A stretch of DNA of 45,906 bases from a virus (IMGVR_UViG_3300013767_000014:1-45906); one strand, 5' to 3'. Numbered from the stretch's first letter, positions 1 to 45,906 are shown. Made by a program: numbers and translations. Notes: a model not told the origin generated them from the sequence alone.

Positions 1-308
1 CCGTCTCGGTTCTTCAGGTCAGCGAACATCAACCTGGACAAGACCAGCGTGTCGATAACCCTCTCTCTGTGATAGGTAAACCAGGGATAGAGCTTACTGA
101 TGAGCGGTAAGTCAAACGAGAGGATGTTGTGACCAACCAGTACACCCTGGTCGGCCATCTTCTGCAGGAGCTTGATACCCTCCTCGATGTTCTCGGGAGT
201 GAAGCGTTTGCGCTGTCCTGAGACAGGGTTCTTGATGGTGATGCAGTGGATCTTGGTGGCGTCGTTGAGGAGACCGTTGGACTCCAGATCGAAAATCGAA
301 GTCCTCAT
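1..308 (-). CDS. DNA polymerase family A, N-terminal 3'-5' exonuclease part (continues at the far end of the window)
   Basis: Manual translation from ATG at 308 (RBS GGAG): MRTSIFDLESNGLLNDATKIHC...VGHNILSFDLPLI...IDTLVLSRL, matching T7 gp5 ExoI/ExoII motifs. Confidence 0.93.
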   Translation of the reverse strand, partial: MRTSIFDLESNGLLNDATKIHCITIKNPVSGQRKRFTPENIEEGIKLLQKMADQGVLVGHNILSFDLPLISKLYPWFTYHRERVIDTLVLSRLMFADLKNRD

Positions 309-378
309 TGGTCTCCTTACTTCTGCGGTTGTGGAAAGGTTTCGAGCCAGTCCTTGATGTCGACTCCGGAGACCATAG

Positions 379-510
379 TTATCCTGGGATGTTGGGGATC
401 ATTGGTTTGCGCAAGGTTTCCTGCATCCAGTACTCCCAGTAATTGGGCTCTGGTTGCCACCAGAAAACACAGGACAGCCAAGCGGCTGCAAAGAGGTTGG
501 CTGCGTACAT
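379..510 (-). CDS. Small hypothetical protein (43 aa, Trp-rich)
   Basis: ATG at 510 directly follows the primase stop codon: MYAANLFAAAWLSCVFWWQPEPNYWEYW... Confidence 0.45.
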   Translation of the reverse strand: MYAANLFAAAWLSCVFWWQPEPNYWEYWMQETLRKPMIPNIPG

Positions 511-511
511 G

Positions 512-2110
512 TCAGAACTCGTAAGCTGTTTCGTCAGGTTCGAAGCTGCGTTTGTCGTAAAGCAGCCCGGTGTCTCGGTCGAACCCAAGGAAAATCAGGT
601 GACCTGTGGCGTTACCGGTGTAGCGATCCTTCAGGACACGGAGGGTTGTGGTGCTGCGGATCTCTGGGTCGTCAGCCTGCTGATTACGCTCGAGGCCAAT
701 CATCAGATAGGACCAGAAACCAATCGATCTACTACCCTTGAACTGCGCGATGGTTACTTGGGCACCAGTTTCGTGTGAGCCCTTGTCAGGTGTCGATAGG
801 TGACTGATCAGGTGGACGATGATCCTGAGCTCATTCGCGAGGCCTGCGAGCTCCTTCATGAGCTGCTCCAGGCTTTCGCGTTCACTCGATGTATCGGCCA
901 TGGCAGTCAGGTGATCGATGTAGAAGACACGGATCCCCATGGCGTGAGCCATGTACCGAATTTTCGCCTTCACCGTGGGCCACTCTGTCTCGCCAAACGA
1001 GTTGTAGAGGAACACCTTGCCATCGAGCTCCTGCACAGCTGCAGTCCGCTCCTCCTTCGTCCAGTCGCCTGGTACGTGGAAGCGCTTGCCCTTGAGCTTC
1101 CCTGCGATCCGCGTAACGGTCTCTGTGGGGTTCTGCTCCAGGAACACCAGGCCGACCTGGAGACCCAGCTCGGTGATGTCGTAGGCAATCTGCTGGGTAA
1201 ACAGATCGGTCTTGCCCACCCCAGTCCCAGCGCCGAACGTATAGACCTCACCATAGCGGCGACCATAGGTCACCCTGGTCAGATCCTCCAGGAACCAAGG
1301 GAGCCCCTCCTCGATGGGCTTGTCGATGTCCTCGAGCACGTCACAGACACCCACAATCCCGTCAGGCCGGTACTCCTTGGCGTTCCAGATTGCCTGGATA
1401 ACCTCGGCCCCCTTGCCTGCCTTGAGGCAGTCATTGGCGTCTTTCAAGGGCAAGCTGGCGATCTTGGCCTTACCTGGCGGAAAGAGCTCGGCCACCTCTC
1501 GTGCTGCCTTCTGGCCTGGCTCGTCCATGTCGAACATTAGGACGACCTCTTCGAACTTCTCGAAGAATTCCAGCTGGCGGGCAATGTCACGCTTGGCAGC
1601 TTGGGCCCCATTGGGGACACTGACGGTCGCCCACTTGTTTCCCTGCAGCTGCGAGACAGTCAGCGCATCCACTTCACCCTCAGTGACGACGATCTTCTTG
1701 CCACTGGAGTAGATGTTCTGTCCGAACAGAGGCGGGTGCTTGGCATTGCCGATGAAGTTGAATTTCTTATCGGGACCACGCACCTTGCAGGCGACCACCT
1801 GGCCATCCACAAAGTACGGGTAGAAATGGGCCTTGTTGCCGTTGAATTCACCCACACGGACACCGAAGTGTCTGCAGGTTTCCTCGGAGATTTGACGCGC
1901 AGGGAGACCCTGTACCTGGGCCTCTTGATACTCGGCCAGATCGGCACTCATAGGTTTCCTCTTACGGGGGGTTGTTGCTTGACCATCTGCCGGGTCGTAG
2001 TGACCGCAGCCAAAGCAGTAGCCGTGCCCGTCTGAGTACCTCGCCAGGTTGTCTCGAGATCCACACCACGGGCACGGTTCATGCCGCAGGAGTGTGGATT
2101 CCTCGGTCAT
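512..2110 (-). CDS. DNA primase-helicase (T7 gp4-like)
   Basis: Zn finger CPWC...CFGC, TOPRIM motifs TEGEVD and FDMDEPG, Walker A GAGTGVGKT, IDHL and FKGSRSI. Confidence 0.97.
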   Translation of the reverse strand: MTEESTLLRHEPCPWCGSRDNLARYSDGHGYCFGCGHYDPADGQATTPRKRKPMSADLAEYQEAQVQGLPARQISEETCRHFGVRVGEFNGNKAHFYPYFVDGQVVACKVRGPDKKFNFIGNAKHPPLFGQNIYSSGKKIVVTEGEVDALTVSQLQGNKWATVSVPNGAQAAKRDIARQLEFFEKFEEVVLMFDMDEPGQKAAREVAELFPPGKAKIASLPLKDANDCLKAGKGAEVIQAIWNAKEYRPDGIVGVCDVLEDIDKPIEEGLPWFLEDLTRVTYGRRYGEVYTFGAGTGVGKTDLFTQQIAYDITELGLQVGLVFLEQNPTETVTRIAGKLKGKRFHVPGDWTKEERTAAVQELDGKVFLYNSFGETEWPTVKAKIRYMAHAMGIRVFYIDHLTAMADTSSERESLEQLMKELAGLANELRIIVHLISHLSTPDKGSHETGAQVTIAQFKGSRSIGFWSYLMIGLERNQQADDPEIRSTTTLRVLKDRYTGNATGHLIFLGFDRDTGLLYDKRSFEPDETAYEF

Positions 2111-2772
2111 TTCATTAAGGCTTCCCAGCTGTAGGGGAACAGGCCGAACATCGCAGCGTTGATACCTTCAGCCACATCGCGGCATTCCTTCTGCGCATGC
2201 GTATCCAGGCGCTGCTGGCACACACGAGCGAAAGCCATCAGGGATCCGCTCCAGACCCATTCGGTCATCGTGTTGAGCGGGAGCACCATGCGTGCTTGCT
2301 CGGGTGCTACACCCTTCTCCAGGAGCTCGTTGTAGATCGATACGGCATAGCCAACAAAGCGCTCGATGCCGAACAGGCAGTCTGCTTCAGTCCACAGCGC
2401 CAGGCCACCCTCTACGGACCCTTGTTTGATGTTCGCGGGTCGCGTACGGAGACCGTCAGGCATGTAGAACTCAGGCTCGCTGTCGACGTAGCGGCGGCTC
2501 ACCTCGTTCCAGCTCAGGCCAACCTGGTGCTTCACCAGCTGGCGAGCAACGAAAATGGGGGCCTTGATGCGGAACTGAGCGAAGCAGTGTGCGAACGGAG
2601 ACCAGTGGCCATGCTCGGCCAGGTAGTTGATCAGCTTCTGATCCTTCTCCTGGAGATCCCCGTGGGAATCCAGGCGGCTCTCCTTGTCGAACGAGACGCG
2701 AGCCACGTTGGCAACGTCCAGGTCATCCCCCATGAAGCTGAGGAGCTTTACCGAGATCGGAGATACCTTCAT
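2107..2772 (-). CDS. thyX: Flavin-dependent thymidylate synthase
   Basis: VARVSF, GHWSPF, PIFVARQLVKHQ...SWNEVSRRY, PEQARMVLP and HAQKE motifs. Confidence 0.95.
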   Translation of the reverse strand: MKVSPISVKLLSFMGDDLDVANVARVSFDKESRLDSHGDLQEKDQKLINYLAEHGHWSPFAHCFAQFRIKAPIFVARQLVKHQVGLSWNEVSRRYVDSEPEFYMPDGLRTRPANIKQGSVEGGLALWTEADCLFGIERFVGYAVSIYNELLEKGVAPEQARMVLPLNTMTEWVWSGSLMAFARVCQQRLDTHAQKECRDVAEGINAAMFGLFPYSWEALMK

Positions 2773-2978
2773 GCAATATTTCCCATCAGGAAGTAGCGCT
2801 TGTACCGTTGACGGGTCGTCGGGTGGAAGCGGTCGAATCCCTCGATGAGGTACCCTTTTTTACGCAGCTCGCTGATACGCTTGGTCAGGGACTGGATCGA
2901 GTAGTCCATCAGCGCCTCACGCTGGGTGATCGAGCCTGCGTGGCGCAGGTGCTTCAGAATCAGTTGGTTCTGTGTCAT
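2769..2978 (-). CDS. Small winged-HTH DNA-binding protein
   Basis: MTQNQLILKHLRHAGSITQREALMDYSIQSLTKRISELRKKGY is a typical phage wHTH pattern. It overlaps its neighbours by ATGA. Confidence 0.8.
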   Translation of the reverse strand: MTQNQLILKHLRHAGSITQREALMDYSIQSLTKRISELRKKGYLIEGFDRFHPTTRQRYKRYFLMGNIA

Positions 2979-3376
2979 TCGTCTAACCATTCAGATGGAA
3001 TGAGCTTGTCGGCGTACTTGAACCCGTGCTTCTTGCACCAGTCGGCGTACGTTGTTTTGGAGCCCTTGTAGAGCGGGGAGGAACTGCGGGAGAAGACAAA
3101 GCGGATGTCGAAGCCTGGGTAGGCCTTCTGGATCGCAAGGTGCTTACTGCGAGCTGCAGAATCGAAGAGACCTTTGCCTTCGACAATGATCCCGTTGGGG
3201 AGATGAAAATCAGGGGTGTACGAATGGTCGACCGTGTAGGTCAGCTTGAGCTTCTCGTAGTGGTACTCGACCCCTGCTTCTTCGAGCTGCGCGGCGATCC
3301 GATCTTCGAGACCACTGCGCAGTTTTCGCTTTACCTTGATGCCGTGGTTCTTCTTAGAAATCCACGTCTTGGTCAT
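2975..3376 (-). CDS. Endonuclease I / Holliday junction resolvase (T7 gp3-like)
   Basis: RSGLED, YTPDF, EGKG, DIRFVF, TTYADWC and KLIPSEWL motifs. Start re-called at ATG 3376. Confidence 0.95.
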   Translation of the reverse strand: MTKTWISKKNHGIKVKRKLRSGLEDRIAAQLEEAGVEYHYEKLKLTYTVDHSYTPDFHLPNGIIVEGKGLFDSAARSKHLAIQKAYPGFDIRFVFSRSSSPLYKGSKTTYADWCKKHGFKYADKLIPSEWLDE

Positions 3377-3932
3377 CGGTGTCCTGTTGCCCGAACGAGT
3401 CGTCGGCATTCGAGCGCACGTCTTCAGCCTCGTAGCCATCCTCGTCATCGTCAGCTTCCCAGCCACCACCACCGAACTCCTCCAGGCGGATGACCTGGAC
3501 TTCGTTCAGGTACGTATTGACGCCACCACCAAAGCCCTCGTAGTGCGAGAACGCACCCTTGACGCGGATGGTCGAACCACCACCAACACGCAGGTTCGCG
3601 TCCTTGATCGGGTTGCCTTTGGCGTCGAACAGCTTCGGCTTCTTCTTGGTCTTGAACGTGAAGGTGACCGTGTCGTCTTCATCGTTGACTTCGAACGGCA
3701 TCTTCAGATCGTCCAGCTGCTTCAGCTTGGTCGGCTTCTTGCCTTTCACCGGGGCATTGAGCGCCTCGAGCAGAGCCTCACCTTCTTCGTGGGCCATCGC
3801 AATCAGCGGCTCGGCTTCCTTAGAGGTCAGCGTAATGCTGGTCTTGTAGACACCGTCAGCATTGAATTTCGTGTCAGGCTTGGTCAGGTTGGAATAACCT
3901 GCAGGGCCCTTGGGGGTCGTGAAGTACTTCAT
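3354..3932 (-). CDS. Single-stranded DNA-binding protein (T7 gp2.5-like)
   Basis: FTTPKG...LTKPD.KF...GVYK, VGGGS and VQVI motifs, with an acidic tail ending DVDF. Start re-called at 3932. Confidence 0.93.
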   Translation of the reverse strand: MKYFTTPKGPAGYSNLTKPDTKFNADGVYKTSITLTSKEAEPLIAMAHEEGEALLEALNAPVKGKKPTKLKQLDDLKMPFEVNDEDDTVTFTFKTKKKPKLFDAKGNPIKDANLRVGGGSTIRVKGAFSHYEGFGGGVNTYLNEVQVIRLEEFGGGGWEADDDEDGYEAEDVRSNADDSFGQQDTDDQDVDF

Positions 3933-4090
3933 GTGAATTCGTAGTAGTCGTAGGTCAGGTCTTCCTCCAGCTCCTCTGCTTCCCATTCGGGGAGATAGGC
4001 GTATGCGGTCAGCATCAGGTCACCAGCTCGGGCGACGTTGCCGCATTCAAGTGCGATGGCAATCTGGTTGTAGAAGTCGTTGTAGGTCAT
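3929..4090 (-). CDS. Small acidic hypothetical protein (53 aa)
   Basis: Manual ORF MTYNDFYNQIAIALECG...EWEAEELEEDLTYDYYEFT with ATGA overlaps on both sides. Confidence 0.65.
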   Translation of the reverse strand: MTYNDFYNQIAIALECGNVARAGDLMLTAYAYLPEWEAEELEEDLTYDYYEFT

Positions 4091-4233
4091 TTGCTTTTAT
4101 TGGCTCGGTGCCGGTCCTGGGCAGTCTTGCCCGGACGAGCCACACCGGTATGCGCAATGCAGTTGGCATGCGTACGGGCGAACTTGCCCATCGCCTGCTT
4201 CTGCTGCGGCGTCATGAAGTCTCTGCGTTGCAT
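4087..4233 (-). CDS. Small basic hypothetical protein (48 aa)
   Basis: Manual ORF MQRRDFMTPQQKQAMGKFARTH... with RBS CAGGA; first gene after the 4282-4302 promoter. Confidence 0.6.
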   Translation of the reverse strand: MQRRDFMTPQQKQAMGKFARTHANCIAHTGVARPGKTAQDRHRANKSK

Positions 4234-4250
4234 TGGGTTCCTGTGGATGT

Positions 4251-4280
4251 GAAAAAGCCCGCAACGCGGCGGGCCTTCTT
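4251..4280 (-). terminator. Rho-independent terminator downstream of the RNAP gene
   Basis: GCCCGC-CGCGTT-GCGGGC stem followed by TTTTT on the minus strand. Confidence 0.75.
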
Positions 4281-4281
4281 T

Positions 4282-4302
4282 CTAAAGGACGTAAGTCTTG
4301 CA
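4282..4302 (-). promoter_or_regulatory. Putative phage RNAP promoter, copy 1
   Basis: TGCAAGACTTACGTCCTTTAG, 20/21 identical to the copies at 6852 and 7006; lies upstream of the replication genes. Confidence 0.75.
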
Positions 4303-4316
4303 GCGATCACGTCAAA

Positions 4317-6836
4317 TCACGCGAACGCGTACTTCGAGTCGATGATTTGTGCCAGGTCTAGGGTGCCTTTGACAGGTAGCGACAATTTACGCAGCGCTTT
4401 CAGAGATCTCTCGATGCCCTTCAGGGTCGCGGCGTTTTGGCTCTCAGCTGCCTTCTTCATCAAGGCACCCACTGCGTTGTCGAAGACCTCCTGCAGGGGT
4501 TCATTGTTCGTGTACATGTTGACGAACGTCTCACGCACGATCCGGCCGAAGCGCCCCATCTGCGATGGGAGACACGCGAACGAATCGTGGATCAGGAGAA
4601 AGTCGTTGATGCCTGCTTCTTTCGACGCCAGCACCACGGACATCAGATGCGCGGAGTCAAGCGAGTGGACGAAGTTAGGCGCGATGCCGTTGCGTTGCTT
4701 GTGGACCAGGAGATCACGACTGAAGCCTGTGATGAGAGTCGGATCGAATCGCACGGGGATGTTGAGGGCGCGATTCCACAACACACTCTTTACCTGCTTG
4801 ACGTTCGGTTTGTAATACGCGTTGACCACCGGCAGACCCATACACGTAGTCCATGCCACCGGCAGGTTCTCCTTGGCCAGGATCCCTGCGATGTCCTGCA
4901 GGAACTTCATGGCATCACTTGCAGCTCGTACGGTCTGACGTACCGCAGTGTTGATGTGCTTGGCCAGGTAGAGGCAGGCAGGCTTCTGCAGCTCCCAGGT
5001 ATCCCCGAAGATCGGACGACCCTTGTCGGTGTCCACGATGTCCTCGAGCAGCTGGTCGGCAAAGCCAGACTGCTTGGAACCGTACACAAACGTCATGGTG
5101 GCTCGTTTGGCTACCTTGCGGTCGATACCATAGGCCAACCACATCCGAGCGAACCTAGCGGCCTCCTCGTCGTCCCCAGAGGCATCCGCTTGCACCAGGG
5201 GAAACACAATGCTGGCCACCTCGGCATACACGTCTGCAGGTTTCTCACCAGGCACCAGGTTCACGAAGGAACCACCGTGGCTGTCGCGCAGGAGCGCCGA
5301 GAAGTGTTGCAGACCACTGCAGCTGCCATCGATGGCCACGGGGATATGGCACAGGCTCGTGTTGTCGCGGAAGTAGTCGTACAGCGCGAAGCATGCGGCC
5401 AGGAAACAGAACGGACTGTCTGCGTCGCTCCAGTTATGCAGCTGCCCGATGGGGTCTTGGGCAATCTCCATGATGTTGTCGAGACGTGCATCAGTCCAGG
5501 CCACACGGTCAGCCTCGGGCATCTTGTCGACAGGTACGCCATTGACCTTGAATGCACCGGTCGTCGCGATGTGCCACTTGAGCCAGTAGACGCCCTCCTC
5601 CGTCAGCACCTCACCACGCGCCAGGTCGTACAGACCCTTACAGAAGTCGGCACGCTGGTGATTAAAGCCTGGCTTCGCATACACACGACCACGCCAGTCG
5701 AGCTGGTGGGGTTGGTAGAAATCCTTGCCCACGTAGATGACTGCCTCGTTGATCGCGGCCTGTACTGCCAGGCGTTTGGCGCGGATCTTGTCGTTGTCCT
5801 TACGGATGTTGCGCTTGGTCTCCTTGTCGGCCCCCTCGGGGATTGGCTTCTTGAACCCTGGCACCTTGCCCACAGGGATCCCGTTGTCGAAGACGTAGAC
5901 CAGGGCCTGCAGGACACGCTCATTGATCCGCAGGGGGACGTCCTGGATGGCATTGAGTGCCTGGACAAACGGGACATCGTTCTGCGCGGCCTGGTCGATC
6001 TGGGCCTTGATCTCCTTGTGGGTGACGGTCGACAGTGGCACCGTTTTGGCCACACGCTGGTCCGTGTAGGCACCAGTGTTGAAGCTCGACCAGGGAACCG
6101 GACGGACCACCATGGGTTGGTAGACCGGATGCATCCACTGTTGGATCTCCTTGGTGGTCTCCATGCGCTGCAGTGCCTCGTCCGTAAAATGCAGCGTACG
6201 GTAGCCTTCCTCGTTGAACTGGACGACAAATTCATCATTCGCTGCTGCCGCCATCTGCACGTTGAACAGGTTGGTACTGTTCAGGACCATGTTGATGAGC
6301 TGCAGACCGATCACCAGGTGCTCCTCAATTTCCATGACGAGCTCACCCTTGGCAGCGAGGAGATCCTTGGCCTGCTGTTCGCGGGCCTTTACGGTCTGAC
6401 AGCGCCGCTTGGCGATCTTGTCGAACGCTTCCTTGTCGTTGTTGCGGACAGCTGTCGCAGCCATCTCGATCTCAACATCCACACCCACATGCACAGCCAG
6501 GGTCGTGAGATCCATCTCGTTCGCCGCACCGTTGAAGCAGTGCTTGAGAGCGATAGCGGCCAGGAGCTGGTGGTCGACATCAGTCATAGCTTTCGCATGC
6601 GGTGCCGGGTAGGCAGGCCAGGTCTTCAGCGACTCCTCGAGGTGCGAGATGTTGACCGCCGTCAGCACCTTACCGAACGCACCCTGGAACAGGGAATCCT
6701 GGGCCTTGGTCAGGTCGCCTTCGTTCGCTGCGCGTTCCTGGATGTCGATGTAGCGGGTAACGCCCTTCTCCAGCATGCGCTGCTCCAGGGCAGCTTGGGT
6801 CTCGAAGGCTACTGCAAGGTTGGTCAGTGGGTTCAC
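4317..6836 (-). CDS. Single-subunit DNA-dependent RNA polymerase (T7-like)
   Basis: LDWRGRVY, DGSCSGLQHF, RKVAKRATMTFVYGS, PNFVHSLD and IHDSF motifs; 839 aa. Confidence 0.98.
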   Translation of the reverse strand: MNPLTNLAVAFETQAALEQRMLEKGVTRYIDIQERAANEGDLTKAQDSLFQGAFGKVLTAVNISHLEESLKTWPAYPAPHAKAMTDVDHQLLAAIALKHCFNGAANEMDLTTLAVHVGVDVEIEMAATAVRNNDKEAFDKIAKRRCQTVKAREQQAKDLLAAKGELVMEIEEHLVIGLQLINMVLNSTNLFNVQMAAAANDEFVVQFNEEGYRTLHFTDEALQRMETTKEIQQWMHPVYQPMVVRPVPWSSFNTGAYTDQRVAKTVPLSTVTHKEIKAQIDQAAQNDVPFVQALNAIQDVPLRINERVLQALVYVFDNGIPVGKVPGFKKPIPEGADKETKRNIRKDNDKIRAKRLAVQAAINEAVIYVGKDFYQPHQLDWRGRVYAKPGFNHQRADFCKGLYDLARGEVLTEEGVYWLKWHIATTGAFKVNGVPVDKMPEADRVAWTDARLDNIMEIAQDPIGQLHNWSDADSPFCFLAACFALYDYFRDNTSLCHIPVAIDGSCSGLQHFSALLRDSHGGSFVNLVPGEKPADVYAEVASIVFPLVQADASGDDEEAARFARMWLAYGIDRKVAKRATMTFVYGSKQSGFADQLLEDIVDTDKGRPIFGDTWELQKPACLYLAKHINTAVRQTVRAASDAMKFLQDIAGILAKENLPVAWTTCMGLPVVNAYYKPNVKQVKSVLWNRALNIPVRFDPTLITGFSRDLLVHKQRNGIAPNFVHSLDSAHLMSVVLASKEAGINDFLLIHDSFACLPSQMGRFGRIVRETFVNMYTNNEPLQEVFDNAVGALMKKAAESQNAATLKGIERSLKALRKLSLPVKGTLDLAQIIDSKYAFA

Positions 6837-6851
6837 GGTGGCTCCTGTTTG

Positions 6852-6872
6852 CTAAAGGACGTAAGGCTTGCA
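6852..6872 (-). promoter_or_regulatory. Putative phage RNAP promoter, copy 2 (directly upstream of the RNAP gene)
   Basis: TGCAAGCCTTACGTCCTTTAG on the minus strand, followed by the RBS ACAGGAG. Confidence 0.7.
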
Positions 6873-6886
6873 TCAAGCACTTTTTT

Positions 6887-6941
6887 TAGGACGTTCCTGC
6901 AAGGAGCACGCATCGTATAGGAGTCTCCTAAAACAAATCAA
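6887..6941 (-). promoter_or_regulatory. Sigma70 promoter of the RNAP gene with two palindromic operators
   Basis: TTGATT-18 bp-TACGAT, with TAGGAGTCTCCTA (6918-6930) in the spacer and TAGGACGTTCCTG (6887-6899) downstream. Confidence 0.65.
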
Positions 6942-7005
6942 CGACTGTTACACAGTGATGTAGACGTCATACCGCGGCATGTTTTTAGAGACGAAAAGTG
7001 ACTAT

Positions 7006-7026
7006 TGCAAGCCTTACGTCCTTTAG
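7006..7026 (+). promoter_or_regulatory. Putative phage RNAP promoter, copy 3 (rightward)
   Basis: TGCAAGCCTTACGTCCTTTAG followed by AAAGAAG, as in copy 1. Confidence 0.75.
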
Positions 7027-7336
7027 AAAGAAGACCCACCTTTTTAGACGAGAGAATACAACCCCACTAAGGGGGTAGGGGGTACCATAGGATTCTATGG
7101 GTTTCCTAAAGGGTCTCTTACAGACACTAAGACACACCATAGACCTGTATTAGGTTGTATGTTTGTGTGTTGTACAAGATATAACCATAGTGAATCCTAA
7201 GGATTCCTTGAGATCACACACATCGATACATCAGGATGCACGACTGTACGAAGCACGATAGACATGTACACGCTCTGCTGCCCTGCCCGTGGTCTCAGGG
7301 AACCCTTAGGGTTCAATCCATCAACAACGAGAGAGC

Positions 7337-9328
7337 ATGTCCCAACCGAGCCTTCGGGCCCAACTAATCACCAGGCGCACCTACAACCGACCTAAGGATG
7401 CTGCCGGTACCAAATTCGAATCCTGGCCAGAGACGGTCGACCGCGTCATCAGTCATCAACGGTGGCTGTGGGAACGTGCCGTGAAGGCCAAGGGCCAGCA
7501 TGAGACGGTCTATGACGAGCTCCAACGAGAACAGGAGCTGGAGGAGCTCAGGCAGCTGATGCTGGAGCGTAAGGTGTCCCTGAGTGGCCGTACGCTGTGG
7601 CTCGGTGGCACTGAGGTCAGCAAGCGTCGTGAAAGTTCTATGTTCAACTGCAGCTTTCTCGAGATCCGCTCTGTGCCGGATATCGTGGATGCGATCTGGC
7701 TATTGCTCCAGGGCTGCGGTGTTGGCTTTACGCCCATCGTAGGGCAGCTCACAGGGTTCTCTAAGCGGATCCCTGAGCTGGAGATCATCCGGTCCACCAG
7801 GACGAAGAAGGGTGGCAACGAACACAACGTAGAGAGCTTCGAGAATGGAGTCTGGACGATCAAGGTGGGTGACTCAGCTGAAGCCTGGGCCAAAGCAATC
7901 GGTAAGCTGGCCGCTCATCCATTTCCCGCCCATAAACTTGTATTCGATACCTCCGAGGTACGACCGGCTGGCGAACGCCTTGCAGGGTATGGTTGGATAT
8001 CCTCTGGAGATGCTGCATTCGTCAAGGCAGTACGAGCGATCTTTGACATCCTCAATCGACGTGCAGGATCTCTCCTCACCAGGATTGATATCCTCGATGT
8101 CGTCAACTGGTTGGGCACCATCCTATCGTCTCGTCGCAGCGCAGAGATAGCGCTCTTCGAGTATGGCCAGGACGAGTGGGCCGAGTTTGCAGTAGCCAAG
8201 CGTAACTGGTGGGATGGCAACGTCCAACGGGCTCAGTCGAACAACTCCCTGCTCTTCAAGACCAAACCAAAGCGTGACGAGCTGCAGCACATTTTCGATC
8301 TGATGGTCGAGGCTGGTGGTAGTGAGCCAGGCTTCGTCAACGGTGAAGCTGCTGTGCGTCGTGCCCCGTGGTTCAAGGGCGTAAACCCCTGCTGCGAGAT
8401 CCTCTTGGGCAGTGCCAGCGTATGCAACTTGTGTGAGCTCGACATTGGTAAGTTTCTTGGTGATTCCGCAGGATTGCGCCGCGCAATTGAGGTTGCAGCT
8501 CGTGCTAACTATCGACAGACATGTGTCGACTTCCGTGATGGAATCCTTCAGGAAGCTTGGCATCGCAATAACGCTTTTCTACGCCTTTGTGGCGTGGGTC
8601 TCACTGGTATTGTTCGTAGGCCTGATCTTAAGCCTTACGACTATGCTGAACTTCGTCGTACAGCGACTACTGCTGCGTATGCGATGGCTGATGAGCTGGA
8701 CCTCCCGCGTCCGAAAAACATCACCACGGTAAAACCTAGCGGTACCCTGTCGAAGATTTTCGATACCACCGAGGGGATGCACAAGCCCCTGGGCCGGTAC
8801 ATCTTCAACAACGTCAACTTCAGCCGCTTCGATCCGATCGTTCCGCTGTGTCGCTCTGCTGGCTACAAGGTCGTGCAGAATCCGACTGATGCTGAATCGG
8901 TGCTGATCACGCTCCCAGTCAAATGGGACGATGTACCCTTCTCCAAGCTCGTTAAGAACGGCCAGGAGCTCGAGGTCAACATGGAGAGTGCCATCGACCA
9001 GCTCGAGCGGTACAAGATGCTCCAGACCCATTGGTGCGATCAGAACGTGAGCTCGACCATCAGTTACTCGGTGGATGAGATCCCGGAGATCATCGATTGG
9101 CTCCTGGACAACTGGGACAGCTATGTCGGTGTGTCGTTTCTCTACAGGGCTGACCCGACCAAGTCGGCTCAAGACCTGGGTTACCTCTATCTGCCCCAGG
9201 AGGTGGTAACGAAGGAGACCTATGACGCGTATGTCGCCAACCTGCAGCCGATTGAGATCGACCAGGCTAACGACATCGATGCCGAGCTCGAAGACGATTG
9301 CACCAGCGGTGCCTGTCCGATTCGATAA
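7337..9328 (+). CDS. nrdJ: Class II (B12-dependent, monomeric RTPR-type) ribonucleotide reductase
   Basis: RRTYNR, GRTLWLGG, FNCSF, GCGVGF, NPCCEI, CNL, TTVKPSGT and C-terminal CTSGACPIR motifs. Confidence 0.93.
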   Translation: MSQPSLRAQLITRRTYNRPKDAAGTKFESWPETVDRVISHQRWLWERAVKAKGQHETVYDELQREQELEELRQLMLERKVSLSGRTLWLGGTEVSKRRESSMFNCSFLEIRSVPDIVDAIWLLLQGCGVGFTPIVGQLTGFSKRIPELEIIRSTRTKKGGNEHNVESFENGVWTIKVGDSAEAWAKAIGKLAAHPFPAHKLVFDTSEVRPAGERLAGYGWISSGDAAFVKAVRAIFDILNRRAGSLLTRIDILDVVNWLGTILSSRRSAEIALFEYGQDEWAEFAVAKRNWWDGNVQRAQSNNSLLFKTKPKRDELQHIFDLMVEAGGSEPGFVNGEAAVRRAPWFKGVNPCCEILLGSASVCNLCELDIGKFLGDSAGLRRAIEVAARANYRQTCVDFRDGILQEAWHRNNAFLRLCGVGLTGIVRRPDLKPYDYAELRRTATTAAYAMADELDLPRPKNITTVKPSGTLSKIFDTTEGMHKPLGRYIFNNVNFSRFDPIVPLCRSAGYKVVQNPTDAESVLITLPVKWDDVPFSKLVKNGQELEVNMESAIDQLERYKMLQTHWCDQNVSSTISYSVDEIPEIIDWLLDNWDSYVGVSFLYRADPTKSAQDLGYLYLPQEVVTKETYDAYVANLQPIEIDQANDIDAELEDDCTSGACPIR

Positions 9329-9471
9329 GAAGTCCGTGCAAAGGCTCGCGTAATAGCCTTGGAGCTGACCCAGTGCTTTTCGTAAGAAACTGGGGGCCCA
9401 CCCCCGTGGCTTAGGGGGCCCTCAAATCCCTGGTGCAATGCCAGGGTCTCAACGCCTCACCATAAGGAGGC

Positions 9472-9553
9472 CTCTTGAGAATGCACCCCCTTGGTTTCTA
9501 CATGTTGCCCAGGTCAACAGCTCTCTCGACCAGGGTGGATGCATTCTCAAGAG
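9472..9553. repeat. Long inverted repeat / hairpin
   Basis: CTCTTGAGAATGCA (9472-9485) pairs perfectly with TGCATTCTCAAGAG (9540-9553) and extends imperfectly to about 25 bp. Confidence 0.8.
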
Positions 9554-9885
9554 TCAAAAAAGCTCGGCCCGGAAAAACTCAAATCAAAACCCGGATCGTA
9601 ATTTCTCAAAATTATTCCAGCTATCCAGGCAAATTTTTGGATTCTGGAAAAACCTCTGAAATCTCATCCCAGTTAAGTGCCCACTTACAAAATCTCTATC
9701 TACTGGTCGATAGACCGCCTATCTACTAGTCAGTAGACGATGTCTATCTACACATAGAGAGACTGCAGCTAGCAGGGAGCGCCTCAAGGATACCGCTAGA
9801 ACGCGTCAGAACGCCACAGGAGCTCATAACGTGCTCTGGGTGGTGCTCTGGTACCTAAAACGCCTAGCGTGGCTCCTGTGGGCCT

Positions 9886-10059
9886 CTATGCGTGCCTGTA
9901 TCGGTTTGCTTTGTATGCCCTGGTTTCTCGAATCTTGTATTGACTGGGGTTATTCTGCTTCGCTATCCATGCACGGCACTGGGCAAAGTTTCCCTGATAC
10001 ACAGCCACGCGCATACCCTTTGCACCACCGATACACAGATGGACGATGTGCGAGATCAT
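9886..10059 (-). CDS. Early hypothetical protein (57 aa)
   Basis: RBS GGAGG before ATG at 10059: MISHIVHLCIGGAKG... Confidence 0.55.
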   Translation of the reverse strand: MISHIVHLCIGGAKGMRVAVYQGNFAQCRAWIAKQNNPSQYKIRETRAYKANRYRHA

Positions 10060-10164
10060 AGGCCATGCCTCCGGACGAAAACCGCCACGGAACAGCATGC
10101 GCCAGGGATAGACGTAAGTGTATCTAGGGTTTTCCCCTATGTTCTCCAGGTGAAGCCACAAACG

Positions 10165-10194
10165 ACAAAACCCTAGCTATGAGTGCCAGGGTTC
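10165..10194 (-). terminator. Rho-independent terminator
   Basis: AACCCTGGC...GCTAGGGTT stem followed by TTGTCGTTT on the minus strand. Confidence 0.55.
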
Positions 10195-10215
10195 TGTGTG
10201 TGTGGGTTCTCGCGA

Positions 10216-10395
10216 CTAACTGTGCTTGTGTTGATTCAGCGCTCGTACTGCCTCCTTGTGACCGTTCACGAACAACCAATTAATAGCGTCATCCAGAGTC
10301 TTAAACTCGCGCAGGTCTGCTGACTCCTGATCAGATACCAAAATGCCTTTGGTGCCGGACCAAATGTGCCATTGCTTGAAAATGAAGGGTTTCAT
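10216..10395 (-). CDS. Early hypothetical protein (59 aa)
   Basis: RBS ACAGGAG before ATG at 10395: MKPFIFKQWHIWSG... Confidence 0.7.
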   Translation of the reverse strand: MKPFIFKQWHIWSGTKGILVSDQESADLREFKTLDDAINWLFVNGHKEAVRALNQHKHS

Positions 10396-10465
10396 GTTGT
10401 TTTCTCCTGTGGTGACATCAGAAACCAATATGCCCAGTGTGCTAGGCACATCAGTTTCTGAGATA

Positions 10466-11230
10466 TCACGCCGCTAGGGTTTCAATCAATCGTTGTTGTT
10501 TCTCGAAACGTGCTTTCATAGAGCCATGCACGATAATCACGGGCGATGCTTTGTTAGAACCCCTATCGTCTGAGCCATCGCAGGCACCGCAGAAATTACA
10601 GTTTGTGCGCTTGCCTCCTTCGTCTGATGCCGGGCATACAAACTCACCCTTTGTAAGCTCTTCGCTTTCACTACGGACACGGAAGTAACGCAGATCCATA
10701 TCACGAGCCTTAAGCGCTTCGCTTTCATTGTCTACGCTGGCCATGCATAGGCGCGTGATCGCATGGCGCTGTGCCATGGACAACCCTTCGTTGTACCATT
10801 GGTGAGTGTAGCCAGTCGAGCCAGAAGCGCGTGAAACGAGATCGACCCAGACGCTAGCGGGAACAGCCATGGGATCGCCATACGAACCCAAGCGAACCAT
10901 ACGCCCACGGATTACCTTAGAGACATGCGCGGGCGATGCATCAGGGTACTTGTTCGCCTTGTAAGACTTCCATACTACGTTAGGGCCTTGAAAGACTCGC
11001 ACATAGCAGGCACCACCTAGAATCGGCCTGTGCTTACAGTCGCCACAAATCGAGACATCGTCTCCTGTCTTAGTGGCTTCAATGGGGTTAATGTCATCCC
11101 TTAGGATGTACGTTTGCACCATGTTTCCTGTTTTCTCGTTCTTGGACGATACGACAGCAACAACGACAATCGGTGCATTGTCGAGGAGTGATGCACCACG
11201 GTAGATAACAAAGCCGGTAGGTTGTGCCAT
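10466..11230 (-). CDS. Cys-rich phage protein, probably Fe-S / radical-SAM-like (gp88-like)
   Basis: NEKTG, CGDC...CY, RLGSYGDP, GYTHQW, MASVD and CPA...CNFCGAC motifs. Confidence 0.7.
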   Translation of the reverse strand: MAQPTGFVIYRGASLLDNAPIVVVAVVSSKNEKTGNMVQTYILRDDINPIEATKTGDDVSICGDCKHRPILGGACYVRVFQGPNVVWKSYKANKYPDASPAHVSKVIRGRMVRLGSYGDPMAVPASVWVDLVSRASGSTGYTHQWYNEGLSMAQRHAITRLCMASVDNESEALKARDMDLRYFRVRSESEELTKGEFVCPASDEGGKRTNCNFCGACDGSDDRGSNKASPVIIVHGSMKARFEKQQRLIETLAA

Positions 11231-11232
11231 GC

Positions 11233-11457
11233 TTACCACTCCTCGATCTCTTGATGTTCACCATTCACATAGTCGGCCTGTCCATCCGCAACGGCATAAT
11301 CCGCCAGTGCATCAGATGCCCACATCAGTGTGGGTTCGTAGTAATTACCACCACGAAACGTACCACCAGCACGAATCCTGATAAGCACCAGTGGTGACTT
11401 GTCCAGAATGGTCTGACCGTCCACGATAACTACCTTGATTGTCTTTCGCTTTGCCAT
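11233..11457 (-). CDS. Early hypothetical protein
   Basis: 74-aa ORF tightly packed in the early operon. Confidence 0.65.
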   Translation of the reverse strand: MAKRKTIKVVIVDGQTILDKSPLVLIRIRAGGTFRGGNYYEPTLMWASDALADYAVADGQADYVNGEHQEIEEW

Positions 11458-11462
11458 GATGT

Positions 11463-11567
11463 TTAGAATGCGTGAAACACGAAACGGAAAACGTACGCGT
11501 ACGCGGTGGCAGCGCCCAGGAAAGAACAGATCATAACGATCAGGGTGTCTACAGTTTCGGCTTTCAT
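11463..11567 (-). CDS. Small membrane peptide (34 aa)
   Basis: Manual ORF MKAETVDTLIVMICSFLGAATAYAYVFRFVFHAF with RBS ACAGGAG; first gene after the promoter. Confidence 0.65.
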   Translation of the reverse strand: MKAETVDTLIVMICSFLGAATAYAYVFRFVFHAF

Positions 11568-11596
11568 TTCGTGTGCTCCTGTGTGTGTATGACTCT

Positions 11597-11625
11597 ACTT
11601 TAGGACAGACCTAAAACGATGTCAA
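11597..11625 (-). promoter_or_regulatory. Strong sigma70 early promoter with overlapping operator
   Basis: TTGACA-17 bp-TAAAGT; TAGGACAGACCTA at 11601-11613. Confidence 0.8.
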
Positions 11626-11637
11626 GTAGCACAAGAT

Positions 11638-11672
11638 AAAAAAGCACAAAACCCGCTTGCGCGGGTATGTGT
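11638..11672 (-). terminator. Rho-independent terminator
   Basis: ACCCGC-GCAA-GCGGGT stem followed by TTTGTGCTTTTT. Confidence 0.65.
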
Positions 11673-11689
11673 TGGGTTGTGTTGTACAA

Positions 11690-11935
11690 CTAGGGGCGAA
11701 CTGCAATGCAATGATTGCCTTGAAAGATCTGTATCGGTCCATCTGTGATCCCCTCCGGATACTGTCGAACCCAATCGAATGCCTCAGACTCAGTCATAGC
11801 ACGATGGGTGACCCGCTTACCCTCGATACTAAGCACCACACGATACAGCGCACGTTCCTGGAATTCCCGCACGGAAATCATTACTACACCCAGAACAGCA
11901 AAGCCAGCGCAAAGGATAGCGGCATCAGTCCACAT
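11690..11935 (-). CDS. Early protein with an N-terminal transmembrane helix (81 aa)
   Basis: RBS GGGGAG; MWTDAAILCAGFAVLGVVMISV... Confidence 0.65.
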   Translation of the reverse strand: MWTDAAILCAGFAVLGVVMISVREFQERALYRVVLSIEGKRVTHRAMTESEAFDWVRQYPEGITDGPIQIFQGNHCIAVRP

Positions 11936-11946
11936 GATGACTCCCC

Positions 11947-12024
11947 TTAGATGTTGAAAGCGTGAACGATAGGACGGGACAGAACCCAACCACCTACACA
12001 GCATGCGATCAGAACAAGTGCCAT
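11947..12024 (-). CDS. Small membrane peptide (25 aa)
   Basis: Manual ORF MALVLIACCVGGWVLSRPIVHAFNI with RBS ACAGGAG; first gene after the promoter. Confidence 0.55.
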   Translation of the reverse strand: MALVLIACCVGGWVLSRPIVHAFNI

Positions 12025-12070
12025 AATTTCTACTCCTGTGTTGTGTTGTGTTGTACAACCTGATGTAAGA

Positions 12071-12099
12071 ACTTTAGGACAGTCCTACAATACTACCAA
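12071..12099 (-). promoter_or_regulatory. Sigma70 early promoter with overlapping operator
   Basis: TTGGTA-17 bp-TAAAGT; perfect palindrome TAGGACAGTCCTA at 12075-12087. Confidence 0.7.
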
Positions 12100-12113
12100 G
12101 CCAGGGGAAACCC

Positions 12114-12353
12114 TTAGAGTGCTGTTTTGATCAGCTGAACTGTGTACGTCCATCCAATCCCCGCTATGACGTCCTCACGATACCTCTTAGCTAGCTCATA
12201 GGCGCTATTAGGTGCCATGGTGACCGATCCGAATCGATTAGGCACATAGAGAGTCTTACCCGACTCTAAGTTAGTCGCTAGCACCATTGCCTGTAGCTTC
12301 GCCTTAGATGGGTTGGCGGACGTGTTGGGAGCTTCGGAGTTCTTTAGAGTCAT
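12114..12353 (-). CDS. Hypothetical protein (79 aa)
   Basis: ORF at the head of the early region; no strong RBS. Confidence 0.45.
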   Translation of the reverse strand: MTLKNSEAPNTSANPSKAKLQAMVLATNLESGKTLYVPNRFGSVTMAPNSAYELAKRYREDVIAGIGWTYTVQLIKTAL

Positions 12354-12573
12354 GAGGAGCTCTTAGAGAGTGTTGAGAGACTTGAGAGAGTTGAGAGAAG
12401 ACTACCAAAGAATAGTAGGAGCTACTAGCTAATCTTTGGTCCGTCTCCCTTTCGAAAAGATCAGAGCTCTACCCGTTTGTAGTTTGTTCTGGTGATATAT
12501 CACGAGCATTCGAGCAGCGCCCAACCACGGACGGCCACACCCTCTAAACGTCCACGGAATCGCCTAGATTCCC

Positions 12574-12623
12574 TTGCATCAGATAGTCACATCTAATGCA
12601 AAGCCTTACGAATCAATGACTTA
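12574..12623. promoter_or_regulatory. 11-6-11 inverted-repeat site plus IHF consensus
   Basis: TTGCATCAGAT-AGTCAC-ATCTAATGCAA (12574-12601); AATCAATGACTTA (12611-12623) fits WATCAANNNNTTR. Confidence 0.55.
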
Positions 12624-12951
12624 GAGCTGATGTGCTCGCATGTCGTGCCTCGTTCCTGGCTCCTGGCTCCTGGCGATGTACCCCCCTTGCCTTGTAAGCG
12701 AGCGTTTCAAAACCTCCGCTAAAGCTCCAGCGTTGTTGTTGTTGTTGAACCTAGTAAGAGAGAGTCGTTCCCCCAAGGAATCCTAAGTAATCCCCTCTAG
12801 ATACCAAGAGTAGATCACTTAGGATTTACCTAAGTACCCCCTCCCCCCAGGGCCACCTCTCGGCCCTCAAAGACCCCCACTCGTTTCCCAAAGACCCCCA
12901 CGGGGGGCTAGGGCCTCCTAAGCAGCGCAAGCTGCGTCTCAGCGCTTCCGC

Positions 12952-13659
12952 ATGTCCCTCGAAACTGCAACCTATATCAACCAGCTGGTCCCGGCCAATC
13001 CACCTGGAACTGACCCCCTCGCCAACGCCGCAGATCACCTCCGTCTCATCAAGAGCTGTCTCCAATCGACCTGGCCCAATGTGACCGGAGCGATTACTGC
13101 GACCCAGGAGAACCTTAACAATGGGACTCCTGTGGGTCTCATCGCTATGTGGTCGGGTGGTACCGTCCCTGCAGGCTGGGCCCTGTGTAATGGTCAGACG
13201 GCCATCCGTAGTGACGGTACGGGAACCATTGCGACCCCAGATCTCCGTGATCGTTTCATCGTTGGTAGTGGTTTGTCGTACACCATTGGGAACACTGGTG
13301 GCCTAGCGCTGCAGACTGCAGTCCCCTCTCACACTCACGGTCTCAGTGACCCTGGCCATGTCCATGGAGTCTCTGACCCTGGCCACAGTCATGGTGTGTC
13401 TGACCCTGGTCACAACCACGGTATCTCTGAGGGTTCCTATCCGATCCCCAGCTCCGGTGGATGGTCCCTGCGAAGTGTTGGTGGTAACCGAGACATCGTG
13501 TCGCAGTCGGTCGGTACCGGTATCTCGATTGCAGGTAGTGGTACGAACGTCTCCATCGCTGGTGCTGTCACGGGTCTCTCTGTGCAGGCCTCCGGTACCG
13601 TTGGTGGTGTGGACAATCGTCCCCCGTATTTCGCACTCGCGTACATTATGAAGGTCTAA
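12952..13659 (+). CDS. Short tail fibre / tail-collar-domain protein
   Basis: PVGLIAMWSG..VPAGWALCNG...TPDLRDRFIVG collar motif, HxH repeats, and NRPPYFALAYIMK terminus. Confidence 0.85.
   Translation: MSLETATYINQLVPANPPGTDPLANAADHLRLIKSCLQSTWPNVTGAITATQENLNNGTPVGLIAMWSGGTVPAGWALCNGQTAIRSDGTGTIATPDLRDRFIVGSGLSYTIGNTGGLALQTAVPSHTHGLSDPGHVHGVSDPGHSHGVSDPGHNHGISEGSYPIPSSGGWSLRSVGGNRDIVSQSVGTGISIAGSGTNVSIAGAVTGLSVQASGTVGGVDNRPPYFALAYIMKV
13330..13432 (+). repeat. 27-bp coding tandem repeat (HxHG[VLI]SDPG, about 4 copies)
   Basis: HTHGLSDPG-HVHGVSDPG-HSHGVSDPG-HNHGISEG. Confidence 0.8.
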
Positions 13660-13661
13660 GG

Positions 13662-14207
13662 ATGCCACTCGAGTCCGCCAATTACATCGCCCAGCTCGTC
13701 CCTGCGAACCCTCTGTCGACCGACACTGTCTCCCAGTCCGCCGATCACATCCGTCTCCTGAAGGCTGCAATCCAGAACACGTTCCCCCACCTGGATTCTG
13801 CAGTCACCCTAACGCCTGCCCAGATGAACTACCCGGTGCCTAAGGGTGCCATCATCATGTGGTCGGGTAGCCAGGCCACCATCCCCACAGGCTGGGGAAT
13901 CTGTGATGGCACCAACGGTACCCCAGATCTTCGAGACAAGTTCGTCGTCGGTGCTGGTAATACCTACAGCCCCCTGGCTACCGGTGGTTCTGCTACGACT
14001 GGTATGGCTGGTAGTCACACCCACACCGAGAACACTGCCACAGCTGTCCTGCAGCTCACCACGGGTGCCGTTGCTACCGGTACGGGTACCACGGTGGTCG
14101 AAGGTGTCACTCCTCAGGGCCACTCTCACACGATCAACCAGGTGGGAGACCACAGCCACACCAACCTGCCGCCTTACCTGGCGCTGTGTTTCATTATGAA
14201 GCTATAA
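13662..14207 (+). CDS. Short tail fibre / tail-collar-domain protein (paralog of 12952..13659)
   Basis: Same N-terminus (LE.A.YI.QLVPANP...DH.RL), PKGAIIMWSG, TPDLRDKFVVG, and LPPYLALCFIMK terminus. Confidence 0.85.
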   Translation: MPLESANYIAQLVPANPLSTDTVSQSADHIRLLKAAIQNTFPHLDSAVTLTPAQMNYPVPKGAIIMWSGSQATIPTGWGICDGTNGTPDLRDKFVVGAGNTYSPLATGGSATTGMAGSHTHTENTATAVLQLTTGAVATGTGTTVVEGVTPQGHSHTINQVGDHSHTNLPPYLALCFIMKL

Positions 14208-14220
14208 GTTCCGTAACTGA

Positions 14221-15933
14221 ATGTCGAACCTTCCCTTGCGCAAACTGGGGGGCGTGGGGGTCATCACCGATCAGAACCCATACGACCTCCCTGCTAACGC
14301 CTATTCCGCCTGCAACAACGTCATCTTCTCTGATGATCGTGTCATGCGGGCTCCGGTGTTCAAGCAACTCTTCAACCCCATTCGCTCTACCCTCGCGTAC
14401 AACGCGACTGCCACGACCTATGCAGGTAATCCGAACACGTACTCCTCTGCTGAAGGTGGCAGCTCTAATGCTTCTCGCTTTGTTGGTTCGTACACCGACC
14501 CCACTGCAGGCGAGACCGTATTTGTCGCGGACAACGATGGCACTATCCGTGCCTACCCGAACAATGTGATGGGCTTCCAGACCCCGGCAAGTGGTTACAC
14601 CCCGGTGGTCAATGACAATCCCTGGAGTCACGCTCAGGTCTCTGGTGTCTCGTTCCTGGCTCGCAAGGGGATGCGTCCCTTTGCCCGCAACGTGGCCCAC
14701 GACACAGCCTACAGTGTCATTGGTGGTGACTGGGTGTCTACCGATACCGCTAGCATCGTCAGAGGCTTCATGGGCTTCTGCATCATGCTGGGGATGAACA
14801 AGAACGGTGTCGATTATCCTACGATGGTAAAGTGGAATAATCCTGCTCAGTACTCGTCCACCATCGCCAACATCTTCTGGGATCCGGCGAACCCCAACTA
14901 CGTCTCGGGAGAGAACGTAATCGGTGAGATGAAGACTCCCATCCGTGATGGGCTCGTCCTCGGTAACGCCTTCGTGATCTATAGCCAGGACCAAGTCTGG
15001 CTCATGGAATACCGTGGGGACTCCCAGGTCTTCAACTTCCGTCGCCTACCGTTCACTGGGGGCATCCTCAATGCCAACTGCGTGGTCGAGGTCGACGGTA
15101 AGCACTATGTCTTCGGTGAGAACGACATTTACCTACACGACGGTATCGCCAAGCAGTCCCTAGCTGACCAACGCGTACGTCGACGCATCTACAACACCCT
15201 GGATCGCTCCAAGCAGCAGTCCTGCTTCGTCGTCCATGATGCGGTCTCCAAGCTGATCCATTTCTGCTACGCCACGCTCCAAGAGGAAGCAACGTTTTTC
15301 GGTACCCAGTTCTGTACCCAGAGTGCCATCTACAACTACAAGAATGACACCTGGAGCTTCATGGACCTGCCGAACATCGTCGGTGGTGCATCAGCTCAGG
15401 CAAGCCTGGTGCAGAACCTCTACACGAACCTCACCTCAGGCTATACGCTCTACAACACGTCCTACACCAGTTTCAACTCTGGCAGTCAGAAGATCTCGAT
15501 CATGCTCGGGATCTCAGACACCAGGTTTGGTCTCACGGATTCCAGAGTGTATGCCGTGGATCTCCCGACTATCGGCCTGGTGAACCTCCCGGCGTGTCTC
15601 GAGACCCTCAAGCCTGCCTACGTGGAGCGTATTGGTATCGACATGGATACCCAGGGGCTCCCCCTGCGGAACTACAAGACGATTCAGTCTGTGGTCCCCC
15701 AGGCGTCCTTCGACAACTCGACGGGCTATTTCTCCTGTCAGTTCGGTGCCGCGGATTTGCCTATGGGCTCCGTCAACTACAAACCTCCAATCACCTTTGA
15801 CCCTGCTACGGATTACAAGATGGACATGATGGTGAGCGGTCGGTACTTGGCCTACAAGTTCACGACGCCATCGATCAGCAACTTCGAACTGTCCGGATTT
15901 GATGCAGAAGTCAAATCCCTGTCTCGTCGCTGA
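14221..15933 (+). CDS. Tail nozzle / stabilisation protein (podovirus)
   Basis: 570-aa beta-rich protein with GVITD..PYDLP.NA start and ...SGRYLAYKF...ELSGFDAEV end; lies before the ejection genes. Confidence 0.7.
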   Translation: MSNLPLRKLGGVGVITDQNPYDLPANAYSACNNVIFSDDRVMRAPVFKQLFNPIRSTLAYNATATTYAGNPNTYSSAEGGSSNASRFVGSYTDPTAGETVFVADNDGTIRAYPNNVMGFQTPASGYTPVVNDNPWSHAQVSGVSFLARKGMRPFARNVAHDTAYSVIGGDWVSTDTASIVRGFMGFCIMLGMNKNGVDYPTMVKWNNPAQYSSTIANIFWDPANPNYVSGENVIGEMKTPIRDGLVLGNAFVIYSQDQVWLMEYRGDSQVFNFRRLPFTGGILNANCVVEVDGKHYVFGENDIYLHDGIAKQSLADQRVRRRIYNTLDRSKQQSCFVVHDAVSKLIHFCYATLQEEATFFGTQFCTQSAIYNYKNDTWSFMDLPNIVGGASAQASLVQNLYTNLTSGYTLYNTSYTSFNSGSQKISIMLGISDTRFGLTDSRVYAVDLPTIGLVNLPACLETLKPAYVERIGIDMDTQGLPLRNYKTIQSVVPQASFDNSTGYFSCQFGAADLPMGSVNYKPPITFDPATDYKMDMMVSGRYLAYKFTTPSISNFELSGFDAEVKSLSRR

Positions 15934-16091
15934 TGCAATTCACTCATCCCGTACAGAAATACGTCCGATCCACGCAGCCTCCTACCAAGGAGAACCTGCC
16001 GTCCTATCTCGAAGAAGAACTGAAAAAGATCGAGAAGGTGCTGGCCTCCATCTATGGAGCGCTCCAGAACATCGCGACGCACGTACCCTAA
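15933..16091 (+). CDS. Small virion-module protein (52 aa)
   Basis: Manual ORF MQFTHPVQKYVRSTQPPTKENLPSYLEEELKKIE... overlapping the upstream stop (TGATG). Confidence 0.7.
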   Translation: MQFTHPVQKYVRSTQPPTKENLPSYLEEELKKIEKVLASIYGALQNIATHVP

Positions 16092-16106
16092 TTTTCCCTC
16101 GAGAGT

Positions 16107-16646
16107 ATGAAAAACTTCCTGCAGATTGCTGGGGGGCTGGACATTACGCCAGCTCTCCTGGCCATCACTCGTCGTGCCCTTTGGAAAGAGGACACGTTCC
16201 TACGCAACTACCCTCAAGGCCCCTTCGGGGACGTTGAGTCCATCATCTGCCGCTTCCCCAGCAAAGAGCTCATCGAAGCTGGTGGCGATCAGCACGAGAA
16301 CTTCGACCAGCCTGTCTACCAGCTGCTGCCAGAGGTCCGTCACATCGTCATGGGTCTCATGGCCCGGGTAAGTGGTGAACGACTTGGCCGAGTCATTCTC
16401 AACAAGATTCGCCCCGGTGGTGTCATCACACCTCACAAAGACACGTCGCCGCACTGTGATTACTGGGACCGCTTCCATGTGGTCCTGCAGAGTGCCCCAG
16501 GTGTTGTCTTTCGTGCCGAAGATGAACAGGTCTACATGGCGACCGGTGATACGTGGTGGTTCCAGAACGCAGTCGAGCACGAAGTCATCAACAACTCCCC
16601 GATTGACCGTATCCACCTGGTCATCGACATCAAGACCTCGCAATGA
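16107..16646 (+). CDS. 2OG-Fe(II) oxygenase, aspartyl/asparaginyl beta-hydroxylase family
   Basis: LGRVILNKIRPGGVITPHKD (HxD), RFHVVL, and WWFQNAVEHEVINNS..DRIHLVID motifs. Confidence 0.88.
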   Translation: MKNFLQIAGGLDITPALLAITRRALWKEDTFLRNYPQGPFGDVESIICRFPSKELIEAGGDQHENFDQPVYQLLPEVRHIVMGLMARVSGERLGRVILNKIRPGGVITPHKDTSPHCDYWDRFHVVLQSAPGVVFRAEDEQVYMATGDTWWFQNAVEHEVINNSPIDRIHLVIDIKTSQ

Positions 16647-17092
16647 TCACCTATCAGGTAGAGACATGGCAGGCGGTTGTCGATGAAATGAAAAGCCTCT
16701 GGCCCGCACACTGGGCCGAGGTCGGGATGGATCACGACGCCATTGTTCTCGCACCTGATTACGGACTGTATGAGTACTACCAGAATTCTGGGTCACTTCA
16801 TCTGGTCACGGTGCGTGAGAACGGTGCAATCGTGGGCTACCACATTTCCATCGTCCGTCCGCATCTGCACTACGCAAACGATCTCCACGGCTTCAACGAC
16901 GTCTATTACATCAACCCTGCGCAACGCAAAGGTTGGGTAGGGATTCGTCTCATGAAGTTCGCGGAACAGACCCTCAAGAAACGAGGCGTCAAGAAGATCA
17001 TCGTCGCAACGAAGCTGCACTTGGACATGGGGAAGATCTTTACCCATCTCGGATACCGTGAAACCGAGAGGGTATTCACCAAGGTACTTTAA
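16643..17092 (+). CDS. GNAT-fold acetyltransferase-like protein
   Basis: DVYYINPAQRKGWVGIRLMKFAEQTLKKRG acetyl-CoA motif A and LGY motif. Confidence 0.82.
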   Translation: MITYQVETWQAVVDEMKSLWPAHWAEVGMDHDAIVLAPDYGLYEYYQNSGSLHLVTVRENGAIVGYHISIVRPHLHYANDLHGFNDVYYINPAQRKGWVGIRLMKFAEQTLKKRGVKKIIVATKLHLDMGKIFTHLGYRETERVFTKVL

Positions 17093-17094
17093 TT

Positions 17095-18252
17095 ATGGCT
17101 ATCGTCGGTGGAGTGGCTGCTGCCGGTATTGGCGCGGCGGGCTCTGTGATGTCTGCGGATGCCACCTCCAGTGCGCAACAATCCGCTGCTCAGAACGCTA
17201 ACGCCCCATGGAGCGCTGCACAGCCCTACATTAGTGGCCAGTTCGGTAACGCACAAACCGCCCTTCAGAACGCCCAGAACATGGGTGTCTACGGTGGTGA
17301 GCGTGTCGCTGGTCTCAACCCCTACCAGACTCAAGCAGCTGATGCTGCCGGTGGTTGGGCAAACGGTAACGGTGCTGCGAGCGCCAACGGTCTCTACAGT
17401 TCCGGCATGGGAATGCTTGGAGCTGGACAACAGTTCAACAACAACGCTGGTCAGCTCTACGGTAACTCGCAGACCAACCAGACTCAGAACTTCCTGAACA
17501 CAGCTGGCCAATACGCCAACAATCCGTACGTCAATCAGATGATCGACGCTGCGAATATGGACGTATCTCGCGATCTCAACGAGACGCAGCTACCCTCGCT
17601 GGCCCTCACGGCCGCCGGTGCCGGTAACACTGACTCCACGCGTACTGGTGTCGAGTCTGCCCTCCTGCAATCTCGTGCCCAGCAGAACATGCTGAACAAC
17701 GCTAGTACCATTCGCGGCAACATGTTCAACACTGGTCTCAACATGGCCCAGTCGCAGTACAACACCCAACAGTCTCAGGCACTCAGTGCCAACCAGCAGC
17801 TCGGCTCTGGCTACGGGATGGGAATGGACTCGATCACTGGTGCTAACAACCTGGCAGGTAACAACTTCAACCTCGGCTCGCAAGCTGGTGGTGTGTACCA
17901 AGGTCAACAACAAGCGCAAGACCAGGCCGCATACAACACGTTCCAGGAACAGCAGAATACCCCGATGAACCTCATCGGCCAGTATATGAACGTGATTAAC
18001 GGTAAGTGGGGTGGCCCTGCGATTTCCTCGACTGGTCCCTCTGCTGGTGCTGCGGGTCTCCAAGGTGGCCTTGGTGCTGGATTGATGGGCTATGGCCTCA
18101 TGAACCAGTACGGTTCTGGAGGTACCACCGACTATGGTGGTCTGACCAACGGGGCAGCTTCGTCCGCTGGAAACATGAGCTACAGCTCGGCTGGTAATCC
18201 GATCGATCTGTATGGCATGGGTGGCATCACGCCTAGCTTCGGGAGTATGTAA
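17095..18252 (+). CDS. Internal virion / DNA ejection protein
   Basis: Gly/Ala/Gln/Asn-rich with a hydrophobic N-terminus; lies after the GNAT gene. Confidence 0.7.
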   Translation: MAIVGGVAAAGIGAAGSVMSADATSSAQQSAAQNANAPWSAAQPYISGQFGNAQTALQNAQNMGVYGGERVAGLNPYQTQAADAAGGWANGNGAASANGLYSSGMGMLGAGQQFNNNAGQLYGNSQTNQTQNFLNTAGQYANNPYVNQMIDAANMDVSRDLNETQLPSLALTAAGAGNTDSTRTGVESALLQSRAQQNMLNNASTIRGNMFNTGLNMAQSQYNTQQSQALSANQQLGSGYGMGMDSITGANNLAGNNFNLGSQAGGVYQGQQQAQDQAAYNTFQEQQNTPMNLIGQYMNVINGKWGGPAISSTGPSAGAAGLQGGLGAGLMGYGLMNQYGSGGTTDYGGLTNGAASSAGNMSYSSAGNPIDLYGMGGITPSFGSM

Positions 18253-19481
18253 TGGGGTTTCTTGATTATCTCGCACAAGCGGGTGGTTGGTATGTGCCCC
18301 AAGCGGTCGCAACGGCTGCTGGTGGTAACACCGACTATCCGGACCAGGTCTCCCGCATGATGGCCAATGGCTCGGTACCCTCGAGGTCGCTGCCACAGGA
18401 TCCCAAGTACAACCTGGGTAACTGGGCTGGAGCCCCTCAGATGGGCAATGCGCTGCTGCCTTACATGCAGACTGGGCTGGGCTCACCTGGTGACCTGTCG
18501 TTCGGTATGGGCGCTCCTGGAGGTCTTGACCAGAGCAAGATGCAGGACTTCAGTCAGCAAGCTCAGGCTCCAGCGTCTGACCCCCAAGGATCTGCACCGG
18601 ATCAACCTCAGGGTATCCAAGGTGGTCTAGGTCCGAACGATACGCGGTACCGAGATCCGATGAATGAGGGTCTCATGGCCGCAGGCGCGGCGCTGATGTC
18701 CAATGCTGTCCCGAGGCTCGGCCCGAACGGAGTACCCATCAGCGGTGGCTTCGGTCAGGGTGCTGGTGAAGCCATGAAGGCGTTCCAGGACACGGCTAAC
18801 AATCGGATCGATTCGAACATCGCACTGAACCAGCCCCGGGTCACTCCGCTGGCTGACGGTGCTTTCTCGATGGTCCACTCCCTTGGCCAGGCACCTCAGG
18901 TCGTTCCGAACGGAAAGGTTCAGGACTTCCTCGTCGGCAAGACGGTTCTCGCGAACCAGCTGGCCATGAACAAGGTGTTGATGCAGTCCAACCTGAACAT
19001 GCAGCGTGACCAGTCCCGTGACGACCGTAAGAACGCCGACGAGTACCAGAAGCAACTGGTGCAGACCGAGCAGGCAATCATGAACGTGAAGCGTGCCCAG
19101 GCCGCTCTCGATCAGCATGGTGCGGGCGACCAGGTCGCAGGCATGTTCCCTGGTGTCGCAGGTATGTTCGCGCCTGATCGTGCCAACCGGAACCTCCAGC
19201 TCAAGAACGCCGCCATTGACACCCTGCTCGCTCAAGGTGCCATGAAGTCCGGTGCTCTTACCCAAGGTCAGTCCGAGGCTCTCTCGGGTGACGTGCCTGA
19301 GCTCTCTGCCAGCCGCGACGTCTGGGCTCCGTTCCTGCAGCGACGTCTCGAGGCCCTCAGCGCCTATCACGACTTCCAGTCGCGCCAGGTCAACAAGTCC
19401 AATCCGACTCCGACCCAAGGCTTCTCCACCCAGGGGACCAGTAATGTTCCCCGAAGCGGCGGAGTCCTCTTCAACTACTAA
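18252..19481 (+). CDS. Internal virion / DNA ejection protein
   Basis: 409 aa, helical and Gln/Ala-rich; supported by synteny. Confidence 0.65.
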   Translation: MGFLDYLAQAGGWYVPQAVATAAGGNTDYPDQVSRMMANGSVPSRSLPQDPKYNLGNWAGAPQMGNALLPYMQTGLGSPGDLSFGMGAPGGLDQSKMQDFSQQAQAPASDPQGSAPDQPQGIQGGLGPNDTRYRDPMNEGLMAAGAALMSNAVPRLGPNGVPISGGFGQGAGEAMKAFQDTANNRIDSNIALNQPRVTPLADGAFSMVHSLGQAPQVVPNGKVQDFLVGKTVLANQLAMNKVLMQSNLNMQRDQSRDDRKNADEYQKQLVQTEQAIMNVKRAQAALDQHGAGDQVAGMFPGVAGMFAPDRANRNLQLKNAAIDTLLAQGAMKSGALTQGQSEALSGDVPELSASRDVWAPFLQRRLEALSAYHDFQSRQVNKSNPTPTQGFSTQGTSNVPRSGGVLFNY

Positions 19482-19496
19482 CCGTAAGGGGCTGTT

Positions 19497-22043
19497 TTGA
19501 GCGATCTCAACGCAATGATTAGTAATGCCCTTGCAGACCCGAGGGCGCAGGTTTTCCTGCATGGCCTCTCGGCTGCGGAAGGGACCGCTCAACACGAAAA
19601 CCCGTACGCTGTTTCGTTTGGTGGTTCGACCCTCAGTGACCTGAGTGCGCACCCTGGCACGAGTCGGAGCTTCACCCAGACTGATGGGAAGAAGAACACG
19701 ACAACTGCTGCGGGTGCGTACCAGTTCACCAAGGGTACCTGGGACGAAGCAGCGAAGGCCCTGAACCTGACGGACTTCGGTCCTGAGTCGCAAGACAAGG
19801 CCGCGCTGTATCTGGCCCACAAGCACGGTGCCCTCGATGACATCCTAAGCGGAAACTTCCGACCAGCTGTCGACAAGCTCGGTGGTGAATGGGCGTCTCT
19901 CCCGTCGTCTCGAGCTCCGCAGAACAAGCGCTCCGAGCAGTTCATGGCTGACGCTTTTGCCAAGGCAGCTGACCGTGTAGGGCAAAGCTCTGGAGGCCAA
20001 ACGGCAGCACCAGGTCAGCCAGGTGGTGGTACCGGCTCCGGTGCCTACTTTGGAAACGATATCTTCTCCCAGCCTGACAGCTCCCCTGCTCCTGACGCTG
20101 CTTCTACTGCTCCTCAGTCGCAAGGTTTCCTGGACAAGGCTGGCAACTGGCTGTCTGATGCGGTTACCCGTATTAACGACCACCCTCTCCAGGCTGTCGA
20201 TGATGCCATGCGTGGTGTCGCTAATGGCCTGACCTTCGGATACGCAGACAAGGCTGCAGCTGCCGCGAACTCTGCAGTCAAGGGCACAGCCTACGACGAC
20301 GAGATCAAGGCCCAGAGAGCCCAGACGGAGGCCGGTGGCCCCATCGAAACTCTCGGTGAGCTCGGCAGTGGTTTCCTACTTCCCGTGGGTGCCACAGGTG
20401 CTGCCATGAAGGCCCTCCCGACTGCCAGTCGTACCGCAAAGGTACTCGCAGGAGCTGGTGCCGGTGCCGTCGAAGGTGGTCTGAATTACACAGGCCGCAC
20501 CGATGGCCCTATCGATGCTGGCAACCTGGCGGCTTCTGCGGCCCTTGGAGGCCTCCTCGGAGGTACGGCTGGGGCTATCACACCCCACACCGTCGATCAG
20601 CGAGCTGAGACGTTCCTACGCGGTTCTGGAAGTGATATCCAGCAGGCAGCTCGAGACGCTCAGATCGTCCAGGATGCTCGCAAGATGTTCGGACGGTCGA
20701 CCCAGGGTGACACAGTTCTCCAGGCAGCTCAGGCCAACCAGCTCGCCAACAGTTACACCCAGCAGGCCCAGACAGCTCTGCGTGATATGCCGAAGTCGGA
20801 TGAACGCCAGGCGCTCCTACGGGCCCTTGATGGCTCCGATGGTAAGTCGCAGCTCAGTGACGAAGCGCTTAACGCTCTACGGGCATCTCCTGCCGGTGAC
20901 ATCGTCGCTAATGCGATTCAGATGCGCCAGCGTGCTATGTCCCTGACTGCCGCTACGCCAGCTGGTGATGCCCTATGGCAGCGTGCTGGTCGATTCATGA
21001 TCGACAACGGTGGTGGCCATGTTCTTGGCGCTGCCGGTCTGGCCCATGGTAATCCCCTGGGGCTGGCCATGTTCACCCAGGCTGGCCGAGACGCTCTCAA
21101 GGGCATGATGGGTATGCGACAGACGCGTACCGCCAACATCCAGGCGCTACTGGACCGTGGAGAGAACGCTGCAGCCTTCCTGCAGAAGTACCCAACGGTC
21201 GGCCAGAGTGGCTTCCAACAGGGAATCCAAGACCTGAACTCGATGGCTCAACAAGCCACCGCAAAGCAGGCTGCGGACAACCTGGCCAAGGCAGCTGCCA
21301 ACCAGGCGAACAAGGATCCGACGAACATCATTGGCCTGGGTAACCCCAACGGTGTCCCACGCAACGCCAAGCAGATGACGGAGTTCTCGGACACCATGCG
21401 TCACTGGATGGAGAACTCTCCGGAAACCCAGGCGGCGCAGGCCCAGATGGCCCAGCAAGCAGCTGCACAACAGGCTCAACAAGCCCTGGCTGCACAGCAG
21501 GCTCGCAATGAGCTCACCAAGGCAACCCGTATGCCTCTGGGTGGTGGTTACCAGGAGCTCCTCCAAGGTGGACGGTCGGGGCTGAATATGACCTCCGCAG
21601 AGGCAAATGCAGGCCTCCGTGTCCTGGCTAACCATCCGACCCTCTCTGCTGCAGCTAACGAGATGCGTCATACCGGCGCTGTGGCCGATACCACCCAGTT
21701 CTATGCCCTCCAGAACGCCCTCAGAGGCCTCAAGGAGAAGGGAATGTTCGGTGGTGTCACTCCAGCATCCGTAATGCAGTCCCCTGGTATGACCATGGAG
21801 CAGGCAATGCGCCTGGCTGCGTACAAGGCTGGTGCTCAGAACCGCCAAAAGCTCATGGATGCAGTCGCTAAGGCAGCTCCGAACGGCGATATGGAAGTTC
21901 TCGCCCGGGTAATGGGTGCTGAACCCTCTAAATCTGCCCGTGCAGGTCTCCTGAAGCAGCATCTTGAAGGCGCAACTGGCGACGCAAAGACCTGGATGGA
22001 CGGTTATCTGTCGAAGATGGTCGATTACGCAAATAAACAGTGA
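19497..22043 (+). CDS. Large ejection protein with an N-terminal lambda-R-type lytic transglycosylase domain
   Basis: AEGT...PY..FGG...HP...TAAGAYQF...TW...DFGPESQDKAA...EWASLP motif, followed by an Ala-rich helical body. Confidence 0.85.
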   Translation: MSDLNAMISNALADPRAQVFLHGLSAAEGTAQHENPYAVSFGGSTLSDLSAHPGTSRSFTQTDGKKNTTTAAGAYQFTKGTWDEAAKALNLTDFGPESQDKAALYLAHKHGALDDILSGNFRPAVDKLGGEWASLPSSRAPQNKRSEQFMADAFAKAADRVGQSSGGQTAAPGQPGGGTGSGAYFGNDIFSQPDSSPAPDAASTAPQSQGFLDKAGNWLSDAVTRINDHPLQAVDDAMRGVANGLTFGYADKAAAAANSAVKGTAYDDEIKAQRAQTEAGGPIETLGELGSGFLLPVGATGAAMKALPTASRTAKVLAGAGAGAVEGGLNYTGRTDGPIDAGNLAASAALGGLLGGTAGAITPHTVDQRAETFLRGSGSDIQQAARDAQIVQDARKMFGRSTQGDTVLQAAQANQLANSYTQQAQTALRDMPKSDERQALLRALDGSDGKSQLSDEALNALRASPAGDIVANAIQMRQRAMSLTAATPAGDALWQRAGRFMIDNGGGHVLGAAGLAHGNPLGLAMFTQAGRDALKGMMGMRQTRTANIQALLDRGENAAAFLQKYPTVGQSGFQQGIQDLNSMAQQATAKQAADNLAKAAANQANKDPTNIIGLGNPNGVPRNAKQMTEFSDTMRHWMENSPETQAAQAQMAQQAAAQQAQQALAAQQARNELTKATRMPLGGGYQELLQGGRSGLNMTSAEANAGLRVLANHPTLSAAANEMRHTGAVADTTQFYALQNALRGLKEKGMFGGVTPASVMQSPGMTMEQAMRLAAYKAGAQNRQKLMDAVAKAAPNGDMEVLARVMGAEPSKSARAGLLKQHLEGATGDAKTWMDGYLSKMVDYANKQ

Positions 22044-22303
22044 AAACACTCGACGTTTTGAACCTCTGGGAAGCCTTTAACAAGGTGTTTGAGGCCCCAG
22101 TACTAACGAACGAAGAAAAGGCAGCAATTGGCGGGGAGATCCTCCGTCAGTTGCCCGATGCCGAGCTCTTCGTGACCTCCCACGAGACCCTGAAGGCCTG
22201 CAAACGGTCGATCAAGGCCCGTGTGGGCGAATTGGTGGAGAAAGAAGTTGGAAGAGAAGCCCAAGCAAAGGGGCCCACGCGGCGGAAGAGTCAAGGAGCG
22301 TAA
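22040..22303 (+). CDS. Hypothetical protein
   Basis: 87-aa ORF coupled by GTGA to the upstream gene. Confidence 0.65.
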   Translation: MKTLDVLNLWEAFNKVFEAPVLTNEEKAAIGGEILRQLPDAELFVTSHETLKACKRSIKARVGELVEKEVGREAQAKGPTRRKSQGA

Positions 22304-22715
22304 TCGCGGTCCTGGATTCGCGAAGATGTTTGAGACACCCGAGGGTCGAGCTCAGATGGCTGAGTGGCGCTCTCGGATTAAGAACCGAGGACGTCCAGCA
22401 GGCTCTACCAACGGCTACACCAGGCATCAACGAAACAAACTCATTGCCAAGGCATCAGCTGAGGCAAAGCTAATGGTGGACTACATGGAAAAGAAAGGCA
22501 TGGTGACCTTCAAGGACGACATCGGTCGAGAAGCGCTCGAATTCGCTATCGGCATCGTGCGTCGTCCTGATGTCCCGATTAAGGATCAGCTCACTGCATC
22601 TCGCACAGTCCTGGACTTCACGATGGCAAAACCTGCCTCGGAGACCACGGTTAATGTGAAGAAGGCAGAAGACTTCCTGACCGACCTGGCTGCGGAGATG
22701 AAGCTAGACAAATGA
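22221..22715 (+). CDS. Probable terminase small subunit (start uncertain)
   Basis: Basic GRPAGS motif, helical; immediately upstream of and overlapping terL. Confidence 0.65.
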   Translation: MWANWWRKKLEEKPKQRGPRGGRVKERNRGPGFAKMFETPEGRAQMAEWRSRIKNRGRPAGSTNGYTRHQRNKLIAKASAEAKLMVDYMEKKGMVTFKDDIGREALEFAIGIVRRPDVPIKDQLTASRTVLDFTMAKPASETTVNVKKAEDFLTDLAAEMKLDK

Positions 22716-24280
22716 CGGATACGAGCGCTGTTCGCAGACGACTCTATGAGGATTTTGAGTTTTATGCGAAACACGCGCTAAAAATTCGTACGAAGGAGGG
22801 GACAGTCGTTCCCCTCGTCCTCAATGAGGCGCAAAAGATTTTCATGCGGGTGGTTATCAACCAGCTGCAGACAACCGGAAAGGTGCGTGTGGTGGTCCTA
22901 AAGGGACGCCAGCAAGGCCTTTCAACCATTATCGAAGGGATTATCTACTGGTGGACCAGCCAACACAAGGCGGTCAAAGCCATCGTGATGACCCACCTCG
23001 GGGAGAGTACCAAAGCACTGTTCGACATGTGCAAGCGGTACCACGAAAACTGTCCCGAGATTCTCAAGCCCCACACGAAGTACTCCTCGCGCAAAGAGCT
23101 CGCATTCGACATCCTCGACAGCTCTTACATGGTCGCGACGGCAGGCGGTGAAGGTGTGGGCCGAGGTGAAACCATCCAGCTCGCTCACCTCTCCGAAGCT
23201 GCGTTCTACCCTCCTGCAACGGCCCGAGACAACATCAACGGCTTGATGCAGGCCATTCCGAATGCCCCTGGCTCTTTCGTATTCGTAGAGTCCACGGCAA
23301 ATGGCATCGGGAATCCATTTCACGAGATCTGGACGAATGCAGTAAATGGCTCGAGCGAGTATGAGGCTATTTTCATTCCCTGGTACGTCCAGCAGGAATA
23401 CCGCATGCCGGTACCCGAGGGATTCGAAAGAACCCCTGAGGAAGAAAAGCTAGTCAATACCTACGGTCTGGACGACGAGCAGCTCATGTTCCGTCGACGC
23501 AAGATCGCAGTGAATGGTCCTGACATGTTCATGCAGGAATACCCATTCCACGCTGACGAGGCTTTCCTGACTTCTGGTCGCCCGGTATTCAACCCACCGC
23601 AGATCCAAGAGCTCATTGATAACTCCCCGGAGATCAAGCAGCGGCTCGAGCTGATCGGTGAGGAATTCGAAGAGGCCCCTCGAGGGGATCTCGTCCTCTA
23701 CCGCTACCACAACCCTGGCGAGACCTATTACATCGGCGCTGACGTGGCCATGGGGATCCGAGGCGGTGACTGGTCTGTGGCCCAGATCCTGGACAGTAAG
23801 AAACGCCAGGTCGGGATTTACCGCAGCCAGGTCCACCCAGATTACTTCGCCACTGTCCTGGAAAAGCTAGGGCATTTCTTCAATACCGCAAAGATTGCCG
23901 TCGAAAACAATAACCACGGCATTTTGACGGCTACCCGATTAGGCAAAGACCTTGCGTACCCGAACCTCTATTTCGAAACCCAAGTTGACAAGCAAACCGA
24001 AGACGAAACCGTTACCTTCGGCTTCCGCACCACAGTCAAAACCAAGCCCCTCATTATCGACAAACTCCGTCAAGCCTTCCGGGAACAAGACATCAAAGTC
24101 CACGACAAGCTGACCTTGCGTGAATGCCTGACCTACGTGGTCAAGGATGACGGAAAGATGGAAGCGGAGGCTGGGTGTTTCGATGACTGTGTCATGTCTC
24201 TCGCAATCGCGAATTTTATCCACGATGGCCACTTCACCCCTATTGAGGTGACAAGTGACTACTACATTGAAATGATTTAA
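22712..24280 (+). CDS. terL: Terminase large subunit
   Basis: LKGRQQGLST Walker A, HLSEAAF Walker B, ESTANG, IGADVA, VENNNHG and DDCVMSLAIA motifs. Confidence 0.96.
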   Translation: MTDTSAVRRRLYEDFEFYAKHALKIRTKEGTVVPLVLNEAQKIFMRVVINQLQTTGKVRVVVLKGRQQGLSTIIEGIIYWWTSQHKAVKAIVMTHLGESTKALFDMCKRYHENCPEILKPHTKYSSRKELAFDILDSSYMVATAGGEGVGRGETIQLAHLSEAAFYPPATARDNINGLMQAIPNAPGSFVFVESTANGIGNPFHEIWTNAVNGSSEYEAIFIPWYVQQEYRMPVPEGFERTPEEEKLVNTYGLDDEQLMFRRRKIAVNGPDMFMQEYPFHADEAFLTSGRPVFNPPQIQELIDNSPEIKQRLELIGEEFEEAPRGDLVLYRYHNPGETYYIGADVAMGIRGGDWSVAQILDSKKRQVGIYRSQVHPDYFATVLEKLGHFFNTAKIAVENNNHGILTATRLGKDLAYPNLYFETQVDKQTEDETVTFGFRTTVKTKPLIIDKLRQAFREQDIKVHDKLTLRECLTYVVKDDGKMEAEAGCFDDCVMSLAIANFIHDGHFTPIEVTSDYYIEMI

Positions 24281-26334
24281 TGGCAAAGGCTAAGAAGTTT
24301 CAGCCTGTGGACGATAGTCAGCTGAAGGTCATCGTAGGTAAGCATGTGCAATCCAGCGTGCTCTACTACGACAGCAAACTGTCCAAAGAGCGCACGGATG
24401 TCATGGAGTATTACCATGGTCAACGTCCAAAACCAGCTCACGCAGGTAACTCGAAGTACGTCAGTATGGACGTATTCGATGCAGTCGAAAGCCTGAAGGC
24501 AGTATTACTCGAAACCTTCAGCGCAGGTAACAGAATCGTTTCCTATGATCCGCAGACACCACAGGATGTCGAAGCGATGCGGATTGCCACGGAGTATGCC
24601 GATTATGTAGTCCACCGGCAAAATGACTCCTTCAATATCTTCTCCCAGCTCATCCAGGATGGTCTGATGGCCCGCACAGGTGTCGTCAAGATCTACTGGG
24701 ACGAGCGTGTCGAGGAGCAGGAGGAGGAGTTCTCCAACGTCACCATGGACCAGGCCGAGCTGCTGCTCCAGGATCCAGACGTCAGTGATGTTTCGGTCGA
24801 GCTGGACCCAGATACGGGACTGTTCAATGGCACGCTCAAGCGCAAGGTTGACAAAAGCCAGGTCAAGGTTGACGTAATTCCCTCCGAGGAATTCCTGATC
24901 ACCTCGACGTCCCCATCCATCGACGCTGCTCCTTTTGTGGCACACCGGACCCGTAAGACCCGCACCGAGCTCATCGCCATGGGTTACCCGAAGTCCAAGG
25001 TCTACGACATCGATGACAACGATGGCTCTGACGAGCTCAACATGGATCCGGAACGCCTGGCGCGATTCCAGGACATCGGTGTCGGTAGTCTGAACCTGGA
25101 CGATGACAACACCAACCAGGAACAGACCGAACATGTGATTGTGTACGAAGCGTACATCTACATCGACATGGACGGGTCCGGTGAAGCGAAGCTGTGGAAA
25201 ATCACCATGGCTGGTAACACCATCCTGGACAAGGAACAGGTCGACAAGAAGCCTTTCCTGAGCTTCACGCCTATCCCCCTCTCCCACGCCTTCTACGGCT
25301 CCAACTACGCTGCTCGTGTCATCCCCACTCAGAACGCCCGTACGGTGCTCGTAAGAGGGATTCTCGACCACACAGTGATCACGAACAACCCTCGCATGAT
25401 GGTTGTGAAGGGTGCCGTACAGAACCCCAAGGAGCTCCTGGAGAACCGTGTTGGTGGCCTGGTGAATGTCACACGACCTGACGGCATCATCCCAATGCCT
25501 CAGAGCGGCCTGAACCCGTTTGTGTTCCAGACGATTCAGCTGTTGGATGACGACAAGGAAGAAGTCACTGGCGTCTCGAAGCTCTCGCAAGGTTTGAACA
25601 AGGATGCAGTCTCGAAGCAGAACAGCCAGGCTATGGTCGAGAACCTAGTCTCTCTGTCTCAGCAACGAGAGAAGATCATCGCTCGCAATTTCGCGAACCA
25701 GTTCATCAAGCCCCTCTACCTCGAGGTGTATCGCCTGGTGCTGCTCAACGAGAAGCAGGAGAAGATCGTCCGCGTCGCTGGCAACTTCGTCCCGGTTAAA
25801 CCGCAAGAGTGGGCCGAAGAGGTTACCTGCACCATCGAGCTCAAGCTCGGCTACGGTGAACAGGAAGCTGAAGCACAGATGATGATGGGCATCCACACAG
25901 CCCTCGCTAGCGATCCTGCTAACGCTCGTATGTACGGTGAGAACAACCGCTACTACCTGGCTACGCAGATCCTAGAAAAGCGAGGACGCAAGGATGTCGC
26001 CCAGATCCTGACGAACCCTGCCACCCTCCCGCCGCCTCAACCAGACCCAATGCAAGTCAAGCAGATGGAGCTGGAAGAACGCCAGGTCGCTGTCCAGGAA
26101 CAAGTCGCTCAGACATCTTCGCAGAAGGTCTCCGATCACGCCCAGCTCGAATCTATGCGTCTGCAGCTTGAACGCATGCAGAAGCAGATGGATGCAATGT
26201 CCAAGAACCGTGAGCTGGATATCAAGGAGTTCTCCGCATCGAGTGAACTGGCTCTGAAGGCTCATGAGCTGGAGCTGGTCGAGAAGGAGATGGAGATGAA
26301 TCCTCCGCAGACCCAGGCAGTTGTCAAAGCCTAA
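24280..26334 (+). CDS. Portal protein (P22/SU10-like, with C-terminal coiled-coil barrel)
   Basis: 684 aa immediately after terL; GVVKIYW and TGVSKLSQG motifs and a long Q/E coiled coil. Confidence 0.92.
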   Translation: MAKAKKFQPVDDSQLKVIVGKHVQSSVLYYDSKLSKERTDVMEYYHGQRPKPAHAGNSKYVSMDVFDAVESLKAVLLETFSAGNRIVSYDPQTPQDVEAMRIATEYADYVVHRQNDSFNIFSQLIQDGLMARTGVVKIYWDERVEEQEEEFSNVTMDQAELLLQDPDVSDVSVELDPDTGLFNGTLKRKVDKSQVKVDVIPSEEFLITSTSPSIDAAPFVAHRTRKTRTELIAMGYPKSKVYDIDDNDGSDELNMDPERLARFQDIGVGSLNLDDDNTNQEQTEHVIVYEAYIYIDMDGSGEAKLWKITMAGNTILDKEQVDKKPFLSFTPIPLSHAFYGSNYAARVIPTQNARTVLVRGILDHTVITNNPRMMVVKGAVQNPKELLENRVGGLVNVTRPDGIIPMPQSGLNPFVFQTIQLLDDDKEEVTGVSKLSQGLNKDAVSKQNSQAMVENLVSLSQQREKIIARNFANQFIKPLYLEVYRLVLLNEKQEKIVRVAGNFVPVKPQEWAEEVTCTIELKLGYGEQEAEAQMMMGIHTALASDPANARMYGENNRYYLATQILEKRGRKDVAQILTNPATLPPPQPDPMQVKQMELEERQVAVQEQVAQTSSQKVSDHAQLESMRLQLERMQKQMDAMSKNRELDIKEFSASSELALKAHELELVEKEMEMNPPQTQAVVKA

Positions 26335-26337
26335 TCA

Positions 26338-26583
26338 ATGACCGAAGAACTAACGCTCCAACGTGGCCTGGCCGCTGAGGAGCTCCTCAAAAACGAGGCG
26401 TTCATCACATGCGTGAACGACCTCTACAACATCTATTTCTCAGAGATCACCTCGAGCCCCCTCGACGCGAAAGAGCTGCGTGAAAACCGCTTCTTTCAAC
26501 TCCGCGGCCTCCAGGACATCACTGCAGAACTCCAGAGCTGGGTCCATGCAAAAGACCGGCTCCTTACCCCAACTGAAGAGTAA
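26338..26583 (+). CDS. Small head-module protein
   Basis: 81 aa between portal and scaffold; RGLAAEELLKNEAF...RE..F motif. Confidence 0.75.
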   Translation: MTEELTLQRGLAAEELLKNEAFITCVNDLYNIYFSEITSSPLDAKELRENRFFQLRGLQDITAELQSWVHAKDRLLTPTEE

Positions 26584-26588
26584 AACCT

Positions 26589-27620
26589 ATGCCTACCACT
26601 ACCCAACTGGGCGTGGACACGTCCCTGCCGACCATTCTCGAAACTGATTCGGACGCAGCGGATGCATTTATGTCTCGATGGAGCGATACGGACCCTGAGA
26701 AGGTATCCAAAGATCCTGAGGACGAAGACCTGACTGATGCCGACGACGACGAGCAACAGCAGGAGGCCAACGAGCCTGAACAAGACGAAGACGAAACAGA
26801 AGCGGACCCTGAAGAGGAATCACAGGAGACCGAAGACGAATCCGAGGAAGAGTCTGAAGAGGAAGAGCCCAAGGGCAAGTACCTCGATGACGAAGCCAAG
26901 GTGAAGCTTCGCGTTGACGATGAGGAGCTCGAGGTATCCGTCAAGGATCTGAAGCGACTGTACGGGCAAGAGAAGGCCCTGACCAAGAAATCGCAAGCTG
27001 TTGCCGAGCAACGCAAGGCTACCGAAGCTGCAAACCAACGAGCTGCAGCCCAGCTGGACCGCCTCCACAAGAAGGCCTCTGAACGCTGGGAACCCTATTC
27101 GAAGATCGACATGCTCGTCGCTTCGAAGCAGCTCGATGCAGAACAATTCGCAGCCCTACGCGCTGAAGCTCAAGCAGCTTACGACGACTATCGGTTCGTC
27201 ACACAGGAGGTTGATTCGTTCGTCAAGGCAGCGAATGAACAACGCCAGCAAGACCTGCAGGTCCAGGCTAAGGAAGCCATCAAGACCCTGCAGGACACCG
27301 TCCCAAATTGGTCGCAAGCCCTGTACGACGAGATCTGTGCCTACGCAGTAGACAAAGGCATGGACGCGAATGTCGTCCGGAGCATGGTCGATCCCACCGC
27401 ATTGCAGCTCATCCACAAAGCAATGCAATTCGACAAGGCCAAGACCGTGACCACGAAGAAGGTCGTGCAACAGCCCAAGAAGATCCTCAAGACCACCAAG
27501 GCAGTCACTGCGAACGACGCCAAGGTCGACAAGACATCGAAGGCCAAACAACGCCTGAAAGCCTCGGGTACCACCGAGGACGCAGCGGATCTCTTCATGG
27601 CTCGCTGGGCGGCTGATTAA
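26589..27620 (+). CDS. Capsid scaffolding protein
   Basis: Highly acidic N-terminal half, coiled coil, and basic C-terminus; lies before the capsid gene. Confidence 0.85.
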   Translation: MPTTTQLGVDTSLPTILETDSDAADAFMSRWSDTDPEKVSKDPEDEDLTDADDDEQQQEANEPEQDEDETEADPEEESQETEDESEEESEEEEPKGKYLDDEAKVKLRVDDEELEVSVKDLKRLYGQEKALTKKSQAVAEQRKATEAANQRAAAQLDRLHKKASERWEPYSKIDMLVASKQLDAEQFAALRAEAQAAYDDYRFVTQEVDSFVKAANEQRQQDLQVQAKEAIKTLQDTVPNWSQALYDEICAYAVDKGMDANVVRSMVDPTALQLIHKAMQFDKAKTVTTKKVVQQPKKILKTTKAVTANDAKVDKTSKAKQRLKASGTTEDAADLFMARWAAD

Positions 27621-27645
27621 ACCCTCTCAATTCTAAGGAAGCTCC

Positions 27646-28587
27646 ATGAGCGCAACTGCTTTTCAGACCTACGATCAGGTAGGTATCAAAGAAGATATCA
27701 GCGATATCATCAGCAACATCAGCCCGACCACGACCCCGTTCCAGTCGAGCATCAAGACCGAGAACGTCCACAACGTTCTGTTCCAGTGGCAGGAAGATGC
27801 GCTGGCAACTGTCGGTGTGAATGCTGCTGTTGAAGGTGCTGATGCCGTCAACAACACGCTGGTCCCGACCGTGATGCGTAGCAACTATACGCAGATCCTG
27901 ACGAAGACTGTCCAGGTGTCTAATACCGCTGACACGGTGTCGACTTACGGTCGAGCCAAAGAACTGGCCTATCAGCTCTCCAAGAAGGCTGCTGAACTTA
28001 AGCGTGAGCTTGAATACACGCTGATTGGTCACCAGGCTGATGCTGCTGTCGGTAACTCGACCACGGCTCGCAATATGGGCTCGGTGTGGGGTAAGGGTGC
28101 CTCGGGCGTTCAGACCATCGACGCATCGAGCACCGTCGACCACACGGCTACTCCGGTGGCCCTGGCTGAAAATGATGTGCTGACGGCCAACCAGAACCTG
28201 TATCAGAACGGTGGCGAGGCAACGATCTTTATGATTAAGCCTGCTGACTCGCTGATTGTGGCTGGTTTTACTGCTGCTGCAGGTCGCTATCGTACCTTTG
28301 ATGGTGCTTCGGATAAAACCGTTGTAAATGCGGTGGATCTCTATGTAAGTCCATTCGGCCAGCAGAAAGTTGTAATTAATCGTTTTATGAAGTCGAGCTG
28401 TGCTCTGCTTTATAACCCGGTTTATTGGAAATTGGCTACGCTGCGTCCGTGGACCCGTATTCCGCTGGCAGTGACCGGTGACGGCCACCGTGAGCAGATC
28501 GTTGGTGAATTCTCGCTGAAGCACACCAACTACAAGGCCTCGGGCTGCATTATCGGCCTGACTGGTACCAACCCGCTGGCACCGTAA
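27646..28587 (+). CDS. Major capsid protein (SU10/DUF5309-like)
   Basis: GIKEDISDII.NISPT.TPF, WQED.L, NYTQI..KTV.VS.T, ELKRELE and GEFSL motifs; strong codon bias. Confidence 0.92.
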   Translation: MSATAFQTYDQVGIKEDISDIISNISPTTTPFQSSIKTENVHNVLFQWQEDALATVGVNAAVEGADAVNNTLVPTVMRSNYTQILTKTVQVSNTADTVSTYGRAKELAYQLSKKAAELKRELEYTLIGHQADAAVGNSTTARNMGSVWGKGASGVQTIDASSTVDHTATPVALAENDVLTANQNLYQNGGEATIFMIKPADSLIVAGFTAAAGRYRTFDGASDKTVVNAVDLYVSPFGQQKVVINRFMKSSCALLYNPVYWKLATLRPWTRIPLAVTGDGHREQIVGEFSLKHTNYKASGCIIGLTGTNPLAP

Positions 28588-28656
28588 TGCTAGGGGCCCC
28601 ACGGGGCCTCTAATCCCCTCCTTGGGCCCGTTCGTGGCCCAACCTAATTCCTTTAC

Positions 28657-28696
28657 GCCCCTGTGGGATCCACTCTCATCCCATGGGGGCTTTTTC
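28657..28696 (+). terminator. Terminator after the capsid gene (third of three consecutive hairpins)
   Basis: GCCCCTGTGGGAT...ATCCCATGGGGGC followed by TTTTT. Confidence 0.75.
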
Positions 28697-28699
28697 GTT

Positions 28700-28993
28700 A
28701 TGACAAAGCTCAACGATATCAAGATCGACTTCGATGAAAACACCGATGGTCTGATCATCAAAAAAGAGCAGCTCATCCCCCACGCGTACCTAAAGCAGCT
28801 CCAAGAGCAGCGCCTCAATTCGGTCAATCAGCGTGAAGGGGAAATGATGCGTGTCGCATCCATCCCAGTCTGCATTGTCGAGAAGTGGGTGAAGGAAGGT
28901 TTCGACTTCTGGAATGAGTCGGCCCAAAAGATCCTCGCCAAGCTCAAGCACGAAAACCTTGAGTACTTCATCACGACTGCCAAGCAAATCTAA
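28700..28993 (+). CDS. Conserved-looking head-module hypothetical protein
   Basis: MTKLNDIKIDF...MRVASIPVCIVEKW; start re-called at ATG 28700. Confidence 0.75.
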   Translation: MTKLNDIKIDFDENTDGLIIKKEQLIPHAYLKQLQEQRLNSVNQREGEMMRVASIPVCIVEKWVKEGFDFWNESAQKILAKLKHENLEYFITTAKQI

Positions 28994-29625
28994 TGAACCT
29001 CTCCCAGATCCGTACTACGTTCCTCGCCATCCTGAACCGCAACGATTGCACTACGGACCTGGCGAATCAATTCATCACCATGGCCCAGACGCGTATTGAG
29101 CGAACGCTCCGCGTACCAGGCATGGAAAAGATGTCGATCACCACGGGTGACCCCTTGGTCCCCACGAATCAGCTGGTGATCCCCAGTGACTTCCTCGAGC
29201 TCAAGTACCTATTCACTCCGAATGAATGGGGAAGCCAGACGCTCATGGAACACAAGGACATCTACCACTTCTTCAACCTGCAGGGCAAGCCTCTGGGTAC
29301 TACTCCGCGCTACTACAGCCGCGTAGGTGCGTCCTACCAGATCACCCCAGTGCTCCCCTCAGGCCAAACGGCGACGATGGTCTATTACGGCTCCCAGCCA
29401 TCTCTGCTCGTTGACACCGACGAGAACTTCTTCTCTGACGTGGCCAGCGATCTGCTGATCTACGCCGCTCTCTCGTACGCCTGCGATTACTTCGTGGATG
29501 ACCGTACGGCTTCCTTCGAGTCTCGCTACGGGCAGCTCTACGGCGACCTCGAGACCCAAGGTCAACAGACTGACATGGGTCAGAGCGCTATGGCAATGGC
29601 CCCGGCGTACAACATGGACTACTAA
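28993..29625 (+). CDS. Head-tail adaptor protein
   Basis: LNR.D...FI.MAQ.RI.R.LR...P.DFLE...P.YY...LL.Y.AL pattern typical of podovirus adaptors. Confidence 0.8.
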   Translation: MNLSQIRTTFLAILNRNDCTTDLANQFITMAQTRIERTLRVPGMEKMSITTGDPLVPTNQLVIPSDFLELKYLFTPNEWGSQTLMEHKDIYHFFNLQGKPLGTTPRYYSRVGASYQITPVLPSGQTATMVYYGSQPSLLVDTDENFFSDVASDLLIYAALSYACDYFVDDRTASFESRYGQLYGDLETQGQQTDMGQSAMAMAPAYNMDY

Positions 29626-32081
29626 TGAGCACCGGCTTCTTTCAGTTTCCACAGGATACGAACACCGTAGAACCTGTGAGCAACCAGTCTGGGTTCTTCT
29701 ACGGTGAAGCTGTCCCGCCTGCGGCTGACTCCACTGAAGCGCTGATCTCCGACCTGACCTCCCAGGTACAACAGGTCACCACAGCGAACACCCAGGCCCA
29801 GGCTGCAGCCACAGCAGCAACATCCGCCGCATCTAACGCAGCCCTGGCGGAGACCAACGTCTCTACCCTGGCCCAGCAGGCCACCACGACCCTCAACCAG
29901 GCAAACACGGCGATTTCCCAGGCGAACACTGCGGTCGCTAATGCCAGTGCTGCCGTTGCCTCGACCAATGCTGCGGTCACGGCCACGGGTAACAGCCAGG
30001 CTGCTGCCGCAAGCTCGGCCTCAGCTGCAGCTGCAAGTCAAACTGCTGCCGCAGGCTCGGCATCCCCGGCCTCCTCGAGCCAGTCCGCAGCCGCCTCTAG
30101 TGCCTCCTCAGCTGCTGCTAATGCCACCTCGGTAGCTGCAGCTCTGGCGTCGATGAATGCGATCTGGTTGGGTGCCAAGACTGCGGATCCTACCCTCGAC
30201 AACAATGGCAATTCCCTGACCATCGGTGCCGAGTACCTGAACACCACCAGGAACCCTCCGACGATCCGTGTCTACACGTCCGGTGGATGGGCAGACCAGG
30301 ATCAGACAGCCGAGACTGCGAGCTCCAATGCGACCCTAGCGGCCAGCCAGGCATCGACCAGCGCCACAAACGCATCGAACAGTGCCAACGCAGCCGCGAC
30401 CAGCGCCACGAATGCGGCAAACAGCGCCTCAGCTGCAGCAACTAGCGCCTCCTCGGCATCGACCTCGAGCTCCTCGGCATCGACCAGCGCAACCAATGCG
30501 GCGAATAGCGCCTCATCTGCCGCAACAACTGCGGCGAATATCAACGCCCTTCTGAACCTGCCCATCACCTCCACGGCGATGACGCTGAACAACACTCAGT
30601 TCCTCAACGGGATCATTGAGTGTACCGGTGCGTTGACGGGCAATACCACGATCACGGTCCCTGCTACGTCGCATCCGTTCATGTTGGTCAACAACACCAC
30701 GGGTGCCTACACGCTGACCGTGCAGATGTCTGGTGGATCTCAGAGTGCCACGGTGGTCCAAGGGTACGCAGGTAACCTCTGCTGCGATGGTATCAACGGT
30801 GTCTATGCGGCCTCGTCGGCTGGTGGTAACGCCAACGCACAGCTGGTCAACACGACACCTACGGCAGGTACCACGTTCATCCCCTTCGCTCACGTCCCAG
30901 GTTTCGCCTGGCTGATGTTGCGCGGTGTGTTCCTGGTGATGGGTACCGACTACACGGACTCGTCTTCTGGCTTCACGCTACAGGGATTCTCTGCGGATGG
31001 TACCGAGTCGTTCCAGATCTTCTCGCTGAACACGGTCTCGATTGCCAACGCAATGACTGCGGCTAGTCCTGTGATTTCCTCAGGGCCTCTGCAGTTTGCC
31101 GATGGCAGTCAGCAGAGCACTGCACCGATGGGTCGGAACAGAATCATCAATGGTGCCTGTCAGGTTCAGGTGAGGCCATCTAGGGTTCACTCGGCTGCCG
31201 TTGCGGGGTACTCGGTCGTTGACCGTATGAACACTTCCAACCAGGCCTCAGGGCAGTTCACGCAGTCTGGTGGGACCATTACGTACCAAGGCGTCGTTTA
31301 CCCGGCTGTCGTGCAGCAGGTCAACACAGCTTGCACTAGCTTCTCTGGCGGTAACTATTGGTTTGGTGTTTACCAGATCATTGAAGGGTACAACTGCTAC
31401 GACTTGGTAAGTAAGCCAACCACGGTGTCGTTCCTGTTCAACGCAAGTCAGACGGGTACGTACCCTGTGTGCATCCGTGACAGTTCGAGTGCGTACTCTT
31501 ACGTAACCACGTTCAACTACACGAACTCTGGAGTCACGCAAAGGGTTGTGGTGAACATTCCTGCACCTCCTGCTGGAGCCACGTACCCGCGCACCAACGG
31601 CGTAGGCATGTCGGTGATCGTCGGCTTCCAGAACACCGGAACGTACCAAGCGCCTTCTATCAATGCGTGGAATGCTGGTAACTACCTTAGCGCCGCTGGG
31701 TGTGTCCAGTGGGGCCTTGTGGCTAACGCCTTCATCTCCGTTACGAATCTTCAGCTTGAAGCAGGGACCATTCAGAACCCTGTGTTTGAGGTGATCGACC
31801 TTGGTCTTGAGTACCTACGTTGTCAACGGTACTTCGAGACTGGTTGGTGGCGGATGATCTACAACGCATCAGTAACGGGCTATTGGGGTAGTACCACCAC
31901 CATCTACAAGGCGTCCAAACGCTCCACACCGGCAATCTCAGTCAACGTCACTGGGAACAATAACGGTACTTATCAGGCTGCTTACACAACCAGTGAATAC
32001 ATCATCGTTGCGTCTACTGCTTCAGCACCCACAGGCGCTGTGGACATGAGCGGTTCGTTCACGTCTGACTGCGATTTCTAA
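29625..32081 (+). CDS. Long tail fibre protein
   Basis: Ala/Ser-rich coiled-coil repeats, LGAK..DPTLDNNG motif, and a C-terminal GRNRIING...QLEAG...CQRYF domain. Confidence 0.85.
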   Translation: MSTGFFQFPQDTNTVEPVSNQSGFFYGEAVPPAADSTEALISDLTSQVQQVTTANTQAQAAATAATSAASNAALAETNVSTLAQQATTTLNQANTAISQANTAVANASAAVASTNAAVTATGNSQAAAASSASAAAASQTAAAGSASPASSSQSAAASSASSAAANATSVAAALASMNAIWLGAKTADPTLDNNGNSLTIGAEYLNTTRNPPTIRVYTSGGWADQDQTAETASSNATLAASQASTSATNASNSANAAATSATNAANSASAAATSASSASTSSSSASTSATNAANSASSAATTAANINALLNLPITSTAMTLNNTQFLNGIIECTGALTGNTTITVPATSHPFMLVNNTTGAYTLTVQMSGGSQSATVVQGYAGNLCCDGINGVYAASSAGGNANAQLVNTTPTAGTTFIPFAHVPGFAWLMLRGVFLVMGTDYTDSSSGFTLQGFSADGTESFQIFSLNTVSIANAMTAASPVISSGPLQFADGSQQSTAPMGRNRIINGACQVQVRPSRVHSAAVAGYSVVDRMNTSNQASGQFTQSGGTITYQGVVYPAVVQQVNTACTSFSGGNYWFGVYQIIEGYNCYDLVSKPTTVSFLFNASQTGTYPVCIRDSSSAYSYVTTFNYTNSGVTQRVVVNIPAPPAGATYPRTNGVGMSVIVGFQNTGTYQAPSINAWNAGNYLSAAGCVQWGLVANAFISVTNLQLEAGTIQNPVFEVIDLGLEYLRCQRYFETGWWRMIYNASVTGYWGSTTTIYKASKRSTPAISVNVTGNNNGTYQAAYTTSEYIIVASTASAPTGAVDMSGSFTSDCDF

Positions 32082-32093
32082 CTTAGGAGACCT

Positions 32094-33119
32094 ATGTCTT
32101 TGAATCAAACATTGGCACGGCTCTCCGACATTGGAGGCCCTGCTGGCGTTCCCTTTGCCAACCGCAATGCGTTCATTGATGGTGCCTTTGATAACTGGAC
32201 CTCCAGTGCAATGTCGATCACCGCCGCGAACGGCCAGACGTACCTCAACGCAACCATGTGGATGGGGTACACAGGTACAGGCGGCTCCGCAAACATCACC
32301 CGTGTAGATGCTAGGACAAACGGCATCGTCGGTGATAGCGCACCACGTAACTACTTGGTGTGGAACCAATCTGTCGCGTGTACAAGCTCAGGCTATTTCC
32401 TTCAGAAGCTTGAAGGTGCCCACAAGTTCGCGGGTAAGTCCGTGACCATCAGCATGAAGCTGTGGGTTGGCTCGGGGTCCATTACGATCCCTCGGATCAT
32501 GACTCAGCAGTACTTCGGTACTGGTGGTTCTCCGTCTGCTGTGAACGTGTTGGACACCCCTATCAACTGGGTGTTGACGACTAGCGCAAAGCGTTTCTCG
32601 TTCCGTATGGATATCCCTGCAGTCACTGGGAAAACCTTCGGCACCAACGGTGATGACTCGCTCTACGTGGGCATCTGGTTGCCTACTGGTGTCACGTACA
32701 ACATGGGCGTGATGGAAATGCAGGTCGAAGAGTGTAGCCCACGCAGCAGCTCGGACATCAACGGTAACGGGGGAGCCCCCACAGCTTTCGAGTATCGCGG
32801 CTATGAGGAGGAACTCCTGCGCCAGCTACGGTACTACGAGACAGCCTTTATCCCGCCCACGTACTACAACCTATCACCAGCTACGCCACTGATGGCTTAC
32901 ATGCAGGCCATTACATACCTTGTGCCTAAGCGTGGAAACGGGTCGGTGTCGTTCGCTGGTATTGGCTACTACAGCGGTGGCACACCAACCACAATGCCTG
33001 TGGGGAACATCGTCGTTGTTGGTCCTGGACCCAACGGAGTCACGCTCTACCTCAATGGTGGCATGACTAACTGTGCTGGCTGCTCTGGTGGTCAATACAC
33101 CTGTGACGCAAGACTATGA
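32094..33119 (+). CDS. Second tail fibre / receptor-binding protein
   Basis: NRNAFIDGAF...QVEE...TAFEYR...EL...RYYE, paralogous to the C-terminal domain of the upstream fibre. Confidence 0.75.
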   Translation: MSLNQTLARLSDIGGPAGVPFANRNAFIDGAFDNWTSSAMSITAANGQTYLNATMWMGYTGTGGSANITRVDARTNGIVGDSAPRNYLVWNQSVACTSSGYFLQKLEGAHKFAGKSVTISMKLWVGSGSITIPRIMTQQYFGTGGSPSAVNVLDTPINWVLTTSAKRFSFRMDIPAVTGKTFGTNGDDSLYVGIWLPTGVTYNMGVMEMQVEECSPRSSSDINGNGGAPTAFEYRGYEEELLRQLRYYETAFIPPTYYNLSPATPLMAYMQAITYLVPKRGNGSVSFAGIGYYSGGTPTTMPVGNIVVVGPGPNGVTLYLNGGMTNCAGCSGGQYTCDARL

Positions 33120-33541
33120 CAACTTTCAAACAACTACGGAATCTGGACGGCACGGTGTCTACCACCACTGTCCAGTACACCGATGACCAAGGGACAATCT
33201 GGACTGTCCCTCTGGGCTCAGGGAATCGTCTTGAGACCTTGATGGACGCCTGGATTGCCCAGGGGAACGCTGTGGTCCCCGCAGATCCTGTCCCTGTGGT
33301 CATCCCTCAGTCGGTCACGCCATTCCAAGCGAAAGCTGCGCTTCTCTCTGCAGGTTACATGCCCCAGGTGAATGCGCTGATGGCTGACCCTACAACCCCT
33401 CCGATGTACGTCCTCGCCTGGAACGAAGCTTCTGTCTTCAACCGAGAGTCTCCCACTGTATTGGCCCTAGCTGCGAAGCTTGGGATGACCTCGGCACAGC
33501 TCGACCAGCTCTTCACCCAGGCTGCGACCATCACAGCATAA
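33116..33541 (+). CDS. Tail fibre assembly/chaperone-like protein
   Basis: PQSVTPFQAKAALL...W..A..F.R..P....LA..LG....QLDQLF motif. Confidence 0.7.
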   Translation: MTTFKQLRNLDGTVSTTTVQYTDDQGTIWTVPLGSGNRLETLMDAWIAQGNAVVPADPVPVVIPQSVTPFQAKAALLSAGYMPQVNALMADPTTPPMYVLAWNEASVFNRESPTVLALAAKLGMTSAQLDQLFTQAATITA

Positions 33542-33553
33542 GAAGGAATCAAA

Positions 33554-34039
33554 ATGGCATGGCGTGAAATCGCTGCGGATCTCATCAAGGGATTCGAGAG
33601 CTGCCGCCTGAAGGCCTACCCTGACCCTGTCACTGGTGCAGCTCCCTGGACCATCGGCTATGGTGCTACGGGCCCTAACATCGGCCCAGGCACCGTATGG
33701 ACTCAGGTCCAGGCTGACTTCGAGCTCTCTCAGAAGATCGAAGAAATTGGTACGCTCATTGACAAGATTGTCACGGTCCCCCTCACCGACGAGGAGAAGG
33801 CTGCACTGTGTTCGTTTGTCTACAACTGTGGTGGTTCAGCATTACAACACAGCACACTGTTGTACAAGATAAACGCAGGTGATATTGAAGGGGCCGCTAA
33901 TGAGTTTCCAAGATGGGACAAGGCAGGAGGACATGAGATCGTAGGTCTCCTGAATCGTCGTCGGCAAGAGAGAGCTGAGTTTCTCCTGGGGGACAACCAG
34001 GGGGAGCTCGCGGGAAAGTCTCTGGGGGTCGCAACATGA
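33554..34039 (+). CDS. Endolysin, GH24 lysozyme
   Basis: FESCRLKAYPD...WTIGYG, ALCSFVYN, STLL and GLLNRR..E motifs. Confidence 0.95.
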   Translation: MAWREIAADLIKGFESCRLKAYPDPVTGAAPWTIGYGATGPNIGPGTVWTQVQADFELSQKIEEIGTLIDKIVTVPLTDEEKAALCSFVYNCGGSALQHSTLLYKINAGDIEGAANEFPRWDKAGGHEIVGLLNRRRQERAEFLLGDNQGELAGKSLGVAT

Positions 34040-34593
34040 ACTGGTCAGGCGTAGCCAACATGGCCAAGGAGCTGGCCCCTACCATCGCTACCTGTGTTGG
34101 TGGTCCCCTTGCAGGTACCGCAGTGACGGCCCTCGAGGGTGTGTTCAATCTCACCCCCAAGGTAACCTCTACGACCGACCAGCGTCTCGATGCTGTGGCT
34201 GAGGCAATGGCTGGAGCAACCCCAGATCAGCTTGCAGCTGTACGCAAGGCTGACCAGGACTTCCAGGCAAAGATGTCGGAGCTCGGCTTCAAGGACATCG
34301 AATCCCTAGCGGCCCTCGAGGTCCAGGATCTGGGATCCGCCAGGACGATGCAGTCGACTACCAGGTCGTGGGTGCCTCCGGTGCTCACCATACTGATCAC
34401 AGTGGGCTTCTTTGGCCTGGTGGCCACCCTCATGCTCGCTTCGGTCCCTGAGGCCAACAAGGCGATCATGTATTCCCTCATCGGCTCCCTGGGTACCGCA
34501 TGGATTGGCGTCGTCCACTTCTGGTTCGGTGACACCATGGCATCCACGGAGAAGACCAACATCATCGCTAAGGCACAGCCGGTAGACACATGA
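34036..34593 (+). CDS. Holin-like membrane protein
   Basis: APTIAT..GGPLAG N-terminus, SAR motif, two C-terminal transmembrane helices and FWFG; next to the endolysin. Confidence 0.7.
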   Translation: MNWSGVANMAKELAPTIATCVGGPLAGTAVTALEGVFNLTPKVTSTTDQRLDAVAEAMAGATPDQLAAVRKADQDFQAKMSELGFKDIESLAALEVQDLGSARTMQSTTRSWVPPVLTILITVGFFGLVATLMLASVPEANKAIMYSLIGSLGTAWIGVVHFWFGDTMASTEKTNIIAKAQPVDT

Positions 34594-34823
34594 CAATGGC
34601 CACAGACTGCGACAAGCGACTAGCTCACCTGGAGTTCCGGGCTGACGCTCACGACAAGGAGATCACGTCTCTGCGGGACTCCCAGCAACTCTTCAGCAAG
34701 AGCCTCCAGGCTATCGAGCAAACTCTCCTTCAGATCAAATGGGCCCTCTACGGTGGTGGCCTGGTCTTCACGCTGAGTAACTTCGGCCTGAAGGACGTAC
34801 TCTTCAAATACCTCCTCCACTAA
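34590..34823 (+). CDS. Coiled-coil plus transmembrane protein (XhlA-like holin candidate)
   Basis: Coiled coil followed by the hydrophobic segment KWALYGGGLVF. Confidence 0.6.
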   Translation: MTMATDCDKRLAHLEFRADAHDKEITSLRDSQQLFSKSLQAIEQTLLQIKWALYGGGLVFTLSNFGLKDVLFKYLLH

Positions 34824-35197
34824 TGTCCGCATTCACTCCCTCGCTCAACCCGAACATTGGCAACCAGAACTTCTACCACAAGCTCGCTGCAGCTGGCACC
34901 AACGGTGCTCTGGTGAAGACTGGTGTGACCTCGGTCGGTTCCATCAACATCATCAACGCAGCTGCGTCTGCTCGGTACGTCAAGCTCTACAACAAAGCCA
35001 CGGCACCTGTGGTCGGTACTGATGTCCCTGTGAAGACCTTCATGGTCCCTGCAAGTGCCACAATCAGTCCGGAGCTCGGTGCAGCTGGTCTTCGTTTTAG
35101 CCTGGGTCTCGGTGTAGCAATTACCGGTGGCCTGGTCGACACGGATACCACAGCTGTAACGGCCAACGATGTCTGTCTAGACCTCACGTACGCGTAA
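34823..35197 (+). CDS. Small beta-rich protein, probably a virion component
   Basis: 124 aa, YVKLYNKATAP and GLRFSLGL motifs; codon usage of a highly expressed gene. Confidence 0.6.
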   Translation: MSAFTPSLNPNIGNQNFYHKLAAAGTNGALVKTGVTSVGSINIINAAASARYVKLYNKATAPVVGTDVPVKTFMVPASATISPELGAAGLRFSLGLGVAITGGLVDTDTTAVTANDVCLDLTYA

Positions 35198-35201
35198 TAA
35201 A

Positions 35202-35247
35202 GAAAAACCCCCCAAGGTTTCCTTATGGATTCCCTGGGGTTTTTTTC
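35202..35247. terminator. Bidirectional terminator between convergent transcription units
   Basis: GAAAAACCCCCCAAGG...CCCTGGGGTTTTTTTC hairpin with A and T tracts on both sides. Confidence 0.8.
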
Positions 35248-35594
35248 GTGATCCTGGTGAGCGCTATATCGGCCTCAGCGACAGCCTTTTGAATCGCCAC
35301 ACAGCACTGGTGCCGGATCTCTGCGTGGCCCTTCTCGGCCTCTTCCCAGGTGGCATATCGACGCATGTAGTCGTCCATGGGACCACCGAACACCATGGTC
35401 TCAAACAGGATCGGCGGTCCCTTTCCAGTGTGGTTGTGGTCAAGCCCAAGGAACACCGTGGACACCCTGCAGTCCTCCGCAGGGTAATCCTCGGCTACAC
35501 GCCTATCACCGATCTCATACCACCTCGCCCAGTCCCAGTGATCCTTACATGGGATTGGACGATGGCCGACCAGCTTGAAAAACATCCTATCCAT
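35223..35594 (-). CDS. Hypothetical phage protein
   Basis: VSTVFLGLDH...PILFETMVFGG...RYATWEEA..GH pattern, seen in many phages. Confidence 0.75.
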   Translation of the reverse strand: MDRMFFKLVGHRPIPCKDHWDWARWYEIGDRRVAEDYPAEDCRVSTVFLGLDHNHTGKGPPILFETMVFGGPMDDYMRRYATWEEAEKGHAEIRHQCCVAIQKAVAEADIALTRITKKTPGNP

Positions 35595-35790
35595 ATAAGC
35601 CACTCTGCTCAATCTCGTCCGCAAGGTTCCTCAGGAGCTGCGGCAAGTTCATCTGGATTTCCATGGGTGCCTGGACACTGAAGCCAGAACCTTTGTCACC
35701 CCCGATGACCATCAGGACAATCCCCTTGGCTCCTGTTGTGATACGGGCAACCGTGGCGGTCTGATCGTACTTACCTGGGCCGAGTGCCAT
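35587..35790 (-). CDS. Hypothetical protein (67 aa)
   Basis: RBS GGAG; MALGPGKYD... Confidence 0.7.
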   Translation of the reverse strand: MALGPGKYDQTATVARITTGAKGIVLMVIGGDKGSGFSVQAPMEIQMNLPQLLRNLADEIEQSGLYG

Positions 35791-36061
35791 GGTTCTTCTC
35801 CAGTCTCTTGCGGATCTCAGGTGGGAGCGCCTCAGGCGGAAGCTTGGACATCTCCTCGAGGAACCTGCGGTCCAGCTCGGCCATGCGCCTTTCGTGCCTT
35901 ACGTGCGACCACAGCATCCAGAGGGCGCAGCTGCCATTCACTACGGAAAGGCCATAGTGCCCCCAGTACAGCTGCAGGAACGTCATCAAAACGTTCAGGA
36001 TCCCTGCCAGGTCGAACATCAGCCCCGTGGGTAGTCGCGGAAACGGTTTCATTGTTGTCAC
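35771..36061 (-). CDS. Hypothetical membrane protein (2 transmembrane helices)
   Basis: Two hydrophobic segments; overlaps its neighbours. Confidence 0.65.
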   Translation of the reverse strand: MTTMKPFPRLPTGLMFDLAGILNVLMTFLQLYWGHYGLSVVNGSCALWMLWSHVRHERRMAELDRRFLEEMSKLPPEALPPEIRKRLEKNHGTRPR

Positions 36062-36399
36062 TCATATTCAGCTGTACGCCTCGGCCAGAACTCGCTGGCG
36101 TCGTAGTTAGGCTTGCGCTTGGCCTCGATGTCCTCAGCGGTCTCAGGACGTCTCGCTACCCAGCCGCTAGGGATATCCTGGCCGCTCTGGAGCATCCTGT
36201 ACTCAGCCAAAGCTGTGGTCAGGTCAGCAAAACAATACCTGCGGGTGTACATGACCTCAGGGGTAATTCCGATGCAGAGGGCCTTTGTGAACGCCAGGGG
36301 CGCGATTCCCACATAGGTTCCATCGGCCAGTCGCCTGGCACAGTAGAAGCCACCACCTTCCCTGACAAGGGCCTTGGTGAAGTCGTCTTGATCTCGCAT
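36058..36399 (-). CDS. Hypothetical protein
   Basis: 113 aa, translationally coupled; LAFTKALCIG...Y.RRYCF...P.GW motif. Confidence 0.7.
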   Translation of the reverse strand: MRDQDDFTKALVREGGGFYCARRLADGTYVGIAPLAFTKALCIGITPEVMYTRRYCFADLTTALAEYRMLQSGQDIPSGWVARRPETAEDIEAKRKPNYDASEFWPRRTAEYE

Positions 36400-37166
36400 C
36401 AGTGTGCCCTCAGCCCTACCAGCTGTTGTCGGAGTTTATCCAGTCCACCACCACAGCGGATGTAGTTGTGGGCGCTCTTCATGACGTTCTCGTGCTCGTG
36501 CCCGATAAAGTTCGTCATGGCGATGACAGCATCCATGCCCCCTGTTTTCCCATGGATCAGCTGGGGGCTCGTACCACTCTCCACGAACCTTAGGTCCATA
36601 TCCTTGAACTCATGGGCGATGAGACCAGCTTGACCAGGCTTGAGACCGACCACCAGGATCTTCTGCTTCTTGAGCTTGTGAGCCTGGGCGATAGCCTGAC
36701 CCGGCTGGTTCTGAATAACACCTGGTGCCTCAGTATTGAGGAGCCTCTCCATCGCCTGGTCAATAGCGGTCTTCAGGTGCCCTGCGAAAGCATCGGCTAC
36801 CTGGGTGGCTATGGTCTGCAGGATGGAGCTTAGGAGATCGGTAGGAGGTGCTTGAGGAGTCTCAGGAGCTGGTTGAGAACGTTCTGTCTCAGCAGCCTTG
36901 TTTTCCTCGATGATCTTATGAATGTGAGCGGCGTGATCTGCTTTCTTCTTCAGGGTCGGAAAGATCACCTTAACATGATCCTTCGTACCTATGGTCTTCT
37001 GGCGCTCCTGCGGTAGGAGCATCTGTTGGGCCTCTCGGACCCGTGGCAGGAAGTCGTGGCTCGATTCCCGTACGCCTTTTAGTATCAGGCGCTCGCAGAT
37101 CTTCTCGATCTCTTCTTGGGTCCAGAAAACTGAGGATTTGCGTTTCGGCTTCGTTGTACCAGTCAT
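36399..37166 (-). CDS. Protein with a putative N-terminal DNA-binding domain and a C-terminal DUF2325-like alpha/beta domain
   Basis: FWTQEE N-terminus, KILVVGL...DAVIAMTNFIGH...GGGL C-terminus, strong RBS GAGGAG. Confidence 0.65.
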   Translation of the reverse strand: MTGTTKPKRKSSVFWTQEEIEKICERLILKGVRESSHDFLPRVREAQQMLLPQERQKTIGTKDHVKVIFPTLKKKADHAAHIHKIIEENKAAETERSQPAPETPQAPPTDLLSSILQTIATQVADAFAGHLKTAIDQAMERLLNTEAPGVIQNQPGQAIAQAHKLKKQKILVVGLKPGQAGLIAHEFKDMDLRFVESGTSPQLIHGKTGGMDAVIAMTNFIGHEHENVMKSAHNYIRCGGGLDKLRQQLVGLRAH

Positions 37167-37292
37167 GCGTGTCTCCTCTTAAGGGAACGACTAGGAACAG
37201 CTCGTTGGAGAATACACGATTATCTCGTGACGTCCTCATGACTTCTTGATGGATCGTGACAATTGCTTTGCAGTTCATGCAGGCGATCTCAT

Positions 37293-37331
37293 AAAAAAAT
37301 CCCCCAAGAGCTGACTCAGACTCTTGAGGGA
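37293..37331 (-). terminator. Rho-independent terminator
   Basis: TCCCTCAAGAG...CTCTTGGGGGA followed by TTTTTTT on the minus strand. Confidence 0.75.
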
Positions 37332-37374
37332 CAGACGGACCCGTCGCGGTGTGAGGCCCGGGTTGACGCACTGA

Positions 37375-37575
37375 CTACTGCTCGGTTGCTTCCAAGGCTT
37401 CCTCTCGGGAGTCGTACTCACCGAGACAGACAACCTCATCGAACTCTTGGACACAATACAACGTCCAGCCCTGCTCGGCCACGACCCAGTCGCCGACCTT
37501 GCAGTGCTTCAGGATGTCTTCACCTGGCGCGAGGATCACGACCTCTTGGCCCTTGTGGTTGATTCGCTCTGCCAT
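37375..37575 (-). CDS. Hypothetical protein (66 aa)
   Basis: RBS GAGGAGG; MAERINHKGQEVVIL... Confidence 0.7.
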   Translation of the reverse strand: MAERINHKGQEVVILAPGEDILKHCKVGDWVVAEQGWTLYCVQEFDEVVCLGEYDSREEALEATEQ

Positions 37576-37638
37576 ACAACCTCCTCTTGTATTGGGTTGT
37601 GTTGTTTCCAAATTTTGGATTCTAGGGGGCCAGTTAGT

Positions 37639-37797
37639 GAACGGCTGGAGTACCGCTAGCGTTCATCAGGTGACCGCCAAGGGCTGTGGGTATCCTGTGA
37701 GTAACCTGTGGACTCACTGTGGAAAACCGTTCACTTGACAAAACCTAGCGGTACTGCAGCCGTTCGCTAGAGGGGTTTAGCGGTACTCCAGCCGTTC
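37639..37797. other. Putative plasmid-type replication origin (iterons plus DnaA boxes)
   Basis: 21-bp repeat YTAGCGGTACTSCAGCCGTTC at 37745 and 37777, and inverted at 37639. TGTG-starting 9-mers at 37685, 37696, 37707 and 37718 resemble TGTGGATAA. Lies immediately downstream of the HTH initiator gene. Confidence 0.8.
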
Positions 37798-37815
37798 GAA
37801 ACAATACTTATAGAC

Positions 37816-38394
37816 TTAACCCTTGATACTCTTTAGTAGCTTAGGGCCAAGCGGAATCTGTGGATAAGCCTCGTCGGGAAGGCTGGGAACCTCCGAGGCA
37901 CGGATGGAGGCCTTCAGGGCACCAGCCGCTTCGTCCCAGGTGAATCCATCGCCAGGGATGATCTCGCAGTCTGCCCAGGCCTCTGGACCCTCTGTGCCCT
38001 CACTGACGGCTTCTGCGATCCCAGCGATCGTCTTTCGGATCGATAGGGGCACGTAATCGATCACGATGGTGCAGAGCACCCTCTCCCCGAGACGGACGTC
38101 CATGCGCTCGCGGGCGATGTAGGTGCTTGGCCGTTTCCCCTTCCCCTTCGAGAGAACTCGGAGCAGCTTGGCGTTCTCCAGGATCTCGACGCAGCTGTTG
38201 ACGGTCGTTTGGGAAACCCCAGCCATCTCTGCCAGGCGACGAGTGCCAGGCCACGCTTCCCCAGTCTCAAAATCGGCATGAGCCTTGATGGCTTGCCAGA
38301 TGCCAAAGGCATTCATCCCGATCTGCGCAGCCAGCCCAGAGGCGAACATATCGCGCTGCATGGTCTGGAAGCTCGTATCAACTTTTCCTTGCAT
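37816..38394 (-). CDS. Winged-HTH replication initiator (Rep) candidate
   Basis: HAD..TGEAWPG.RRLAEMAGVS..TV...V..LE...LL pattern of HTH_36-type initiators; adjacent to the iterons. Confidence 0.75.
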   Translation of the reverse strand: MQGKVDTSFQTMQRDMFASGLAAQIGMNAFGIWQAIKAHADFETGEAWPGTRRLAEMAGVSQTTVNSCVEILENAKLLRVLSKGKGKRPSTYIARERMDVRLGERVLCTIVIDYVPLSIRKTIAGIAEAVSEGTEGPEAWADCEIIPGDGFTWDEAAGALKASIRASEVPSLPDEAYPQIPLGPKLLKSIKG

Positions 38395-38435
38395 GGAAAC
38401 CCCCAAAAACGGCTAGCAAAGTGCAATGAAAATTA

Positions 38436-38939
38436 TCACAGGGCCCCCATCTCCTCGAGCATCTCATGGGCCATCTTCTTGGCTGCGCGATCAAGGAACA
38501 CCTGGATCGACTTGATGCCCCCACGGTTCTCCATGAGCCACTGGATTTGCAGGTAGAGCTCAGGGTCGATTTTGAAGTGGTAGCCCATCCGGTTCTGGTC
38601 CTGGAGCACCTGAGGGTTCTGCCAGGGAAACTTCGCGACACGGATGGCTTCCTCACGGGCAGCCCTCTGCAGCCTCTCAACCTCAGCCTGGGCCGCCGCC
38701 AGACGGTCTACAGTCGATTTTCCCGAGGCGGCCGGGGCAGGGGTAGCCTCAGGAGCCTCAGAGGGCTCTACGGGGCTCTGAGGGGCCTTCTGAGAGACTT
38801 TGGCCACAGGAGCGGGTTCCGGGGTAGTCACTTCTGCTGCAGGCCCTCCCACCGTCTGACTTGCGGGGGCGGGAGGCGGCGTCAGAAATTCGGCTGCGGC
38901 CTGGTCAAGCAGGTTCGGCTTCTTATTGCGGGTTGCCAT
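38436..38939 (-). CDS. ParG/ParB-like centromere-binding protein (C-terminal ribbon-helix-helix)
   Basis: Overlaps parA. It has a disordered Pro/Ala-rich N-terminus and C-terminal GYHFKIDPELYLQIQWL...SIQVFLDRAA. Start re-called at ATG 38939. Confidence 0.7.
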   Translation of the reverse strand: MATRNKKPNLLDQAAAEFLTPPPAPASQTVGGPAAEVTTPEPAPVAKVSQKAPQSPVEPSEAPEATPAPAASGKSTVDRLAAAQAEVERLQRAAREEAIRVAKFPWQNPQVLQDQNRMGYHFKIDPELYLQIQWLMENRGGIKSIQVFLDRAAKKMAHEMLEEMGAL

Positions 38940-39597
38940 GGCTGAAGAGCTCCTTAAAGAAAGTGTCCATCTCGTCGCGGGCCTTTTTGGTACTGTACTC
39001 GTACTCCAGAGCGCTCTGGCCCACTTGTGGAGCCTCCATGAATGCGTCACGCCCTTTGATCTCAATTGCCATCGTACTGTATTGTACAAGCTTGGACAAG
39101 AGTTGACGAGCCTCTGTAGCCTTGGTCGATCCCACATTGACCGAACACCTATTGAGCACTGCAAGAGCCTTCAGCTTCGGATTGAGCGTCCTGACGCCAT
39201 ACACCAGCGCATCCATAGGTGGCAGGGTGCGTGTGTCGAAGAAGGATGGCTGGCAGGGAGAGACCACCACATCGGAGATCATCAAGGCACTGCGGAGCTC
39301 GTTGTGTTCGGTACCAGGAGCGGTGTCGATCACCATGTCGTCGTACTCAGCTGCGTGACCCTGGAGCGCCTCAGCCAGATAGGTGGGTTCATCTGGGTCT
39401 GAATAGAGCGTGAAGGCCTTGAACTGCGGCAGATCCTTGTGTTTGTCACGCTTTGCTACAGCAGCGAACAATGCGCCTTGTCTGTCGGTATCCACTGCAA
39501 TCACCTTCCGTCCCATACAAGCCAGTGCAACAGCGGTATTGAAAGCCAGTGTGCTCTTGCCTGCTCCGCCCTTGGATGCTCCGAACGTGTAAATCAT
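38923..39597 (-). CDS. parA: ParA (type Ib / ParF-like) partition ATPase
   Basis: KGGAGKST deviant Walker A, VDTDRQG, VIDTAP and PCQPSFFD; 224 aa with no N-terminal HTH. Confidence 0.93.
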   Translation of the reverse strand: MIYTFGASKGGAGKSTLAFNTAVALACMGRKVIAVDTDRQGALFAAVAKRDKHKDLPQFKAFTLYSDPDEPTYLAEALQGHAAEYDDMVIDTAPGTEHNELRSALMISDVVVSPCQPSFFDTRTLPPMDALVYGVRTLNPKLKALAVLNRCSVNVGSTKATEARQLLSKLVQYSTMAIEIKGRDAFMEAPQVGQSALEYEYSTKKARDEMDTFFKELFSHGNPQ

Positions 39598-39615
39598 TAG
39601 ATGCTCCTGTGTTGT

Positions 39616-39795
39616 CTAAGGTTGTACAACTGTGGTGTATCGTACTACTTCACGGTGATTCTGTACAGCTTCGTGGTATACCCGAGCGGACATTGCGATC
39701 CCAACCATTCCATCCCAGGACACTGTTGTCTGGTAAAGGTTCCCATCGTGATACGTGGACACTTCAACATCACGGTCAAGCAAATCATGAAGCAT
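39616..39795 (-). CDS. Possible small hypothetical protein
   Basis: 59-aa ORF MLHDLLDRDVEV... with a weak RBS. Confidence 0.35.
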   Translation of the reverse strand: MLHDLLDRDVEVSTYHDGNLYQTTVSWDGMVGIAMSARVYHEAVQNHREVVRYTTVVQP

Positions 39796-39977
39796 TAAAA
39801 ACGACGACGCGGGGTACATACTCTGTCTCAGGAGCGGTTACTTGTTGTTACGGTGTGACGACCGGTAGGTGATTTTGTCTTCAGTCTGACACATTTGTTT
39901 TGCATCCGGAGACGTTTGTTTGACGTTTTGGGTCATTAGGGGAAACCTTATTGTCTCCCCCTTTGACAGCATGCTTA

Positions 39978-40772
39978 TTAACGCACTGCAGCAAGCAGCT
40001 CCTCGTCCGAGATGTGCGCATAGCGCATCGTCGTTTCGATCTTGCGGTGGCCCAGTTGTTTCTGTACCACTGCGATGTTGCCGGTGCGTGACAGGGTACG
40101 GGTTGCTGCGGTATGGCGCAGGGTGTGCAGGACGAAGTCATCGTCGCCCTCGAGGCCCATAGCAGCCTTCAGCTTCCCCCAGACCTGACGCAGCTTGTTC
40201 TTGTCCAGGTCGAACAGACCCTTGGCCAGCTCCTGCTCGGCACGGACGGAGAGGGGGACTGAACGAGCTTTGTCGGTCTTGTTGACCCACAGGCGGATCC
40301 AGGGGCCATCGATATCCTTGGCCTGGAGGTTCAGCAGCTCCCCACGGCGCATGCCGGTCTCGAGCAGGACGATCACGAACCGACGCACCTCGAGCTCACC
40401 CCAGGCCTCCAGGAGCTCCAGCATCTTGGTTTCCTCCTCAGGGGTCACCCAGCGGATACGACCAGCGGATTCCTTGGAGAAGGGCATCTTGGGCTTCTTG
40501 GCGAGCAGCTCACGCTCGTGGGCGTACTTAAGGATCGAGCTGATGTTGGCCAGCTTGCGGTTCATGGTGGCATCCGAGACGGTACCCTCCATCTCATCCA
40601 TGTACTTGTCGATGGTGAGAACGCTGATCTCGGCCACCAGGGTGTTCTCGCCCACGATCCCCACGAACTGCCAGGCGTTAGCGCAGGCGGTCTTCTCGTA
40701 TGCCAGGCCTTTCCACAGACGACGACTGGCGACCTGCACGAGCTGCTTCAGCGTCATATTCTTGTCCATCAT
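39978..40772 (-). CDS. Tyrosine recombinase (integrase/resolvase)
   Basis: TGMRRGELL, K, HTLRHT and LGH...TTMRY catalytic residues; 264 aa, too short for an arm-binding domain. Confidence 0.93.
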   Translation of the reverse strand: MMDKNMTLKQLVQVASRRLWKGLAYEKTACANAWQFVGIVGENTLVAEISVLTIDKYMDEMEGTVSDATMNRKLANISSILKYAHERELLAKKPKMPFSKESAGRIRWVTPEEETKMLELLEAWGELEVRRFVIVLLETGMRRGELLNLQAKDIDGPWIRLWVNKTDKARSVPLSVRAEQELAKGLFDLDKNKLRQVWGKLKAAMGLEGDDDFVLHTLRHTAATRTLSRTGNIAVVQKQLGHRKIETTMRYAHISDEELLAAVR

Positions 40773-40798
40773 CTGCTCCTGTGTTGTCCTGTATCACC

Positions 40799-40830
40799 GA
40801 AAAAAACCCACGCCGTATGGGCATGGGTTG
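40799..40830 (-). terminator. Terminator just upstream of the recombinase gene
   Basis: ACCCATGCC...GGCGTGGGT followed by TTTTT on the minus strand. Confidence 0.65.
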
Positions 40831-40846
40831 GATAATATTGGATAAG

Positions 40847-41038
40847 TCAGGGTTGTGCAAGTTCTTTTTGTACAACAGTGTCCGGGGCAGGGTACTCACA
40901 GATAAAGCATCCCTTACAACCTCGAGCAGCACACGTCAGTTTAGTGCGACGTCCGAAGATACGATCATATCCATCATCGTAAGCTTTGGATGGTGCATGT
41001 GTGCGTATGTTGTCCAGAGTGATGTCGTTACGGCTCAT
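40847..41038 (-). CDS. Small hypothetical protein with a Cys cluster
   Basis: SRNDIT.D.I.T...S.AY..GYDRIFG pattern followed by C...C..C..C. Confidence 0.7.
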   Translation of the reverse strand: MSRNDITLDNIRTHAPSKAYDDGYDRIFGRRTKLTCAARGCKGCFICEYPAPDTVVQKELAQP

Positions 41039-41266
41039 TCAGTCTATCTTCGAGAAGTACGATGCAGGTTGATCCACATGCTCCCCGTCAACATAGACCT
41101 GGGGCACACTGCGGTGTCCTGAAGCCAACAGAAAGAACTTGGCTGTCTGATCCTGGTCGATGTTACGCTCTTCGAACTCGATACCATTGGACTTCAGTGT
41201 GTGCTTCAGGATGACGCAGGCAGGGCAATTGTTCTTGCTATAAACCTGTACTGTCTTGGATGTCAT
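41039..41266 (-). CDS. Glutaredoxin / NrdH-like redoxin
   Basis: YSKNNCPAC and RSVPQVYVDG motifs. Confidence 0.9.
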   Translation of the reverse strand: MTSKTVQVYSKNNCPACVILKHTLKSNGIEFEERNIDQDQTAKFFLLASGHRSVPQVYVDGEHVDQPASYFSKID

Positions 41267-41284
41267 AATGTTCCTTATGTTAAA

Positions 41285-41689
41285 TCAGTAGTAGTCGTAG
41301 TCCCACCAGGCGAACGGGTCGTAGTAGTAGAACGACCAGCAGCCACCACACATCACCAGGATGAACAGAACCATCACCAGGTAGAAGCCTGAGTGGTCCT
41401 CGTGATATATCACCGGCTCTGCGGGAGCCATCTGTCCATCAGCCGGGACCACCACAGAGGGGGACACCACAGGGACGATGGGGACAATAGGTGGGCGGAC
41501 GACAACCACAGGGCGAGGGGTGTAGATCGGGCGTGGGACCACAACTACACGCGGGGCTGAATACATCGGACGCGGTGCAACGTAGGCCCGTGGGGCACTG
41601 TAGGCCCGAGCCACGATCACAGCTTCTGCCTGGGTCGCAAACATCCCTGCCAGGCACAGCAGCAGTACAGCAAACAGTTTCTTGATCAT
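41285..41689 (-). CDS. Exported Pro/Val-rich membrane-anchored protein
   Basis: Signal peptide ending AEA, APR/PRP repeats, C-terminal transmembrane helix and Tyr/Trp-rich tail. Confidence 0.7.
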   Translation of the reverse strand: MIKKLFAVLLLCLAGMFATQAEAVIVARAYSAPRAYVAPRPMYSAPRVVVVPRPIYTPRPVVVVRPPIVPIVPVVSPSVVVPADGQMAPAEPVIYHEDHSGFYLVMVLFILVMCGGCWSFYYYDPFAWWDYDYY

Positions 41690-41994
41690 CGATCATCTCC
41701 AGATCCTTGGATCATCCCACGAGCAGCACGGCTGGCCAGTTTGTTGAGGTTCAGGTTCGCAATGTCGTCCAGGTTCAAGCCATGGTCCTCGGCCAGGGCC
41801 GCAAGGAACCACAGGCAATCGCCCAACTCCTTGGCCAGGTAGGCATCATCGAGGCGCTTGTGGTCACGCTGGGCCTTGGCATAGGCCCCGTAGAGTTCGC
41901 CCAGCTCACCGATAAAACCGTCCTTGGCGTACTGGTGGTTAGCAGACGGGAGCCGGTAGCTCATCGCCTCACTTTGATAGTGATACAGATGCAT
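41686..41994 (-). CDS. MazG-like nucleotide pyrophosphohydrolase
   Basis: GELGEL...KELGDCLWF...NLNKLASR..RG.I.GSGD.R motif. Confidence 0.88.
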   Translation of the reverse strand: MHLYHYQSEAMSYRLPSANHQYAKDGFIGELGELYGAYAKAQRDHKRLDDAYLAKELGDCLWFLAALAEDHGLNLDDIANLNLNKLASRAARGMIQGSGDDR

Positions 41995-42242
41995 CAGGCA
42001 CCCTCCACCGCAGCGAACCCGACCTCAGGAATCGAATCGATAGCAGCCAGGAGCCCGTCCAGGTCGTCAGCGATGGTGCTGTCCATTTCCGGACCATGGA
42101 ACATCTCGGCCAGGATGAGCTCGTTGTTGAAGTCGATCAGGATGCGCTCATGTTCCGGTGTCGGATTGAGCTGCGCCTCGCGCAAGCCATTCATGTAGGC
42201 AGTCAGAACGATTGCTTTGAGTTTCAGTTGGGTAAGAGTCAT
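41994..42242 (-). CDS. Hypothetical protein (82 aa)
   Basis: Start re-called at ATG 42242 (ATGA overlap): MTLTQLKLKAIV... Confidence 0.65.
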   Translation of the reverse strand: MTLTQLKLKAIVLTAYMNGLREAQLNPTPEHERILIDFNNELILAEMFHGPEMDSTIADDLDGLLAAIDSIPEVGFAAVEGA

Positions 42243-42580
42243 TTCTTCGTTCGTTTGTCGATCTCGCGCTGGATGTACCAGGCGGCTTTCTTGAGATCCT
42301 CGATGGCGTCCTGCTTCAGGTCGCAGCGCCACACGTATTTGATTGCGTTGCCCAGGTTGAATCCCATGTGTTCGGTCACCTGGATGCACTCGATGCCCGA
42401 GGGATGAGCTGTGTAGTGGAGTGGGTGCTCGATAGGATCTGGTGTTCCAGGGGCCTTACCTGTTGCAAGTACCTGGGCCATCAAAGGCGTCAGAGAGGCG
42501 TTGGTCAGCATCTCCTGCGTCTGCGGGAGCATTCGCGGCACTACTGCAGCGGTGGTGTCATTGGTAACTAGGGCGTCCAT
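42239..42580 (-). CDS. DUF3310 / T7 gp1.7-like nucleotide kinase domain protein
   Basis: HPLHY...GIECI...FNLGNAIKYVWR...K...EDLKKAAWY motif. Confidence 0.88.
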   Translation of the reverse strand: MDALVTNDTTAAVVPRMLPQTQEMLTNASLTPLMAQVLATGKAPGTPDPIEHPLHYTAHPSGIECIQVTEHMGFNLGNAIKYVWRCDLKQDAIEDLKKAAWYIQREIDKRTKK

Positions 42581-43290
42581 AGTCGTGGTTGTTCGTTGTC
42601 AAAATCCCAGTCTTCAGCTCGGAGAATGCGAGCCATGCGGGCGTTCAGAATTGCGTCTTCGTCGGTGAGACCAGCCTTGATGTAAGCCTGGCGTACGGTC
42701 TCCCATACAGCCCCATGCTTCTTCAGGAGAGCTTCAGCACCCTTAGGGCCGATACCTGGCACACCACCGTAGCCATCCGTGGCATCACCCATCAGGGCCT
42801 GCTTGAGGAACATCCAGTTGGCGTCGCCTTCGGAGCTGTAGCACCACTGGCCCTCGAGCTTCTGGTTGAGGTGGAACATCTGGCCAGGGATCGTCAAGAG
42901 ATCCTTGTCCATCGTGCAGGGGAAGGCCTTGTCCTTGAACTTGGTGGCCAGGATCCCCATGCAGTCATCGGCCTCGAGACCAGGCTTCTCAAAATATGGG
43001 TAGGTGTTCTTCGCCCATTGTTTCAAGCCACCATAGCCAACAGGCTTCCTGGACCGCTTGGATTTGTAGAGTGGGTTCAGGGCCCTGCGGAAGTTGCTGT
43101 CTCCCGTGAAGCAGAGCTTGAACTCGGTCATCCCAGCAGCCTGGCAGACCTTGTCGATCCACGCCTGGAACTTCTCCTTTGCCTTGTTCAGGTCCGTATA
43201 GATGCTCCAGGTGTCCTCGTCCCATTCGATCTCTGTCTCGGCTCCTGCAGCTGATGCGTAGCACGTAATGTCAGCGTCGATCAGGAGCAT
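42568..43290 (-). CDS. 5'-3' exonuclease (T7 gp6-like)
   Basis: LLIDAD, NFR...YK..R, LEADD, DKDL, and GDATDGYGGVPGIG motifs. Confidence 0.95.
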   Translation of the reverse strand: MLLIDADITCYASAAGAETEIEWDEDTWSIYTDLNKAKEKFQAWIDKVCQAAGMTEFKLCFTGDSNFRRALNPLYKSKRSRKPVGYGGLKQWAKNTYPYFEKPGLEADDCMGILATKFKDKAFPCTMDKDLLTIPGQMFHLNQKLEGQWCYSSEGDANWMFLKQALMGDATDGYGGVPGIGPKGAEALLKKHGAVWETVRQAYIKAGLTDEDAILNARMARILRAEDWDFDNEQPRLWTP

Positions 43291-43523
43291 CAGACCAGCA
43301 CATCGTTGAGTGTGTACAGACCATCTTCCAGCGCTTCGATTAGCAGGTAGGTCTCGTCTTCGTCGTCCTGCCGATATGGGTCAACACACTCTGCAAAATG
43401 TGTGAACAGGGTGGACAGCTTCTGCTCATGCTCGCTTACTTCGATACCGTTGATGTTGACGCTGATATTCAGCATGTCACCGATCAGGTACGGGACTACT
43501 GTGACATTCAGTTTCTGATCCAT
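43290..43523 (-). CDS. Acidic hypothetical protein (77 aa)
   Basis: Start re-called at ATG 43523: MDQKLNVTVVPY... Confidence 0.6.
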   Translation of the reverse strand: MDQKLNVTVVPYLIGDMLNISVNINGIEVSEHEQKLSTLFTHFAECVDPYRQDDEDETYLLIEALEDGLYTLNDVLV

Positions 43524-43710
43524 GGATTTGCTCAAGCCCTTCTCGGGTGATGAACCACTGACGCCCAAAAACATCTCTGGACAGTCTGGTTGTGATGAAA
43601 CCAAGAGATGCCGCCATGGCAATCTCCTGGGCGTAGACGCGGGCGAAGTCGCCTTTCGTGAAGAAAGGGTTCGTCCAGGCACGTTGTAAGACTTCGTTAA
43701 TGGCATTCAT
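43477..43710 (-). CDS. T7 gp5.7-like protein
   Basis: VL......F....FAR..A..IA.AAS.GFIT...W.IT..G pattern; same position as T7 gene 5.7. Confidence 0.7.
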   Translation of the reverse strand: MNAINEVLQRAWTNPFFTKGDFARVYAQEIAMAASLGFITTRLSRDVFGRQWFITREGLEQIHGSETECHSSPVPDR

Positions 43711-44455
43711 AGGCCTCCAGCAAAGCTCTGCCGATTGCTTCAGGGATCTGTGGGACGACTGCGTTACCGCATTGCTTCAGCGTGTCCATCCCACGGGAAA
43801 ACCCATCGCCCACTCGTAGATACTCGGTATGGCATGGCCACGAAGGCCCGACTTGTACGCCAAGGTCGCCAAGCTGGGCGAGTGACGAGCGAGTTGTGAG
43901 CGGTATGGAACCCCTGTTGACGAGAGGTCTCTGTAGTCCCGAGCTGCGGGGGTAGGCAATGATCCAGACCCTGTCCCTCTGGTGAGGGGCGCCAACGGCT
44001 GCAGCGGGGATACAGTGCCATTCCGCGTCATACCCGATCTCATCAAGTGACCAGAGCACTTCGTCCAATCCTCTAGAGCGAAGGGCACTGACGTTTTCTG
44101 CGATGACGAACTGCGGCTGGAACTCTTTGATGATCCTGTGGAACTCCCACCAGAGACCACTTCGTGCCCCAGCAAGTCCAGCTCCTCGTCCTGCGAGTGA
44201 AATGTCTTGGCAAGGGAAGCCCCCACACACGACATTGATTCCTGTGATTCCATCAGACTCCAATTGTGTTTTTGTCACCAGTCGGACGTCCTCATAGATA
44301 GGAGTACTCGGCCAGTTCTTCTTCAAGACCGACCTAGCTTTCTCATCGATCTCTACGAACGCCGCTGTCTTCATTCCGGACCTCTCCAGCCCGAGGGAGA
44401 ACCCCCCGATTCCGCTGAAGAGATCCAGAACCTTCAGTTCATTAATGGCACTCAC
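43697..44455 (-). CDS. DNA cytosine-5 methyltransferase, large (alpha) polypeptide
   Basis: LDLFSGIGG (I), GGFPCQDIS (IV), ENV (VI), HQRDRVW (VIII) and GNAVVP (X); motif IX is absent in this frame. Start re-called at GTG 44455. Confidence 0.92.
   Translation of the reverse strand: MSAINELKVLDLFSGIGGFSLGLERSGMKTAAFVEIDEKARSVLKKNWPSTPIYEDVRLVTKTQLESDGITGINVVCGGFPCQDISLAGRGAGLAGARSGLWWEFHRIIKEFQPQFVIAENVSALRSRGLDEVLWSLDEIGYDAEWHCIPAAAVGAPHQRDRVWIIAYPRSSGLQRPLVNRGSIPLTTRSSLAQLGDLGVQVGPSWPCHTEYLRVGDGFSRGMDTLKQCGNAVVPQIPEAIGRALLEAYECH
43777..44253 (-). CDS. C5-methyltransferase small (beta) polypeptide, nested in an alternative frame
   Basis: LPTPAARDYRD (TRD-like) and EWAMGFPVGWT (motif IX), same strand and inside the alpha gene. 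Confidence 0.75.
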   Translation of the reverse strand: MESQESMSCVGASLAKTFHSQDEELDLLGHEVVSGGSSTGSSKSSSRSSSSQKTSVPFALEDWTKCSGHLMRSGMTRNGTVSPLQPLAPLTRGTGSGSLPTPAARDYRDLSSTGVPYRSQLARHSPSLATLAYKSGLRGHAIPSIYEWAMGFPVGWTR

Positions 44456-45906
44456 GCCAGTTGTCTCCAATCTTGAATTCAGCATCGATGGGGCATTTGA
44501 AATTGAAGAAAACACCGGCACGACCGGCACACTCGACCACCATCTTTCCGAACTCCTCCTCGAGGCCCTCACGGACACCCCACTGGAGCTCGTCATGGAT
44601 GTAGCCAAGCAGGACGAAGTCACCGTCCCAGCCATAACGGAGGCCGCGAAATTGGGCCTCACGGAAACATTCGATCATCCATTGCTTTGAGATGAGTGCG
44701 CCTGCACCCTGCAGGAGTAGATTGAGGGCACTGTGGGCACTACGTACGGACAGATAGCGACCATCCAGGCCGATGAGATGACCACGCTTGCACGAGTTCT
44801 CGACGGCTTTCTTTAGGTTCCCCAGGGCAGGCAACCCAGCGAAGAAACGTTGCTTCAGTTCCTTACCCAGGCGCCGCTTCTTGGCCTTGGATCCCTTGGG
44901 TGCGACGATGGATCCGATCTTCTCGTCTCCAGCTCCGTAGAGAAGGGCGTATATGAACGTCTTCGCGCTATCGCGAGTAGGTAGGCCTGCAGCCTTCTGG
45001 TTGACTGTGTGAATGTCACCATTCAGGACGATGTCTGCGTAGGCCCCTTTGTCCCATCTGGCCATAAAATGGGCGAGACAACGCAATTCGAGCCCGGATA
45101 GATCGGCACCGCATTGTCGGAAGCCATTGCGCACACCGAAAAGCCCTCGGCACTCAGGGCCCCACAGAGCTCGCACTGCAGGTACCTGGCCCAAGTTGGG
45201 TCTTGAATGCGAACAGCGACCGCTAACAGTTCCGCCGTTGTTCGTATGCCCGTGGATGTGCCCTTTTCGTGCATGCTTGAGCCACGCCTCATCTCCTTCT
45301 GCGAGCTGCCCAATTCGTTTCTCCAACAAGAAATACTGTGCGAGGATCTGCGCCTCTTCGTATGGGAGCTTGACCAGGATGTCTTCATCGACCTTGGCTT
45401 TGCCTTTCTCGGTGAACTCGGTCGGCTCCCAGCCGTACTTCATCTTCAGGCGCAGGGCGATCTGATCTCTCGAGCCAGGATTGAACTCGATGATCTTTGG
45501 CTTCAGTGGCTTGCCACGCTTACCCAGGCCTCTGTCGATCACCAGCGGTGGGAAGGTGTCCATCATCTTCTGACGGATTGCATCCCTCTCCACCGCAAGC
45601 TTCGCGTAGAGCTCCACAGCCTTTGCTTCATCGAAAGGCCAGCCTGACCATTCCATGAGGTTGCAGTAGTGCCGTACCTCGTGTTCCAGGTCGATGGCAC
45701 CCTGGGAGTACTCCAGACTGCTAAGGTGGTTCCACAGTGCCTCTGTAACGTCGACGTCCAGGTCACAGTAGTCACCCATCTCATCGGAGTACTCGAGCCA
45801 CTCAGTACCGTCGACCCATATGGCACCCTCGTTAGAGGCAATCCACTGGCCCTTGAACTGCTCGGCATAGTCACCCTTCTGCAGACGCCGGCGGTATCCC
45901 CAGGCC
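44442..45906 (-). CDS. DNA polymerase family A, polymerase part (5' end runs off the window)
   Basis: AWGYR, FNPGSRDQI, SGRCSHSRPNLGQVP, DLSGLELR, AKTFIYALLYGAG, ALNLLLQGAGA and HDE motifs. Confidence 0.97.
   Translation of the reverse strand, partial: AWGYRRRLQKGDYAEQFKGQWIASNEGAIWVDGTEWLEYSDEMGDYCDLDVDVTEALWNHLSSLEYSQGAIDLEHEVRHYCNLMEWSGWPFDEAKAVELYAKLAVERDAIRQKMMDTFPPLVIDRGLGKRGKPLKPKIIEFNPGSRDQIALRLKMKYGWEPTEFTEKGKAKVDEDILVKLPYEEAQILAQYFLLEKRIGQLAEGDEAWLKHARKGHIHGHTNNGGTVSGRCSHSRPNLGQVPAVRALWGPECRGLFGVRNGFRQCGADLSGLELRCLAHFMARWDKGAYADIVLNGDIHTVNQKAAGLPTRDSAKTFIYALLYGAGDEKIGSIVAPKGSKAKKRRLGKELKQRFFAGLPALGNLKKAVENSCKRGHLIGLDGRYLSVRSAHSALNLLLQGAGALISKQWMIECFREAQFRGLRYGWDGDFVLLGYIHDELQWGVREGLEEEFGKMVVECAGRAGVFFNFKCPIDAEFKIGDNWRECH

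Follow-up and report, generated by a model that had tools for sequence, protein, structure and literature searches.

Can a phage that carries a single-subunit RNA polymerase (RNAP) of the T7 type, together with a T7-style lytic replisome, also persist in its host as a plasmid? Phages with such a polymerase are usually taken to be lytic, or to integrate if they show an integrase, the gene on which lifestyle prediction leans. The question is raised by one virus record of 45,906 bases (the whole stretch analysed, hereafter the window), in which an earlier note had described a plasmid maintenance cassette consisting of a tyrosine recombinase, ParA, an RHH partner, a winged helix-turn-helix (wHTH) initiator and an origin with repeats and DnaA boxes, set in a genome with a full lytic replisome. 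Both the row, as minus-strand genes followed by three repeats, and the RNAP, SSB, primase-helicase, family A polymerase and exonuclease were recovered in our analysis:

512 to 3986, minus strand: SSB, HTH_39 protein, ThyX and T7-type primase-helicase (profile matches)
4317 to 6836, minus strand: T7-type single-subunit RNAP (motifs A and C found)
12952 to 35197, plus strand: virion and lysis genes of a podovirus (portal, major capsid and adaptor of SU10 type), running towards the cassette
37639 to 37867, no strand assigned: putative origin (repeats, DnaA boxes, AT-rich stretch)
37816 to 38394, minus strand: candidate replication initiator (wHTH; Rep), 192 aa from ATG or 196 from the TTG at 38406 (HTH_36, 4e-6, over cut-off)
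38436 to 38939, minus strand: partner, 167 aa (no Pfam, PHROG or NCBIfam match)
38923 to 39597, minus strand: short Walker-type ParA, type Ib/ParF-like, no N-terminal HTH (phrog_164, 6e-36)
39978 to 40772, minus strand: short tyrosine recombinase, 264 aa (PF00589, 2e-23)
41258 to 41285, plus strand: dif-like XerCD site, overlapping the glutaredoxin start
42568 to 45906, minus strand: C-terminal part of the family A DNA polymerase, C5 methylase and 5'-3' exonuclease

The RNAP matches PF00940 (6e-94) and the replisome further matches PF21268, PF21265 and PF00476; a pattern for motif B found no match in the window's RNAP. The best named phages stand at 33-34% for the RNAP and replisome and at 40% for the terminase. 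The virion, packaging and lysis set is complete (terminase, portal, scaffold, capsid, tail, endolysin, holin-like) and its SU10 matches are to the portal (1e-180), the capsid (2e-78) and the adaptor. The two arms are convergent, the replication arm on the minus strand and the virion/lysis arm on the plus strand, and meet near 35.2 kb. The Autographiviridae are recognised by a T7-type virion module and a one-directional genome. Here the single-subunit RNAP and T7-type replisome are present and the T7-type virion and one-directional genome are absent; given the SU10-type virion genes and the two convergent arms, the phage is not a true member of that family, and the earlier description of a T7-type RNAP phage holds for its RNAP and replisome, the virion module being SU10-like. 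The family A polymerase is split by the contig ends, with its N-terminal part at 1-308, and its frame stays open when the ends are joined, at a point where relatives hold about 60 more bases, such that the record is near-complete and not closed. No tRNA gene or Rfam family was matched within the window, and no CI- or MarR-like repressor was recognised among its genes.

Comparison with relatives assigns the cassette to a defined place. Rep loci in viruses number 15, nine of them from the window's phage family, which keep recombinase, ParA, partner domain and Rep in this position, and six from other phages, five of which are annotated with podovirus-like tail/head genes and four of which have ParA upstream. 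RNAP, ParA and Rep share the slot in seven of 12 rebuilt records (G001, which carries terminal repeats, G002, G003, G005, G008, G009 and G013), while G004 has ParA and Rep and no RNAP, G011 is an Xp10-like RNAP siphovirus with ParA, a small gene and Rep, G007 and G006 are without Rep and G010 does not span the slot. Many of these records have neighbouring IMG/VR ids and as such do not represent independent habitats. Across lineages the cassette has Rep proteins of 58-64% identity, different ParA types and two Rep subtypes. In G007, L152 and G414, the place of ParA, Rep and origin is occupied by a DUF6538 integrase of 430-490 aa, beside which lies a 14-bp att core that is found in only these three among 179 loci and is absent from the window. 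This core coincides with the 3' end of tRNA-Leu(CAG) in 10 of the 11 host loci checked, and occurs in 13 of 61 order-level genomes (the only tally in which G040 is counted) and in none of four MAGs. The G414 phage is an integrated prophage in a Burkholderiales genome (8.3 Mb, same order as a Polaromonas MAG): its contig G414:C46 reads host transporter gene, core at 2337, whole phage, integrase, and core at 47029 ending an intact tRNA-Leu. A single slot, where the lysis and replication arms converge, is filled either by ParA, RHH-like partner, Rep and origin or by the DUF6538 integrase and its tRNA-Leu att core. A portal-plus-capsid tree was built from 17 rows (13 Rep, three integrase, one outgroup), G002, G005, G010 and L116 being omitted as incompletely covered. 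The integrase members lie scattered over it: their monophyly is rejected (p-AU 1e-69), and no fewer than three changes are required. The module swap recurs on this tree, which gives no polarity for the changes.

This comparison also redraws the limits of the cassette. The short recombinase has no arm-binding domain and an intact catalytic R-H-R-Y, and it is kept in the integrase-type members G007, L152 and G414; because it lies inside the integrated G414 prophage, whose edge carries another integrase, it is not the integrase. No recombination site conserved by eye was found near it in 12 members. The partner is composed of a Pro/Ala-rich N-terminal tail and a coiled-coil plus RHH-like domain of ~95 aa, and is a core gene of the phage family; as its C-terminal 95 residues and the short recombinase are both kept inside the prophage in integrating members, the two belong to the family core. 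The earlier note's plasmid cassette within a T7-replisome phage thus stands, being conserved in relatives, exchanged for an integrase and built around a Rep met in plasmid contexts, but the recombinase is not part of it and the partner is not specific to it. The assignment of the partner to the RHH proteins is weak. Its predicted model, a coil followed by two helices, weakly suggests such a fold, a Foldseek search with it gave no match, and alignment to the ParG-like proteins of relatives reached an hhalign probability of 14%. ParA has further matches to NF041546 (3e-36, below cut-off) and to ParF (4dzz, 5e-8). In most Rep-type relatives ParA and Rep are separated by a distinct ParG-like gene; in the window and G001 the place directly after ParA goes instead to the core protein, here extended by a long N-terminal tail, and in the window this tailed partner likely doubles as the ParA adaptor. 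The GTTGTACAAC sites are putative sites for the core RHH-like protein, and no centromere was found for the window's ParA system.

The Rep protein is modelled as a single winged helix with a beta-rich C-terminal half. Fold searches returned generic wHTH matches and nothing specific; RepA of pSK41/pTZ2162 (4pta; Z 7.6, rmsd 3.1, 88 aligned) was tied with generic wHTH proteins. The model shares the single-winged-helix architecture of that RepA, and single-winged-helix initiators are a recognised superclade according to the available text of 10.1101/2024.09.03.610885. Rep_3 of Pfam, the domain of the double-winged-helix iteron initiators of P1, F and R6K, had no match in six homologues, the Rep profile had none among PDB sequences, and the window's own Rep had none among phages and one weak match in PLSDB, a Bacillus HTH. 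Homologues number 578 and, among the 120 matches listed, sit mostly on contigs of 1-3 kb. Terminal repeats of at least 15 nt occur in 34, and of at least 30 nt in 33, of 77 whole metagenome or MAG contigs picked through Rep, a count not set against the rate at which small contigs in general are circular. The Rep-bearing circles measure 1,335-9,342 bp and, besides Rep, no protein cluster is common to more than seven of them; two add only a relaxase (MobA/MobL or Mob_Pre) and one adds ParA and a resolvase. Two complete plasmids from isolates, Polaromonas pA29BJ2 and Acinetobacter pRBH2-3, carry a divergent Rep subtype within a ParA-small gene-HTH operon. Five of six distant homologues in host genomes lie in chromosomal integrase islands at tRNAs, and it follows that Rep and origin alone are not proof of a permanent plasmid, as the replicon also serves integrative elements. 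From these contexts, and from the covariation described below, the wHTH protein would be a plasmid initiator of an unannotated family and not one of P1/N15 type.

Adjacent to rep, a 20-bp repeat occurs in three copies, at 37639, 37746 and 37778, a number reached in none of 100 shuffles; those at 37778 and 37746 are direct and 32 bp apart and the one at 37639 is inverted. An AT-rich stretch (67%) spans 37798-37840. Two of the window's four exact DnaA boxes lie here (37718 and 37859, the latter 37859-37867), as do four DnaA-like boxes within 37684-37727 with 11-bp spacing from 37684. Over the window as a whole, DnaA boxes with at most one mismatch show no enrichment (27 found against 42.6 expected). 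Most intact Rep genes adjoin a similar arrangement, with 16-bp quasi-palindromes, about three in number, AT-rich DNA and a DnaA-like box. An automated finder recovered at least three repeat copies in 38 of 97 loci, or 23 sequences after 90% de-duplication, and the 59 loci with fewer than three downstream copies were left out of the covariation test; the finder overlooked the window's own asymmetric repeat, and its assignment for L034 is probably wrong. Over these 23 sequences, half-site similarity goes with identity in the recognition helix of eight residues (partial rho 0.56, permutation p 2e-4) but not with that in the remainder of the protein (0.02), and among sliding windows along Rep the top six of 181 overlap the recognition helix. 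In a separate prediction covering five loci with the SQTTV helix, all five (G005, G013, L115, L116 and L121) have the window's repeat type and layout, the G013 repeat agreeing with the window's at 21 of 25 bases as counted by eye; G001 and G002, with a different helix, have GTTCA-N6-TGAAC repeats. The repeats are likely Rep binding sites.

When the window was scanned with a dif profile made from four sites of non-RNAP phages, 41258-41285 scored highest. The corresponding pattern, which was set after the site had been seen, occurs once in the window against 0.04 expected, and once or twice in four of five host-order genomes. The site is present in the window, G001, G003 and G005, and with one mismatch in G013; it is absent from the integrase-type G007 and G414 and also from G008, G009 and the fragment G002. 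As it overlaps a start codon region, its occurrence may be due to chance. A site of this kind serves as attP in IMEX, elements that XerCD integrates at the host dif; no phage copy integrated at a dif was seen.

The partner domain has named homologues in Burkholderia sp. DN3021 and B. vietnamiensis, which lie on contigs of >100 kb. Together with the integrated G414 prophage, these indicate that the phage family is temperate with hosts likely in the Burkholderiaceae, and the window's host is probably a Burkholderiales bacterium. A terminase search gave close matches in one of 396, one of 69 (the same G414, of integrase type), none of 78 and none of 94 genomes, and a genome scan with the Rep alignment gave four MAG loci, none of the window's phage; five genomes were unscored in the terminase and distant-Rep scans. 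These scans, at one genome per species, turned up no cell carrying a Rep-type member, and the members of this type that were seen were virus or metagenome contigs only.

Given that the window holds plasmid partition and replication parts where some relatives carry an integrase, the phage likely persists as a plasmid. We consider it quite probable, on the sequence, that this is a near-complete temperate phage which lysogenises its host as a low-copy circular plasmid instead of integrating. That the cassette represents a small plasmid, joined to the phage by an accidental co-integration or by misassembly, is hardly credible, even though its Rep family is common on tiny circles and two contigs of the probable source run, a subsurface metagenome, overlap by just 25 nt inside rep. 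Read depth is even at 6.4-8.6 over 36.9-44.9 kb; the source-run contigs (which are not independent of the record) cover 38341-45308 and 36568-38365 with no joints, a single one of them linking ParA to the polymerase; and the GC3 of the cassette is close to that of core genes. The earlier note had named a chimeric join around 37-40 kb among the outcomes that would refute it, and no sign of one was seen. The conserved synteny, in which several lineages hold the same slot with the diverged Rep proteins, differing ParA types and two Rep subtypes given above, largely refutes this explanation, and the cassette is real.

Integration remains to be weighed, either at the host dif via XerCD or by the short recombinase, with Rep and ParA maintaining only a transient excised circle as in integrative elements. 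The dif-like site, the intact recombinase and the distant Rep homologues in tRNA integrase islands all speak for it, and phage-plasmids with both states are mentioned in the available text of PMC7969092. We nonetheless regard it as unlikely: the recombinase is internal in the integrated G414 prophage, the dif-like sites accompany Rep-type and not integrase-type members, and the cassette exactly replaces integrase and att core. It is also quite unlikely that the phage is effectively lytic or pseudolysogenic, the Rep and origin priming early replication or a carrier state with no stable lysogeny. The lack of a recognised repressor, the sighting of Rep-type members only as virus or metagenome contigs, and weak PHROG matches to phage replication-initiation families are consistent with such a life; however, the family is temperate, as G414 attests, and the phage has its own primase-helicase and polymerase, while integrase-type members manage without Rep. 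Furthermore, ParA and dif-like sites serve inheritance at cell division.

If the plasmid reading is correct, the recognition helix of Rep would bind the three repeats, and Rep together with host DnaA would open the AT-rich stretch to the host replisome; plasmid copies would be segregated by ParA with the tailed partner, and host XerCD would resolve dimers at the dif-like site. Upon induction, the phage RNAP and T7-type replisome would drive the lytic cycle.

Parallels exist in several known systems. The P1 plasmid prophage combines a Rep and iterons with DnaA boxes, a ParA system and dimer resolution, and the window resembles it in its Rep with iterons, DnaA boxes, ParA and putative dimer resolution; unlike P1, its group has 16-bp quasi-palindromic sites and type Ib-like partition. 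In cluster A mycobacteriophages, integration and parABS/RepA cassettes are exchanged in a colinear slot, and replication has been shown by experiment (PMC7157519, available text). As there, a partition/replication cassette replaces an integration cassette and is exchanged between related phages, theirs giving a low-copy extrachromosomal prophage; those phages are actinobacterial, whereas the window's host is likely of the Burkholderiales, and the window has a single-subunit RNAP and a different Rep family with visible iterons, DnaA boxes and a dif-like site. [quoted passage not shown] The window shares with LUZ100 a T7-type RNAP and replisome in a temperate phage, but has no MarR and its lysogeny slot lies far from the RNAP.

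A close replicon in an isolate is Vibrio panuliri pVPan1 (NZ_AP019656), circular and of 48 kb, which like the window has a T7-type RNAP, primase-helicase, polymerase and a partition gene, as well as a short tyrosine recombinase 31% identical to the window's. Unlike the window, it has ParM instead of ParA, no match to the window's Rep family and unrelated virion genes. Acinetobacter pRBH2-3 (NZ_CP110465) offers another likeness, a ParA-small gene-HTH operon of the same Rep family (E 2e-7 to the profile) on a complete circular isolate plasmid that is itself a phage (N4-gp56 capsid), catalogued as a phage-plasmid; it differs in being N4-like by annotation and 75 kb long, with a Rep only about 37% identical to the divergent subtype. 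In the accessible rows of tyPPing Table S1, pVPan1 and Sphingobium pCFD-1-5 (T7-type RNAP, no partition gene annotated) form one-member phage-plasmid communities. Among the matches listed, in a search with most subscription papers outside it, we found no text on pVPan1 and no paper describing a T7-RNAP phage-plasmid, and 'T7-like' and 'RNA polymerase' are absent from the accessible main text of PMC7969092, PMC12977533, PMC13230959 and PMC4436056. The combination, for which the earlier note recognised no described example, thus appears undescribed but, with these two rows, is already catalogued.

Should the window be a plasmid prophage, T7-RNAP phages can be temperate without an integrase, and current Rep libraries miss its replicon. 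The family amounts to a natural experiment, in which near-identical virion genes are found with either lysogeny module, and it opens a testable question, namely how a cell tolerates a resident T7-type polymerase with no recognisable repressor. The Rep family, with its paired helix and iteron variants, could yield small compatible replicons for Betaproteobacteria. We lean, by a little, towards a broader proposition: that an undescribed Burkholderiales family of temperate phages with T7-type RNAP and SU10-type capsid flips repeatedly between tRNA-Leu integration and plasmid lysogeny by the swap of one module, and that its plasmid option is a widespread, unannotated single-winged-helix initiator with a readable helix-to-iteron code, which would also make phage-plasmids of the Xp10-like RNAP siphovirus G011, of non-RNAP podoviruses and of an N4-like phage. 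If this is true, RNAP phages thought to be lytic would commonly live as plasmids.

The RNA polymerase gene of the window is flanked by three near-identical 21-bp sites, two of which face into the polymerase and the replication genes and one of which faces a class II ribonucleotide reductase. Together with a set of palindromic GTTGTACAAC-like sites and two additional genes within the virion arm, they lie as follows.

4282-4302, minus strand, 21-bp site 1
6852-6872, minus strand, 21-bp site 2
7006-7026, plus strand, 21-bp site 3
7337-9328, class II ribonucleotide reductase gene, oriented away from the polymerase gene
7169, 11681, 12050, 39621 and 40867, palindromes preceding early genes, ParA and the recombinase
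33859, further palindromic site
16107-17092, Asp/Asn hydroxylase-like gene and GNAT gene, inside the virion arm

The 21-bp sites are likely phage promoters or operators. None was found ahead of the virion genes of the window when up to three mismatches were allowed, so they do not explain late transcription. The palindromes number six in the window, versus 0.95 expected, and similar sites are carried both by related records with the Rep cassette (G003, G005, G013) and by relatives with an integrase in its stead (G007, G414); we regard them as a candidate operator of the repressor that was not recognised in the window. The hydroxylase-like and GNAT genes are kept in relatives.

The window's type of Rep also occurs, unannotated, as the main gene of a family of 33 cryptic circles of 1.3-3 kb (among L018-L098), on which the recognition helix of Rep pairs with the iteron type, for example SAMTVKR with GTATC and SAATVKR with GTTTC, in the manner of a helix-to-iteron code. 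One 9.3-kb circle (L063) holds a 3.1-kb unit three times in tandem, and is either a concatemer or an assembly artefact. A distant Rep, accompanied by an integrase and an origin, is found in short islands of the chromosome that sit beside tRNA-Met or tRNA-Thr genes (L204-L207, L209). Certain of these islands carry genes that resemble defence systems (CAP12 TIR, KAP NTPase, Beta protein), and the islands are possibly satellites.

pRBH2-3 (NZ_CP110465; L211/L212), a circular Acinetobacter plasmid by deposit and an N4-like phage by annotation, has a 3,646-aa ORF and a ParA-small gene-Rep array whose Rep belongs to the window's family; a literature search found no paper naming it. pVPan1 (NZ_AP019656; L001) carries a T7-type polymerase, ParM and, at 22445, a dif-like site with one mismatch; no recognisable Rep was found on it.

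A distant polymerase relative, G006 (L160-L162), is classed as a provirus, and contains an integrase at its edge together with an antirepressor and a repressor-like gene of the HTH_31 type. G011 (L173-L175; 47.9 kb), a siphovirus with phiKMV-like replication genes, a T7-type polymerase and a lambda-like tail, possesses ParA-small gene-Rep (Rep 58%), and is a second lineage of RNA polymerase phages bearing the ParA-Rep cassette.
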